Source: the human T2T-CHM13v2.0 reference genome, Homo sapiens
Assembly (NCBI RefSeq): GCF_009914755.1
Contig: NC_060933.1
Length of the DNA: 64,000 nt
Direction: 5' to 3' (one strand)
Part shown: positions 1-64,000 of the stretch, piece after piece
How positions within the stretch are numbered: position 1 is the first letter of the stretch
How the letters are laid out: the number at the start of each line of letters is the position of its first letter
The notes under the pieces: model-generated
Databases searched by the model: none
The model's input: only the letters and a program-made list of their open reading frames with translations
What the model was told of the DNA's origin: nothing
Made by a program: the position numbers and the translations under genes

Positions 1-99
1 ACAGGGCTGCGTGGCCAGCTGGGTGTGGGAGGTGCCAACACAGTAAGGGCTGGTCAAGGGGTGGCCGGGAGCGATACGGGGGGGTTGCTCAAGAAATCA

Positions 100-770
100 C
101 CGCTGGAACTGGGATCAAGTCATCCCACTTCTGGACGTATCGCCTAAGGACACGAAATCGGGATGTGGTGCAAATATGTGTCCTGCTGCGTTGGTTGTCG
201 GCACGCTACCTGTAACCAAGACGTGGAATCGACCTAAGTGCCCATCAGCAGATGACTAGAGAAGGACAAAGGAGTGGGGTTCGCAGAAGAAACACATCAG
301 GGAAAGGAAAGGAGAGCCGGTCATCTGGGACGTCATGCACGGACCCAAAAGTCATGGTGCCCAGTGAAATCAGCCAGGCCCATCCGACCCGTATTGCGTG
401 ATCTCCTTGGGATGTGGGATGGAAAGCGGTGAGGATCGCGAAAGTAGAGAGGAGAAAGGTGGTTGGCCGGGCCTGGGGCCGGGGTAGGGGCAGGGAAAAG
501 ATGCCCATGCGAGATGTGGGTCAAAGGGCACAAAGTTTCCGAGAGGCAGGTGGAGTGCTTCCTGGATATCCGTGGCAGGGCAACGTGAGTACGGTGGAGC
601 AGAATGTAAGGTTCTCGTGAATATACCCACGGGAGTAGAGCTGAAAATTCTCCCGACAGGGACAGGGGACGCATGTGGGGCGATAAGTGTGTGAATTCGG
701 CCGATTCTAGTGAATTCCCTAATGAAGACGTCACACACGGTAAGTGTGTATCATATTTATTGTCATTCAT
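100..770 (+). mobile_element. Ancient L1M(A)-type LINE-1 3' fragment, present in every monomer and strongly GC-enriched
   Basis: Blocks CATCCCACTTCTGG, TGGAATCGACCTAAGTGCCCATCAGCAGATGA, AGTGAAATCAGCCAGGC, AAGTAGAGAGGAGAAAGGTGGTT and GGTCAAAGGGCACAAAGTTTC are colinear with the L1MA ORF2-end/3'UTR. They also parallel the AT-rich L1MA at 51843-52480. Boundaries are approximate. Confidence 0.8.
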
Positions 771-1209
771 ACTTGAAGGCACCGGCGGGGGAAGGAAATA
801 ATTAAATCGCAAGACAAAACCTCCAAGAGAGATCACCTCGAAGAGAGTCTAACGTCCGTAGGAACGCTCTCGGGTTCACAAGGATTGACCGAACCCCAGG
901 ATACGTCGCTCTCCATCTGAGGCTTGCTCCAAATGGCCCTCCACTATTCCAGGCACGTGGGTGTCTCCCCTAACTCTCCCTGCTCTCCTGAGCCCATGCT
1001 GCCTATCACCCATCGGTGCAGGTCCTTTCTGAAGAGCTCGGGTGGATTCTCTCCATCCCACTTCCTTTCCCAAGAAAGAAGCCACCGTTCCAAGACACCC
1101 AATGGGACATTCCCCTTCCACCTCCTTCTCCAAAGTTGCCCAGGTGTTCATCACAGGTTAGGGAGAGAAGCCCCCAGGTTTCAGTTACAAGGCATAGGAC
1201 GCTGGCATG

Positions 1210-1210
<1 letters not shown>

Positions 1211-1252
<42 letters not shown>
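1211..1252. repeat. (AC)n microsatellite, one per monomer
   Basis: Counted repeat numbers for monomers 1-9: 21, 19, 22, 21, 22, 19, 21, 19, 21. Confidence 0.97.
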
Positions 1253-1254
<2 letters not shown>

Positions 1255-1698
1255 CTCGAAGAGGTAGCCACAAGGGTCATTAAACACTTGACGACTGTTT
1301 TCCAAAAACGTGGATGCAGTTCATCCACGCCAAAGCCAAGGGTGCAAAGCAAACACGGAATGGTGGAGAGATTCCAGAGGCTCACCAAACCCTCTCAGGA
1401 ATATTTTCCTGACCCTGGGGGCAGAGGTTGGAAACATTGAGGACATTTCTTGGGACACACGGAGAAGCTGACCGACCAGGCATTTTCCTTTCCACTGCAA
1501 ATGACCTATGGCGGGGGCATTTCACTTTCCCCTGCAAATCACCTATGGCGAGGTACCTCCCCAAGCCCCCACCCCCACTTCCGCGAATCGGCATGGCTCG
1601 GCCTCTATCCGGGTGTCACTCCAGGTAGGCTTCTCAACGCTCTCGGCTCAAAGAAGGACAATCACAGGTCCAAGCCCAAAGCCCACACCTCTTCCTTT

Positions 1699-2346
1699 TG
1701 TTATACCCACAGAAGTTAGAGAAAACGCCACACTTTGAGACAAATTAAGAGTCCTTTATTTAAGCCGGCGGCCAAAGAGATGGCTAACGCTCAAAATTCT
1801 CTGGGCCCCGAGGAAGGGGCTTGACTAACTTCTATACCTTGGTTTAGGAAGGGGAGGGGAACTCAAATGCGGTAATTCTACAGAAGTAAAAACATGCAGG
1901 AATCAAAAGAAGCAAATGGTTATAGAGAGATAAACAGTTTTAAAAGGCAAATGGTTACAAAAGGCAACGGTACCAGGTGCGGGGCTCTAAATCCTTCATG
2001 ACACTTAGATATAGGTGCTATGCTGGACACGAACTCAAGGCTTTATGTTGTTATCTCTTCGAGAAAAATCCTGGGAACTTCATGCACTGTTTGTGCCAGT
2101 ACCTTATCAGTTGATTGGGCTCCCTTGAAATGCTGAGTATCTGCTTACACAGGTCAACTCCTTGCGGAAGGGGGTTGGGTAAGGAGCCCTTCGTGTCTCG
2201 TAAATTAAGGGGTCGATTGGAGTTTGTCCAGCATTCCCAGCTACAGAGAGCCTTATTTACATGAGAAGCAAGGCTAGGTGATTAAAGAGACCGACAGGGA
2301 AGATTCAAAGTAGCGACTTAGAGTAAAAACAAGGTTAGGCATTTCA
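1699..2346 (-). mobile_element. ERV1-class solo LTR (648 bp), monomer 1
   Basis: TG...CA termini (minus strand TGAAATGCCTAACCTTGTTTTTACT...GGGTATAACA) flanked by a perfect 4-bp TSD CTTT (1695-1698 and 2347-2350). Minus-strand AATAAA at 1760-1755 near the 3' end. The 5' end resembles LTR6-like ERV1 LTRs; subfamily not assigned. Confidence 0.9.
1755..1760 (-). terminator. Candidate polyadenylation signal AATAAA (LTR-derived) for the predicted minus-strand gene; one per monomer
   Basis: Plus-strand TTTATT at 1755-1760 is the first canonical minus-strand AATAAA I found downstream of the stop codon at 2716. Confidence 0.45.
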
Positions 2347-2479
2347 CTTTCCCAGAGAACGCGCAAACATTCAATGGGAGAGAGGTCCCGAGTCGTCAAA
2401 GTCCCAGATGTGGTGAGGCCCCGGGAGGAAAAACCGTGTCTTCCTTAGGATGCCCGGAACAAGAGCTAGGCTTCCGGAG

Positions 2480-3780
2480 CTAGGCAGCCATCTATGTCCG
2501 TGAGCCGGCGGGAGGGAGACCGCCGGGAGGCGAAGTGGGGCGGGGCCATCCTTCTTTCTGCTCTGCTGCTGCCGGGGAGCTCCTGGCTGGCGTCCAAGCG
2601 GCAGGAGGCCGCCGTCCTGCAGGGCGCCGTAGAGTTTGCGGTGCAGAGTCGGGATCGCCTCTGGGGCAGAGGGTTCGAGCTTTTCCAAGGCGAGGGTGCT
2701 GGCTCCCGTGCGCACCTAAGGCCCCCCAGGAGCGGGCGCAAAGGGCGGCGGGCCCGCGGGCCAGGGCCCCGCAGCCAGCAGGCTGTCGAGCGTGGCCAGC
2801 GCCCAGTGCAGGGCGGCCCCGGCGTGCGCCAGCTGCCAGGTGAGCCAGGCGCGCTGCGAGGCGCTGGGCTGCGTGCCGCCGGCGGGCCCCGGGAGGAAGG
2901 CGCCCCCCGGGGCCCGAAGCTCGCCCAGGGCCACGTCCAGCCCGCCCAGGTGGTTGACGACTCGCGAGAGCGGGCACGGGAGGGAGACCCAGGCTTCTGG
3001 GGAGTGGCGTCGGCGGCGCTTTGGGGAGGTGGGTCGCTCCTCCCGGACGTCAACGCGGCGTTGCGGGCCGCTCGTCCTCCCTGGCGATCTAGGCCGGTGC
3101 TTTGGCTCCTCCAGGCGCCTCGGGCTGGGAACAGAACCTGCGCGGGAGACAGAGCGGGAGGTGTCAGAGGGACTGCGCGCAGCGCTAGGGGACCCATTTC
3201 CAAGGTCCCGAAGCCGCTCCCGACCCCGCCTCCCCATGCCCTCCATCCCCCACCCCTCCGCGGCTCGCCTCCGCGCCCCATCCTCTCGGCCCCTCCCTGC
3301 ATCCTGGGGACTCCGGTGCCCCGTCCGGGGTGCCCTCCCCTCCGCCCGTTCAAACTTGAAGCACATCTCATCTGGGGCCACCGGGGGCCCGGGTTCCTGG
3401 CGCACTGAGGGCTTCCTCGGCCCCCTCGGGGCCCCCCACTCCCCGCTCCCCTTCCCGGGGCCCTGCGCCCTCCTCCCCACCCCTCCAAGCTCCCAGCCCC
3501 TAAACCTGCCTCCTCTGCGCTCGTGGGGGCGTCGTGCTCTGCCGGACTCGGGCTTGTCGTGGCCTCGCTCTCCGGCTGGGGCTGGTCGTGGCTTGACCTT
3601 CCGCCCTCGGTTTCCGGTTTCTCTGCCGGGACTGCGAGGGGAGCCGTCGGGGCTTCTCCACCGTTTGTGCCTGGACGCAGAGGCCTCCCGGCTGTGCCCG
3701 CTGAAAGCTGCGGGGGAAGAGGAGGTCGACAGTGAGTGGGCCATGACCCGTCCGTAGACGGCTGCGGGAGGGTTGCAAGG
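2480..3780. other. CpG island / very GC-rich core of the monomer, covering predicted exons 2-3; repeated in each monomer
   Basis: Dense CpG dinucleotides and visibly very high GC content (not computed). Boundaries are approximate. Confidence 0.85.
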
Positions 3781-4217
3781 GCCAAGCTCCCAGAGTGACT
3801 TCAAGGCAGGAATGGCTCTGCTCCCAGGTGTCCCCCACCCCCTCCTCTTTCTCCAGCTGCCCAAGACCTCCAGGCCCCACTCCCCTGGTCCCTTCCTGTC
3901 TCCTGACTCTGGCTGTTCCCCAGCTGCCTGCCACCCTCCAGCAAACCCTCCTCCGCGGGCGCACCCAGAGGATGGCCCAGCTGGCGGAGCCACCCAGCAC
4001 ACAAAAAGTCTGCCTTTCTTTGACCTTAGGTTTCCCCACCACCTGCCGGATCAGGGCCCGTGGGGCGGGGGCCGCTGCCTTTGTCACCCCAGCTCTAACT
4101 CTCCTGCCTCCCTGGCCCCTGCCACCCCCTCCACACACCAATCCGCACAGACGAGACACTCGACCCTCACTCACCTCGTCCTCTCTCAGAGCCCTCCCGG
4201 GTCTTGCGTGTCTCCAT
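2716..4217 (-). CDS. Predicted 3-exon gene, copy 1 (coding exons 4217-4175, 3707-3510, 3137-2716): 220-aa Arg/Ser/Pro-rich, probably nuclear protein of unknown function
   Basis: Kozak AAGATGG at 4217. Intron 1: donor GAG|GTGAGT (4175/4174), branch CTCAC, acceptor CCTCCTCTTCCCCCGCAG| (3708/3707). Intron 2: GC donor GAG|GCAGGT (3510/3509), branch CTGAC, acceptor CTCTGTCTCCCGCGCAG| (3138/3137). TAG at 2718-2716. Both junctions are phase 1; 43+198+422=663 nt. Protein METRKTREGSERGRAFSGHSREASASRHKRWRSP...TSPKRRRRHSPEAWVSLPCPLSRVVNHLGGLDVALGELR...QRAWLTWQLAHAGAALHWALATLDSLLAAGPWPAGPPPFAPAPGGP. Confidence 0.6.
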
Positions 4218-4369
4218 CTTCCCCTGCTTTCCACAGGGAGGTCTGTCTTCTCCCGTCTCCTCAAAGGACAGCTTCCCCATCCAGGAAAGAGCTCTGTGTT
4301 CCCGGCGAGGAGGCTCTAACCTCTGGCAGCCTGAGCAGCGCAAGCCGGGCAATGGCCGGTTGGGCGCAG

Positions 4370-4475
4370 CCGGCGGGCTTTGATAGGGAGCCAGGACCCC
4401 CTGCTGGGAGTTCCCAGGAGGATTGGCTGCGGACACGCCCACAGTGGCAGGCTACCTTGATTAGGTTAGGCGGGT
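4370..4475 (-). promoter_or_regulatory. Candidate proximal promoter of the predicted gene: DUX4-type double-homeobox motif, CCAAT box, GC boxes and a TATA-like/TCF element; one per monomer
   Basis: Minus-strand TAACCTAATCA at 4468-4458 matches DUX4 consensus TAAYYYAATCA. AGCCAATC at 4428-4421. TATCAAAG (plus-strand CTTTGAT, 4378-4384). GGCGGG at 4372 and 4469. DUX motif copies start at 9900, 15330, 20758, 26188, 31608, 37056, 42480 and 47928. Confidence 0.55.
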
Positions 4476-4691
4476 TGGAGGGGTTCCGCTTTCTCCCTGG
4501 GTCCCTGCCGCTCTGTCTCCCGCAAGTGATGAGCAATTTTGCGGAGTGGCAGAACAGAGACAAAGGTAGCTGTGGGCTTCACGGTAATTTCAAAGGAAGT
4601 GCCCTACTTCGTTGCCCATTTCGAAGTCCTCTCTACCTCTGCGTTGGACGATTTCTCCACTTCCTGGTGTGCACCTGCGTGTGTGCGTGCC

Positions 4692-4730
4692 TGTGTGTGT
4701 GTGTGTGTGTGTGCGCGCGCGCGCGCGTGC
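4692..4730. repeat. Compound (TG)n(CG)n microsatellite, one per monomer
   Basis: (TG)11(CG)7 in monomer 1; both blocks vary in length between monomers. Confidence 0.95.
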
Positions 4731-6655
4731 TGGGGTGTGTGCATACTATGCCGAGAGTCGGGCAAATTTCGAGTGAAGGGAGACCGAGTCCCGCAGGTTC
4801 TCTTGCTCCTGCAGTCTGCGGAGGAAAAACTCCTTTCTGGCACGGCGGCAGGAATCCATCTACCGACGTTAGGAAAGGACAGGGTGTGCTTTCGTCCCAG
4901 CTTAGTTTTCTATGGAGAAACAGGCAGCAGAGGAGAGTGGGCCAGAGGGCCACATTTTGCCCACGACCAGCCAGGTTTGAGTTGGTTCCTCCTAGGCCTC
5001 ACGGTCTGATTTTCTCCTCCCCTTTGTGTACCCGACGGGTGTTGCTCTGAGCTCAGGACCATCCCGGCGGGCTGCGGATGGGATCATCGTGTGTGTATGG
5101 CCACAGCCCTCCGCCTCGCTCGCTCGGTGAGCACGTGAATCAAGGAAGGGGCACACGACTCTAGGCAGGACCCGGCGGGGTGTGGGGAGGAGAAACTCGG
5201 TAAGAGAAGAGAGGGAGAGGGAGACGTGCGAGGCGCAGGCTGTCCCAGGCGAGTCTGAGAAACGGCGTGCGCGGAGACGTCCGCCAGAAAGCAAGCAGGC
5301 GAAAGGAAATGGAACGTCCGCAGGGCCGGTGCCGTGGGATCCGGTCACGCCCTGACGGCTTTCGGGGACATCTCAGGCTCGCTGTCTCCGCCTTGGACCT
5401 GGCGCAGAGAGGAGTGAGGCCTGAGGACAGGGCTGCGTGGCCAGCTGGGTGTGGGAGGTGCCAACACAGTAAGGGCTGGTCAAGGGGTGGCCGGGAGCGA
5501 TACGGGGGGGTTGCTCAAGAAATCACCGCTGGAACTGGGATTCCAGTCCAGTGGGATACGTCCAGTCATCCCACTTCTGGACGTATCGCCTAAGGACACG
5601 AAATCGGGATGTGGTGCAAATATGTGTCCTGCTGCGTTGGTTGTCGGCACGCTGCCTGTAACCAAGACGTGGAATCGACCTAAGTGCCCATCAGCAGATG
5701 ACTAGAGAAGGACAAAGGAGTGGGGTTCGCAGAAGAAACACATCAGGGAAAGGAAAGGAGAGCCGGTCATCTGGGACGTCATGCATGGACCCAAAAGTCA
5801 TGGTGCCCAGTGAAATCAGCCAGGCCCATCCGACCCGTATTGCGTGATCTCCTTGGGATGTGGGATGGAAAGCGGTGAGGATCGCGAAAGTAGAGAGGAG
5901 AAAGGTGGTTGGCCGGGCCTGGGGCCGGGGTAGGGGCAGGGAAAAGATGCCCATGCGAGATGTGGGTCAAAGGGCAGAAAGTTTCCGAGAGGCAGGTGGA
6001 GTGCTTCCTGGATATCCGTGGCAGGGCAACGCGAGTACGGTGGAGCAGAATGTAAGGTTCTCGTGAATATACCCACGGGAGTAGAGCTGAAAATTCTCCC
6101 GACAGGGACAGGGGACGCATGTGGGGCGATAAGTGTGTGAATTCGGCCGATTCTAGTGAATTCCCTAATGAAGACGTCACACACGGTAAGTGTGTATCAT
6201 ATTTATTGTCATTCATACTTGAAGGCACCGGCGGGGGAAGGAAATAATTAAATCGCAAGACAAAACTTCCAAGAGAGATCACCTCGAAGAGAGTCTAACG
6301 TCCGTAGGAACGCTCTCGGGTTCACAAGGATTGACCGAACCCCAGGATACGTCGCTCTCCATCTGAGGCTTGCTCCAAATGGCCCTCCACTATTCCAGGC
6401 ACGTGGGTGTCTCCCCTAACTCTCCCTGCTCTCCTGAGCCCATGCTGCCTATCACCCATCGGTGCAGGTCCTTTCTGAAGAGCTCGGGTGGATTCTCTCC
6501 ATCCCACTTCCTTTCCCAAGAAAGAAGCCACCGTTCCAAGACACCCAATGGGACATTCCCCTTCCACCTCCTTCTCCAAAGTTGCCCAGGTGTTCATCAC
6601 AGGTTAGGGAGAGAAGCCCCCAGGTTTCAGTTACAAGGCATAGGACGCTGGCATG

Positions 6656-6696
<41 letters not shown>

Positions 6697-7140
6697 CTCG
6701 AAGAGGTAGCCACAAGGGTCATTAAACACTTGACGACTGTTTTCCAAAAACGTGGATGCAGTTCATCCACGCCAAAGCCAAGGGTGCAAAGCAAACACGG
6801 AATGGTGGAGAGATTCCAGAGGCTCACCAAACCCTCTCAGGAATATTTTCCTGACCCTGGGGGCAGAGGTTGGAAACATTGAGGACATTTCTTGGGACAC
6901 ACGGAGAAGCTGACCGACCAGGCATTTTCCTTTCCACTGCAAATGACCTATGGCGGGGGCATTTCACTTTCCCCTGCAAATCACCTATGGCGAGGTACCT
7001 CCCCAAGCCCCCACCCCCACTTCCGCGAATCGGCATGGCTCGGCCTCTATCCGGGTGTCACTCCAGGTAGGCTTCTCAACGCTCTCGGCTCAAAGAAGGA
7101 CAATCACAGGTCCAAGCCCAAAGCCCACACCTCTTCCTTT

Positions 7141-7788
7141 TGTTATACCCACAGAAGTTAGAGAAAACGCCACACTTTGAGACAAATTAAGAGTCCTTTA
7201 TTTAAGCCGGCGGCCAAAGAGATGGCTAACGCTCAAAATTCTCTGGGCCCCGAGGAAGGGGCTTGACTAACTTCTATACCTTGGTTTAGGAAGGGGAGGG
7301 GAACTCAAATGCGGTAATTCTACAGAAGTAAAAACATGCAGGAATCAAAAGAAGCAAATGGTTATAGAGAGATAAACAGTTTTAAAAGGCAAATGGTTAC
7401 AAAAGGCAACGGTACCAGGTGCGGGGCTCTAAATCCTTCATGACACTTAGATATAGGTGCTATGCTGGACACGAACTCAAGGCTTTATGTTGTTATCTCT
7501 TCGAGAAAAATCCTGGGAACTTCATGCACTGTTTGTGCCAGTATCTTATCAGTTGATTGGGCTCCCTTGAAATGCTGAGTATCTGCTTACACAGGTCAAC
7601 TCCTTGCGGAAGGGGGTTGGGTAAGGAGCCCTTCGTGTCTCGTAAATTAAGGGGTCGATTGGAGTTTGTCCAGCATTCCCAGCTACAGAGAGCCTTATTT
7701 ACATGAGAAGCAAGGCTAGGTGATTAAAGAGACCGACAGGGAAGATTCAAAGTAGCGACTTAGAGTAAAAACAAGGTTAGGCATTTCA
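7141..7788 (-). mobile_element. ERV1-class solo LTR, monomer 2
   Basis: Copy of 1699-2346 with CTTT TSD. Confidence 0.9.
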
Positions 7789-8157
7789 CTTTCCCAGAGA
7801 ACGCGCAAACATTCAATGGGAGAGAGGTCCCGAGTCGTCAAAGTCCCAGATGTGGCGAGCCCCCGGGAGGAAAAACCGTGTCTTCCTTAGGATGCCCGGA
7901 ACAAGAGCTAGGCTTCCGGAGCTAGGCAGCCATCTATGTCCGTGAGCCGGCGGGAGGGAGACCGCCGGGAGGCGAAGTGGGGCGGGGCCATCCTTCTTTC
8001 TGCTCTGCTGCTGCCGGGGAGCTCCTGGCTGGCGTCCAAGCGGCAGGAGGCCGCCGTCCTGCAGGGCGCCGTAGAGTTTGCGGTGCAGAGTCGGGATCGC
8101 CTCTGGGGCAGAGGGTTCGAGCTTTTCCAAGGCGAGGGTGCTGGCTCCCGTGCGCAC

Positions 8158-9659
8158 CTAAGGCCCCCCAGGAGCGGGCGCAAAGGGCGGCGGGCCCGCG
8201 GGCCAGGGCCCCGCAGCCAGCAGGCTGTCGAGCGTGGCCAGCGCCCAGTGCAGGGCGGCCCCGGCGTGCGCCAGCTGCCAGGTGAGCCAGGCGCGCTGCG
8301 AGGCGCTGGGCTGCGTGCCGCCGGCGGGCCCCGGGAGGAAGGCGCCCCCCGGGGCCCGAAGCTCGCCCAGGGCCACGTCCAGCCCGCCCAGGTGGTTGAC
8401 GACTCGCGAGAGCGGGCACGGGAGGGAGACCCAGGCTTCTGGGGAGTGGCGTCGGCGGCGCTTTGGGGAGGTGGGTCGCTCCTCCCGGACGTCAACGCGG
8501 CGTTGCGGGCCGCTCGTCCTCCCTGGCGATCTAGGCCGGTGCTTTGGCTCCTCCAGGCGCCTCGGGCTGGGAACAGAACCTGCGCGGGAGACAGAGCGGG
8601 AGGTGCCAGAGGGACTGCGCGCAGCGCTAGGGGACCCATTTCCAAGGTCCCGAAGCCGCTCCCGACCCCGCCTCCCCCTGCCCTCCATCCCCCACCCCTC
8701 CGCGGCTCGCCTCCGCGCCCCATCCTCTCGGCCCCTCCCTGCATCCTGGGGACTCCGGTGCCCCGTCCGGGGTGCCCTCCCCTCCGCCCGTTCAAACTTG
8801 AAGCACATCTCATCTGGGGCCACCGGGGGCCCGGGTTCCTGGCGCACTGAGGGCTTCCTCGGCCCCCTCGGGGCCCCCCACTCCCCGCTCCCCTTCCCGG
8901 GGCCCTGCGCCCTCCTCCCCACCCCTCCAAGCTCCCAGCCCCTAAACCTGCCTCCTCTGCGCTCGTGGGGGCGTCGTGCTCTGCCGGACTCGGGCTTGTC
9001 GTGGCCTCGCTCTCCGGCTGGGGCTGGTCGTGGCTTGACCTTCCGCCCTCGGTTTCCGGTTTCTCTGCCGGGACTGCGAGGGGAGCCGTCGGGGCTTCTC
9101 CACCGTTTGTGCCTGGACGCAGAGGCCTCCCGGCTGTGCCCGCTGGAAGCTGCGGGGGAAGAGGAGGTCGACAGTGAGTGGGCCATGACCCGTCCGTAGA
9201 CGGCTGCGGGAGGGTTGCAAGGGCCAAGCTCCCAGAGTGACTTCAAGGCAGGAATGGCTCTGCTCCCAGGTGTCCCCCACCCCCTCCTCTTTCTCCAGCT
9301 GCCCAAGACCTCCAGGCCCCACTCCCCTGGTCCCTTCCTGTCTCCTCACTCTGGCTGTTCCCCAGCTGCCTGGCACCCTCCAGCAAACCCTCCTCCGCGG
9401 GCGCACCCAGAGGATGGCCCAGCTGGCGGAGCCACCCAGCACACAAAAAGTCTGCCTTTCTTTGACCTTAGGTTTCCCCACCACCTGCCGGATCAGGGCC
9501 CGTGGGGCGGGGGCCGCTGCCTTTGTCACCCCAGCTCTAACTCTCCTGCCTCCCTGGCCCCTGCCACCCCCTCCACACACCAATCCGCACAGACGAGACA
9601 CTCGACCCTCACTCACCTCGTCCTCTCTCAGAGCCCTCCCGGTTCTTGCGGGTCTCCAT
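8158..9659 (-). CDS. Predicted 3-exon gene, copy 2 (intron-2 branch-point variant)
   Basis: Same signals at offset +5442; ORF intact; begins METRKNREG. Confidence 0.55.
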
Positions 9660-12079
9660 CTTCCCCTGCTTTCCACAGGGAGGTCTGTCTTCTCCCGTCT
9701 CCTCAAAGGACAGCTTCCCCATCCAGGAAAGAGCTCTGTGTTCCCGGCGAGGAGGCTCTACCCTCTGGCAGCCTGAGCAGCGCAAGCGGGGCAATGGCCG
9801 GTTGGGCGCAGCCGGCGGGCTTTGATAGGGAGCCAGGACCCCCTGCTGGGAGTTCCCAGGAGGATTGGCTGCGGACACGCCCACAGGGGCAGGCTACCTT
9901 GATTAGGTTAGGCGGGTTGGAGGGGTTCCGCTTTCTCCCTGGGTCCCTGCCGCTCTGTCTCCGGCAAGTGATGAGCAATTTTGCGGAGTGGCAGAACAGA
10001 GACAAAGGTAGCTGTGGGCTTCACGGTAATTTCAAAGGAAGTGCCCTACTTCGTTGCCCATTTCGAAGTCCTCTCTACCTCTGCGTTGGACGATTTCTCC
10101 ACTTCCTGGTGTGCACCTGCGTGTGTGCGTGCCTGTGTGTGTGTGTGTGTGTGCGCGCGCGCGCGCGCGCGTGCTGGGGTGTGTGCACACTATGCCGAGA
10201 GTCGGGCAAATTTCGAGTGAAGGGAGACCGAGTCCCGCAGGTTCTCTTGCTCCTGCAGTCTGCGGAGGAAAAACTCCTTTCTGGCACGGCGGCAGGAATC
10301 CATCTACCGACGTTAGGAAAGGACAGGGTGTGCTTTCGTCCCAGCTTAGTTTTCTATGGAGAAACAGGCAGCAGAGGAGAGTGGGCCAGAGGGCCACATT
10401 TTGCCCACGACCAGCCAGGTTTGAGTTGGTTCCTCCTAGGCCTCACGGTCTGATTTTCTCCTCCCCTTTGTGTACCCGACGGGTGTTGCTCTGAGCTCAG
10501 GACCATCCCGGCGGGCTGCGGATGGGATCATCGTGTGTGTATGGCCACAGCCCTCCGCCTCGCTCGCTCGGTGAGCACGTGAATCAAGGAAGGGGCACAC
10601 GACTCTAGGCAGGACCCGGCGGGGTGTGGGGAGGAGAAACTCGGTAAGAGAAGAGAGGGAGAGGGAGACGTGCGAGGCGCAGGCTGTCCCAGGCGAGTCT
10701 TAGAAACCGCGTGCGCGGAGACGTCCGCCAGAAAGCAAGCAGGCGAAAGGAAATGGAACATCCGCAGGGCCGGTGCCGTGGGATCCGGTCACGCCCTGAC
10801 GGCTTTCGGGGACATCTCAGGCTCGCTGTCTCCGCCTTGGACCTGGCGCAGAGAGGAGTGAGGCCTGAGGACAGGGCTGCGTGGCCAGCTGGGTGTGGGA
10901 GGTGCCAACACAGTAAGGGCTGGTCAAGGGGTGGCCGGGAGCGATACGGGGGGGTTGCTCAAGAAATCACCGCTGGAACTGGGATCAAGTCATCCCACTT
11001 CTGGACGTATCGCCTAAGGACACGAAATCGGGATGTGGTGCAAATATGTGTCCTGCTGCGTTGGTTGTCGGCACGCTACCTGTAACCAAGACGTGGAATC
11101 GACCTAAGTGCCCATCAGCAGATGACTAGAGAAGGACAAAGGAGTGGGGTTCGCAGAAGAAACACATCAGGGAAAGGAAAGGAGAGCCGGTCATCTGGGA
11201 CGTCATGCACGGACCCAAAAGTCATGGTGCCCAGTGAAATCAGCCAGGCCCATCCGACCCGTATTGCGTGATCTCCTTGGGATGTGGGATGGAAAGCGGT
11301 GAGGATCGCGAAAGTAGAGAGGAGAAAGGTGGTTGGCCGGGCCTGGGGCCGGGGTAGGGGCAGGGAAAAGATGCCCATGCGAGATGTGGGTCAAAGGGCA
11401 CAAAGTTTCCGAGAGGCAGGTGGAGTGCTTCCTGGATATCCGTGGCAGGGCAACGTGAGTACGGTGGAGCAGAATGTAAGGTTCTCGTGAATATACCCAC
11501 GGGAGTAGAGCTGAAAATTCTCCCGACAGGGACAGGGGACGCATGTGGGGCGATAAGTGTGTGAATTCGGCCGATTCTAGTGAATTCCCTAATGAAGACG
11601 TCACACACGGTAAGTGTGTATCATATTTATTGTCATTCATACTTGAAGGCACCGGCGGGGGAAGGAAATAATTAAATCGCAAGACAAAACCTCCAAGAGA
11701 GATCACCTCGAAGAGAGTCTAACGTCCGTAGGAACGCTCTCGGGTTCACAAGGATTGACCGAACCCCAGGATACGTCGCTCTCCATCTGAGGCTTGCTCC
11801 AAATGGCCCTCCACTATTCCAGGCACGTGGGTGTCTCCCCTAACTCTCCCTGCTCTCCTGAGCCCATGCTGCCTATCACCCATCGGTGCAGGTCCTTTCT
11901 GAAGAGCTCGGGTGGATTCTCTCCATCCCACTTCCTTTCCCAAGAAAGAAGCCACCGTTCCAAGACACCCAATGGGACATTCCCCTTCCACCTCCTTCTC
12001 CAAAGTTGCCCAGGTGTTCATCACAGGTTAGGGAGAGAAGCCCCCAGGTTTCAGTTACAAGGCATAGGACGCTGGCATG

Positions 12080-12126
<47 letters not shown>

Positions 12127-12570
12127 CTCGAAGAGGTAGCCACAAGGGTCATTAAACACTTGACGACTGTTTTCCAAAAACGTGGATGCAGTTCATCCAC
12201 GCCAAAGCCAAGGGTGCAAAGCAAACACGGAATGGTGGAGAGATTCCAGAGGCTCACCAAACCCTCTCAGGAATATTTTCCTGACCCTGGGGGCAGAGGT
12301 TGGAAACATTGAGGACATTTCTTGGGACACACGGAGAAGCTGACCGACCAGGCATTTTCCTTTCCACTGCAAATGACCTATGGCGGGGGCATTTCACTTT
12401 CTCCTGCAAATCACCTATGGCGAGGTACCTCCCCAAGCCCCCACCCCCACTTCCGCGAATCGGCATGGCTCGGCCTCTATCCGGGTGTCACTCCAGGTAG
12501 GCTTCTCAACGCTCTCGGCTCAAAGAAGGACAATCACAGGTCCAAGCCCAAAGCCCACACCTCTTCCTTT

Positions 12571-13218
12571 TGTTATACCCACAGAAGTTAGAGAAAACGC
12601 CACACTTTGAGACAAATTAAGAGTCCTTTATTTAAGCCGGCGGCCAAAGAGATGGCTAACGCTCAAAATTCTCTGGGCCCCGAGGAAGGGGCTTGACTAA
12701 CTTCTATACCTTGGTTTAGGAAGGGGAGGGGAACTCAAATGCGGTAATTCTACAGAAGTAAAAACATGCAGGAATCAAAAGAAGCAAATGGTTATAGAGA
12801 GATAAACAGTTTTAAAAGGCAAATGGTTACAAAAGGCAACGGTACCAGGTGCGGGGCTCTAAATCCTTCATGACACTTAGATATAGGTGCTATGCTGGAC
12901 ACGAACTCAAGGCTTTATGTTGTTATCTCTTCGAGAAAAATCCTGGGAACTTCATGCACTGTTTGTGCCAGTATCTTATCAGTTGATTGGGCTCCCTTGA
13001 AATGCTGAGTATCTGCTTACACAGGTCAACTCCTTGCGGAAGGGGGTTGGGTAAGGAGCCCTTCGTGTCTCGTAAATTAAGGGGTCGATTGGAGTTTGTC
13101 CAGCATTCCCAGCTACAGAGAGCCTTATTTACATGAGAAGCAAGGCTAGGTGATTAAAGAGACCGACAGGGAAGATTCAAAGTAGCGACTTAGAGTAAAA
13201 ACAAGGTTAGGCATTTCA
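12571..13218 (-). mobile_element. ERV1-class solo LTR, monomer 3
   Basis: Copy of 1699-2346. Confidence 0.9.
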
Positions 13219-13587
13219 CTTTCCCAGAGAACGCGCAAACATTCAATGGGAGAGAGGTCCCGAGTCGTCAAAGTCCCAGATGTGGCGAGCCCCCGGGAGG
13301 AAAAACCGTGTCTTCCTTAGGATGCCCGGAACAAGAGCTAGGCTTCCGGAGCTAGGCAGCCATCTATGTCCGTGAGCCGGCGGGAGGGAGACCGCCGGGA
13401 GGCGAAGTGGGGCGGGGCCATCCTTCTTTCTGCTCTGCTGCTGCCGGGGAGCTCCTGGCTGGCGTCCAAGCGGCAGGAGGCCGCCGTCCTGCAGGGCGCC
13501 GTAGAGTTTGCGGTGCAGAGTCGGGATCGCCTCTGGGGCAGAGGGTTCGAGCTTTTCCAAGGCGAGGGTGCTGGCTCCCGTGCGCAC

Positions 13588-15089
13588 CTAAGGCCCCCCA
13601 GGAGCGGGCGCAAAGGGCGGCGGGCCCGCGGGCCAGGGCCCCGCAGCCAGCAGGCTGTCGAGCGTGGCCAGCGCCCAGTGCAGGGCGGCCCCGGCGTGCG
13701 CCAGCTGCCAGGTGAGCCAGGCGCGCTGCGAGGCGCTGGGCTGCGTGCCGCCGGCGGGCCCCGGGAGGAAGGCGCCCCCCGGGGCCCGAAGCTCGCCCAG
13801 GGCCACGTCCAGCCCGCCCAGGTGGTTGACGACTCGCGAGAGCGGGCACGGGAGGGAGACCCAGGCTTCTGGGGAGTGGCGTCGGCGGCGCTTTGGGGAG
13901 GTGGGTCGCTCCTCCCGGACGTCAACGCGGCGTTGCGGGCCGCTCGTCCTCCCTGGCGATCTAGGCCGGTGCTTTGGCTCCTCCAGGCGCCTCGGGCTGG
14001 GAACAGAACCTGCGCGGGAGACAGAGCGGGAGGTGCCAGAGGGACTGCGCGCAGCGCTAGGGGACCCATTTCCAAGGTCCCGAAGCCGCTCCCGACCCCG
14101 CCTCCCCCTGCCCTCCATCCCCCACCCCTCCGCGGCTCGCCTCCGCGCCCCATCCTCTCGGCCCCTCCCTGCATCCTGGGGACTCCGGTGCCCCGTCCGG
14201 GGTGCCCTCCCCTCCGCCCGTTCAAACTTGAAGCACATCTCATCTGGGGCCACCGGGGGCCCGGGTTCCTGGCGCACTGAGGGCTTCCTCGGCCCCCTCG
14301 GGGCCCCCCACTCCCCGCTCCCCTTCCCGGGGCCCTGCGCCCTCCTCCCCACCCCTCCAAGCTCCCAGCCCCTAAACCTGCCTCCTCTGCGCTCGTGGGG
14401 GCGTCGTGCTCTGCCGGACTCGGGCTTGTCGTGGCCTCGCTCTCCGGCTGGGGCTGGTCGTGGCTTGACCTTCCGCCCTCGGTTTCCGGTTTCTCTGCCG
14501 GGACTGCGAGGGGAGCCGTCGGGGCTTCTCCACCGTTTGTGCCTGGACGCAGAGGCCTCCCGGCTGTGCCCGCTGGAAGCTGCGGGGGAAGAGGAGGTCG
14601 ACAGTGAGTGGGCCATGACCCGTCCGTAGACGGCTGCGGGAGGGTTGCAAGGGCCAAGCTCCCAGAGTGACTTCAAGGCAGGAATGGCTCTGCTCCCAGG
14701 TGTCCCCCACCCCCTCCTCTTTCTCCAGCTGCCCAAGACCTCCAGGCCCCACTCCCCTGGTCCCTTCCTGTCTCCTGACTCTGGCTGTTCCCCAGCTGCC
14801 TGGCACCCTCCAGCAAACCCTCCTCCGCGGGCGCACCCAGAGGATGGCCCAGCTGGCGGAGCCACCCAGCACACAAAAAGTCTGCCTTTCTTTGACCTTA
14901 GGTTTCCCCACCACCTGCCGGATCAGGGCCCGTGGGGCGGGGGCCGCTGCCTTTGTCACCCCAGCTCTAACTCTCCTGCCTCCCTGGCCCCTGCCACCCC
15001 CTCCACACACCAATCCGCACAGACGAGACACTCGACCCTCACTCACCTCGTCCTCTCTCAGAGCCCTCCCGGTTCTTGCGGGTCTCCAT
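13588..15089 (-). CDS. Predicted 3-exon gene, copy 3 (intron-2 branch-point variant)
   Basis: Same signals at offset +10872; ORF intact. Confidence 0.55.
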
Positions 15090-17509
15090 CTTCCCCTGCT
15101 TTCCACAGGGAGGTCTGTCTTCTCCCGTCTCCTCAAAGGACAGCTTCCCCATCCAGGAAAGAGCTCTGTGTTCCCGGCGAGGAGGCTCTACCCTCTGGCA
15201 GCCTGAGCAGCGCAAGCGGGGCAATGGCCGGTTGGGCGCAGCCGGCGGGCTTTGATAGGGAGCCAGGACCCCCTGCTGGGAGTTCCCAGGAGGATTGGCT
15301 GCGGACACGCCCACAGGGGCAGGCTACCTTGATTAGGTTAGGCGGGTTGGAGGGGTTCCGCTTTCTCCCTGGGTCCCTGCCGCTCTGTCTCCGGCAAGTG
15401 ATGAGCAATTTTGCGGAGTGGCAGAACAGAGACAAAGGTAGCTGTGGGCTTCACGGTAATTTCAAAGGAAGTGCCCTACTTCGTTGCCCATTTCGAAGTC
15501 CTCTCTACCTCTGCGTTGGACGATTTCTCCACTTCCTGGTGTGCACCTGCGTGTGTGCGTGCCTGTGTGTGTGTGTGTGTGTGCGCGCGCGCGCGCGCGC
15601 GTGCTGGGGTGTGTGCACACTATGCCGAGAGTCGGGCAAATTTCGAGTGAAGGGAGACCGAGTCCCGCAGGTTCTCTTGCTCCTGCAGTCTGCGGAGGAA
15701 AAACTCCTTTCTGGCACGGCGGCAGGAATCCATCTACCGACGTTAGGAAAGGACAGGGTGTGCTTTCGTCCCAGCTTAGTTTTCTATGGAGAAACAGGCA
15801 GCAGAGGAGAGTGGGCCAGAGGGCCACATTTTGCCCACGACCAGCCAGGTTTGAGTTGGTTCCTCCTAGGCCTCACGGTCTGATTTTCTCCTCCCCTTTG
15901 TGTACCCGACGGGTGTTGCTCTGAGCTCAGGACCATCCCGGCGGGCTGCGGATGGGATCATCGTGTGTGTATGGCCACAGCCCTCCGCCTCGCTCGCTCG
16001 GTGAGCACGTGAATCAAGGAAGGGGCACACGACTCTAGGCAGGACCCGGCGGGGTGTGGGGAGGAGAAACTCGGTAAGAGAAGAGAGGGAGAGGGAGACG
16101 TGCGAGGCGCAGGCTGTCCCAGGCGAGTCTTAGAAACCGCGTGCGCGGAGACGTCCGCCAGAAAGCAAGCAGGCGAAAGGAAATGGAACATCCGCAGGGC
16201 CGGTGCCGTGGGATCCGGTCACGCCCTGACGGCTTTCGGGGACATCTCAGGCTCGCTGTCTCCGCCTTGGACCTGGCGCAGAGAGGAGTGAGGCCTGAGG
16301 ACAGGGCTGCGTGGCCAGCTGGGTGTGGGAGGTGCCAACACAGTAAGGGCTGGTCAAGGGGTGGCCGGGAGCGATACGGGGGGGTTGCTCAAGAAATCAC
16401 CGCTGGAACTGGGATCAAGTCATCCCACTTCTGGACGTATCGCCTAAGGACACGAAATCGGGATGTGGTGCAAATATGTGTCCTGCTGCGTTGGTTGTCG
16501 GCACGCTACCTGTAACCAAGACGTGGAATCGACCTAAGTGCCCATCAGCAGATGACTAGAGAAGGACAAAGGAGTGGGGTTCGCAGAAGAAACACATCAG
16601 GGAAAGGAAAGGAGAGCCGGTCATCTGGGACGTCATGCACGGACCCAAAAGTCATGGTGCCCAGTGAAATCAGCCAGGCCCATCCGACCCGTATTGCGTG
16701 ATCTCCTTGGGATGTGGGATGGAAAGCGGTGAGGATCGCGAAAGTAGAGAGGAGAAAGGTGGTTGGCCGGGCCTGGGGCCGGGGTAGGGGCAGGGAAAAG
16801 ATGCCCATGCGAGATGTGGGTCAAAGGGCACAAAGTTTCCGAGAGGCAGGTGGAGTGCTTCCTGGATATCCGTGGCAGGGCAACGTGAGTACGGTGGAGC
16901 AGAATGTAAGGTTCTCGTGAATATACCCACGGGAGTAGAGCTGAAAATTCTCCCGACAGGGACAGGGGACGCATGTGGGGCGATAAGTGTGTGAATTCGG
17001 CCGATTCTAGTGAATTCCCTAATGAAGACGTCACACACGGTAAGTGTGTATCATATTTATTGTCATTCATACTTGAAGGCACCGGCGGGGGAAGGAAATA
17101 ATTAAATCGCAAGACAAAACCTCCAAGAGAGATCACCTCGAAGAGAGTCTAACGTCCGTAGGAACGCTCTCGGGTTCACAAGGATTGACCGAACCCCAGG
17201 ATACGTCGCTCTCCATCTGAGGCTTGCTCCAAATGGCCCTCCACTATTCCAGGCACGTGGGTGTCTCCCCTAACTCTCCCTGCTCTCCTGAGCCCATGCT
17301 GCCTATCACCCATCGGTGCAGGTCCTTTCTGAAGAGCTCGGGTGGATTCTCTCCATCCCACTTCCTTTCCCAAGAAAGAAGCCACCGTTCCAAGACACCC
17401 AATGGGACATTCCCCTTCCACCTCCTTCTCCAAAGTTGCCCAGGTGTTCATCACAGGTTAGGGAGAGAAGCCCCCAGGTTTCAGTTACAAGGCATAGGAC
17501 GCTGGCATG

Positions 17510-17554
<45 letters not shown>

Positions 17555-17998
17555 CTCGAAGAGGTAGCCACAAGGGTCATTAAACACTTGACGACTGTTT
17601 TCCAAAAACGTGGATGCAGTTCATCCACGCCAAAGCCAAGGGTGCAAAGCAAACACGGAATGGTGGAGAGATTCCAGAGGCTCACCAAACCCTCTCAGGA
17701 ATATTTTCCTGACCCTGGGGGCAGAGGTTGGAAACATTGAGGACATTTCTTGGGACACACGGAGAAGCTGACCGACCAGGCATTTTCCTTTCCACTGCAA
17801 ATGACCTATGGCGGGGGCATTTCACTTTCTCCTGCAAATCACCTATGGCGAGGTACCTCCCCAAGCCCCCACCCCCACTTCCGCGAATCGGCATGGCTCG
17901 GCCTCTATCCGGGTGTCACTCCAGGTAGGCTTCTCAACGCTCTCGGCTCAAAGAAGGACAATCACAGGTCCAAGCCCAAAGCCCACACCTCTTCCTTT

Positions 17999-18646
17999 TG
18001 TTATACCCACAGAAGTTAGAGAAAACGCCACACTTTGAGACAAATTAAGAGTCCTTTATTTAAGCCGGCGGCCAAAGAGATGGCTAACGCTCAAAATTCT
18101 CTGGGCCCCGAGGAAGGGGCTTGACTAACTTCTATACCTTGGTTTAGGAAGGGGAGGGGAACTCAAATGCGGTAATTCTACAGAAGTAAAAACATGCAGG
18201 AATCAAAAGAAGCAAATGGTTATAGAGAGATAAACAGTTTTAAAAGGCAAATGGTTACAAAAGGCAACGGTACCAGGTGCGGGGCTCTAAATCCTTCATG
18301 ACACTTAGATATAGGTGCTATGCTGGACACGAACTCAAGGCTTTATGTTGTTATCTCTTCGAGAAAAATCCTGGGAACTTCATGCACTGTTTGTGCCAGT
18401 ATCTTATCAGTTGATTGGGCTCCCTTGAAATGCTGAGTATCTGCTTACACAGGTCAACTCCTTGCGGAAGGGGGTTGGGTAAGGAGCCCTTCGTGTCTCG
18501 TAAATTAAGGGGTCGATTGGAGTTTGTCCAGCATTCCCAGCTACAGAGAGCCTTATTTACATGAGAAGCAAGGCTAGGTGATTAAAGAGACCAACAGGGA
18601 AGATTCAAAGTAGCGACTTAGAGTAAAAACAAGGTTAGGCATTTCA
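17999..18646 (-). mobile_element. ERV1-class solo LTR, monomer 4
   Basis: Copy of 1699-2346. Confidence 0.9.
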
Positions 18647-19015
18647 CTTTCCCAGAGAACGCGCAAACATTCAATGGGAGAGAGGTCCCGAGTCGTCAAA
18701 GTCCCAGATGTGGCGAGCCCCCGGGAGGAAAAACCGTGTCTTCCTTAGGATGCCCGGAACAAGAGCTAGGCTTCCGGAGCTAGGCAGCCATCTATGTCCG
18801 TGAGCCGGCGGGAGGGAGACCGCCGGGAGGCGAAGTGGGGCGGGGCCATCCTTCTTTCTGCTCTGCTGCTGCCGGGGAGCTCCTGGCTGGCGTCCAAGCG
18901 GCAGGAGGCCGCCGTCCTGCAGGGCGCCGTAGAGTTTGCGGTGCAGAGTCGGGATCGCCTCTGGGGCAGAGGGTTCGAGCTTTTCCAAGGCGAGGGTGCT
19001 GGCTCCCGTGCGCAC

Positions 19016-20517
19016 CTAAGGCCCCCCAGGAGCGGGCGCAAAGGGCGGCGGGCCCGCGGGCCAGGGCCCCGCAGCCAGCAGGCTGTCGAGCGTGGCCAGC
19101 GCCCAGTGCAGGGCGGCCCCGGCGTGCGCCAGCTGCCAGGTGAGCCAGGCGCGCTGCGAGGCGCTGGGCTGCGTGCCGCCGGCGGGCCCCGGGAGGAAGG
19201 CGCCCCCCGGGGCCCGAAGCTCGCCCAGGGCCACGTCCAGCCCGCCCAGGTGGTTGACGACTCGCGAGAGCGGGCACGGGAGGGAGACCCAGGCTTCTGG
19301 GGAGTGGCGTCGGCGGCGCTTTGGGGAGGTGGGTCGCTCCTCCCGGACGTCAACGCGGCGTTGCGGGCCGCTCGTCCTCCCTGGCGATCTAGGCCGGTGC
19401 TTTGGCTCCTCCAGGCGCCTCGGGCTGGGAACAGAACCTGCGCGGGAGACAGAGCGGGAGGTGTCAGAGGGACTGCGCGCAGCGCTAGGGGACCCATTTC
19501 CAAGGTCCCGAAGCCGCTCCCGACCCCGCCTCCCCCTGCCCTCCATCCCCCACCCCTCCGCGGCTCGCCTCCGCGCCCCATCCTCTCGGCCCCTCCCTGC
19601 ATCCTGGGGACTCCGGTGCCCCGTCCGGGGTGCCCTCCCCTCCGCCCGTTCAAACTTGAAGCACATCTCATCTGGGGCCACCGGGGGCCCGGGTTCCTGG
19701 CGCACTGAGGGCTTCCTCGGCCCCCTCGGGGCCCCCCACTCCCCGCTCCCCTTCCCGGGGCCCTGCGCCCTCCTCCCCACCCCTCCAAGCTCCCAGCCCC
19801 TAAACCTGCCTCCTCTGCGCTCGTGGGGGCGTCGTGCTCTGCCGGACTCGGGCTTGTCGTGGCCTCGCTCTCCGGCTGGGGCTGGTCGTGGCTTGACCTT
19901 CCGCCCTCGGTTTCCGGTTTCTCTGCCGGGACTGCGAGGGGAGCCGTCGGGGCTTCTCCACCGTTTGTGCCTGGACGCAGAGGCCTCCCGGCTGTGCCCG
20001 CTGGAAGCTGCGGGGGAAGAGGAGGTCGACAGTGAGTGGGCCATGACCCGTCCGTAGACGGCTGCGGGAGGGTTGCAAGGGCCAAGCTCCCAGAGTGACT
20101 TCAAGGCAGGAATGGCTCTGCTCCCAGGTGTCCCCCACCCCCTCCTCTTTCTCCAGCTGCCCAAGACCTCCAGGCCCCACTCCCCTGGTCCCTTCCTGTC
20201 TCCTGACTCTGGCTGTTCCCCAGCTGCCTGGCACCCTCCAGCAAACCCTCCTCCGCGGGCGCACCCAGAGGATGGCCCAGCTGGCGGAGCCACCCAGCAC
20301 ACAAAAAGTCTGCCTTTCTTTGACCTTAGGTTTCCCCACCACCTGCCGGATCAGGGCCCGTGGGGCGGGGGCCGCTGCCTTTGTCACCCCAGCTCTAACT
20401 CTCCTGCCTCCCTGGCCCCTGCCACCCCCTCCACACACCAATCCGCACAGACGAGACACTCGACCCTCACTCACCTCGTCCTCTCTCAGAGCCCTCCCGG
20501 TTCTTGCGGGTCTCCAT
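19016..20517 (-). CDS. Predicted 3-exon gene, copy 4
   Basis: Same signals at offset +16300; ORF intact. Confidence 0.58.
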
Positions 20518-22937
20518 CTTCCCCTGCTTTCCACAGGGAGGTCTGTCTTCTCCCGTCTCCTCAAAGGACAGCTTCCCCATCCAGGAAAGAGCTCTGTGTT
20601 CCCGGCGAGGAGGCTCTACCCTCTGGCAGCCTGAGCAGCGCAAGCGGGGCAATGGCCGGTTGGGCGCAGCCGGCGGGCTTTGATAGGGAGCCAGGACCCC
20701 CTGCTGGGAGTTCCCAGGAGGATTGGCTGCGGACACGCCCACAGGGGCAGGCTACCTTGATTAGGTTAGGCGGGTTGGAGGGGTTCCGCTTTCTCCCTGG
20801 GTCCCTGCCGCTCTGTCTCCGGCAAGTGATGAGCAATTTTGCGGAGTGGCAGAACAGAGACAAAGGTAGCTGTGGGCTTCACGGTAATTTCAAAGGAAGT
20901 GCCCTACTTCGTTGCCCATTTCGAAGTCCTCTCTACCTCTGCGTTGGACGATTTCTCCACTTCCTGGTGTGCACCTGCGTGTGTGCGTGCCTGTGTGTGT
21001 GTGTGTGTGTGCGCGCGCGCGCGCGCGCGTGCTGGGGTGTGTGCACACTATGCCGAGAGTCGGGCAAATTTCGAGTGAAGGGAGACCGAGTCCCGCAGGT
21101 TCTCTTGCTCCTGCAGTCTGCGGAGGAAAAACTCCTTTCTGGCACGGCGGCAGGAATCCATCTACCGACGTTAGGAAAGGACAGGGTGTGCTTTCGTCCC
21201 AGCTTAGTTTTCTATGGAGAAACAGGCAGCAGAGGAGAGTGGGCCAGAGGGCCACATTTTGCCCACGACCAGCCAGGTTTGAGTTGGTTCCTCCTAGGCC
21301 TCACGGTCTGATTTTCTCCTCCCCTTTGTGTACCCGACGGGTGTTGCTCTGAGCTCAGGACCATCCCGGCGGGCTGCGGATGGGATCATCGTGTGTGTAT
21401 GGCCACAGCCCTCCGCCTCGCTCGCTCGGTGAGCACGTGAATCAAGGAAGGGGCACACGACTCTAGGCAGGACCCGGCGGGGTGTGGGGAGGAGAAACTC
21501 GGTAAGAGAAGAGAGGGAGAGGGAGACGTGCGAGGCGCAGGCTGTCCCAGGCGAGTCTTAGAAACCGCGTGCGCGGAGACGTCCGCCAGAAAGCAAGCAG
21601 GCGAAAGGAAATGGAACATCCGCAGGGCCGGTGCCGTGGGATCCGGTCACGCCCTGACGGCTTTCGGGGACATCTCAGGCTCGCTGTCTCCGCCTTGGAC
21701 CTGGCGCAGAGAGGAGTGAGGCCTGAGGACAGGGCTGCGTGGCCAGCTGGGTGTGGGAGGTGCCAACACAGTAAGGGCTGGTCAAGGGGTGGCCGGGAGC
21801 GATACGGGGGGGTTGCTCAAGAAATCACCGCTGGAACTGGGATCAAGTCATCCCACTTCTGGACGTATCGCCTAAGGACACGAAATCGGGATGTGGTGCA
21901 AATATGTGTCCTGCTGCGTTGGTTGTCGGCACGCTACCTGTAACCAAGACGTGGAATCGACCTAAGTGCCCATCAGCAGATGACTAGAGAAGGACAAAGG
22001 AGTGGGGTTCGCAGAAGAAACACATCAGGGAAAGGAAAGGAGAGCCGGTCATCTGGGACGTCATGCACGGACCCAAAAGTCATGGTGCCCAGTGAAATCA
22101 GCCAGGCCCATCCGACCCGTATTGCGTGATCTCCTTGGGATGTGGGATGGAAAGCGGTGAGGATCGCGAAAGTAGAGAGGAGAAAGGTGGTTGGCCGGGC
22201 CTGGGGCCGGGGTAGGGGCAGGGAAAAGATGCCCATGCGAGATGTGGGTCAAAGGGCACAAAGTTTCCGAGAGGCAGGTGGAGTGCTTCCTGGATATCCG
22301 TGGCAGGGCAACGTGAGTACGGTGGAGCAGAATGTAAGGTTCTCGTGAATATACCCACGGGAGTAGAGCTGAAAATTCTCCCGACAGGGACAGGGGACGC
22401 ATGTGGGGCGATAAGTGTGTGAATTCGGCCGATTCTAGTGAATTCCCTAATGAAGACGTCACACACGGTAAGTGTGTATCATATTTATTGTCATTCATAC
22501 TTGAAGGCACCGGCGGGGGAAGGAAATAATTAAATCGCAAGACAAAACCTCCAAGAGAGATCACCTCGAAGAGAGTCTAACGTCCGTAGGAACGCTCTCG
22601 GGTTCACAAGGATTGACCGAACCCCAGGATACGTCGCTCTCCATCTGAGGCTTGCTCCAAATGGCCCTCCACTATTCCAGGCACGTGGGTGTCTCCCCTA
22701 ACTCTCCCTGCTCTCCTGAGCCCATGCTGCCTATCACCCATCGGTGCAGGTCCTTTCTGAAGAGCTCGGGTGGATTCTCTCCATCCCACTTCCTTTCCCA
22801 AGAAAGAAGCCACCGTTCCAAGACACCCAATGGGACATTCCCCTTCCACCTCCTTCTCCAAAGTTGCCCAGGTGTTCATCACAGGTTAGGGAGAGAAGCC
22901 CCCAGGTTTCAGTTACAAGGCATAGGACGCTGGCATG

Positions 22938-22984
<47 letters not shown>

Positions 22985-23428
22985 CTCGAAGAGGTAGCCA
23001 CAAGGGTCATTAAACACTTGACGACTGTTTTCCAAAAACGTGGATGCAGTTCATCCACGCCAAAGCCAAGGGTGCAAAGCAAACACGGAATGGTGGAGAG
23101 ATTCCAGAGGCTCACCAAACCCTCTCAGGAATATTTTCCTGACCCTGGGGGCAGAGGTTGGAAACATTGAGGACATTTCTTGGGACACACGGAGAAGCTG
23201 ACCGACCAGGCATTTTCCTTTCCACTGCAAATGACCTATGGCGGGGGCATTTCACTTTCTCCTGCAAATCACCTATGGCGAGGTACCTCCCCAAGCCCCC
23301 ACCCCCACTTCCGCGAATCGGCATGGCTCGGCCTCTATCCGGGTGTCACTCCAGGTAGGCTTCTCAACGCTCTCGGCTCAAAGAAGGACAATCACAGGTC
23401 CAAGCCCAAAGCCCACACCTCTTCCTTT

Positions 23429-24076
23429 TGTTATACCCACAGAAGTTAGAGAAAACGCCACACTTTGAGACAAATTAAGAGTCCTTTATTTAAGCCGGCG
23501 GCCAAAGAGATGGCTAACGCTCAAAATTCTCTGGGCCCCGAGGAAGGGGCTTGACTAACTTCTATACCTTGGTTTAGGAAGGGGAGGGGAACTCAAATGC
23601 GGTAATTCTACAGAAGTAAAAACATGCAGGAATCAAAAGAAGCAAATGGTTATAGAGAGATAAACAGTTTTAAAAGGCAAATGGTTACAAAAGGCAACGG
23701 TACCAGGTGCGGGGCTCTAAATCCTTCATGACACTTAGATATAGGTGCTATGCTGGACACGAACTCAAGGCTTTATGTTGTTATCTCTTCGAGAAAAATC
23801 CTGGGAACTTCATGCACTGTTTGTGCCAGTATCTTATCAGTTGATTGGGCTCCCTTGAAATGCTGAGTATCTGCTTACACAGGTCAACTCCTTGCGGAAG
23901 GGGGTTGGGTAAGGAGCCCTTCGTGTCTCGTAAATTAAGGGGTCGATTGGAGTTTGTCCAGCATTCCCAGCTACAGAGAGCCTTATTTACATGAGAAGCA
24001 AGGCTAGGTGATTAAAGAGACCAACAGGGAAGATTCAAAGTAGCGACTTAGAGTAAAAACAAGGTTAGGCATTTCA
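23429..24076 (-). mobile_element. ERV1-class solo LTR, monomer 5
   Basis: Copy of 1699-2346. Confidence 0.9.
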
Positions 24077-24445
24077 CTTTCCCAGAGAACGCGCAAACAT
24101 TCAATGGGAGAGAGGTCCCGAGTCGTCAAAGTCCCAGATGTGGCGAGCCCCCGGGAGGAAAAACCGTGTCTTCCTTAGGATGCCCGGAACAAGAGCTAGG
24201 CTTCCGGAGCTAGGCAGCCATCTATGTCCGTGAGCCGGCGGGAGGGAGACCGCCGGGAGGCGAAGTGGGGCGGGGCCATCCTTCTTTCTGCTCTGCTGCT
24301 GCCGGGGAGCTCCTGGCTGGCGTCCAAGCGGCAGGAGGCCGCCGTCCTGCAGGGCGCCGTAGAGTTTGCGGTGCAGAGTCGGGATCGCCTCTGGGGCAGA
24401 GGGTTCGAGCTTTTCCAAGGCGAGGGTGCTGGCTCCCGTGCGCAC

Positions 24446-25947
24446 CTAAGGCCCCCCAGGAGCGGGCGCAAAGGGCGGCGGGCCCGCGGGCCAGGGCCCC
24501 GCAGCCAGCAGGCTGTCGAGCGTGGCCAGCGCCCAGTGCAGGGCGGCCCCGGCGTGCGCCAGCTGCCAGGTGAGCCAGGCGCGCTGCGAGGCGCTGGGCT
24601 GCGTGCCGCCGGCGGGCCCCGGGAGGAAGGCGCCCCCCGGGGCCCGAAGCTCGCCCAGGGCCACGTCCAGCCCGCCCAGGTGGTTGACGACTCGCGAGAG
24701 CGGGCACGGGAGGGAGACCCAGGCTTCTGGGGAGTGGCGTCGGCGGCGCTTTGGGGAGGTGGGTCGCTCCTCCCGGACGTCAACGCGGCGTTGCGGGCCG
24801 CTCGTCCTCCCTGGCGATCTAGGCCGGTGCTTTGGCTCCTCCAGGCGCCTCGGGCTGGGAACAGAACCTGCGCGGGAGACAGAGCGGGAGGTGTCAGAGG
24901 GACTGCGCGCAGCGCTAGGGGACCCATTTCCAAGGTCCCGAAGCCGCTCCCGACCCCGCCTCCCCCTGCCCTCCATCCCCCACCCCTCCGCGGCTCGCCT
25001 CCGCGCCCCATCCTCTCGGCCCCTCCCTGCATCCTGGGGACTCCGGTGCCCCGTCCGGGGTGCCCTCCCCTCCGCCCGTTCAAACTTGAAGCACATCTCA
25101 TCTGGGGCCACCGGGGGCCCGGGTTCCTGGCGCACTGAGGGCTTCCTCGGCCCCCTCGGGGCCCCCCACTCCCCGCTCCCCTTCCCGGGGCCCTGCGCCC
25201 TCCTCCCCACCCCTCCAAGCTCCCAGCCCCTAAACCTGCCTCCTCTGCGCTCGTGGGGGCGTCGTGCTCTGCCGGACTCGGGCTTGTCGTGGCCTCGCTC
25301 TCCGGCTGGGGCTGGTCGTGGCTTGACCTTCCGCCCTCGGTTTCCGGTTTCTCTGCCGGGACTGCGAGGGGAGCCGTCGGGGCTTCTCCACCGTTTGTGC
25401 CTGGACGCAGAGGCCTCCCGGCTGTGCCCGCTGGAAGCTGCGGGGGAAGAGGAGGTCGACAGTGAGTGGGCCATGACCCGTCCGTAGACGGCTGCGGGAG
25501 GGTTGCAAGGGCCAAGCTCCCAGAGTGACTTCAAGGCAGGAATGGCTCTGCTCCCAGGTGTCCCCCACCCCCTCCTCTTTCTCCAGCTGCCCAAGACCTC
25601 CAGGCCCCACTCCCCTGGTCCCTTCCTGTCTCCTGACTCTGGCTGTTCCCCAGCTGCCTGGCACCCTCCAGCAAACCCTCCTCCGCGGGCGCACCCAGAG
25701 GATGGCCCAGCTGGCGGAGCCACCCAGCACACAAAAAGTCTGCCTTTCTTTGACCTTAGGTTTCCCCACCACCTGCCGGATCAGGGCCCGTGGGGCGGGG
25801 GCCGCTGCCTTTGTCACCCCAGCTCTAACTCTCCTGCCTCCCTGGCCCCTGCCACCCCCTCCACACACCAATCCGCACAGACGAGACACTCGACCCTCAC
25901 TCACCTCGTCCTCTCTCAGAGCCCTCCCGGTTCTTGCGGGTCTCCAT
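24446..25947 (-). CDS. Predicted 3-exon gene, copy 5
   Basis: Same signals at offset +21730; ORF intact. Confidence 0.58.
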
Positions 25948-28363
25948 CTTCCCCTGCTTTCCACAGGGAGGTCTGTCTTCTCCCGTCTCCTCAAAGGACA
26001 GCTTCCCCATCCAGGAAAGAGCTCTGTGTTCCCGGCGAGGAGGCTCTACCCTCTGGCAGCCTGAGCAGCGCAAGCGGGGCAATGGCCGGTTGGGCGCAGC
26101 CGGCGGGCTTTGATAGGGAGCCAGGACCCCCTGCTGGGAGTTCCCAGGAGGATTGGCTGCGGACACGCCCACAGGGGCAGGCTACCTTGATTAGGTTAGG
26201 CGGGTTGGAGGGGTTCCGCTTTCTCCCTGGGTCCCTGCCGCTCTGTCTCCGGCAAGTGATGAGCAATTTTGCGGAGTGGCAGAACAGAGACAAAGGTAGC
26301 TGTGGGCTTCACGGTAATTTCAAAGGAAGTGCCCTACTTCGTTGCCCATTTCGAAGTCCTCTCTACCTCTGCGTTGGACGATTTCTCCACTTCCTGGTGT
26401 GCACCTGCGTGTGTGCGTGCCTGTGTGTGTGTGTGTGTGTGTGCGCGCGCGCGCGTGCTGGGGTGTGTGCACACTATGCCGAGAGTCGGGCAAATTTCGA
26501 GTGAAGGGAGACCGAGTCCCGCAGGTTCTCTTGCTCCTGCAGTCTGCGGAGGAAAAACTCCTTTCTGGCACGGCGGCAGGAATCCATCTACCGACGTTAG
26601 GAAAGGACAGGGTGTGCTTTCGTCCCAGCTTAGTTTTCTATGGAGAAACAGGCAGCAGAGGAGAGTGGGCCAGAGGGCCACATTTTGCCCACGACCAGCC
26701 AGGTTTGAGTTGGTTCCTCCTAGGCCTCACGGTCTGATTTTCTCCTCCCCTTTGTGTACCCGACGGGTGTTGCTCTGAGCTCAGGACCATCCCGGCGGGC
26801 TGCGGATGGGATCATCGTGTGTGTATGGCCACAGCCCTCCGCCTCGCTCGCTCGGTGAGCACGTGAATCAAGGAAGGGGCACACGACTCTAGGCAGGACC
26901 CGGCGGGGTGTGGGGAGGAGAAACTCGGTAAGAGAAGAGAGGGAGAGGGAGACGTGCGAGGCGCAGGCTGTCCCAGGCGAGTCTTAGAAACCGCGTGCGC
27001 GGAGACGTCCGCCAGAAAGCAAGCAGGCGAAAGGAAATGGAACATCCGCAGGGCCGGTGCCGTGGGATCCGGTCACGCCCTGACGGCTTTCGGGGACATC
27101 TCAGGCTCGCTGTCTCCGCCTTGGACCTGGCGCAGAGAGGAGTGAGGCCTGAGGACAGGGCTGCGTGGCCAGCTGGGTGTGGGAGGTGCCAACACAGTAA
27201 GGGCTGGTCAAGGGGTGGCCGGGAGCGATACGGGGGGGTTGCTCAAGAAATCACCGCTGGAACTGGGATCAAGTCATCCCACTTCTGGACGTATCGCCTA
27301 AGGACACGAAATCGGGATGTGGTGCAAATATGTGTCCTGCTGCGTTGGTTGTCGGCACGCTACCTGTAACCAAGACGTGGAATCGACCTAAGTGCCCATC
27401 AGCAGATGACTAGAGAAGGACAAAGGAGTGGGGTTCGCAGAAGAAACACATCAGGGAAAGGAAAGGAGAGCCGGTCATCTGGGACGTCATGCACGGACCC
27501 AAAAGTCATGGTGCCCAGTGAAATCAGCCAGGCCCATCCGACCCGTATTGCGTGATCTCCTTGGGATGTGGGATGGAAAGCGGTGAGGATCGCGAAAGTA
27601 GAGAGGAGAAAGGTGGTTGGCCGGGCCTGGGGCCGGGGTAGGGGCAGGGAAAAGATGCCCATGCGAGATGTGGGTCAAAGGGCACAAAGTTTCCGAGAGG
27701 CAGGTGGAGTGCTTCCTGGATATCCGTGGCAGGGCAACGTGAGTACGGTGGAGCAGAATGTAAGGTTCTCGTGAATATACCCACGGGAGTAGAGCTGAAA
27801 ATTCTCCCGACAGGGACAGGGGACGCATGTGGGGCGATAAGTGTGTGAATTCGGCCGATTCTAGTGAATTCCCTAATGAAGACGTCACACACGGTAAGTG
27901 TGTATCATATTTATTGTCATTCATACTTGAAGGCACCGGCGGGGGAAGGAAATAATTAAATCGCAAGACAAAACCTCCAAGAGAGATCACCTCGAAGAGA
28001 GTCTAACGTCCGTAGGAACGCTCTCGGGTTCACAAGGATTGACCGAACCCCAGGATACGTCGCTCTCCATCTGAGGCTTGCTCCAAATGGCCCTCCACTA
28101 TTCCAGGCACGTGGGTGTCTCCCCTAACTCTCCCTGCTCTCCTGAGCCCATGCTGCCTATCACCCATCGGTGCAGGTCCTTTCTGAAGAGCTCGGGTGGA
28201 TTCTCTCCATCCCACTTCCTTTCCCAAGAAAGAAGCCACCGTTCCAAGACACCCAATGGGACATTCCCCTTCCACCTCCTTCTCCAAAGTTGCCCAGGTG
28301 TTCATCACAGGTTAGGGAGAGAAGCCCCCAGGTTTCAGTTACAAGGCATAGGACGCTGGCATG

Positions 28364-28404
<41 letters not shown>

Positions 28405-28848
28405 CTCGAAGAGGTAGCCACAAGGGTCATTAAACACTTGACGACTGTTTTCCAAAAACGTGGATGCAGTTCATCCACGCCAAAGCCAAGGGTGCAAAGC
28501 AAACACGGAATGGTGGAGAGATTCCAGAGGCTCACCAAACCCTCTCAGGAATATTTTCCTGACCCTGGGGGCAGAGGTTGGAAACATTGAGGACATTTCT
28601 TGGGACACACGGAGAAGCTGACCGACCAGGCATTTTCCTTTCCACTGCAAATGACCTATGGCGGGGGCATTTCACTTTCCCCTGCAAATCACCTATGGCG
28701 AGGTACCTCCCCAAGCCCCCACCCCCACTTCCGCGAATCGGCATGGCTCGGCCTCTATCCGGGTGTCACTCCAGGTAGGCTTCTCAACGCTCTCGGCTCA
28801 AAGAAGGACAATCACAGGTCCAAGCCCAAAGCCCACACCTCTTCCTTT

Positions 28849-29496
28849 TGTTATACCCACAGAAGTTAGAGAAAACGCCACACTTTGAGACAAATTAAGA
28901 GTCCTTTATTTAAGCCGGCGGCCAAAGAGATGGCTAACGCTCAAAATTCTCTGGGCCCCGAGGAAGGGGCTTGACTAACTTCTATACCTTGGTTTAGGAA
29001 GGGGAGGGGAACTCAAATGCGGTAATTCTACAGAAGTAAAAACATGCAGGAATCAAAAGAAGCAAATGGTTATAGAGAGATAAACAGTTTTAAAAGGCAA
29101 ATGGTTACAAAAGGCAACGGTACCAGGTGCGGGGCTCTAAATCCTTCATGACACTTAGATATAGGTGCTATGCTGGACACGAACTCAAGGCTTTATGTTG
29201 TTATCTCTTCGAGAAAAATCCTGGGAACTTCATGCACTGTTTGTGCCAGTATCTTATCAGTTGATTGGGCTCCCTTGAAATGCTGAGTATCTGCTTACAC
29301 AGGTCAACTCCTTGCGGAAGGGGGTTGGGTAAGGAGCCCTTCGTGTCTCGTAAATTAAGGGGTCGATTGGAGTTTGTCCAGCATTCCCAGCTACAGAGAG
29401 CCTTATTTACATGAGAAGCAAGGCTAGGTGATTAAAGAGACCAACAGGGAAGATTCAAAGTAGCGACTTAGAGTAAAAACAAGGTTAGGCATTTCA
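28849..29496 (-). mobile_element. ERV1-class solo LTR, monomer 6
   Basis: Copy of 1699-2346. Confidence 0.9.
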
Positions 29497-29865
29497 CTTT
29501 CCCAGAGAACGCGCAAACATTCAATGGGAGAGAGGTCCCGAGTCGTCAAAGTCCCAGATGTGGCGAGCCCCCGGGAGGAAAAACCGTGTCTTCCTTAGGA
29601 TGCCCGGAACAAGAGCTAGGCTTCCGGAGCTAGGCAGCCATCTATGTCCGTGAGCCGGCGGGAGGGAGACCGCCGGGAGGCGAAGTGGGGCGGGGCCATC
29701 CTTCTTTCTGCTCTGCTGCTGCCGGGGAGCTCCTGGCTGGCGTCCAAGCGGCAGGAGGCCGCCGTCCTGCAGGGCGCCGTAGAGTTAGCGGTGCAGAGTC
29801 GGGATCGCCTCTGGGGCAGAGGGTTCGAGCTTTTCCAAGGCGAGGGTGCTGGCTCCCGTGCGCAC

Positions 29866-31367
29866 CTAAGGGCCCCCAGGAGCGGGCGCAAAGGGCGGCG
29901 GGCCCGCGGGCCAGGGCCCCGCAGCCAGCAGGCTGTCGAGCGTGGCCAGCGCCCAGTGCAGGGCGGCCCCGGCGTGCGCCAGCTGCCAGGTGAGCCAGGC
30001 GCGCTGCGAGGCGCTGGGCTGCGTGCCGCCGGCGGGCCCCGGGAGGAAGGCGCCCCCCGGGGCCCGAAGCTCGCCCAGGGCCACGTCCAGCCCGCCCAGG
30101 TGGTTGACGACTCGCGAGAGCGGGCACGGGAGGGAGACCCAGGCTTCTGGGGAGTGGCGTCGGCGGCGCTTTGGGGAGGTGGGTCGCTCCTCCCGGACGT
30201 CAACGCGGCGTTGCGGGCCGCTCGTCCTCCCTGGCGATCTAGGCCGGTGCTTTGGCTCCTCCAGGCGCCTCGGGCTGGGAACAGAACCTGCGCGGGAGAC
30301 AGAGCGGGAGGTGTCAGAGGGACTGCGCGCAGCGCTAGGGGACCCATTTCCAAGGTCCCGAAGCCGCTCCCGACCCCGCCTCCCCCTGCCCTCCATCCCC
30401 CACCCCTCCGCGGCTCGCCTCCGCGCCCCATCCTCTCGGCCCCTCCCTGCATCCTGGGGACTCCGGTGCCCCGTCCGGGGTGCCCTCCCCTCCGCCCGTT
30501 CAAACTTGAAGCACATCTCATCTGGGGCCACCGGGGGCCCGGGTTCCTGGCGCACTGAGGGCTTCCTCGGCCCCCTCGGGGCCCCCCACTCCCCGCTCCC
30601 CTTCCCGGGGCCCTGCGCCCTCCTCCCCACCCCTCCAAGCTCCCAGCCCCTAAACCTGCCTCCTCTGCGCTCGTGGGGGCGTCGTGCTCTGCCGGACTCG
30701 GGCTTGTCGTGGCCTCGCTCTCCGGCTGGGGCTGGTCGTGGCTTGACCTTCCGCCCTCGGTTTCCGGTTTCTCTGCCGGGACTGCGAGGGGAGCCGTCGG
30801 GGCTTCTCCACCGTTTGTGCCTGGACGCAGAGGCCTCCCGGCTGTGCCCGCTGGAAGCTGCGGGGGAAGAGGAGGTCGACAGTGAGTGGGCCATGACCCG
30901 TCCGTAGACGGCTGCGGGAGGGTTGCAAGGGCCAAGCTCCCAGAGTGACTTCAAGGCAGGAATGGCTCTGCTCCCAGGTGTCCCCCACCCCCTCCTCTTT
31001 CTCCAGCTGCCCAAGACCTCCAGGCCCCACTCCCCTGGTCCCTTCTTGTCTCCTCACTCTGGCTGTTCCCCAGCTGCCTGGCACCCTCCAGCAAACCCTC
31101 CTCCGCGGGCGCACCCAGAGGATGGCCCAGCTGGCGGAGCCACCCAGCACACAAAAAGTCTGCCTTTCTTTGACCTTAGGTTTCCCCACCACCTGCCGGA
31201 TCAGGGCCCGTGGGGCGGGGGCCGCTGCCTTTGTCACCCCAGCTCTAACTCTCCTGCCTCCCTGGCCCCTGCCACCCCCTCCACACACCAATCCGCACAG
31301 ACGAGACACTCGACCCTCACTCACCTCGTCCTCTCTCAGAGCCCTCCCGGGTCTTGCGTGTCTCCAT
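29866..31367 (-). CDS. Predicted 3-exon gene, copy 6
   Basis: Same signals at offset +27150; ORF intact. Confidence 0.58.
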
Positions 31368-31842
31368 CTTCCCCTGCTTTCCACAGGGAGGTCTGTCTTC
31401 TCCCGTCTCCTCAAAGGACAGCTTCCCCATCCAGGAAAGAGCTCTGTGTTCCCGGCGAGGAGGCTCTACCCTCTGGCAGCCTGAGCAGCGCAAGCGGGGC
31501 AATGGCCGGTTGGGCGCAGCCGGCGGGCTTTGATAGGGAGCCAGGACCCCCTGCTGGGAGTTCCCAGGAGGATTGGCTGCGGAAACGCCCACAGGGGCAG
31601 GCTACCTTGATTAGGTTAGGCGGGTTGGAGGGGTTCCGCTTTCTCCCTGGGTCCCTGCCGCTCTGTCTCCGGCAAGTGATGAGCAATTTTGCGGAGTGGC
31701 AGAACAGAGACAAAGGTAGCTGTGGGCTTCACGGTAATTTCAAAGGAAGTGCCCTACTTTGTTGCCCATTTCGAAGGCCTCTCTACCTCTGCGTTGGACG
31801 ATTTCTCCACTTCCTGGTGTGCACCTGCGTGTGTGCGTGCCT

Positions 31843-31873
<31 letters not shown>

Positions 31874-33807
31874 CGCGCGTGCTGGGGTGTGTGCACACTA
31901 TGCCGAGAGTCGGGCAAATTTCGAGTGAAGGGAGACCGAGTCCCGCAGGTTCTCTTGCTCCTGCAGTCTGCGGAGGAAAAACTCCTTTCTGGCACGGCGG
32001 CAGGAATCCATCTACCGACGTTAGGAAAGGACAGGGTGTGCTTTCGTCCCAGCTTAGTTTTCTATGGAGAAACAGGCAGCAGAGGAGAGTGGGCCAGAGG
32101 GCCACATTTTGCCCACGACCAGCCAGGTTTGAGTTGGTTCCTCCTAGGCCTCACGGTCTGATTTTCTCCTCCCCTTTGTGTACCCGACGGGTGTTGCTGT
32201 GAGCTCAGGACCATCCCGGCGGGCTGCGGATGGGATCATCGTGTGTGTATGGCCACAGCCCTCCGCCTCGCTCGCTCGGTGAGCACGTGAATCAAGGAAG
32301 GGGCACACGACTCTAGGCAGGACCCGGCGGGGTGTGGGGAGGAGAAACTCGGTAAGAGAAGAGAGGGAGAGGGAGACGTGCGAGGCGCAGGCTGTCCCAG
32401 GCGAGTCTTAGAAACCGCGTGCGCGGAGACGTCCGCCAGAAAGCAAGCAGGCGAAAGGAAATGGAACATCCGCAGGGCCGGTGCCGTGGGATCCGGTCAC
32501 GCCCTGACGGCTTTCGGGGACATCTCAGGCTCGCTGTCTCCGCCTTGGACCTGGCGCAGAGAGGAGTGAGGCCTGAGGACAGGGCTGCGTGGCCAGCTGG
32601 GTGTGGGAGGTGCCAACACAGTAAGGGCTGGTCAAGGGGTGGCCGGGAGCGATACGGGGGGGTTGCTCAAGAAATCACCGCTGGAACTGGGATTCCAGTC
32701 CAGTGGGATACGTCCAGTCATCCCACTTCTGGACGTATCGCCTAAGGACACGAAATCGGGATGTGGTGCAAATATGTGTCCTGCTGCGTTGGTTGTCGGC
32801 ACGCTACCTGTAACCAAGACGTGGAATCGACCTAAGTGCCCATCAGCAGATGACTAGAGAAGGACAAAGGAGTGGGGTTCGCAGAAGAAACACATCAGGG
32901 AAAGGAAAGGAGAGCCGGTCATCTGGGACGTCATGCACGGACCCAAAAGTCATGGTGCCCAGTGAAATCAGCCAGGCCCATCCGACCCGTATTGCGTGAT
33001 CTCCTTGGGATGTGGGATGGAAAGCGGTGAGGATCGCGAAAGTAGAGAGGAGAAAGGTGGTTGGCCGGGCCTGGGGCCGGGGTAGGGGCAGGGAAAAGAT
33101 GCCCATGCGAGATGTGGGTCAAAGGGCACAAAGTTTCCGAGAGGCAGGTGGAGTGCTTCCTGGATATCCGTGGCAGGGCAACGTGAGTACGGTGGAGCAG
33201 AATGTAAGGTTCTCGTGAATATACCCACGGGAGTAGAGCTGAAAATTCTCCCGACAGGGACAGGGGACGCATGTGGGGCGATAAGTGTGTGAATTCGGCC
33301 GATTCTAGTGAATTCCCTAATGAAGACGTCACACACGGTAAGTGTGTATCATATTTATTGTCATTCATACTTGAAGGCACCGGCGGGGGAAGGAAATAAT
33401 TAAATCGCAAGACAAAACCTCCAAGAGAGATCACCTCGAAGAGAGTCTAACGTCCGTAGGAACGCTCTCGGGTTCACAAGGATTGACCGAACCCCAGGAT
33501 ACGTCGCTCTCCATCTGAGGCTTGCTCCAAATGGCCCTCCACTATTCCAGGCACGTGGGTGTCTCCCCTAACTCTCCCTGCTCTCCTGAGCCCATGCTGC
33601 CTATCACCCATCGGTGCAGGTCCTTTCTGAAGAGCTCGGGTGGATTCTCTCCATCCCACTTCCTTTCCCAAGAAAGAAGCCACCGTTCCAAGACACCCAA
33701 TGGGACATTCCCCTTCCACCTCCTTCTCCAAAGTTGCCCAGGTGTTCATCACAGGTTAGGGAGAGAAGCCCCCAGGTTTCAGTTACAAGGCATAGGACGC
33801 TGGCATG

Positions 33808-33852
<45 letters not shown>

Positions 33853-34296
33853 CTCGAAGAGGTAGCCACAAGGGTCATTAAACACTTGACGACTGTTTTC
33901 CAAAAACGTGGATGCAGTTCATCCACGCCAAAGCCAAGGGTGCAAAGCAAACACGGAATGGTTGAGAGATTCCAGAGGCTCACCAAACCCTCTCAGGAAT
34001 ATTTTCCTGACCCTGGGGGCAGAGGTTGGAAACATTGAGGACATTTCTTGGGACACACGGAGAAGCTGACCGACCAGGCATTTTCCTTTCCACTGCAAAT
34101 GACCTATGGCGGGGGCATTTCACTTTCCCCTGCAAATCACCTATGGCGAGGTACCTCCCCAAGCCCCCACCCCCACTTCCGCGAATCGGCATGGCTCGGC
34201 CTCTATCCGGGTGTCACTCCAGGTAGGCTTCTCAACGCTCTCGGCTCAAAGAAGGACAATCACAGGTCCAAGCCCAAAGCCCACACCTCTTCCTTT

Positions 34297-34944
34297 TGTT
34301 ATACCCACAGAAGTTAGAGAAAACGCCACACTTTGAGACAAATTAAGAGTCCTTTATTTAAGCCGGCGGCCAAAGAGATGGCTAACGCTCAAAATTCTCT
34401 GGGCCCCGAGGAAGGGGCTTGACTAACTTCTATACCTTGGTTTAGGAAGGGGAGGGGAACTCAAATGCGGTAATTCTACAGAAGTAAAAACATGCAGGAA
34501 TCAAAAGAAGCAAATGGTTATAGAGAGATAAACAGTTTTAAAAGGCAAATGGTTACAAAAGGCAACGGTACCAGGTGCGGGGCTCTAAATCCTTCATGAC
34601 ACTTAGATATAGGTGCTATGCTGGACACGAACTCAAGGCTTTATGTTGTTATCTCTTCGAGAAAAATCCTGGGAACTTCATGCACTGTTTGTGCCAGTAT
34701 CTTATCAGTTGATTGGGCTCCCTTGAAATGCTGAGTATCTGCTTACACAGGTCAACTCCTTGCGGAAGGGGGTTGGGTAAGGAGCCCTTCGTGTCTCGTA
34801 AATTAAGGGGTCGATTGGAGTTTGTCCAGCATTCCCAGCTACAGAGAGCCTTATTTACATGAGAAGCAAGGCTAGGTGATTAAAGAGACCAACAGGGAAG
34901 ATTCAAAGTAGCGACTTAGAGTAAAAACAAGGTTAGGCATTTCA
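34297..34944 (-). mobile_element. ERV1-class solo LTR, monomer 7
   Basis: Copy of 1699-2346. Confidence 0.9.
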
Positions 34945-35313
34945 CTTTCCCAGAGAACGCGCAAACATTCAATGGGAGAGAGGTCCCGAGTCGTCAAAGT
35001 CCCAGATGTGGCGAGCCCCCGGGAGGAAAAACCGTGTCTTCCTTAGGATGCCCGGAACAAGAGCTAGGCTTCCGGAGCTAGGCAGCCATCTATGTCCGTG
35101 AGCCGGCGGGAGGGAGACCGCCGGGAGGCGAAGTGGGGCGGGGCCATCCTTCTTTCTGCTCTGCTGCTGCCGGGGAGCTCCTGGCTGGCGTCCAAGCGGC
35201 AGGAGGCCGCCGTCCTGCAGGGCGCCGTAGAGTTAGCGGTGCAGAGTCGGGATCGCCTCTGGGGCAGAGGGTTCGAGCTTTTCCAAGGCGAGGGTGCTGG
35301 CTCCCGTGCGCAC

Positions 35314-36815
35314 CTAAGGGCCCCCAGGAGCGGGCGCAAAGGGCGGCGGGCCCGCGGGCCAGGGCCCCGCAGCCAGCAGGCTGTCGAGCGTGGCCAGCGC
35401 CCAGTGCAGGGCGGCCCCGGCGTGCGCCAGCTGCCAGGTGAGCCAGGCGCGCTGCGAGGCGCTGGGCTGCGTGCCGCCGGCGGGCCCCGGGAGGAAGGCG
35501 CCCCCCGGGGCCCGAAGCTCGCCCAGGGCCACGTCCAGCCCGCCCAGGTGGTTGACGACTCGCGAGAGCGGGCACGGGAGGGAGACCCAGGCTTCTGGGG
35601 AGTGGCGTCGGCGGCGCTTTGGGGAGGTGGGTCGCTCCTCCCGGACGTCAACGCGGCGTTGCGGGCCGCTCGTCCTCCCTGGCGATCTAGGCCGGTGCTT
35701 TGGCTCCTCCAGGCGCCTCGGGCTGGGAACAGAACCTGCGCGGGAGACAGAGCGGGAGGTGTCAGAGGGACTGCGCGCAGCGCTAGGGGACCCATTTCCA
35801 AGGTCCCGAAGCCGCTCCCGACCCCGCCTCCCCCTGCCCTCCATCCCCCACCCCTCCGCGGCTCGCCTCCGCGCCCCATCCTCTCGGCCCCTCCCTGCAT
35901 CCTGGGGACTCCGGTGCCCCGTCCGGGGTGCCCTCCCCTCCGCCCGTTCAAACTTGAAGCACATCTCATCTGGGGCCACCGGGGGCCCGGGTTCCTGGCG
36001 CACTGAGGGCTTCCTCGGCCCCCTCGGGGCCCCCCACTCCCCGCTCCCCTTCCCGGGGCCCTGCGCCCTCCTCCCCACCCCTCCAAGCTCCCAGCCCCTA
36101 AACCTGCCTCCTCTGCGCTCGTGGGGGCGTCGTGCTCTGCCGGACTCGGGCTTGTCGTGGCCTCGCTCTCCGGCTGGGGCTGGTCGTGGCTTGACCTTCC
36201 GCCCTCGGTTTCCGGTTTCTCTGCCGGGACTGCGAGGGGAGCCGTCGGGGCTTCTCCACCGTTTGTGCCTGGACGCAGAGGCCTCCCGGCTGTGCCCGCT
36301 GGAAGCTGCGGGGGAAGAGGAGGTCGACAGTGAGTGGGCCATGACCCGTCCGTAGACGGCTGCGGGAGGGTTGCAAGGGCCAAGCTCCCAGAGTGACTTC
36401 AAGGCAGGAATGGCTCTGCTCCCAGGTGTCCCCCACCCCCTCCTCTTTCTCCAGCTGCCCAAGACCTCCAGGCCCCACTCCCCTGGTCCCTTCTTGTCTC
36501 CTCACTCTGGCTGTTCCCCAGCTGCCTGGCACCCTCCAGCAAACCCTCCTCCGCGGGCGCACCCAGAGGATGGCCCAGCTGGCGGAGCCACCCAGCACAC
36601 AAAAAGTCTGCCTTTCTTTGACCTTAGGTTTCCCCACCACCTGCCGGATCAGGGCCCGTGGGGCGGGGGCCGCTGCCTTTGTCACCCCAGCTCTAACTCT
36701 CCTGCCTCCCTGGCCCCTGCCACCCCCTCCACACACCAATCCGCACAGACGAGACACTCGACCCTCACTCACCTCGTCCTCTCTCAGAGCCCTCCCGGGT
36801 CTTGCGTGTCTCCAT
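35314..36815 (-). CDS. Predicted 3-exon gene, copy 7
   Basis: Same signals at offset +32598; ORF intact. Confidence 0.58.
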
Positions 36816-37290
36816 CTTCCCCTGCTTTCCACAGGGAGGTCTGTCTTCTCCCGTCTCCTCAAAGGACAGCTTCCCCATCCAGGAAAGAGCTCTGTGTTCC
36901 CGGCGAGGAGGCTCTACCCTCTGGCAGCCTGAGCAGCGCAAGCGGGGCAATGGCCGGTTGGGCGCAGCCGGCGGGCTTTGATAGGGAGCCAGGACCCCCT
37001 GCTGGGAGTTCCCAGGAGGATTGGCTGCGGAAACGCCCACAGGGGCAGGCTACCTTGATTAGGTTAGGCGGGTTGGAGGGGTTCCGCTTTCTCCCTGGGT
37101 CCCTGCCGCTCTGTCTCCGGCAAGTGATGAGCAATTTTGCGGAGTGGCAGAACAGAGACAAAGGTAGCTGTGGGCTTCACGGTAATTTCAAAGGAAGTGC
37201 CCTACTTTGTTGCCCATTTCGAAGGCCTCTCTACCTCTGCGTTGGACGATTTCTCCACTTCCTGGTGTGCACCTGCGTGTGTGCGTGCCT

Positions 37291-37321
<31 letters not shown>

Positions 37322-39235
37322 CGCGCGTGCTGGGGTGTGTGCACACTATGCCGAGAGTCGGGCAAATTTCGAGTGAAGGGAGACCGAGTCCCGCAGGTTC
37401 TCTTGCTCCTGCAGTCTGCGGAGGAAAAACTCCTTTCTGGCACGGCGGCAGGAATCCATCTACCGACGTTAGGAAAGGACAGGGTGTGCTTTCGTCCCAG
37501 CTTAGTTTTCTATGGAGAAACAGGCAGCAGAGGAGAGTGGGCCAGAGGGCCACATTTTGCCCACGACCAGCCAGGTTTGAGTTGGTTCCTCCTAGGCCTC
37601 ACGGTCTGATTTTCTCCTCCCCTTTGTGTACCCGACGGGTGTTGCTGTGAGCTCAGGACCATCCCGGCGGGCTGCGGATGGGATCATCGTGTGTGTATGG
37701 CCACAGCCCTCCGCCTCGCTCGCTCGGTGAGCACGTGAATCAAGGAAGGGGCACACGACTCTAGGCAGGACCCGGCGGGGTGTGGGGAGGAGAAACTCGG
37801 TAAGAGAAGAGAGGGAGAGGGAGACGTGCGAGGCGCAGGCTGTCCCAGGCGAGTCTTAGAAACCGCGTGCGCGGAGACGTCCGCCAGAAAGCAAGCAGGC
37901 GAAAGGAAATGGAACATCCGCAGGGCCGGTGCCGTGGGATCCGGTCACGCCCTGACGGCTTTCGGGGACATCTCAGGCTCGCTGTCTCCGCCTTGGACCT
38001 GGCGCAGAGAGGAGTGAGGCCTGAGGACAGGGCTGCGTGGCCAGCTGGGTGTGGGAGGTGCCAACACAGTAAGGGCTGGTCAAGGGGTGGCCGGGAGCGA
38101 TACGGGGGGGTTGCTCAAGAAATCACCGCTGGAACTGGGATCAAGTCATCCCACTTCTGGACGTATCGCCTAAGGACACGAAATCGGGATGTGGTGCAAA
38201 TATGTGTCCTGCTGCGTTGGTTGTCGGCACGCTACCTGTAACCAAGACGTGGAATCGACCTAAGTGCCCATCAGCAGATGACTAGAGAAGGACAAAGGAG
38301 TGGGGTTCGCAGAAGAAACACATCAGGGAAAGGAAAGGAGAGCCGGTCATCTGGGACGTCATGCACGGACCCAAAAGTCATGGTGCCCAGTGAAATCAGC
38401 CAGGCCCATCCGACCCGTATTGCGTGATCTCCTTGGGATGTGGGATGGAAAGCGGTGAGGATCGCGAAAGTAGAGAGGAGAAAGGTGGTTGGCCGGGCCT
38501 GGGGCCGGGGTAGGGGCAGGGAAAAGATGCCCATGCGAGATGTGGGTCAAAGGGCACAAAGTTTCCGAGAGGCAGGTGGAGTGCTTCCTGGATATCCGTG
38601 GCAGGGCAACGTGAGTACGGTGGAGCAGAATGTAAGGTTCTCGTGAATATACCCACGGGAGTAGAGCTGAAAATTCTCCCGACAGGGACAGGGGACGCAT
38701 GTGGGGCGATAAGTGTGTGAATTCGGCCGATTCTAGTGAATTCCCTAATGAAGACGTCACACACGGTAAGTGTGTATCATATTTATTGTCATTCATACTT
38801 GAAGGCACCGGCGGGGGAAGGAAATAATTAAATCGCAAGACAAAACCTCCAAGAGAGATCACCTCGAAGAGAGTCTAACGTCCGTAGGAACGCTCTCGGG
38901 TTCACAAGGATTGACCGAACCCCAGGATACGTCGCTCTCCATCTGAGGCTTGCTCCAAATGGCCCTCCACTATTCCAGGCACGTGGGTGTCTCCCCTAAC
39001 TCTCCCTGCTCTCCTGAGCCCATGCTGCCTATCACCCATCGGTGCAGGTCCTTTCTGAAGAGCTCGGGTGGATTCTCTCCATCCCACTTCCTTTCCCAAG
39101 AAAGAAGCCACCGTTCCAAGACACCCAATGGGACATTCCCCTTCCACCTCCTTCTCCAAAGTTGCCCAGGTGTTCATCACAGGTTAGGGAGAGAAGCCCC
39201 CAGGTTTCAGTTACAAGGCATAGGACGCTGGCATG

Positions 39236-39276
<41 letters not shown>

Positions 39277-39720
39277 CTCGAAGAGGTAGCCACAAGGGTC
39301 ATTAAACACTTGACGACTGTTTTCCAAAAACGTGGATGCAGTTCATCCACGCCAAAGCCAAGGGTGCAAAGCAAACACGGAATGGTGGAGAGATTCCAGA
39401 GGCTCACCAAACCCTCTCAGGAATATTTTCCTGACCCTGGGGGCAGAGGTTGGAAACATTGAGGACATTTCTTGGGACACACGGAGAAGCTGACCGACCA
39501 GGCATTTTCCTTTCCACTGCAAATGACCTATGGCGGGGGCATTTCACTTTCCCCTGCAAATCACCTATGGCGAGGTACCTCCCCAAGCCCCCACCCCCAC
39601 TTCCGCGAATCGGCATGGCTCGGCCTCTATCCGGGTGTCACTCCAGGTAGGCTTCTCAACGCTCTCGGCTCAAAGAAGGACAATCACAGGTCCAAGCCCA
39701 AAGCCCACACCTCTTCCTTT

Positions 39721-40368
39721 TGTTATACCCACAGAAGTTAGAGAAAACGCCACACTTTGAGACAAATTAAGAGTCCTTTATTTAAGCCGGCGGCCAAAGA
39801 GATGGCTAACGCTCAAAATTCTCTGGGCCCCGAGGAAGGGGCTTGACTAACTTCTATACCTTGGTTTAGGAAGGGGAGGGGAACTCAAATGCGGTAATTC
39901 TACAGAAGTAAAAACATGCAGGAATCAAAAGAAGCAAATGGTTATAGAGAGATAAACAGTTTTAAAAGGCAAATGGTTACAAAAGGCAACGGTACCAGGT
40001 GCGGGGCTCTAAATCCTTCATGACACTTAGATATAGGTGCTATGCTGGACACGAACTCAAGGCTTTATGTTGTTATCTCTTCGAGAAAAATCCTGGGAAC
40101 TTCATGCACTGTTTGTGCCAGTATCTTATCAGTTGATTGGGCTCCCTTGAAATGCTGAGTATCTGCTTACACAGGTCAACTCCTTGCGGAAGGGGGTTGG
40201 GTAAGGAGCCCTTCGTGTCTCGTAAATTAAGGGGTCGATTGGAGTTTGTCCAGCATTCCCAGCTACAGAGAGCCTTATTTACATGAGAAGCAAGGCTAGG
40301 TGATTAAAGAGACCAACAGGGAAGATTCAAAGTAGCGACTTAGAGTAAAAACAAGGTTAGGCATTTCA
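39721..40368 (-). mobile_element. ERV1-class solo LTR, monomer 8
   Basis: Copy of 1699-2346. Confidence 0.9.
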
Positions 40369-40737
40369 CTTTCCCAGAGAACGCGCAAACATTCAATGGG
40401 AGAGAGGTCCCGAGTCGTCAAAGTCCCAGATGTGGCGAGCCCCCGGGAGGAAAAACCGTGTCTTCCTTAGGATGCCCGGAACAAGAGCTAGGCTTCCGGA
40501 GCTAGGCAGCCATCTATGTCCGTGAGCCGGCGGGAGGGAGACCGCCGGGAGGCGAAGTGGGGCGGGGCCATCCTTCTTTCTGCTCTGCTGCTGCCGGGGA
40601 GCTCCTGGCTGGCGTCCAAGCGGCAGGAGGCCGCCGTCCTGCAGGGCGCCGTAGAGTTAGCGGTGCAGAGTCGGGATCGCCTCTGGGGCAGAGGGTTCGA
40701 GCTTTTCCAAGGCGAGGGTGCTGGCTCCCGTGCGCAC

Positions 40738-42239
40738 CTAAGGGCCCCCAGGAGCGGGCGCAAAGGGCGGCGGGCCCGCGGGCCAGGGCCCCGCAGCCAG
40801 CAGGCTGTCGAGCGTGGCCAGCGCCCAGTGCAGGGCGGCCCCGGCGTGCGCCAGCTGCCAGGTGAGCCAGGCGCGCTGCGAGGCGCTGGGCTGCGTGCCG
40901 CCGGCGGGCCCCGGGAGGAAGGCGCCCCCCGGGGCCCGAAGCTCGCCCAGGGCCACGTCCAGCCCGCCCAGGTGGTTGACGACTCGCGAGAGCGGGCACG
41001 GGAGGGAGACCCAGGCTTCTGGGGAGTGGCGTCGGCGGCGCTTTGGGGAGGTGGGTCGCTCCTCCCGGACGTCAACGCGGCGTTGCGGGCCGCTCGTCCT
41101 CCCTGGCGATCTAGGCCGGTGCTTTGGCTCCTCCAGGCGCCTCGGGCTGGGAACAGAACCTGCGCGGGAGACAGAGCGGGAGGTGTCAGAGGGACTGCGC
41201 GCAGCGCTAGGGGACCCATTTCCAAGGTCCCGAAGCCGCTCCCGACCCCGCCTCCCCCTGCCCTCCATCCCCCACCCCTCCGCGGCTCGCCTCCGCGCCC
41301 CATCCTCTCGGCCCCTCCCTGCATCCTGGGGACTCCGGTGCCCCGTCCGGGGTGCCCTCCCCTCCGCCCGTTCAAACTTGAAGCACATCTCATCTGGGGC
41401 CACCGGGGGCCCGGGTTCCTGGCGCACTGAGGGCTTCCTCGGCCCCCTCGGGGCCCCCCACTCCCCGCTCCCCTTCCCGGGGCCCTGCGCCCTCCTCCCC
41501 ACCCCTCCAAGCTCCCAGCCCCTAAACCTGCCTCCTCTGCGCTCGTGGGGGCGTCGTGCTCTGCCGGACTCGGGCTTGTCGTGGCCTCGCTCTCCGGCTG
41601 GGGCTGGTCGTGGCTTGACCTTCCGCCCTCGGTTTCCGGTTTCTCTGCCGGGACTGCGAGGGGAGCCGTCGGGGCTTCTCCACCGTTTGTGCCTGGACGC
41701 AGAGGCCTCCCGGCTGTGCCCGCTGGAAGCTGCGGGGGAAGAGGAGGTCGACAGTGAGTGGGCCATGACCCGTCCGTAGACGGCTGCGGGAGGGTTGCAA
41801 GGGCCAAGCTCCCAGAGTGACTTCAAGGCAGGAATGGCTCTGCTCCCAGGTGTCCCCCACCCCCTCCTCTTTCTCCAGCTGCCCAAGACCTCCAGGCCCC
41901 ACTCCCCTGGTCCCTTCTTGTCTCCTCACTCTGGCTGTTCCCCAGCTGCCTGGCACCCTCCAGCAAACCCTCCTCCGCGGGCGCACCCAGAGGATGGCCC
42001 AGCTGGCGGAGCCACCCAGCACACAAAAAGTCTGCCTTTCTTTGACCTTAGGTTTCCCCACCACCTGCCGGATCAGGGCCCGTGGGGCGGGGGCCGCTGC
42101 CTTTGTCACCCCAGCTCTAACTCTCCTGCCTCCCTGGCCCCTGCCACCCCCTCCACACACCAATCCGCACAGACGAGACACTCGACCCTCACTCACCTCG
42201 TCCTCTCTCAGAGCCCTCCCGGGTCTTGCGTGTCTCCAT
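40738..42239 (-). CDS. Predicted 3-exon gene, copy 8
   Basis: Same signals at offset +38022; ORF intact. Confidence 0.58.
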
Positions 42240-42714
42240 CTTCCCCTGCTTTCCACAGGGAGGTCTGTCTTCTCCCGTCTCCTCAAAGGACAGCTTCCCC
42301 ATCCAGGAAAGAGCTCTGTGTTCCCGGCGAGGAGGCTCTACCCTCTGGCAGCCTGAGCAGCGCAAGCGGGGCAATGGCCGGTTGGGCGCAGCCGGCGGGC
42401 TTTGATAGGGAGCCAGGACCCCCTGCTGGGAGTTCCCAGGAGGATTGGCTGCGGAAACGCCCACAGGGGCAGGCTACCTTGATTAGGTTAGGCGGGTTGG
42501 AGGGGTTCCGCTTTCTCCCTGGGTCCCTGCCGCTCTGTCTCCGGCAAGTGATGAGCAATTTTGCGGAGTGGCAGAACAGAGACAAAGGTAGCTGTGGGCT
42601 TCACGGTAATTTCAAAGGAAGTGCCCTACTTTGTTGCCCATTTCGAAGGCCTCTCTACCTCTGCGTTGGACGATTTCTCCACTTCCTGGTGTGCACCTGC
42701 GTGTGTGCGTGCCT

Positions 42715-42745
<31 letters not shown>

Positions 42746-44679
42746 CGCGCGTGCTGGGGTGTGTGCACACTATGCCGAGAGTCGGGCAAATTTCGAGTGA
42801 AGGGAGACCGAGTCCCGCAGGTTCTCTTGCTCCTGCAGTCTGCGGAGGAAAAACTCCTTTCTGGCACGGCGGCAGGAATCCATCTACCGACGTTAGGAAA
42901 GGACAGGGTGTGCTTTCGTCCCAGCTTAGTTTTCTATGGAGAAACAGGCAGCAGAGGAGAGTGGGCCAGAGGGCCACATTTTGCCCACGACCAGCCAGGT
43001 TTGAGTTGGTTCCTCCTAGGCCTCACGGTCTGATTTTCTCCTCCCCTTTGTGTACCCGACGGGTGTTGCTGTGAGCTCAGGACCATCCCGGCGGGCTGCG
43101 GATGGGATCATCGTGTGTGTATGGCCACAGCCCTCCGCCTCGCTCGCTCGGTGAGCACGTGAATCAAGGAAGGGGCACACGACTCTAGGCAGGACCCGGC
43201 GGGGTGTGGGGAGGAGAAACTCGGTAAGAGAAGAGAGGGAGAGGGAGACGTGCGAGGCGCAGGCTGTCCCAGGCGAGTCTTAGAAACCGCGTGCGCGGAG
43301 ACGTCCGCCAGAAAGCAAGCAGGCGAAAGGAAATGGAACATCCGCAGGGCCGGTGCCGTGGGATCCGGTCACGCCCTGACGGCTTTCGGGGACATCTCAG
43401 GCTCGCTGTCTCCGCCTTGGACCTGGCGCAGAGAGGAGTGAGGCCTGAGGACAGGGCTGCGTGGCCAGCTGGGTGTGGGAGGTGCCAACACAGTAAGGGC
43501 TGGTCAAGGGGTGGCCGGGAGCGATACGGGGGGGTTGCTCAAGAAATCACCGCTGGAACTGGGATTCCAGTCCAGTGGGATACGTCCAGTCATCCCACTT
43601 CTGGACGTATCGCCTAAGGACACGAAATCGGGATGTGGTGCAAATATGTGTCCTGCTGCGTTGGTTGTCGGCACGCTACCTGTAACCAAGACGTGGAATC
43701 GACCTAAGTGCCCATCAGCAGATGACTAGAGAAGGACAAAGGAGTGGGGTTCGCAGAAGAAACACATCAGGGAAAGGAAAGGAGAGCCGGTCATCTGGGA
43801 CGTCATGCACGGACCCAAAAGTCATGGTGCCCAGTGAAATCAGCCAGGCCCATCCGACCCGTATTGCGTGATCTCCTTGGGATGTGGGATGGAAAGCGGT
43901 GAGGATCGCGAAAGTAGAGAGGAGAAAGGTGGTTGGCCGGGCCTGGGGCCGGGGTAGGGGCAGGGAAAAGATGCCCATGCGAGATGTGGGTCAAAGGGCA
44001 CAAAGTTTCCGAGAGGCAGGTGGAGTGCTTCCTGGATATCCGTGGCAGGGCAACGTGAGTACGGTGGAGCAGAATGTAAGGTTCTCGTGAATATACCCAC
44101 GGGAGTAGAGCTGAAAATTCTCCCGACAGGGACAGGGGACGCATGTGGGGCGATAAGTGTGTGAATTCGGCCGATTCTAGTGAATTCCCTAATGAAGACG
44201 TCACACACGGTAAGTGTGTATCATATTTATTGTCATTCATACTTGAAGGCACCGGCGGGGGAAGGAAATAATTAAATCGCAAGACAAAACCTCCAAGAGA
44301 GATCACCTCGAAGAGAGTCTAACGTCCGTAGGAACGCTCTCGGGTTCACAAGGATTGACCGAACCCCAGGATACGTCGCTCTCCATCTGAGGCTTGCTCC
44401 AAATGGCCCTCCACTATTCCAGGCACGTGGGTGTCTCCCCTAACTCTCCCTGCTCTCCTGAGCCCATGCTGCCTATCACCCATCGGTGCAGGTCCTTTCT
44501 GAAGAGCTCGGGTGGATTCTCTCCATCCCACTTCCTTTCCCAAGAAAGAAGCCACCGTTCCAAGACACCCAATGGGACATTCCCCTTCCACCTCCTTCTC
44601 CAAAGTTGCCCAGGTGTTCATCACAGGTTAGGGAGAGAAGCCCCCAGGTTTCAGTTACAAGGCATAGGACGCTGGCATG

Positions 44680-44724
<45 letters not shown>

Positions 44725-45168
44725 CTCGAAGAGGTAGCCACAAGGGTCATTAAACACTTGACGACTGTTTTCCAAAAACGTGGATGCAGTTCATCCACGC
44801 CAAAGCCAAGGGTGCAAAGCAAACACGGAATGGTGGAGAGATTCCAGAGGCTCACCAAACCCTCTCAGGAATATTTTCCTGACCCTGGGGGCAGAGGTTG
44901 GAAACATTGAGGACATTTCTTGGGACACACGGAGAAGCTGACCGACCAGGCATTTTCCTTTCCACTGCAAATGACCTATGGCGGGGGCATTTCACTTTCC
45001 CCTGCAAATCACCTATGGCGAGGTACCTCCCCAAGCCCCCACCCCCACTTCCGCGAATCGGCATGGCTCGGCCTCTATCCGGGTGTCACTCCAGGTAGGC
45101 TTCTCAACGCTCTCGGCTCAAAGAAGGACAATCACAGGTCCAAGCCCAAAGCCCACACCTCTTCCTTT

Positions 45169-45816
45169 TGTTATACCCACAGAAGTTAGAGAAAACGCCA
45201 CACTTTGAGACAAATTAAGAGTCCTTTATTTAAGCCGGCGGCCAAAGAGATGGCTAACGCTCAAAATTCTCTGGGCCCCGAGGAAGGGGCTTGACTAACT
45301 TCTATACCTTGGTTTAGGAAGGGGAGGGGAACTCAAATGCGGTAATTCTACAGAAGTAAAAACATGCAGGAATCAAAAGAAGCAAATGGTTATAGAGAGA
45401 TAAACAGTTTTAAAAGGCAAATGGTTACAAAAGGCAACGGTACCAGGTGCGGGGCTCTAAATCCTTCATGACACTTAGATATAGGTGCTATGCTGGACAC
45501 GAACTCAAGGCTTTATGTTGTTATCTCTTCGAGAAAAATCCTGGGAACTTCATGCACTGTTTGTGCCAGTATCTTATCAGTTGATTGGGCTCCCTTGAAA
45601 TGCTGAGTATCTGCTTACACAGGTCAACTCCTTGCGGAAGGGGGTTGGGTAAGGAGCCCTTCGTGTCTCGTAAATTAAGGGGTCGATTGGAGTTTGTCCA
45701 GCATTCCCAGCTACAGAGAGCCTTATTTACATGAGAAGCAAGGCTAGGTGATTAAAGAGACCAACAGGGAAGATTCAAAGTAGCGACTTAGAGTAAAAAC
45801 AAGGTTAGGCATTTCA
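45169..45816 (-). mobile_element. ERV1-class solo LTR, monomer 9
   Basis: Copy of 1699-2346. Confidence 0.9.
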
Positions 45817-46185
45817 CTTTCCCAGAGAACGCGCAAACATTCAATGGGAGAGAGGTCCCGAGTCGTCAAAGTCCCAGATGTGGTGAGCCCCCGGGAGGAA
45901 AAACCGTGTCTTCCTTAGGATGCCCGGAACAAGAGCTAGGCTTCCGGAGCTAGGCAGCCATCTATGTCCGTGAGCCGGCGGGAGGGAGACCGCCGGGAGG
46001 CGAAGTGGGGCGGGGCCATCCTTCTTTCTGCTCTGCTGCTGCCGGGGAGCTCCTGGCTGGCGTCCAAGCGGCAGGAGGCCGCCGTCCTGCAGGGCGCCGT
46101 AGAGTTTGCGGTGCAGAGTCGGGATCGCCTCTGGGGCAGAGGGTTCGAGCTTTTCCAAGGCGAGGGTGCTGGCTCCCGTGCGCAC

Positions 46186-47687
46186 CTAAGGCCCCCCAGG
46201 AGCGGGCGCAAAGGGCGGCGGGCCCGCGGGCCAGGGCCCCGCAGCCAGCAGGCTGTCGAGCGTGGCCAGCGCCCAGTGCAGGGCGGCCCCGGCGTGCGCC
46301 AGCTGCCAGGTGAGCCAGGCGCGCTGCGAGGCGCTGGGCTGCGTGCCGCCGGCGGGCCCCGGGAGGAAGGCGCCCCCCGGGGCCCGAAGCTCGCCCAGGG
46401 CCACGTCCAGCCCGCCCAGGTGGTTGACGACTCGCGAGAGCGGGCACGGGAGGGAGACCCAGGCTTCTGGGGAGTGGCGTCGGCGGCGCTTTGGGGAGGT
46501 GGGTCGCTCCTCCCGGACGTCAACGCGGCGTTGCGGGCCGCTCGTCCTCCCTGGCGATCTAGGCCGGTGCTTTGGCTCCTCCAGGCGCCTCGGGCTGGGA
46601 ACAGAACCTGCGCGGGAGACAGAGCGGGAGGTGTCAGAGGGACTGCGCGCAGCGCTAGGGGACCCATTTCCAAGGTCCCGAAGCCGCTCCCGACCCCGCC
46701 TCCCCCTGCCCTCCATCCCCCACCCCTCCGCGGCTCGCCTCCGCGCCCCATCCTCTCGGCCCCTCCCTGCATCCTGGGGACTCCGGTGCCCCGTCCGGGG
46801 TGCCCTCCCCTCCGCCCGTTCAAACTTGAAGCACATCTCATCTGGGGCCACCGGGGGCCCGGGTTCCTGGCGCACTGAGGGCTTCCTCGGCCCCCTCGGG
46901 GCCCCCCACTCCCCGCTCCCCTTCCCGGGGCCCTGCGCCCTCCTCCCCACCCCTCCAAGCTCCCAGCCCCTAAACCTGCCTCCTCTGCGCTCGTGGGGGC
47001 GTCGTGCTCTGCCGGACTCGGGCTTGTCGTGGCCTCGCTCTCCGGCTGGGGCTGGTCGTGGCTTGACCTTCCGCCCTCGGTTTCCGGTTTCTCTGCCGGG
47101 ACTGCGAGGGGAGCCGTCGGGGCTTCTCCACCGTTTGTGCCTGGACGCAGAGGCCTCCCGGCTGTGCCCGCTGGAAGCTGCGGGGGAAGAGGAGGTCGAC
47201 AGTGAGTGGGCCATGACCCGTCCGTAGACGGCTGCGGGAGGGTTGCAAGGGCCAAGCTCCCAGAGTGACTTCAAGGCAGGAATGGCTCTGCTCCCAGGTG
47301 TCCCCCACCCCCTCCTCTTTCTCCAGCTGCCCAAGACCTCCAGGCCCCACTCCCCTGGTCCCTTCTTGTCTCCTCACTCTGGCTGTTCCCCAGCTGCCTG
47401 GCACCCTCCAGCAAACCCTCCTCCGCGGGCGCACCCAGAGGATGGCCCAGCTGGCGGAGCCACCCAGCACACAAAAAGTCTGCCTTTCTTTGACCTTAGG
47501 TTTCCCCACCACCTGCCGGATCAGGGCCCGTGGGGCGGGGACCGCTGCCTTTGTCACCCCAGCTCTAACTCTCCTGCCTCCCTGGCCCCTGCCACCCCCT
47601 CCACACACCAATCCGCACAGACGAGACACTCGACCCTCACTCACCTCGTCCTCTCTCAGAGCCCTCCCGGTTCTTGCGGGTCTCCAT
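46186..47687 (-). CDS. Predicted 3-exon gene, copy 9
   Basis: Same signals at offset +43470; ORF intact. Confidence 0.58.
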
Positions 47688-48894
47688 CTTCCCCTGCTTT
47701 CCACAGGGAGGTCTGTCTTCTCCCGTCTCCTCAAGGGACAGCTTCCCCATTCAGGAAAGAGCTCTGTGTTCCCGGCGAGGAGGCTCTACCCTCTGGCAGC
47801 CTGAGCAGCGCAAGCGGGGAAATGGCCGGTTGGGCGCAGCCGGCGGGCTTTGATAGGGAGCCAGGACCCCCTGCTGGGTGTTCCCAGGAGGATTGGCTGC
47901 GGACACGCCCACAGGCGCAGGCTACCTTGATTAGGTTAGGCGGGTTGGAGGGGTTCCGCTTTCTCCCTGGGTCCCTGCCGCTCTGTCTCCGGCAAGTGAT
48001 GAGCAATTTTGCGGAGTGGCAGAACAGAGACAAAGGTAGCTGTGGGCTTCACGGTAATTTCAAAGGAAGTGCCCTACTTCGTTGCCCATTTCGAAGTCCT
48101 CTCTACCTCTGCGTTGGACGATTTCTCCACTTCCTGGTGTGCACCTGCGTGTGTGCGTGCCTGTGTGTGTGTGTGTGTGTGTGCGCGCGCGCGCGTGCTG
48201 GGGTGTGTGCACACTATGCCGAGAGTCGGGCAAATTTCGAGTGAAGGGAGACCGAGTCCCGCAGGTTCTCTTGCTCCTGCAGTCTGCGGAGGAAAAACTC
48301 CTTTCTGGCACGGCGGCAGGAATCCATCTACCGACGTTAGGAAAGGACAGGGTGTGCTTTCGTCCCAGCTTAGTTTTCTATGGAGAAACAGGCAGCAGAG
48401 GAGAGTGGGCCAGAGGGCCACATTTTGCCCACGACCAGCCAGGTTTGAGTTGGTTCCTCCTAGGCCTCACGGTCTGATTTTCTCCTCCCCTTTGTGTACC
48501 CGACGGGTGTTGCTGTGAGCTCAGGACCATCCCGGCGGGCTGCGGATGGGATCATCGTGTGTGTATGGCCACAGCCCTCCGCCTCGCTCGCTCGGTGAGC
48601 ACGTGAATCAAGGAAGGGGCACACGACTCTAGGCAGGACCCGGCGGGGTGTGGGGAGGAGAAACTCGGTAAGAGAAGAGAGGGAGAGGGAGACGTGCGAG
48701 GCGCAGGCTGTCCCAGGCGAGTCTGAGAAACGGCGTGCGCGGAGACGTCCGCCAGAAAGCAAGCAGGCGAAAGGAAATGGAACATCCGCAGGGCCGGTGC
48801 CGTGGGATCCGGTCACGCCCTGACGGCTTTCGGGGACATCTCAGGCTCGCTGTCTCTGCCTTGGACCTGGCGCAGAGAGGAGTGAGGCCTGAGG

Positions 48895-49678
48895 ACAGGG
48901 CTGCGTGGCCAGCTGGGTGTGGGAGGTGCCAACACAGTAAGGGCTGCTCAAGGGGTGGCCGGGAGCGATACGGGGGGGTTGCTCAAGAAATCACCGCTGG
49001 AACTGGGATCCAGTCATCCCACTTCTGGACGTATCGCCTAAGGACACGAAATCGGGTTGTGGTGCAAATATGTGTCCTGCTGCATTGGTTGTCGGCACGC
49101 TGCCTGTAACCAAGACGTGGAATCGACCGAAGTACCCTTCAGCAGATGACTAGAGAAGGACAAATGAATAGGGTTCGTAGAACAAACACATCAGGGAAAG
49201 GAAAGGAAAGCCTGTCATCTGGGACGTTATGCATGGACCCAAAAGTCATGGTGCCCAGTGAAATCAGCCAGGCCCATCCGACCCGTATTGCGTGATCTCC
49301 TTGTGATGTTGGATGGAGAAAATGCTGTGAGGATCAGGAAAGTAGAGAGGAGAAAGGTGGTTGGCTGGGCCTGGGGCCGGTGTAGGGGCAGGTGTAGGGG
49401 CAGGGAAAGGATGCCAATGCGAGATGTGGGTCAAAGGGCACAAAGTTTCCGAGAGACAGGTGGAGTGCTTCCTGGATATCCGTGGCAGGGCAACGTGAGT
49501 ACGGTGGAGCAGAATGTAAGGTTCTCGTGAATATATCCACGGGAGTAGAGCTGAAAATTCTCCTGACGCGGGGACAGGGGACGCATGTGTGGTGATAAGT
49601 GTGTGAATTCGGCCGATTCTAGTGAATTCCCTAATGAAGACGTCACACACGGTTAGTGTGTATCATATTTATTGTCGT
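48895..49678. repeat. Terminal partial monomer with increasing divergence
   Basis: Matches monomer positions 1-765 but with many private substitutions and a 12-bp duplication (GGTGTAGGGGCA x2 near 49380). Similarity ends after ATATTTATTGTC. Confidence 0.9.
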
Positions 49679-49684
49679 TTAAAC

Positions 49685-51190
49685 TGGACTGATCCAGCTG
49701 CCGATGGGTTCCTGTGTTTATCTCTACAGCCTTCTTCTTTGCTTTGTGAGCACGTGAGTCAAAGAAAGAGCTCAATTGTCGGCAGGAATCGGGTAGAAAC
49801 TCAGGAAGTTTGGGAAAGGAGATTCAGATATTTGGGGCCCTGCCTGTTTTTGGCAAGCCATAGAAAATTTGTTTCCAAAGAGCTGTGCCCAAAAGGGAAA
49901 AGCTGAAAAGAAATTTTAATGTCTGGAATGCTAGTGTCATGGGATTCATTCATGGTCTTAAGTCTTTTATATACATCTCAAGGGCCCTCCAAACGAGTCA
50001 GCATGGATTGTAGTGTGGCCTTTCTAGAGGGTTTGTTGTTCAGCTTGTTTTCTGAGATGCCCGGAAGATAATTATTGTCTAATATGGGGAGAAAAGGGCA
50101 TCCTGGTGCAATGTTGCTGAGATAGTCAATTAGGCCAGTGGTGGTAAGGAGCAATGTGGAAGCTGTTTAATTAATAATTAGTGGAACTGGGATCTAAGCA
50201 TTCCCATCTGGGCATACAGCCTAAGGAAATCCATGTACACAGTAAATATGTACGAGATTATGTTGGTTGTAGGCTTTTTCTTTTTGTAAGGTACAAAATT
50301 TTCCTAGGCATCAGTGGAGACATAAAAAGGAATACTATTCACATTTTTAGTGGAAAATCTGTCATTTTTGACTTCATGAATAAACCTGAAGTTTTCCTGT
50401 CTAGTGGGCAATCCAGGCCTGTAATGTTGATATTGCGTGATCTCACTTGTATGTGGGATCAACAAAGGTGAAAATTATAGAAGTTTAGAGTGGATAGTTG
50501 GGCTTCATGGCCTAGGGCAGGGGCAAGATGGGCATAGGGAGATGTTGGTCAAAGGATACAATTTATCAGAAAGTTAACTAGAGATTTCTGGATATTTATG
50601 ACATGGCAATGTGAATATAGTTATACATATGTATTGTACACTTGAAGATGGCTATGAGAGCAGATTTCAGAATTCTCAGCACAGGATTCGAAGCATGTGA
50701 GGTGATAAATATTAATTAGTTTGACTTAATTCCCAATGAAGATATAATTCATATATATATATGTATATATAACTATATATATTATTTTCTTTAATGAATC
50801 TGGGAAAAATATTACATTACCAACAAAGATGAGAATGAAAGAAAGAAACACACTAAAAAAAATACAACATTAACAGGGCTGATCTGCAGTTCATGTGTAT
50901 TGATTTACCACCTGGATATTTTGATCTATATCTGAGGTTCTCTCCAGCTTGTCCTTCAATATTGTAGATGCACTGGTTGCTCTGTTGACCCCAAGCTGTC
51001 TACCTGAATGTCACCCATCAGCTTCAGCTGCTTTGTGCAGCGCTCTCATGGTTTCTATCACATCTGTCTTCATAAGAAAGAAGCAACTATTCCAAGACAC
51101 GCAGTGGGACATTCGCCTTCCAACTTTTTCTCCAAAGTTTACCAAGTGTTCATCACTAGCTAGGGGGACAACTTCCAACTTTAGGTTAGA
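49685..51190 (+). repeat. Highly diverged, AT-rich relic of part of a monomer (equivalent to ~5055-6635)
   Basis: Colinear anchors: GTGAGCACGTGAGTCAAAGAAAG (~49746) vs GTGAGCACGTGAATCAAGGAAGG (~5127); TGGAACTGGGATC (~50182); GGTCAAAGGATACAA (~50547); TTCCAAGACACGCAGTGGGACATTCGCCTTCCA (~51090) vs TTCCAAGACACCCAATGGGACATTCCCCTTCCA (~1088). Confidence 0.88.
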
Positions 51191-51534
51191 GTAGATGAGA
51201 TTCTATTGTAAAAACTTTATATACCTCAAGGAAGTGTGCATTTTGGGGGAAATAGGCTGCAAACTTGATTATTACCAACATGTGTAGTCATCCCTCTTGC
51301 AAGTTGAAATGAATGATTTTTTAATTAATTGATTCTCTATATTAACTATATTTACTTTGTTTCTTCATCAGTGTGAGATTTCTTTTCAGACTAATAACTT
51401 GAAAGTGTGATGATATTCTTTACGCAGTTTGGATGACTGAATGATATTTAGGAATTGATTTAGGAGAGCCTGCTGAAAGCAGAAAGACTAGATATTTTAT
51501 ACCCTTGGAGGTTTTGGTCAAGCATTCCAGAGTC

Positions 51535-52480
<946 letters not shown>

Positions 52481-52489
52481 TAGTACATG

Positions 52490-53285
52490 AAAGAACTTTG
52501 AATACTTATTACCAAGTGAAAAAAAAAACCTGAAATGGCTGCATACTGTGTGATTCTAACTATATGGCACTCTGGAAAAGACAGAACTATGGAGACAGTA
52601 AAAGATCAGTGGTTTTGGTCAGGCGTGGTGGCTCACACTTGTAATCCCAGCACTTGGGGAGGCTGGGTTGGGAGGATTGCTTGAGGCCAGGAGTTCAATA
52701 CAAGCTTGGGCAGCATAGTGAGACTCCCATCTCTCCAAAAAGTTTTTTAAAATTAGCAGATGTGGTTGTGTGCACCTGTGGTCCTAGCTGCTCGGAAGGT
52801 TGAGTGGGAGGATCACTTGAGCCCAGGAGTTTGAGGCTGCAGTGAGCTATTATTATGCCACTGAACTCAAGCCAGGGCAACAGAGTGAGACCCGGTCTCT
52901 AACAAAACAAAACAACCAAAAAGATCAGTGGTTGCCCTGGGTTAAGGGGAGGAAGTGATGAATAGGCAGAGCACAGGGCATTTTTAGGGCAGCAAACCTA
53001 TTCTGTATGATACTATAGTGGTGGATACATGTTATTTTATATTTGTCAGAACCCAGGGAATCTACAACACCAAGAGTGAACCCTAATGTAAACTATGGGC
53101 TCTAGGTGATAATGATGTGTCAATTCAGATTCTCCGACTGCAACAAATGTACCACCCTGGTGAGGGATGTTGACAGTGCAAGGGCTGTATGGTGAGGGGA
53201 GGGGGGAATATGGGAACTCTCTGTGCCTTCTGCTCAATTTTTCTGTGTGCCTAAAACTGCTTTATAAAATGAAGTGTTTTTTAAA
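52490..53285 (+). mobile_element. Old L1 (L1MC-like) 3'UTR fragment hosting an Alu
   Basis: CATACTGTGTGATTCTAACTATATGGCACTCTGGAAAAGAC..., ACACCAAGAGTGAACCCTAATGTAAACTATGG, TATGGGAACTCTCTGTGCCTTCTGCTCAATTTTTCTG. Confidence 0.78.
52617..52918 (+). mobile_element. Alu (AluJ-like) with 15-bp TSD
   Basis: GGTCAGGCGTGGTGGCTCACACTTGTAATCCCAGCAC...; AAAAGATCAGTGGTT on both sides (52600-52614 and 52919-52933). Confidence 0.93.
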
Positions 53286-53739
53286 TGAATATCCTGGAAA
53301 CAATACCTATATCAATTAAATTAACATAGTTATATATTTCATTAATAATGAATATCTGCTGCTTGATTAGAATGAGAGTGAGAAATGGGTCCCAAACTCT
53401 CATATTTTTGTCTTTCAGCAGCAACTCAGAGACAAGAAGATGTTAGAGCTAGAGCTTGAAAAGGTCAGGTTTTGCTAGTCAACCCAAGACTTAATTTTTC
53501 CTTTCCAAGAAATTTCATGTCCCCAGTGGCTGAGGGCCTCAGTTTTTAGACTCGGTCCTCAGAAAACAGAGCTCTTCAAGGAGAGGCTCCAAGGAAGTAA
53601 GTCAGAACCTGGAATACTTGTCCTAATCTTTGTTCTGCCCCTTTATGTGAATTAAACAAGGATGGTGCAGGGCAATGGGTCTTCACTGCTAGATGATGTG
53701 GTGAGATGTAATAGACGAAGCATTGGTTGTTTGGCAGGC

Positions 53740-53890
53740 AGAAATTTGAGGTCTTGACTTTAGTCAAGTTTCAACTTCCCTAAATTTCAGACTCCTCATT
53801 TGAAAGAGCCCCTGGTTTGCCAACATCATAGTGTTGTTGTGATGATTCCCTGGAACAATGTGCATGGCAGGGCTTGCAAATGACAAAGCA
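53740..53890 (+). mobile_element. Degenerate MIR fragment
   Basis: TGACTTTAGTCAAGTTTCAACTTCCCT...CAGACTCCTCATTTGAAA...TCATAGTGTTGTTGTGATGATT resembles the MIR core. Confidence 0.5.
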
Positions 53891-54303
53891 TGGTACACAC
53901 ATAAGCCCTACTAGTATTGACATTGACCCTTTGACCTAGCACAAGTAATCCCTGGTGCTCAGGGTAACTATTGAAATAGTCTATTCCCAATAAAGCATTT
54001 AACTCAGCTTCCAACAGATTTCCTTTGCTCCTACATTCGGTTGACGTTACCTGGGCTCCTGATATTCCAGCACAGAGAGCTCACCAGAAAGTCTCTAAGG
54101 TGGTACCAGACCAACCTTCTCTTTGAAAAGGGTGATTAATCTCTTCTGTTATTCTAGGTATCCCTCTTCCTTGCTTGCCTCATAGAATTCTAGGTCCCCT
54201 GTGCAGCATGGTGTTGACCTGACAACAGAACCATAGGAATGAAATGTGAAAGGAAGTGGTGGGATAAGTGATAAAAGGAGAGTGGCAAATTCAGAGATGT
54301 GGG

Positions 54304-54903
54304 TGAGGCAGGATAGGCAGTCAAGGAAGTAGCAATGTCCTCAGGACATGGCAGCCATGATGGTACAGTCAACACAATAAACCTCAGCATTCGCATTGTA
54401 GTCCAGCTCATTCAAGCAAAGCTATCTCTAGTAGGGAATTTCCCCTGCAGAGAGTATGTGCATTTTGATTTCACCTGTCCTCAAACTGACTCTTTGCTCA
54501 TTATAATAGTAAAAAACATACCCCTGGGTGGAGATTTAAGATGCTAATGAGATATGCAATCTATGAACAAATATGTACTGCTACTGCATCTGTGCACCCA
54601 GAAAACCACCCAGAATATGCTTACTAGTAACAACTTTTCCCAACCCCTTATGAATAATCATGTCCAACTCCCATAAAGGGAGTCGCCCTAGTGCCAGTCT
54701 TTACTGTCTCATTCTTACGAATAGCCCACCCTGAATCCTCTCTCCCTCAGGGTGTACTGTCTATTCTGCACTTAACTCTCAAAATATTCTTTTTCTTTTG
54801 CAATAAACTACTGTATACTGCATTTACTTCGCTGTGTGTCTCTTGTTTAAATTCTTTTTAACTAAGAAGGCAAGAACTTGAGGTCCCACAACAGCTGTCA
54901 ACA
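54304..54903 (+). mobile_element. ERV1-class solo LTR (MER66-like), 600 bp
   Basis: Starts TGAGGCAGGATAGGCAGTCAAGG and ends GCTGTCAACA; 4-bp TSD TGGG on both sides; AATAAA at ~54802. Subfamily is tentative. Confidence 0.85.
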
Positions 54904-55086
54904 TGGGAAAATGGGACATCACTAAGCCTGCCAGTCAAGACTATCCCCATTCTCCTCCAGGACACACTTTTTGCATCTTGTATCCTATAGGCACCTGCAT
55001 GTGCTTCCTTTTGAGGATAGATGTATAGAGCAGTTACATCAAAATCCATGGTGTAAGGAGCAAGATAGAGCAACCATGAAAATGTA

Positions 55087-55430
55087 CTGTCTGAGTCCAT
55101 TTGACAATGGACTATAAAAATACCACAAGCTGTATGGCTTATAAACCACAGAAATTTATTTCTCATAGTTTTGGAGACTGCACAGCCCAAGATCCAGGTG
55201 GATTCAGTGTCTAATGAGGGCATATCTTCTCACTGTAACCTCATATGGTGGAAGCAGCTAGCTAGCTCTCGGTGTTCTCTTTTATAAGGGCATTAATCTC
55301 ACTCATGAGGGTTCCACCTTCATGACCTAATCACCCCACAAAGGCACCACCTCTTAATAATACCATCATCTTGGGGGTTATGATTTCAACCTATGAATTT
55401 TGGGAGACTCACACATTCAGACCATAACAC
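55087..55430 (-). mobile_element. MaLR LTR (MLT1A/MST-like)
   Basis: GGCTTATAAACCACAGAAATTTATTTCTCATAGTTTTGGAGACTG...CATGACCTAATCAC...ACATTCAGACCATAACA. Confidence 0.82.
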
Positions 55431-58400
55431 ACATATTGTTTAGTGCCAGGAGCTGAGGGAAGATGTTTGTCCGTCTGTCTGTCTGTCTCTCTCTCTCTCC
55501 CCACGGGCTCAATTGAGTCATCATTCATTCTTGCTTACATACTTCTGACCTCAGACTGGATTGAAGTATCCCCTCACTTTCCTTCTTTTCATTATCACGA
55601 CTTGGTGCCTTTCTTCAATCACAGCACTGTGTGATACTGGATCCAAGATTGTTCATGGATCATATTTTGCCACCCCCTTTGCCTTCTACTCACAGAACAC
55701 ACTCGGATCCTTCTATACTCAGAACACACTTGGGATCCTATTTTGCAACCAGTACCTGCCTTTGTTTTTGGACCTCACCACCTCACCTGACCCCACACTC
55801 TCCCAAGATCTCGAATTCTCACCAAGTTGACCTGCCCATGGGTTCCATTAATTCATTGTTTTGTTTTCCTACGGTAACAAGGCTTTATGGGAGAGGCCCA
55901 CCCAAGTTCCAGCTAAGCAAGGTCTTGGACAAAGGCCTCCTCCATTGGTCCATGAGGGGCCCTAAATGTAACCTAATGAGGGGTTTAGAAATCTATTCAG
56001 TGAAGGGTCCTCTGGGAAGGGACAAAATGTGGCTCGGTAAGGTACTCAAAGAATGGATTATCAAGAGGCCCAAGGGAAAATCTAAACCAGAAAGACTGAA
56101 AACATCTAGAACATACAGTTGGGCAAGAATATGGGAAGATCAATTCTGGGGGGATGTGTCCTTCATGGACTGCTGCACACTCTACACTGCTCAATCCAGG
56201 GAACTTCATCCTAGGAAGTCAGAACCAGACATTTGACAGTCTTGTGACTGGAATATTATCAGAACTAGTCTCAAGACTTTTCCTTTTTTATCTATGTCCT
56301 CAAAAGTTTTTAGAAGCCCAAATTATGTGGCTTGGGATACACTTTTTGAAGTCTTCAGATACAAAACACTGTTTAACAATCCCCATTCCCAACCCCTTCC
56401 CCAGTCTAAGTTTTGTTTCTCATCAACCCATGTATGATTCAAGGGCTGACTTTATAGCTGTGCCCATGAAGCTTCTTAGAAGAAACCCTCAAGCAGGTCA
56501 GAGAGAAGAGGTGATCCTGGACAAGATATTATCAACAAATCAAGAGAAAGAGGACCTTAGGATACTCATAGCAGAAGGAGATAAATTAGGGGTTGCAGGA
56601 TTGGAGCCCATTCACCCTATGGAGAAGAGTCATCCAGCACAGGAGAGGTGATTGGCAGAAATTCTTGGTACAAGATGCCCAGTTCTTGCTATGGACTCTT
56701 AAAGCATATCTTAAAAAACATGAGGCATTTGTTTCAGTGCTTTTATCCAATTAAACAGAGAAGAAAAGAAAAGGCTGGCCAGGAGCATGCCAGCCTTTTT
56801 TTACAAAGCGCAAGCCCACCAGAAATCAGGGCTACCTCTGCGGACAAAAGGATGCTGAAACTCAAAGAGCAAGTCAGTTATTTGGCCAGAGCCTAAAGAA
56901 AACAATAGGGCTGAGAAGTGTAATTAATGCAAGGGAAAGATGTCCACTCACTGAGGAACTCAGTGAGTTAGATACTCACTGAGTTAGAACTCAGTGAGGC
57001 TCAGGCAGAACTCAGAGTTAGATATTCCTGTGACTGAAAGACTCCCTATTTCCTGAAGAAGGAAAGGGCTGACATCTGCATCCTGCAGCCTTCAAGTAGA
57101 TTATAAGAGTCTGCATGATCTCAATAATAGGCAGGTCACAGATAGCTTGGAAAACCAAAGAATGTGGTGTGGTTTCATGATGAGCAATTTGAGGCAATCC
57201 ACTTCCATCTTCTCTGAGTAGCCTGTATCTCTGGGCAGGCCCTGGCAGCCTGGACCAAGGATCCAAGGGACATCAGGCCATCCCCATGCCTCCTCAGGCT
57301 CTGTTTATAAGGTTTGTTTCCTCAAGTCAGCCAGAGAGTTCTCCTCCATCCCCTCCTCCCAGCAACATTTCTCTCAAGAAATATTTTCACCCAATTAGAG
57401 AAAATGTATTGCTGCTCACAGTATAGTTCCTCTGAAGAGTCTTGTCTCTGTTTCTCATTTACAGTGGTAGTCATTCTTACCATATATAGCTGTTTCTCCT
57501 TAAAGAAAAGTGGTTTCTTCTGTCTTTGCCATGTTTGGAGAAGTTGGGTGTATCTTAAGACTGGGCTTAGAGAAAAGAAGTCAAGTCCAGCTCTTACTGA
57601 TGACTTGACTTCTTGGGTTAGGGAGGGGTTTTGACAGTGGCATCACACACCTCCCTCTCTCCCAGGTTCTATCATTTGTTCAATGAATACCTCCTTTCTA
57701 ATAAACACAAAACCCAACTGGACAAGTGTTTAGAGGCTTAAATAATGAGAATAAAATCTGTTAAAGAACAACCCTCACAATCTAGACTTATGCTCTCTGC
57801 TCCTTCATCATACTGAACTGTATGCAGACATATGGTGTTATTCTTGGGGGTGCATAGGCACCACAGGGCCACAAGTGTCCTACTCAGCCCTCAGGCAGGG
57901 CAAGGGATAAGAAACTTCACACATCTCAATGTGGAACTGGAGTTTGGGAGGCTTGAGGCCCTGAGCTCAGGGGATAAGGAACAATCCTCATGACCCTAAA
58001 TACATTGGTGAAGAAGAGCTACCTCTTGCACCCAAGATCCCATCCCTTTCCTGATTGAGGCTGGGGAGATGCTTCCCAATTCTTAACATAGCCTTAATGA
58101 AAATATGCAGTTGACTACCAACTCCCCTTGACTCTCCCTTTGTGACAGATTCTGGAGTATCAAGGAAGGAGAAATCTTGGCTCTATTTGTGGATTAGGAA
58201 GTGGGCAGAGGAAGAGGCCAGAGGGAAGAGGAAGGGTAAGGTCTTAGCAAAGCTGAGGGTGAAAGAACTTATTATTACTGGGCTTGGGAAAGACAAAACC
58301 AACACACTCCCCCCAAAAAGTGTCCATGTATTTTCAAGTACACTGAACTCATTCTCCAGCCACTGAAAGCTAGCTGGATTCCCTCCCAGGGACATGAAAA

Positions 58401-59905
58401 TCAGCCTATGGCTGGGCCACCTTGCCCAGTCTCTCATCCACCACAAAACAGCTCAACTCTGAAAGTGTTCAAGCATAAGATTATTTTCCAGAAAATAGTG
58501 TTTTGTGAAAGCTAGAAAAGGTAGCCACTGTCCAGTGGCCACAGAGATGGGTGAGCTTCAAGGGGACAGGTTTTGGGGGTTATTGCTAAGGTAGGTCATC
58601 AGTGGAGATAGCAAGGCCAAGGAACAAGTTATGTGCTCCTTAAGGATCTTCTGTATATCTGGGGTTCATCTATCTTAACACAAACTTGGAACTCAACATC
58701 TGGGAAAAGGGAAGCCCCTCCCTATAGGGACTCAACATGGCGCCTGGCTTGATGACAAAAGGCAAGGAAATCAAATAATCTTCAATAATGAGATGGTTCA
58801 CAGGGCACCTGCACAGTGCCTGCAGGCAAATAGGAAGATATTGGGGTTTGAGTGCCTAGGAAGGAAGAAAACCAGTGAGGAGAAGAAAGATTGACCCAGC
58901 CGGTGGAAAATATGGGAATATTTTCATAGTCACTAATTATGGCATTCTCTCTCCTGCCAAACACACACACAAAACCACACACATACATAAACTCACACAC
59001 GCTGACCTAGTTTTCCTATTTGCTGTGACTGGCAAGGACTCCATAGAACATAATAGTGCCATCTTGGCCGAAGGGTGTGTGAGCTTGTCTTGAACATAAA
59101 CACAATGTCGGTATGGATGTTTTTGTGCTTGGACATTTCTTTGTGGGTAAGTGATATTTTTGCCTTCCTTACCGCCATACTTTATTACAAATGTGTAGAA
59201 TGTTGCCCATGGTGTTAATAATTCATCCAAGAGGGTTTAGGTGCTCCCTATCATCTCCATGTGCTTGATACAGTCCTGGGAGCTCCCCTCCATGGATTCC
59301 TACAGGCCATGCATTTTATGTAGGTTGCTCACTGCTATCTAGTGAGCATCTAGTATCCCCAGCATCTAGTGCTTAGCATTTATGTGGTACTCAGGAACCA
59401 CTTAGGAAACCAAATGACCGATGGGAGGTGTATCTGGGGATAGGGCTTGCCCATCATGTCTTGGGATGGACCCATCCTAAAAGGGGAGGGAAGGAGGCCT
59501 GATAGGCATCCAACTCAAACTGTCCAGTGGAGGTCACTAAAGACTTCACTCTGGAACATGAGCTCTGCCTTCATGGCTTCCAGAAGACAAGAAGTAGAAG
59601 TGTAACCTCACAAATTAGGTCCTGGAGGACACTTCTGGGTTACTAGAGCTTCTTTCAGCCCTTTCTGATGGATCCCCCACCTCTGCCTCAGTGGGCAGTG
59701 ATTGGCCTTGTGAGTCTTTGGGGGGCTGCTGTGTTCAGAAGTGACCCTGGGCCCTCAGAATCTCATGCATGCTGTGGCTTTAGAATGTACTCAGAGAGGT
59801 GTTGACTGAGCTGGGCCTGCTGCAGATGCATGTACCTTCTGTGGTGTAACTCTGTGGAGATGAAAATAGTAATAGTAATAACAATAATAGTAATACTATT
59901 AACTA

Positions 59906-60498
59906 CTGTACAAATTTTCCATGGCCACTGCAATACCACCACAAACTTTGTTCTTAAAAGAACACCCATTTATTATCTCACAATTCTGTAGGTGGATTCA
60001 GAAGTCTGGATGGAATCTACTGGACACTCTGCACATGATCCCCAAGGTTGAAATCAAGGCTGCAGCTATTTGGGCTCCTGTCTGGAGATTCTGGGGGAAA
60101 ATCAACTTTGAAGTTCATTCAGGATGTTGGGAAAAATCAAATTCCTTACACCTACAAGTCTGAGGCAGGTTTTCCTTTTCTGACTGTCAGCTGGGAGCTG
60201 CCATCTGCTCCTCTGGGCTTCCTGTATTCTCTCTAACATGGCTGTCTCCATCTTCAAAGCAGCAACAACTTGTGGAGTCTCTAACTTGGAATCTTTCTCT
60301 GCCAGGCAGAGCAAGCTTTCCGTTTTTAAGGGCTCGTGTGATTAGATTAGGCCCACTGAGAAGATCATTTTCTGTCAATGGATTAGTAACCTTAATTGCA
60401 TCTGCAAAATCCCTTTGGCTACAAAATGTAATATAGTCAGGGAAGTAACAATAGGGGGCAGAAAGATATGATGGAGACCAAATTCAGCTTGCTACCAC
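59906..60498 (-). mobile_element. MaLR LTR (MLT1D/E/F-like)
   Basis: CCACAAACTT...ATTTATTATCTCACAATTCTGTAGG...CTCCATCTTCAAAGCAGCAAC...TGATTAGATTAGGCCCAC...ATCTGCAAAATCCCTTT. Confidence 0.8.
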
Positions 60499-60669
60499 TC
60501 GAGTCCATTGAGGTCACTCCATGTACTGGCCTCAAAGCCTTCAGCTTGAGCCTGCAATTTTATGTTATAAAATAAAACTATTATACATGTACATGAGTAC
60601 CTTTTGTTCTCCAAAATATAAATTCTAAGAAATACTATCTGCAAAATAAACATATAAAAAGAAAGTTCA

Positions 60670-60974
60670 GGCCGGACGCAGTGGCTCACGCCTATGATCC
60701 CAGCACTTTGGGGGGCCGAGGTGGGCTGATCACGAGGTCAGAAGATTGATACCATCCTTGCTAACATGGTGAAACCCTGTCTCTACTAAAAATACAAAAA
60801 ATTAGCCGGGTGTGGTGGCACATGCCTGTAGTCCCAGCTACTTGAGAGGCTGAAGCAGGAGAATTGCTTGAACCAGGAGGCGGAGGTTGCAGTGAGCCGA
60901 GATTGTGCCACTGCACTCCAGCCTGGGCGACAGAGCAAGACTCCATCTCAAAAACAAACAAACAAAAAAACAAA
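60670..60974 (+). mobile_element. Alu (AluSc/Y-like)
   Basis: GGCCGGACGCAGTGGCTCACGCCT...GATCACGAGGTCAG...GACTCCATCTCAAAAACAAACA. Confidence 0.95.
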
Positions 60975-61504
60975 TTTCAATCAATCTGACTAATTATTGA
61001 ACATATTTTTATTCCTTTGCTGCTAAGGTCATCATTAGTTCTAGGCTTTAGTGAATATACCCATGCTTACATACATACATTTCAGTTGATTAGGCAACTT
61101 TAAAATATATGAGTAGCCAGAGTTTGTAAAAACCATTTTGCCACTTTTTCATGAGAACCTAGTTCTCTTCTTACTTTTCATTGAGGAAAATATTCACATT
61201 TTATAATGCTCACCCAGTAGGCAATAAAAATTGCTGTGTGTTTCCTATTTATCCCTATCTGAGTGGGGGTCTTTATCATCATTACCTTGTCTCCACAATA
61301 TACACAGAGCCACATCCAGCCACTATGGGGAAGAGTACACATGACCAACCCCACGTTCCAGAACACTGATGTGGATGCATTACTAGATAATACTTTGGCT
61401 GGCTCCTAACATCTTCTTTGGAGATATAGTGAATGTGCTCTACCTGAGGGGGAAAGAGAAACATGAATTTTGGTGACCTAAAGACCACTCTGCAGTAGAG
61501 TCTA

Positions 61505-61720
61505 TGCTATATGTTCACCAAGCCCAATTCACTTTCCCCTTGGACACAGCAAAATATTGCATCCCTTGCAGTTAGTTGGGGCCCCATGAGTGAGTTTGCT
61601 CAATGCAACATGAAGAAAAGTCATGGATGCCATGTTTGTACTTGGCTATATATATTTTCTGTATGCAATCCTCCTGTTTCTCTTCTCCATCTGTAGCAAC
61701 AATGGAGACTACATGTCAAA
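61505..61720 (+). mobile_element. Old MaLR (MLT1J-like) fragment
   Basis: TTGCATCCCTTGCAGTTAGTTGGGGCCCCATGAGTGAGTT resembles MLT1J/K; short and degenerate. Confidence 0.45.
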
Positions 61721-63021
61721 GAAAATGTAATCATTAAAAATAATTTTCCAGCACCCGCCACATTGACATATAGAACCCATTCTAGCTCATTCATAGCCCA
61801 CAATAGCAACTAGGAATTATCTGTTGTATCCCAGGCAATGCTGTGAAAACTATAAGCAAGACCCCCTTCCTGGATACATCTGGGACTCCGTTGCTCCCCT
61901 CCAAGGTTTGATCAGAGAGAGTGGTAGTGAATACACTTCTATCCCATACCTTTCCTCTTCTATTTCTCTCTGCTACTGAGACTTAGCCCAAGAACCAGAA
62001 TGGCTTTTAACCTGTTTTCTGATTGATAAGAACTGCCGCTATTGATATTCTTTCTTCTATGTGTGCAGTGGGGTAAGAAATAGGCAAGAGAACCATGAAA
62101 ACAAAGTAAGATTTCAAAGCACAGGAAACACATCAGGTTAAATTTCAATTTTTTTTCAGCCCAGTAAGAACAGAAATATAGTGATTAATAGTGAATCAAT
62201 GGGTCTCTTATAAGCCAATGTATAAGATTTTATTCATAGGATTATAGGAATCCACTGATGGAAATAATATGACTTGTACTTTTAGACTAAATGTATATCT
62301 GGCTTTATTCTTGGCCCACACTGCCTGAAGAATTAAGTACAACATTAATGTCAGTTCCTTAAGAAGGGTCTGTAGAAATTAGATGATGACACAGAATACA
62401 TGCAGTATCTCCCTTTAAACTTCCCCCAAAGTTCTAAGTCATAGGAAAAAATAGCTTCTACTCTCTCAATTCTTATTGTAAGAATTCTTACTGTTACATG
62501 TAAGAATGTAAGAGACCTTGGGTCCTAGGACAATGCCTGGAAAATAAGATCATGGAAAGAACAATGGCCAATTGAGAGTAAATTAAACCCAGAGCAGACA
62601 GGACAGGCACAGGAAGCACACCATCCCATCCAATCACTCCCTCAAAGCCAGGTACAGAACGCAGGCCTGCAGTCTCCATCAAGTGTCATGTTTTTTTGTT
62701 TGTTTGTTTGTTTGTTCATGGAGCATACAAAACTTGAATATCTAACTACCATTTAACTTTTTATCCCATTAAAAATAAAGGGTTTTTTTGTTTTGTTTTT
62801 TGGAGATAGGGTCTCCCTCTATGCCGTCAATGTTTTTAGAGCCTTCCACGTGGTTCTGATGACGCAGGCTCCAATTTGAGGAGGCTGAGGAAGGATGCTT
62901 AGACGGGGATGAGGGAGGAACTGCATTTACAGGAGGTCATAAGCATCCGAAGACAAGTCTCTATAGCAGGATATATTTATTTTCTTTTTGCTTCTAATTT
63001 TGAAATAAAACTACTTCTTTC

Positions 63022-63316
<295 letters not shown>

Positions 63317-63929
63317 AAAATAAGACCATTTTTATGTGTATATAATAATGCATAAAAAACAAATTTTTAGGAAAAATATGCTATTTTCTTGTGTGCACAT
63401 ATTTTATCCTAAAGATATCTTACCCAAAATCCCAATTCAAAAACTAAATCCCTACAGAAAAACTGAAGCATTCTCCATCATTCCTGTTGAGGAAATGTTA
63501 TTAATACCCATATTATCTTTGTTATTTTTAAACCATAGTATTTTGCAGAGAACCTGATTATATCCCTTAACCCTTAACTGAGAACAAAAATATTAATTTT
63601 AAATGTTTATTACACATTTCTTTTGAAATTTTCAATGGCATAGTGCATTATTAATCTGCATAATATTTCACAATGGTAGTATCTATGCACACAATAATAT
63701 ACACAGAAACATGTTGGAGGTGTGTGTTCACATTTTTGGAAATGGACAGAACAAAGGGGAAGAAGCCTGCACTTCAATACTCACTCAGGGCAGAGACAGG
63801 CCCCTCTAGGGCTGAATTTGAGGTCAGCACCATGTGCAAAGCTGATCTGGGCCTGCTGCAGAAAAGATGCATGTACACCACCTGTCCTCACTTTCCTCCT
63901 GTCCTCTGTGAAAGGGACAGGAGAATAAC

Positions 63930-64000
63930 AGTCCCTTACCTGCCACTTAGCAGCTGCGGCCCTTGGGCAAGTAAATCTCTTTCCTCCTCTGAGCCTCCCA
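63930..64000 (+). mobile_element. MIR fragment (truncated by window end)
   Basis: CTGCCACTTAGCAGCTGCGGCCCTTGGGCAAGTAAAT...CTCTGAGCCTC matches the MIR core. Confidence 0.65.

What the first reader, a model, noticed from the sequence alone, without database searches (positions are those of the whole stretch)
2716..3137. Predicted protein architecture: basic disordered arm, phospho-flanked NLS and a compact Trp/Leu-rich helical C-terminal module
Seen in sequence: the first ~125 residues are low-complexity with many SP sites (RSPD, GSPRSPG, PSPR, RSPG) and TSPKRRRRHSP, a basic cluster with an adjoining CDK-type S-P-x-R site. Composition then changes abruptly to LSRVVNHLGGLDVALGELR and SQRAWLTWQLAHAGAALHWALATLDSLLA, with helix-like spacing of hydrophobic residues and terminal L-rich motifs. 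Such patterning is absent from the other frames of this segment. Inference: a nuclear protein with a small helical interaction domain, possibly an unannotated family.
Basis: inference. Interest (0 to 1): 0.7.

Follow-up and report, generated by a model that had tools for sequence, protein, structure and literature searches.

The report
Hidden mammalian gene inside ZAV macrosatellite
Every unit of a human tandem repeat on chromosome 9 that was described as having no reading frame carries an intact reading frame for a protein conserved across placental mammals, likely an overlooked gene switched on in testis and, by prediction, in the early embryo.

Summary
The segment is real coding-type sequence, but it is one exon, not a whole protein. 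3137-2716 (minus strand) is the last exon of a predicted 3-exon gene (241 or 220 aa) in each 5.44-kb unit of the ZAV/MSat10 macrosatellite at 9q32. The frame and splice sites are intact in 11 of 11 CHM13 copies. RefSeq lists no gene here and the paper that named the array reports no ORF. Homologues occur in primates, rodents, ungulates, whales, carnivores, bats, dugong and anteater; the tree follows species. The 66-aa core is far more conserved (median 68%) than the basic arm (26-41%) and is predicted to be two helices. It has no Pfam family or solved relative. Published testis and fetal-brain RT-PCR primers fall inside this exon. A DUX4 consensus site lies 178 nt upstream of the first ATG. 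Mouse Gm11232, linked to the family by name only, behaves as a 2-cell-like gene. Best reading: a DUX-driven embryo/testis nuclear adaptor protein. Not shown: human splicing, translation, DUX4 binding, localisation, partner. GENCODE was not checked.

The parts
2716..3137 (-). Exon 3 coding part (the finding): end of basic arm, conserved core, Pro-rich tail, TAG stop
   Evidence: Acceptor at 3139-3138 with 16 of 20 pyrimidines; homologues
2773..2970 (-). 66-aa conserved core, residues 158-223 of the 241-aa model; predicted helix (156-176), PGGAFL loop, helix (194-223)
   Evidence: Median identity 0.68 in 43 named homologues; 14 columns invariant in 42 of 42 rows; AF2 mean pLDDT 71, pTM 0.43
2998..3030 (-). 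Basic cluster TSPKRRRRHSP, candidate nuclear localisation signal
   Evidence: Sequence; K141 40 of 42, R144 38 of 42, P148 39 of 42; function untested
2951..3104 (.). Published 154-bp RT-PCR amplicon, positive in testis and fetal brain
   Evidence: Primers from PMC3018141 Table 1 map here; strand of the RNA not resolved
3138..3509 (-). Predicted intron 2, 372 nt, GC-AG type; open in frame (123 codons) but not conserved as protein
   Evidence: colobus model P0068 and whale models join at the same place
3510..3707 (-). Predicted exon 2 (66 codons; holds RSPD and GSPRSPG)
   Evidence: Median identity 0.41 in 39 homologues that cover it; acceptor 16 of 20 pyrimidines
3708..4174 (-). Predicted intron 1, 467 nt, GT-AG
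   Evidence: Its donor is the best U1 match (7 of 9) in 3100-4320
4175..4280 (-). Predicted exon 1 coding part; ATG 4280 (weak context, 241 aa) or ATG 4217 (strong context, 220 aa)
   Evidence: colobus model P0068 starts at the second ATG; median identity 0.26 in 30 homologues that cover it
4379..4440 (-). Promoter-like elements: GC box 4440, CCAAT 4426, TATA-like 4385
   Evidence: Pattern scan; motifs recalled, function inferred
4458..4468 (-). DUX4 consensus site TAACCTAATCA
   Evidence: 11 of 11 copies; identical to the consensus in PMC5409219; chance 0.0035 per unit
1755..1760 (-). Only AATAAA within 1.8 kb downstream of the stop; candidate poly(A) signal
   Evidence: use not shown
1..49676 (.). 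ZAV/MSat10 macrosatellite, units of 5,424-5,448 bp; further exon-3 copies end at 8158, 13588, 19016, 24446, 29866, 35314, 40738 and 46186
   Evidence: PMC3018141, PMC4063668

Best explanation
The segment is the conserved last exon of a predicted three-exon gene, intact in all 11 repeat copies, that likely makes a small basic nuclear protein in testis and is predicted to be switched on by DUX4 in the early embryo. Proposed working. (1) Shown: the locus encodes a eutherian protein family whose 66-aa core is under protein-level constraint. (2) Shown in print: this exon is transcribed in testis and fetal brain, and the array is methylated and heterochromatic in lymphoblastoid cells in proportion to copy number. 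(3) Inferred: DUX4 binds the site above exon 1 at genome activation and drives a short burst from many copies. (4) Inferred: the Arg/Ser/Pro-rich arm (pI 11.6) and the KRRRR cluster take the protein into the nucleus and onto chromatin or RNA. (5) Inferred: the two-helix core, too small to bury its invariant Trp and Leu residues alone, docks on a partner as part of a helical bundle, so the protein works as an adaptor or competitor subunit of a nuclear complex, not as an enzyme. My odds: real coding family in mammals 0.97; human copies translated 0.8; DUX4-driven 0.6; nuclear adaptor role 0.45.
For: 45 hits among 430 candidates and 103 among 7,990 scored; 43 named records span primates, tree shrew, rodents, cetartiodactyls, perissodactyls, carnivores, pangolin, bats, dugong and tamandua. 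Exon-3 tree (41 of 44 rows) recovers primates, muroid rodents, ruminants, whales and carnivores with starred support. Core vs arm differences significant in 6 of 7 species tested; core substitutions more conservative than random single-base changes (mean BLOSUM -0.15 vs -0.81, p 3e-5), arm not (p 0.58); human differs at 1 of 57 core columns (E to D) and 2 of 76 arm columns where colobus and titi agree. Spliced model outscores the unspliced ORF for 41 of 45 homologues. Frame and splice sites intact in 9 of 9 window copies and both upstream copies. Synteny: galago and bat models carry this exon joined to ZFP37. RT-PCR amplicon inside the exon. DUX4 site. Mouse Gm11232: log2 -3.94, -0.34, +0.72 in negative, Zscan4+ and MERVL+Zscan4+ cells; higher in transfected cells for 12 of 12 2C-state inducers, called differential for 6; falls from -0.75 to -4.48 and -4.26 on Dppa2 and Dppa4 knockdown.
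Against: No human spliced read, peptide or localisation was seen. Intron 2 needs a GC donor, and most homologue sequences are gene predictions. Among the 11 human copies the CDS has 10 variable sites in 726 nt (6 replacement, 4 silent) against 7 in 839 intron nt, so no sign of selection within the array; the proximal copy changes invariant L204 to V and lacks the downstream AATAAA segment. Colobus core vs arm is not significant (p 0.33). The DUX4 site was noticed by eye, is single, and counts once, not 11 times; only about 0.8% of single-motif DUX4 peaks gave induced transcripts in myoblasts (PMC3836709). No chr9 row from the array was seen in the DUX4 tables searched (one search showed only part of the rows). 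I never saw the mouse Gm11232 sequence: the link is the name on hamster protein P0060, and Gm11232 lies about 9.5 Mb from Zfp37. It appeared only in the all-genes table of PMC5055476, not in its differential list. RefSeq RS_2025_08 has no gene here. The structure model is modest (pTM 0.34 and 0.43).
Confidence: 0.6

Rival explanations
1. It is a real protein-coding gene, but a testis (germ-cell) gene that does not depend on DUX4; the basic arm would act like other small basic spermatid chromatin or RNA-binding proteins.
For: The only direct human expression data are testis and fetal brain, weaker in four other tissues. Single DUX4 motifs seldom start transcripts in myoblasts.
Against: Exact DUX4 consensus next to promoter-like elements and the 2C-like behaviour of mouse Gm11232. 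DUX4 is itself expressed in testis, so the two readings overlap.
Confidence: 0.22
2. The gene works in other mammals, but the human array is a transcribed, untranslated or dispensable relic whose effect is as a heterochromatic regulator of ZFP37.
For: No RefSeq gene; copy number tracks methylation and lower ZFP37 expression (PMC4063668); no selection signal among copies; GC donor; other mammals' models start about 25 codons further upstream.
Against: Frame and all four splice sites intact in 11 of 11 copies; 3 human-specific changes in 133 columns; human terminal branch 0.026 against 0.087 for colobus.
Confidence: 0.13
3. The conservation is that of a DNA regulatory element in a CpG island, and the protein is a by-product of gene predictors reading GC-rich DNA; or the exon is an upstream exon of a ZFP37 fusion.
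For: 73-75% GC gives long ORFs in several frames; a RefSeq enhancer (35286-35873) overlaps one copy of the exon; two species have fused models.
Against: Conservative amino-acid swaps confined to the core; three exons with homology in one joined frame; an unnamed 1,134-nt record encodes a 265-aa protein matching all three exons (P0087); the other named records are stand-alone proteins; both fused models lack the Met that starts human ZFP37 at the aligned position, which invites a predictor to extend upstream.
Confidence: 0.05

Closest known systems
ZAV / MSat10 macrosatellite (PMC3018141; PMC4063668)
   Same: Same locus, unit size, position beside ZFP37; 3-31 units per allele; testis and fetal-brain transcription measured inside this exon.
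   Different: Described as having no ORF and as a regulator of ZFP37; here each unit is found to hold an intact, conserved three-exon reading frame.
Uncharacterized mammalian LOC proteins and mouse Gm11232 (database names)
   Same: Same protein family by sequence (E down to 1e-82 with the profile); tree follows species.
   Different: Automatic names only, several misleading ('serine/arginine repetitive matrix-like', 'CLK4-associating'); no function, no Pfam model, no human counterpart in RefSeq RS_2025_08.
Gene-bearing macrosatellites: TAF11-like (5p15), PRR20 (13q21), D4Z4/DUX4, RS447/USP17L
   Same: One gene per GC-rich tandem unit, copy-number polymorphic, testis expression (PMC3018141); ZAV hypomethylated in one FSHD2 sample, with variable controls (PMC5461771).
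   Different: No sequence relation to those proteins found. That TAF11L and USP17L are DUX4 targets, and that RS447 encodes USP17L, is recalled, not checked here.
bHLH proteins (BMAL1, PDB 4h10_A)
   Same: Basic stretch followed by helix-loop-helix order; weak profile match E 0.2.
   Different: The bHLH basic-helix glutamate is replaced by a helix-breaking SP; the match vanished with the deeper profile; no bHLH among listed fold hits.

Membership tests
Protein-coding gene family (eutherian, Gm11232-like) | Orthologous ORF conserved across mammals with protein-level constraint | tested here: met
Protein-coding gene family (eutherian, Gm11232-like) | Intact frame and splice signals in human | tested here: met
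   11 of 11 copies; intron 2 is GC-AG
Protein-coding gene family (eutherian, Gm11232-like) | Spliced human mRNA and translated product | not testable with these tools
   Only unstranded RT-PCR within exon 3
Protein-coding gene family (eutherian, Gm11232-like) | Mouse Gm11232 sequence is a member | tested here: inconclusive
   Name on Phodopus P0060 and named Mus caroli and Mus pahari members; Mus musculus Gm11232 sequence not seen
Gene-bearing macrosatellite | Multi-kb tandem units, variable number, one gene per unit | tested here: met
   3-31 units per allele in PMC3018141
Direct DUX4 target / genome-activation gene | DUX4 consensus near the start of the gene | tested here: met
   4468-4458; one site
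Direct DUX4 target / genome-activation gene | DUX4 occupancy and induction in human cells | tested here: inconclusive
   Not seen in tables searched; peak calling used unique reads only; key tables too large to read
Direct DUX4 target / genome-activation gene | Homologue induced in the 2C-like programme | tested here: met
   Gm11232 rows in PMC5055476 and PMC6362816, subject to the name link; Dux dependence itself not seen
bHLH | Basic helix with conserved E-x-x-R and Pfam HLH match | tested here: not met
   S-P-K-R instead; no HLH match in 46 members scanned
Known helical-hairpin folds (Mediator subunits, WXG100, coiled coils) | Structural match above background | tested here: inconclusive
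   Best Foldseek E 2.5 and 3.8; best VIA Z 6.7 (rmsd 3.5, 74 aligned) and 7.1 (rmsd 4.1, 69 aligned), within background for helical models
Classical NLS with CDK switch | Conserved S/T-P-x-K/R beside the basic cluster | tested here: inconclusive
   22 of 42 sequences; absent in most muroid rodents; no localisation test

The most novel reading that the evidence does not exclude
A missing human protein-coding gene, present in 3-31 copies per allele, encodes a new eutherian-specific helical domain and is a conserved DUX4/Dux effector of embryonic genome activation whose dose is set by macrosatellite length and methylation, and which is mis-expressed in FSHD muscle but invisible to unique-read pipelines.
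Probability: 0.4. Interest if true: 0.88.

Novelty: new member of a known kind. Interest (0 to 1): 0.72.

Why it matters
Missing human protein-coding genes with about 100 million years of conservation (age recalled) are rare. This one would turn a macrosatellite studied as non-coding into a gene cluster with roughly tenfold copy variation between alleles, and would define a new protein domain. If DUX4 drives it, it adds a conserved candidate effector for embryonic genome activation and a candidate target in FSHD that unique-read analyses cannot see. All of this can be tested on existing public data.

Tried and rejected
Pfam: 0 families for 5 window ORFs; across 46 family members only scattered weak matches, at most 3 members each. 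NCBIfam: nothing near cut-off for 4 proteins. PDB by sequence: none; one weak BMAL1 match rejected. Foldseek and VIA-align on two models: generic helical hits only. ESM Atlas with two homologues: no usable feature hit, generic structure hits. Homodimer prediction: no verdict, score 0.02, alignment not used, not evidence either way. Profile search of 1.84 billion proteins: 46 hits, no named non-eutherian one; P0112, a repeat protein matching only the basic arm, was dropped as spurious; unnamed hits cannot be placed. Viral contigs: 12 pattern matches, none confirmed. First splice script picked wrong acceptors and was replaced. The unspliced 342-aa ORF from ATG 3744 was rejected as the main product: its ATG lies in predicted intron 1 and its 123-codon middle has no counterpart in most homologues. 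Literature searches that did not turn up a description of this gene or protein: (listings only). The names Gm11236-9, Gm12789/90 and C130073F10Rik used were recalled guesses and led nowhere. The PMC5409219 supplement held neither Gm11232 nor the control Zscan4c, so it is uninformative. In the Dppa2/4 knockout table Gm11232 is at floor in wild type too.

Full report
Setting. GC content repeats with a period of about 5.4 kb up to position 49,676. The finding occurs 9 times in the window at 99.8-100% identity and 11 times in the genome. This is the ZAV macrosatellite at 9q32, also called MSat10. PMC3018141 (passages, sections 12 and 20, Tables 1-2) gives 3-31 units per allele, expression in testis and fetal brain, and no ORF, while allowing that a short ORF without known homologues might exist. 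PMC4063668 (passages) reports methylation rising with copy number and lower ZFP37 expression. PMC5461771 (one passage) found ZAV hypomethylated in one male FSHD2 sample, with variable controls.

The observation. The motifs are in the minus-strand frame that stops at 2718-2716, and the composition switch is real. Two of the quoted SP motifs lie outside the stated span, in an upstream exon. Position 3137 is the first base after a good acceptor (16 of 20 pyrimidines). Helical periodicity alone is borderline (p 0.095 and 0.057), and the CDK-type site is kept in 22 of 42 sequences (2 of 44 rows dropped as frameshifted or partial).

Homologues. The 140-aa exon found 45 proteins among 430 candidates; a profile found 103 among 7,990 scored and 2 among 7,993 longer ones. 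Forty-three records carry species names, all placental mammals, including dugong and tamandua. A profile search of 1.84 billion representatives gave 46 hits, none named outside eutherians; unnamed hits cannot be placed. A tree of exon 3 (41 of 44 rows) recovers the main orders sampled, as expected of one vertically inherited family. Median identity to human is 0.68 in the 66-aa core, 0.38 in the basic part of exon 3, 0.41 in exon 2 and 0.26 in exon 1. Core substitutions are more conservative than random single-base changes (p 3e-5); arm substitutions are not (p 0.58). This points to selection on the protein, not only on CpG-island DNA.

Gene model. Homologues define three coding exons: 4280 (or 4217)-4175, 3707-3510 and 3137-2716, giving 241 or 220 aa, pI 11.6. 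Intron 1 is GT-AG; intron 2 is GC-AG. The spliced model outscores the unspliced ORF for 41 of 45 homologues; two of the four exceptions are intron-retaining translations. The frame and splice sites are intact in 9 of 9 window copies and in both upstream copies. Human differs at 3 of 133 columns where colobus and titi agree. Against: variation among the 11 copies shows no selection (6 replacement and 4 silent sites in 726 nt; 7 sites in 839 intron nt), the proximal copy changes an invariant Leu, most homologue sequences are predictions, and no human spliced read was seen.

Synteny and history. Galago and bat models join this exon to ZFP37; in human the proximal copy stops 3.4 kb from the ZFP37 start codon. 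The fusions are probably prediction artefacts or read-through, since both lack the Met of human ZFP37 at the aligned position. A decayed paralogue of the core lies about 130 kb away on the other strand (profile E 3e-13 within that locus).

Expression and control. The published RT-PCR primers map to 2951-3104, inside the exon, so the testis and fetal-brain signal comes from this sequence, strand unknown. TAACCTAATCA at 4468-4458 is the DUX4 consensus reported in PMC5409219 (passage). It sits 178 nt above the first ATG, with GC-box, CCAAT and TATA-like elements between (motifs recalled). Chance is 0.0035 per unit, but I noticed it by eye and the 11 copies are one observation. PMC4730607 (passages) ranks TAATCTAATCA as the most active form; a related C-containing site gave about 3-fold activation. 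PMC3836709 (passages, supplements) says about 0.8% of single-motif peaks gave induced transcripts and that peak calling was blind to non-unique sequence. In its peak table all 5 occurrences of the prefix 11584 belong to other chromosomes; other prefixes were only partly displayed, and the hg19 and hg38 offsets I used are recalled. No array row appeared among the chr9 rows of PMC8120133's tables. The main tables of PMC12057663 and PMC10616205 were too large to read and may bear on this. PMC12776069, PMC11196112 and the Hoyt preprint (main-text term searches) did not mention the locus or gene under the names tried; PMC5687341 only restates the MSat10 result.

Mouse. One family member is named Gm11232. 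In PMC5055476 (supplement row, legends) Gm11232 rises from log2 -3.94 to +0.72 in MERVL+Zscan4+ cells but appeared only in the all-genes table. In PMC6362816 (supplement rows, passages; 4 of 15 files not searched) it is higher in transfected cells for 12 of 12 inducers of the 2C-like state, called differential for 6, and drops about 3.5-3.7 log2 units on Dppa2 or Dppa4 knockdown; that paper places Dux downstream of these factors. The link to this family rests on a transferred name, and Gm11232 is about 9.5 Mb from Zfp37.

Structure and mechanism. AlphaFold2 gives a disordered arm and two helices, residues 156-176 and 194-223, joined by the invariant PGGA loop (pTM 0.34 and 0.43; second helix pLDDT about 88). 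No family, solved relative or specific fold match was found. Fourteen invariant columns, including W199, W202 and five Leu residues, sit on a module too small to bury them, and there is no enzyme-like constellation that I recognise. I therefore infer a docking surface. The committed model is a briefly expressed nuclear adaptor: the basic arm gives nuclear entry and nucleic-acid affinity, and the helical pair binds a partner complex. That last step is inference at about 0.45.

Verdict. A real, conserved gene family; the human member is absent from the RefSeq table supplied and was not found described in ten full-text searches of an open-access library (listings). GENCODE and subscription journals were not checked, and a 108-aa NCBI record 99% identical to the exon exists (P0001). 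As a kind, it joins the gene-bearing macrosatellites; the domain itself has no family model. Interest 0.72.

Noticed in passing
L012 / L019, G000:C9:125100987-125101277 (+): Decayed paralogue of the core exon about 130 kb from the array, CpG-poor, with the second helix eroded and an early stop; no upstream exons or DUX site found. P0115 is 97% identical to it, and P0111 is a divergent family member.
   Followed up: partly
P0046, P0047; L018: Galago and bat models fuse this exon to ZFP37; a real read-through KRAB-zinc-finger fusion in some lineages is not excluded.
   Followed up: partly
P0068, P0072, P0078 vs window 2718-2716: These monkey-type sequences read through the position of the human stop and gain a long C-terminal extension matching the human 3' UTR in frame.
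   Followed up: no
L018, G000:C9:125231844-125233408: The copy nearest ZFP37 is the most divergent (L204V, R109L, R25S) and lacks the unit segment holding the AATAAA.
   Followed up: partly
window 60339-60349 (-): A second perfect DUX4 site (TAATCTAATCA) outside the array, about 3.2 kb from the annotated end of FAM225B.
   Followed up: no
window 35286-35873 and 43159-43660: The two RefSeq 'enhancers' fall in repeat units; the first covers one copy of exon 3, so their placement on single copies is probably arbitrary.
   Followed up: no
window 3761 (-): A second in-frame acceptor 54 nt upstream of the exon-2 acceptor would add 18 residues.
   Followed up: no
window 1212-1252 and about 4680-4730: CA/GT microsatellites in each unit; they may account for the 5,424-5,448 bp spread in unit length.
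   Followed up: no
window 3704: The copy in the finding has Phe at residue 37 where the other 10 copies have Ser.
   Followed up: yes
G000:C9:126773061-126773288 (+): Weak match (E 0.22, three stops) to the tamandua protein on the same chromosome arm; may be chance.
   Followed up: no

What the first reader, a model, noticed from the sequence alone, without database searches (positions are those of the whole stretch)
4458..4468. Perfect DUX4-type motif in the predicted promoter of every copy: a possible zygotic-genome-activation gene array
Seen in sequence: TAACCTAATCA (minus strand) lies ~240 bp upstream of the ATG, followed by a CCAAT box (4426-4422) and a TATA-like TATCAAAG (~4385-4378). 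It is an AT-rich 11-mer retained in a GC-rich monomer, outside any transposon I recognise, and invariant in all nine copies. Established knowledge: DUX4 binds TAAYYYAATCA and activates cleavage-stage genes that are often clustered and multicopy (ZSCAN4, PRAMEF, MBD3L, TRIM43). Inference: a macrosatellite-encoded factor (DUX4 from D4Z4) may switch on this second macrosatellite-encoded gene, with output scaling with copy number, and it could be mis-expressed in FSHD muscle or DUX4-positive tumours.
Basis: partly seen in the sequence, partly recalled or inferred. Interest (0 to 1): 0.85.

Follow-up and report, generated by a model that had tools for sequence, protein, structure and literature searches.

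The report
DUX4 site in ZAV macrosatellite units
Each 5.4 kb unit of the known ZAV macrosatellite next to ZFP37 carries one exact DUX4 binding site, and a published supplementary table shows DUX4 bound and switching on transcription there in muscle cells, though a protein-coding embryonic gene is not supported.

Summary
TAACCTAATCA (minus strand) occurs once per unit, 9 times in the window and 11 times in the CHM13 array. The array is the known ZAV/MSat10 macrosatellite at 9q32.

Invariance among copies says nothing about selection. Units are 99.7% identical, and 88.8% of all 11-base windows are invariant.

Table S1 of Young et al. 2013 lists DUX4 ChIP-seq peaks in DUX4-transduced myoblasts (hg19). 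Two peaks have their best motifs 27,231 bp apart, which is 5 ZAV periods:
- height 206, log2 fold change +7.07, FDR 6.4e-6
- height 218, log2 fold change +5.02, FDR 0.029

Four collinear distances map them to the first and last ZAV motif copies. Inner copies could not be scored because only uniquely mapping reads were kept.

I found no paper that states this link.

These parts are not supported:
- a protein-coding gene
- cleavage-stage expression (uninformative)
- output scaling with copy number

The closest precedent is the TAF11-Like macrosatellite, whose genes are top DUX4 targets.

Verdict: a real, probably undescribed DUX4-responsive macrosatellite. It is a new member of a known kind and moderately interesting.

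The parts
1..49676 (-). ZAV / MSat10 macrosatellite array: about 5.43 kb units. It runs off the left end of the window. In CHM13 the whole array spans window coordinates -9622 to 49676 and holds 11 motif copies.
   Evidence: Self-BLAST of one unit. Identified with ZAV (Tremblay 2010) and MSat10 (Brahmachary 2014) by unit size, 60% GC, position next to ZFP37 and the FAM225 inverted repeat.
4458..4468 (-). DUX4 consensus site TAACCTAATCA, copy 1 in the window
   Evidence: equals the DUX4 ChIP-seq consensus
9900..9910 (-). DUX4 consensus site, copy 2
15330..15340 (-). DUX4 consensus site, copy 3
20758..20768 (-). DUX4 consensus site, copy 4
26188..26198 (-). DUX4 consensus site, copy 5
31608..31618 (-). 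DUX4 consensus site, copy 6
37056..37066 (-). DUX4 consensus site, copy 7
42480..42490 (-). DUX4 consensus site, copy 8
47928..47938 (-). DUX4 consensus site, copy 9, the last in the array. It corresponds to the hg19 ChIP-seq peak chr9:115851121-115851520 (height 218, log2FC 5.02, FDR 0.029).
   Evidence: The distance to the next peak motif is 12,410 bp in hg19 and 12,411 bp in CHM13.
4422..4426 (-). CCAAT pentamer 32 bp downstream of the motif; a possible NF-Y box, unverified
   Evidence: CCAAT occurs 3 times per unit on this strand
4378..4385 (-).
   Evidence: the unit has no TATAWA
4175..4280 (-). Possible first exon: ATG at 4280 and an in-frame ATG at 4217, ending at a consensus donor GAG|GTGAGT (exon end 4175). 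The unspliced ORFs are 37 and 16 aa.
   Evidence: sequence only, no transcript evidence seen
2469..3668 (.). Large CpG island (GC 0.69-0.77, CpG o/e 0.62-0.92), downstream of the motif on the minus strand. It is presumably the 1.4 kb CGI to which Tremblay's EST and RT-PCR assay map.
5069..5468 (.). Part of the smaller CpG island (GC 0.64-0.67, CpG o/e 0.79-0.90), upstream of the motif on the minus strand
1699..2346 (.). Dispersed repeat of about 650 bp, 86-91% identical to copies on many chromosomes. It is presumably the LTR reported in the unit. An AATAAA on the minus strand at 1760 could end a minus-strand transcript.
60339..60349 (-). Independent DUX4 site TAATCTAATCA in the distal flank. 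It corresponds to the hg19 peak chr9:115863530-115863959 (height 153, MLT1E2, not induced: log2FC 1.31, FDR 0.94).

Best explanation
The array is the known ZAV (MSat10) macrosatellite beside ZFP37. Each unit carries one exact DUX4 consensus site in non-transposon sequence between its two CpG islands. When DUX4 is present it binds this site and turns on transcription within about 1 kb. This is shown for DUX4-transduced myoblasts.

Inferred: the product is a unit-contained, probably non-coding RNA on the minus strand. It would start roughly 100 bp downstream of the site, run through the large CpG island where an EST lies, and could end at the AATAAA at the edge of the LTR.

Also inferred: DUX4 accounts for part of the array's testis expression, and the array would be co-activated wherever DUX4 is on (cleavage embryo, FSHD muscle, DUX4-positive tumours).

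The site most likely arose once and was multiplied with the unit. Its identity across copies reflects array homogenisation, not demonstrated selection.
For: 1. The motif is exact and occurs once per unit: 9 of 9 units in the window and 11 of 11 in the CHM13 array. No second site at 1 mismatch or fewer exists in any unit (13 window matches, 9 in the array and 4 in the flank).
2. TAACCTAATCA is the MEME consensus of the top 1,000 DUX4 ChIP-seq peaks in human myoblasts (Eidahl 2016, passage).
3. Young 2013 Table S1 lists exactly two peaks between chr9:115,793,714 and 115,863,530, each with 1 motif labelled 'Unique':
- chr9:115823798-115824215, height 206, log2FC 7.07, FDR 6.4e-6
- chr9:115851121-115851520, height 218, log2FC 5.02, FDR 0.029
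4. The mapping to ZAV is checked by geometry:
- The two motifs are 27,231 bp apart, which is 5 x 5,446 bp.
- The upstream neighbouring peak predicts window position -36,997, and a DUX4-like site lies at -37,002.
- The downstream neighbour is 12,410 bp away in hg19 and 12,411 bp in CHM13.
- The next one predicts 88,021, and a site lies at 87,984.
5. Activation is rare among bound sites. About 1% of bound regions (738 transcripts among 63,795 sites) and about 0.8% of one-motif peaks are activated. In the first 128 rows of the table, 6 of 128 peaks reach height 206 and 0 of 128 have FDR below 0.1.
6. ZAV RNA is highest in testis and fetal brain. Young et al. describe testis as the normal site of DUX4 expression.
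7. Precedent: TAF11L genes of the TAF11-Like macrosatellite are top DUX4 targets.
Against: - All binding and induction evidence comes from one over-expression experiment in myoblasts. DUX4 binds 63,795 sites there, so occupancy of a perfect motif is expected and proves no physiological role.
- Only 2 of the 6 hg19 copies were scored. The inner copies are unmappable with unique reads.
- The strand, start site and structure of the induced RNA are unknown.
- ZFP37, FAM225A/B, SLC31A2 and ZNF883 are absent from the Eidahl 2016 supplement, which includes the DUX4 RNA-seq gene lists. That file was cut when read.
- The Töhönen 2015 embryo supplement had 0 hits for the first- and last-unit coordinates or for ZFP37.
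- In somatic cells the array is H3K9me3/H4K20me3-marked and is more methylated the larger it is. This may limit access and argues against simple scaling with copy number.
- Motif conservation in other primates could not be tested.
Confidence: 0.62

Rival explanations
1. Bystander site. The 11-mer arose by chance in the progenitor unit and was copied by array expansion and homogenisation. DUX4 binds it when over-expressed, but this has no consequence in embryo, germline or disease.
For: - The genome holds 25,274 perfect TAAYYYAATCA matches, against 15,122 for the reversed-pattern control.
- Another bound but non-induced site lies 12 kb away, at 60339.
- 88.8% of 11-mers are invariant among units, so nothing indicates selection.
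- I found no embryo or FSHD evidence.
Against: - The locus is among the roughly 1% of bound regions that are transcriptionally activated, at FDR 6.4e-6.
- Peak heights 206 and 218 fall in about the top 5% of a 128-row sample.
- The array is expressed in testis, where DUX4 is expressed.
Confidence: 0.27
2. Each unit encodes a protein-coding cleavage-stage gene whose promoter is the DUX4 site, with output proportional to copy number.
For: - There is a plausible first exon with an ATG and a consensus donor GAG|GTGAGT.
- Long open frames lie in the CpG island.
- Other DUX4 targets are multicopy coding arrays such as TAF11L and TRIM43.
Against: - The unspliced ORF is 16-37 aa.
- Three overlapping ORFs of 300 aa or more lie on both strands of a 70-77% GC stretch. 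That pattern is expected from a scarcity of stop codons.
- 0 of 4 long ORFs match Pfam.
- The 342 aa ORF has 11 of 11 genome matches inside the array and none elsewhere.
- RefSeq annotates no gene, and Tremblay et al. list no ORF for ZAV.
- Methylation rises with copy number.
Confidence: 0.04
3. The array acts as a DUX4-responsive upstream promoter or enhancer of ZFP37. ZFP37 lies on the same strand, with its start about 5.1 kb downstream of the first motif copy.
For: - Orientation and distance fit (and the hub annotation).
- ZAV copy number and methylation correlate with ZFP37 promoter methylation and inversely with ZFP37 expression.
- Tremblay et al. proposed that the array regulates ZFP37.
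Against: - ZFP37 occurs 0 times in all 7 readable supplementary files of Young 2013, including the table of 238 DUX4-activated alternative promoters.
- It occurs 0 times in the Eidahl 2016 supplement.
Confidence: 0.07

Closest known systems
TAF11-Like macrosatellite (5p15.1), genes TAF11L2-14
   Same: Both are among the four arrays characterised in Tremblay 2010, and both are most strongly expressed in testis, with fetal brain among the other tissues. TAF11L11 and TAF11L12 are among the top 10 DUX4 target genes in FSHD-model myotubes, and TAF11L genes belong to the DUX4/KLF18 programme. Like ZAV, it is a copy-number-variable macrosatellite switched on by DUX4.
   Different: TAF11-Like units carry a clear protein-coding ORF. 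ZAV units have none that I could support. ZAV has no annotated gene, so gene-level DUX4 studies cannot see it.
DUX4-bound repeats that initiate transcripts (MaLR/ERVL LTRs, HSATII; Young et al. 2013)
   Same: DUX4 binds a double-homeobox motif in repeated DNA and initiates otherwise silent transcripts that are also seen in testis. For the tandemly repeated HSATII, 23% of bound repeats show activation.
   Different: The ZAV motif lies in sequence labelled 'Unique', not in a retroelement or a classical satellite. There is one motif per 5.4 kb unit, not clustered motifs.
D4Z4 (the DUX4-encoding macrosatellite)
   Same: Both are GC-rich, CpG-island-bearing, copy-number-variable macrosatellites with copy-number-dependent heterochromatin. 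ZAV appeared more hypomethylated in FSHD2 individuals (SMCHD1 mutation carriers), though controls varied widely.
   Different: D4Z4 encodes the factor. ZAV would be its target. Contraction of ZAV has no known disease link.

Membership tests
Direct DUX4 target locus | Sequence match to the DUX4 double-homeodomain motif | tested here: met
Exact TAACCTAATCA in 11 of 11 units. It is identical to the ChIP-seq consensus of Eidahl 2016.
Direct DUX4 target locus | DUX4 occupancy in chromatin (ChIP) | tested here: met
   Published table: peaks of height 206 and 218 with their best motifs at the first and last ZAV copies of hg19. That is 2 of 6 copies. The other 4 cannot be assessed with unique reads. 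It is a single over-expression dataset.
Direct DUX4 target locus | DUX4-dependent transcriptional induction | tested here: met
   log2FC 7.07 (FDR 6.4e-6) and 5.02 (FDR 0.029) for the peak plus or minus 1 kb, DUX4 versus control myoblasts.
Direct DUX4 target locus | Induction depends on the motif (mutation or reporter) | not testable with these tools
   Needs a reporter assay.
Direct DUX4 target locus | Activation by endogenous DUX4 (FSHD muscle, testis, embryo) | not tested
   Testis expression of ZAV is published, but its dependence on DUX4 is not. No per-locus FSHD data were available to me.
Cleavage-stage (ZGA) multicopy gene array, such as ZSCAN4, PRAMEF, TRIM43, TAF11L | Transcribed at the 4- to 8-cell stage | tested here: inconclusive
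   0 hits for the first- and last-unit coordinates or ZFP37 in the 6 supplementary files of Töhönen 2015. A high-identity repeat with no gene name would probably be missed.
Cleavage-stage (ZGA) multicopy gene array, such as ZSCAN4, PRAMEF, TRIM43, TAF11L | Each unit encodes a protein | tested here: not met
   Unspliced ORFs are 16 and 37 aa. 0 of 4 long ORFs match Pfam. There is no paralogue outside the array, no RefSeq gene, and no ORF in Tremblay 2010. A spliced small ORF is not excluded.
Cleavage-stage (ZGA) multicopy gene array, such as ZSCAN4, PRAMEF, TRIM43, TAF11L | Tandem multicopy organisation | tested here: met
   About 10.9 units of 5.43 kb at 99.7% identity.
ZAV / MSat10 macrosatellite | Unit of 5.3-5.4 kb, 60% GC, two CpG islands, LTR and microsatellites, about 2 kb distal to ZFP37 and proximal to the FAM225 inverted repeat | tested here: met
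   Unit is 5,442 bp at 59.9% GC. Two CpG-rich blocks. A 650 bp dispersed repeat. CA/GC microsatellite. The array edge is at -9622 and the ZFP37 start at -11518 (hub annotation). Matches.

The most novel reading that the evidence does not exclude
ZAV is a second macrosatellite wired into the D4Z4/DUX4 circuit. DUX4 fires a non-coding (or micro-ORF) transcript from every unit in the germline and cleavage embryo. This burst of repeat transcription seeds the copy-number-dependent H3K9me3/DNA-methylation state that later tunes the neighbouring KRAB zinc-finger gene ZFP37. In FSHD, especially SMCHD1-mutant FSHD2 where ZAV may already be hypomethylated, the array is re-activated, with output depending on an individual's 3-31 units per allele. 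That would make it a polymorphic modifier or biomarker that gene-level analyses cannot see.
Probability: 0.12. Interest if true: 0.8.

Novelty: new member of a known kind. Interest (0 to 1): 0.55.

Why it matters
ZAV/MSat10 has been described only as a polymorphic, heterochromatic, testis-expressed array with no known regulator or product. A direct link to DUX4 would give it a regulator and a plausible reason for its testis expression.

It would also add a copy-number-variable, unannotated locus to the DUX4 programme. That programme is studied in FSHD, early embryos and DUX4-positive cancers.

The supporting numbers already sit in a 2013 supplementary table. They could not be recognised at the time, because only the two edge copies were mappable and the locus has no gene name. 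With T2T assemblies the question can be tested directly by re-mapping existing data.

It is not a conceptual surprise. DUX4 binds tens of thousands of sites and is already known to activate multicopy arrays and satellites.

Tried and rejected
- Tandem Repeats Finder found nothing, because its longest period is 500. I used self-BLAST instead.
- Invariance as evidence of selection is rejected: 88.8% of 11-mers are invariant.
- The older edge fragments of the array do not cover the motif, so they give no older comparison. These are the 89% piece at -9622..-8525 and the 95.7% partial unit at 47939-49676.
- A coding reading is rejected as unsupported: Pfam 0 of 4, no paralogues, short unspliced ORF.
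- The motif is not inside a transposon. The unit's LTR-like repeat lies 2.1-2.8 kb away.
- A collapsed-repeat ChIP artefact is considered unlikely. Both scorable peaks are about 400 bp wide and contain the single motif of a 5.4 kb unit, and RNA is induced.
- Literature searches for an explicit DUX4-ZAV link found none:
  - ZAV + macrosatellite gave 33 papers, of which I saw 20 listed. The 'ZAV' hits in the two I opened for this were author names.
  - DUX4 + ZFP37 gave 3 papers.
  - DUX4 + 9q32 gave 6 papers.
  - DUX4 + T2T-CHM13 + macrosatellite gave 30 papers, 15 listed. In the one I opened for this (PMC12776069), a term search for ZAV, ZFP37, 9q32, MSat10 and chr9 gave 0 hits.
  - ZFP37 + zygotic genome activation gave 2 irrelevant papers.
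- The Eidahl 2016 supplement holds no full peak list and no neighbouring gene names.
- The Töhönen 2015 supplement gave 0 hits.
- A Markov simulation timed out. I replaced it with an analytic expectation.
- The store of earlier findings was not open.
- Primate genomes are not held here, so motif conservation was not tested. Only probe-based copy numbers were seen, relative to the human mean: chimpanzee 4.7x, bonobo 3.7x, gorilla 2.7x and 3.4x, gibbon 0.70x, macaque 0.27x.

Full report
WHAT IS THERE

On the minus strand, TAACCTAATCA lies at window 4468..4458. It is followed by CCAAT (4426..4422), TATCAAAG (4385..4378) and an ATG at 4217..4215.

The 11-mer occurs 9 times in the window, always on the minus strand and 5420-5448 bp apart.

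The window is T2T-CHM13 chr9:125240001-125304000, and the assembly can be searched. The array continues to the left of the window. In CHM13 it spans window coordinates -9622 to 49676 and carries 11 motif copies, the two extra ones at -6414 and -970.

No second DUX4-like site exists within a unit, even at one mismatch. Of 13 window matches, 9 are these copies and 4 lie in the distal flank.

THE ARRAY IS KNOWN

It is the ZAV (ZFP37-associated VNTR) macrosatellite of Tremblay et al. 2010 (PMC3018141; passages and the whole ZAV section read). That paper reports:
- 5.3 kb units at 60% GC, with two CpG islands of 1.4 kb and about 0.7 kb
- an LTR, LINE fragments and microsatellites in each unit
- 3-31 units per allele
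- RNA detected in testis and fetal brain, and no clear ORF

It is also MSat10 of Brahmachary et al. 2014 (PMC4063668; passages). That paper reports:
- DNA methylation rising with copy number (R2 = 0.76)
- H3K9me3 and H4K20me3 over the array

Mason et al. 2017 (PMC5461771; one passage) noted that ZAV appears more hypomethylated in FSHD2 individuals, who carry SMCHD1 mutations. Controls varied widely.

My own measurements agree with these descriptions:
- The unit is 5,442 bp at 59.9% GC.
- CpG-rich blocks lie at about 3668-2469 and 5468-5069.
- A dispersed repeat of about 650 bp lies at about 1699-2346, 86-91% identical to copies on many chromosomes.

The motif sits between the two CpG islands, in sequence with no other copy in the genome at the sensitivity. 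In that search, 11 hits were the array itself and the remaining 30 hits all fell within query positions 59-139, the unit's CA/GC microsatellite.

IS IT MORE THAN CHANCE?

The nine copies are one event, because the units are tandem duplicates. Two estimates of the expected number of perfect TAAYYYAATCA matches per unit are:
- 0.0036, from a first-order Markov model of the unit
- 0.044, from the genome-wide density of 25,274 perfect matches in CHM13 (the reversed-pattern control gave 15,122)

A site is therefore uncommon in such GC-rich DNA. But the motif was chosen after reading, and the same 64 kb window holds an unrelated perfect match at 60339.

The argument from invariance fails. Across the 10 full units, 5,363 of 5,450 alignment columns and 4,833 of 5,440 (88.8%) 11-column windows are invariant. 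Mean pairwise identity is 99.68%.

The two older array-edge fragments do not cover the motif.

The promoter trimmings are weak evidence. CCAAT occurs 3 times per unit on that strand, and the unit has no canonical TATA.

DIRECT EXPERIMENTAL EVIDENCE FOUND IN PRINT

Eidahl et al. 2016 (PMC5409219; passage) report that the MEME consensus of their top 1,000 DUX4 ChIP-seq peaks in human myoblasts is exactly 5'-TAACCTAATCA-3'.

Young et al. 2013 (PMC3836709) give all 63,795 DUX4 ChIP-seq peaks in hg19 in Table S1, from DUX4-transduced myoblasts. I read part 1 of the table and searched it. Between chr9:115,793,714 and 115,863,530 there are exactly two peaks:

| Peak (hg19, chr9) | Height | Best motif | Label | log2FC | FDR |
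|---|---|---|---|---|---|
| 115823798-115824215 | 206 | 115824105-115824121 | Unique | 7.07 | 6.4e-6 |
| 115851121-115851520 | 218 | 115851336-115851352 | Unique | 5.02 | 0.029 |

The expression columns refer to the peak plus 1 kb on each side, DUX4 versus control.

I have no hg19 sequence, so I checked the mapping by geometry:
- The two motifs are 27,231 bp apart, which is 5 x 5,446.2 bp. That is the ZAV period, so they are the first and last of six copies.
- The upstream neighbouring peak motif (115793522) predicts window position -36,997. A DUX4-like site (one mismatch) lies at -37,002.
- The downstream neighbour (115863746, labelled MLT1E2) is 12,410 bp from the last ZAV peak. In CHM13 the site at 60339 is 12,411 bp from the copy at 47928.
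- The next peak motif (115891428) predicts 88,021. A perfect site lies at 87,984.

The hg18 coordinates of MSat10 and ZFP37 in Brahmachary's supplement fit the same layout.

The four inner copies are missing for a stated reason. ChIP reads with mapq of 15 or less were discarded, and the authors call the peak analysis 'relatively blind' to highly identical repeats. RNA-seq reads were allowed up to 20 locations.

HOW UNUSUAL IS THAT RESULT?

According to the paper, about 1% of bound regions are significantly activated (738 transcripts), and about 0.8% of peaks with a single motif. In the first 128 rows of Table S1, 6 of 128 peaks reach a height of 206 and 0 of 128 have FDR below 0.1. The neighbouring site at 60339 is bound (height 153) but not induced (log2FC 1.31, FDR 0.94).

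ZAV is therefore not merely one of tens of thousands of bound sites. It belongs to the small activated class.

WHAT IS NOT SUPPORTED

A protein-coding gene:
- The ATG at 4217 opens a 16 aa unspliced ORF, or 37 aa from the in-frame ATG at 4280. It ends just past a good donor, GAG|GTGAGT, with the exon ending at 4175.
- The long ORFs in the 70-77% GC island overlap each other on both strands.
- 0 of 4 long ORFs match Pfam.
- The 342 aa ORF matches only the array itself, 11 of 11 hits.
- RefSeq annotates no gene here, and Tremblay lists none.

Cleavage-stage expression: the supplement of Töhönen et al. 2015 (searched only) has 0 hits for the relevant coordinates or for ZFP37. A high-identity, unnamed repeat would be easy to miss, so this is uninformative.

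ZFP37 as the regulated gene: ZFP37 appears in none of the 7 readable supplementary files of Young 2013. One of those files lists the DUX4-activated alternative promoters. It is also absent from the Eidahl supplement (that file was cut when read).

Scaling with copy number: in somatic cells methylation rises with copy number, so a simple proportional output is doubtful.

Conservation: this could not be tested. Probe counts suggest the array is multicopy in apes. Relative to the human mean they are chimpanzee 4.7x, bonobo 3.7x, gorilla 2.7x and 3.4x, gibbon 0.70x and macaque 0.27x. That says nothing about the motif.

MOST LIKELY MECHANISM

Shown:
- There is one consensus site per unit.
- DUX4 occupancy and strong DUX4-dependent RNA are seen at the two scorable copies in myoblasts.

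Inferred:
- All units behave alike.
- Transcription runs on the minus strand from roughly 100 bp downstream of the site, through the possible first exon and the large CpG island where Tremblay's EST lies. It could end at the AATAAA at 1760, at the edge of the LTR-like repeat. That would give a unit-contained, probably non-coding RNA.
- DUX4 contributes to the array's testis signal, and the array is co-activated wherever DUX4 is expressed.

The main rival is that this is a neutral bystander site with no role outside over-expression.

COMPARISON AND NOVELTY

The closest precedent is the TAF11-Like macrosatellite, described in the same 2010 paper. Its TAF11L genes are among the top DUX4 targets (PMC12776069 and PMC13224869; passages). 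HSATII and MaLR/ERVL repeats are the other DUX4-activated repeats. ZAV differs in having no supported ORF, no gene name, and a motif in non-transposon sequence.

I found no paper that states a DUX4-ZAV link. The searches were:
- 33 papers, 20 listed
- 3 papers
- 6 papers
- 30 papers, 15 listed
- 2 papers

The evidence sits unremarked in a supplementary table. I therefore rate this a new member of a known kind. It is moderately interesting, and directly testable by re-mapping public data to a T2T unit.

Noticed in passing
window 60339-60349 (minus strand): An independent perfect DUX4 motif, TAATCTAATCA, lies in the distal flank. It corresponds to a published DUX4 peak (height 153) labelled MLT1E2 that is not induced (log2FC 1.31, FDR 0.94).
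   Followed up: yes
window about 1699-2346 in the first full unit, and the same place in every unit: A dispersed repeat of about 650 bp has copies at 86-91% identity on many chromosomes. It is presumably the LTR mentioned by Tremblay et al. An AATAAA on the minus strand at 1760 sits about 60 bp from its edge and could serve as a poly(A) signal for a minus-strand unit transcript.
   Followed up: partly
left of the window: window coordinates -9622 to -6404 (loci L009, L010): The proximal edge of the array starts with an 89%-identical fragment (unit positions 1566-2669). It joins directly to unit positions 3323-5442 at 99% identity, so about 650 bp of the unit is missing there. ZFP37's annotated start lies 1.9 kb further left.
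   Followed up: partly
window 47939-49676: The distal edge of the array is a partial unit (unit positions 1-1742) at only 95.7% identity. It is older, or has escaped homogenisation. It begins right after the last motif copy and so carries no motif of its own.
   Followed up: partly
window 35286-35873 and 43159-43660: The two RefSeq 'enhancer' features fall on the large and the small CpG island of their units, at unit-equivalent positions of about 2688-3275 and 5137-5638. Neither covers the DUX4 motif.
   Followed up: partly
window 4680-4740 (minus strand) in each unit: A (GC)n(CA)n microsatellite lies about 220 bp upstream of the motif. It produced all the non-array hits when the promoter-like region was searched against the genome.
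   Followed up: no
whole array: The Nanostring probe counts in Brahmachary 2014 Table S10 suggest more copies in African great apes than in humans (chimpanzee 4.7x, bonobo 3.7x, gorilla 2.7-3.4x the human mean). Yet human units are 99.7% identical, which implies strong concerted evolution.
   Followed up: partly
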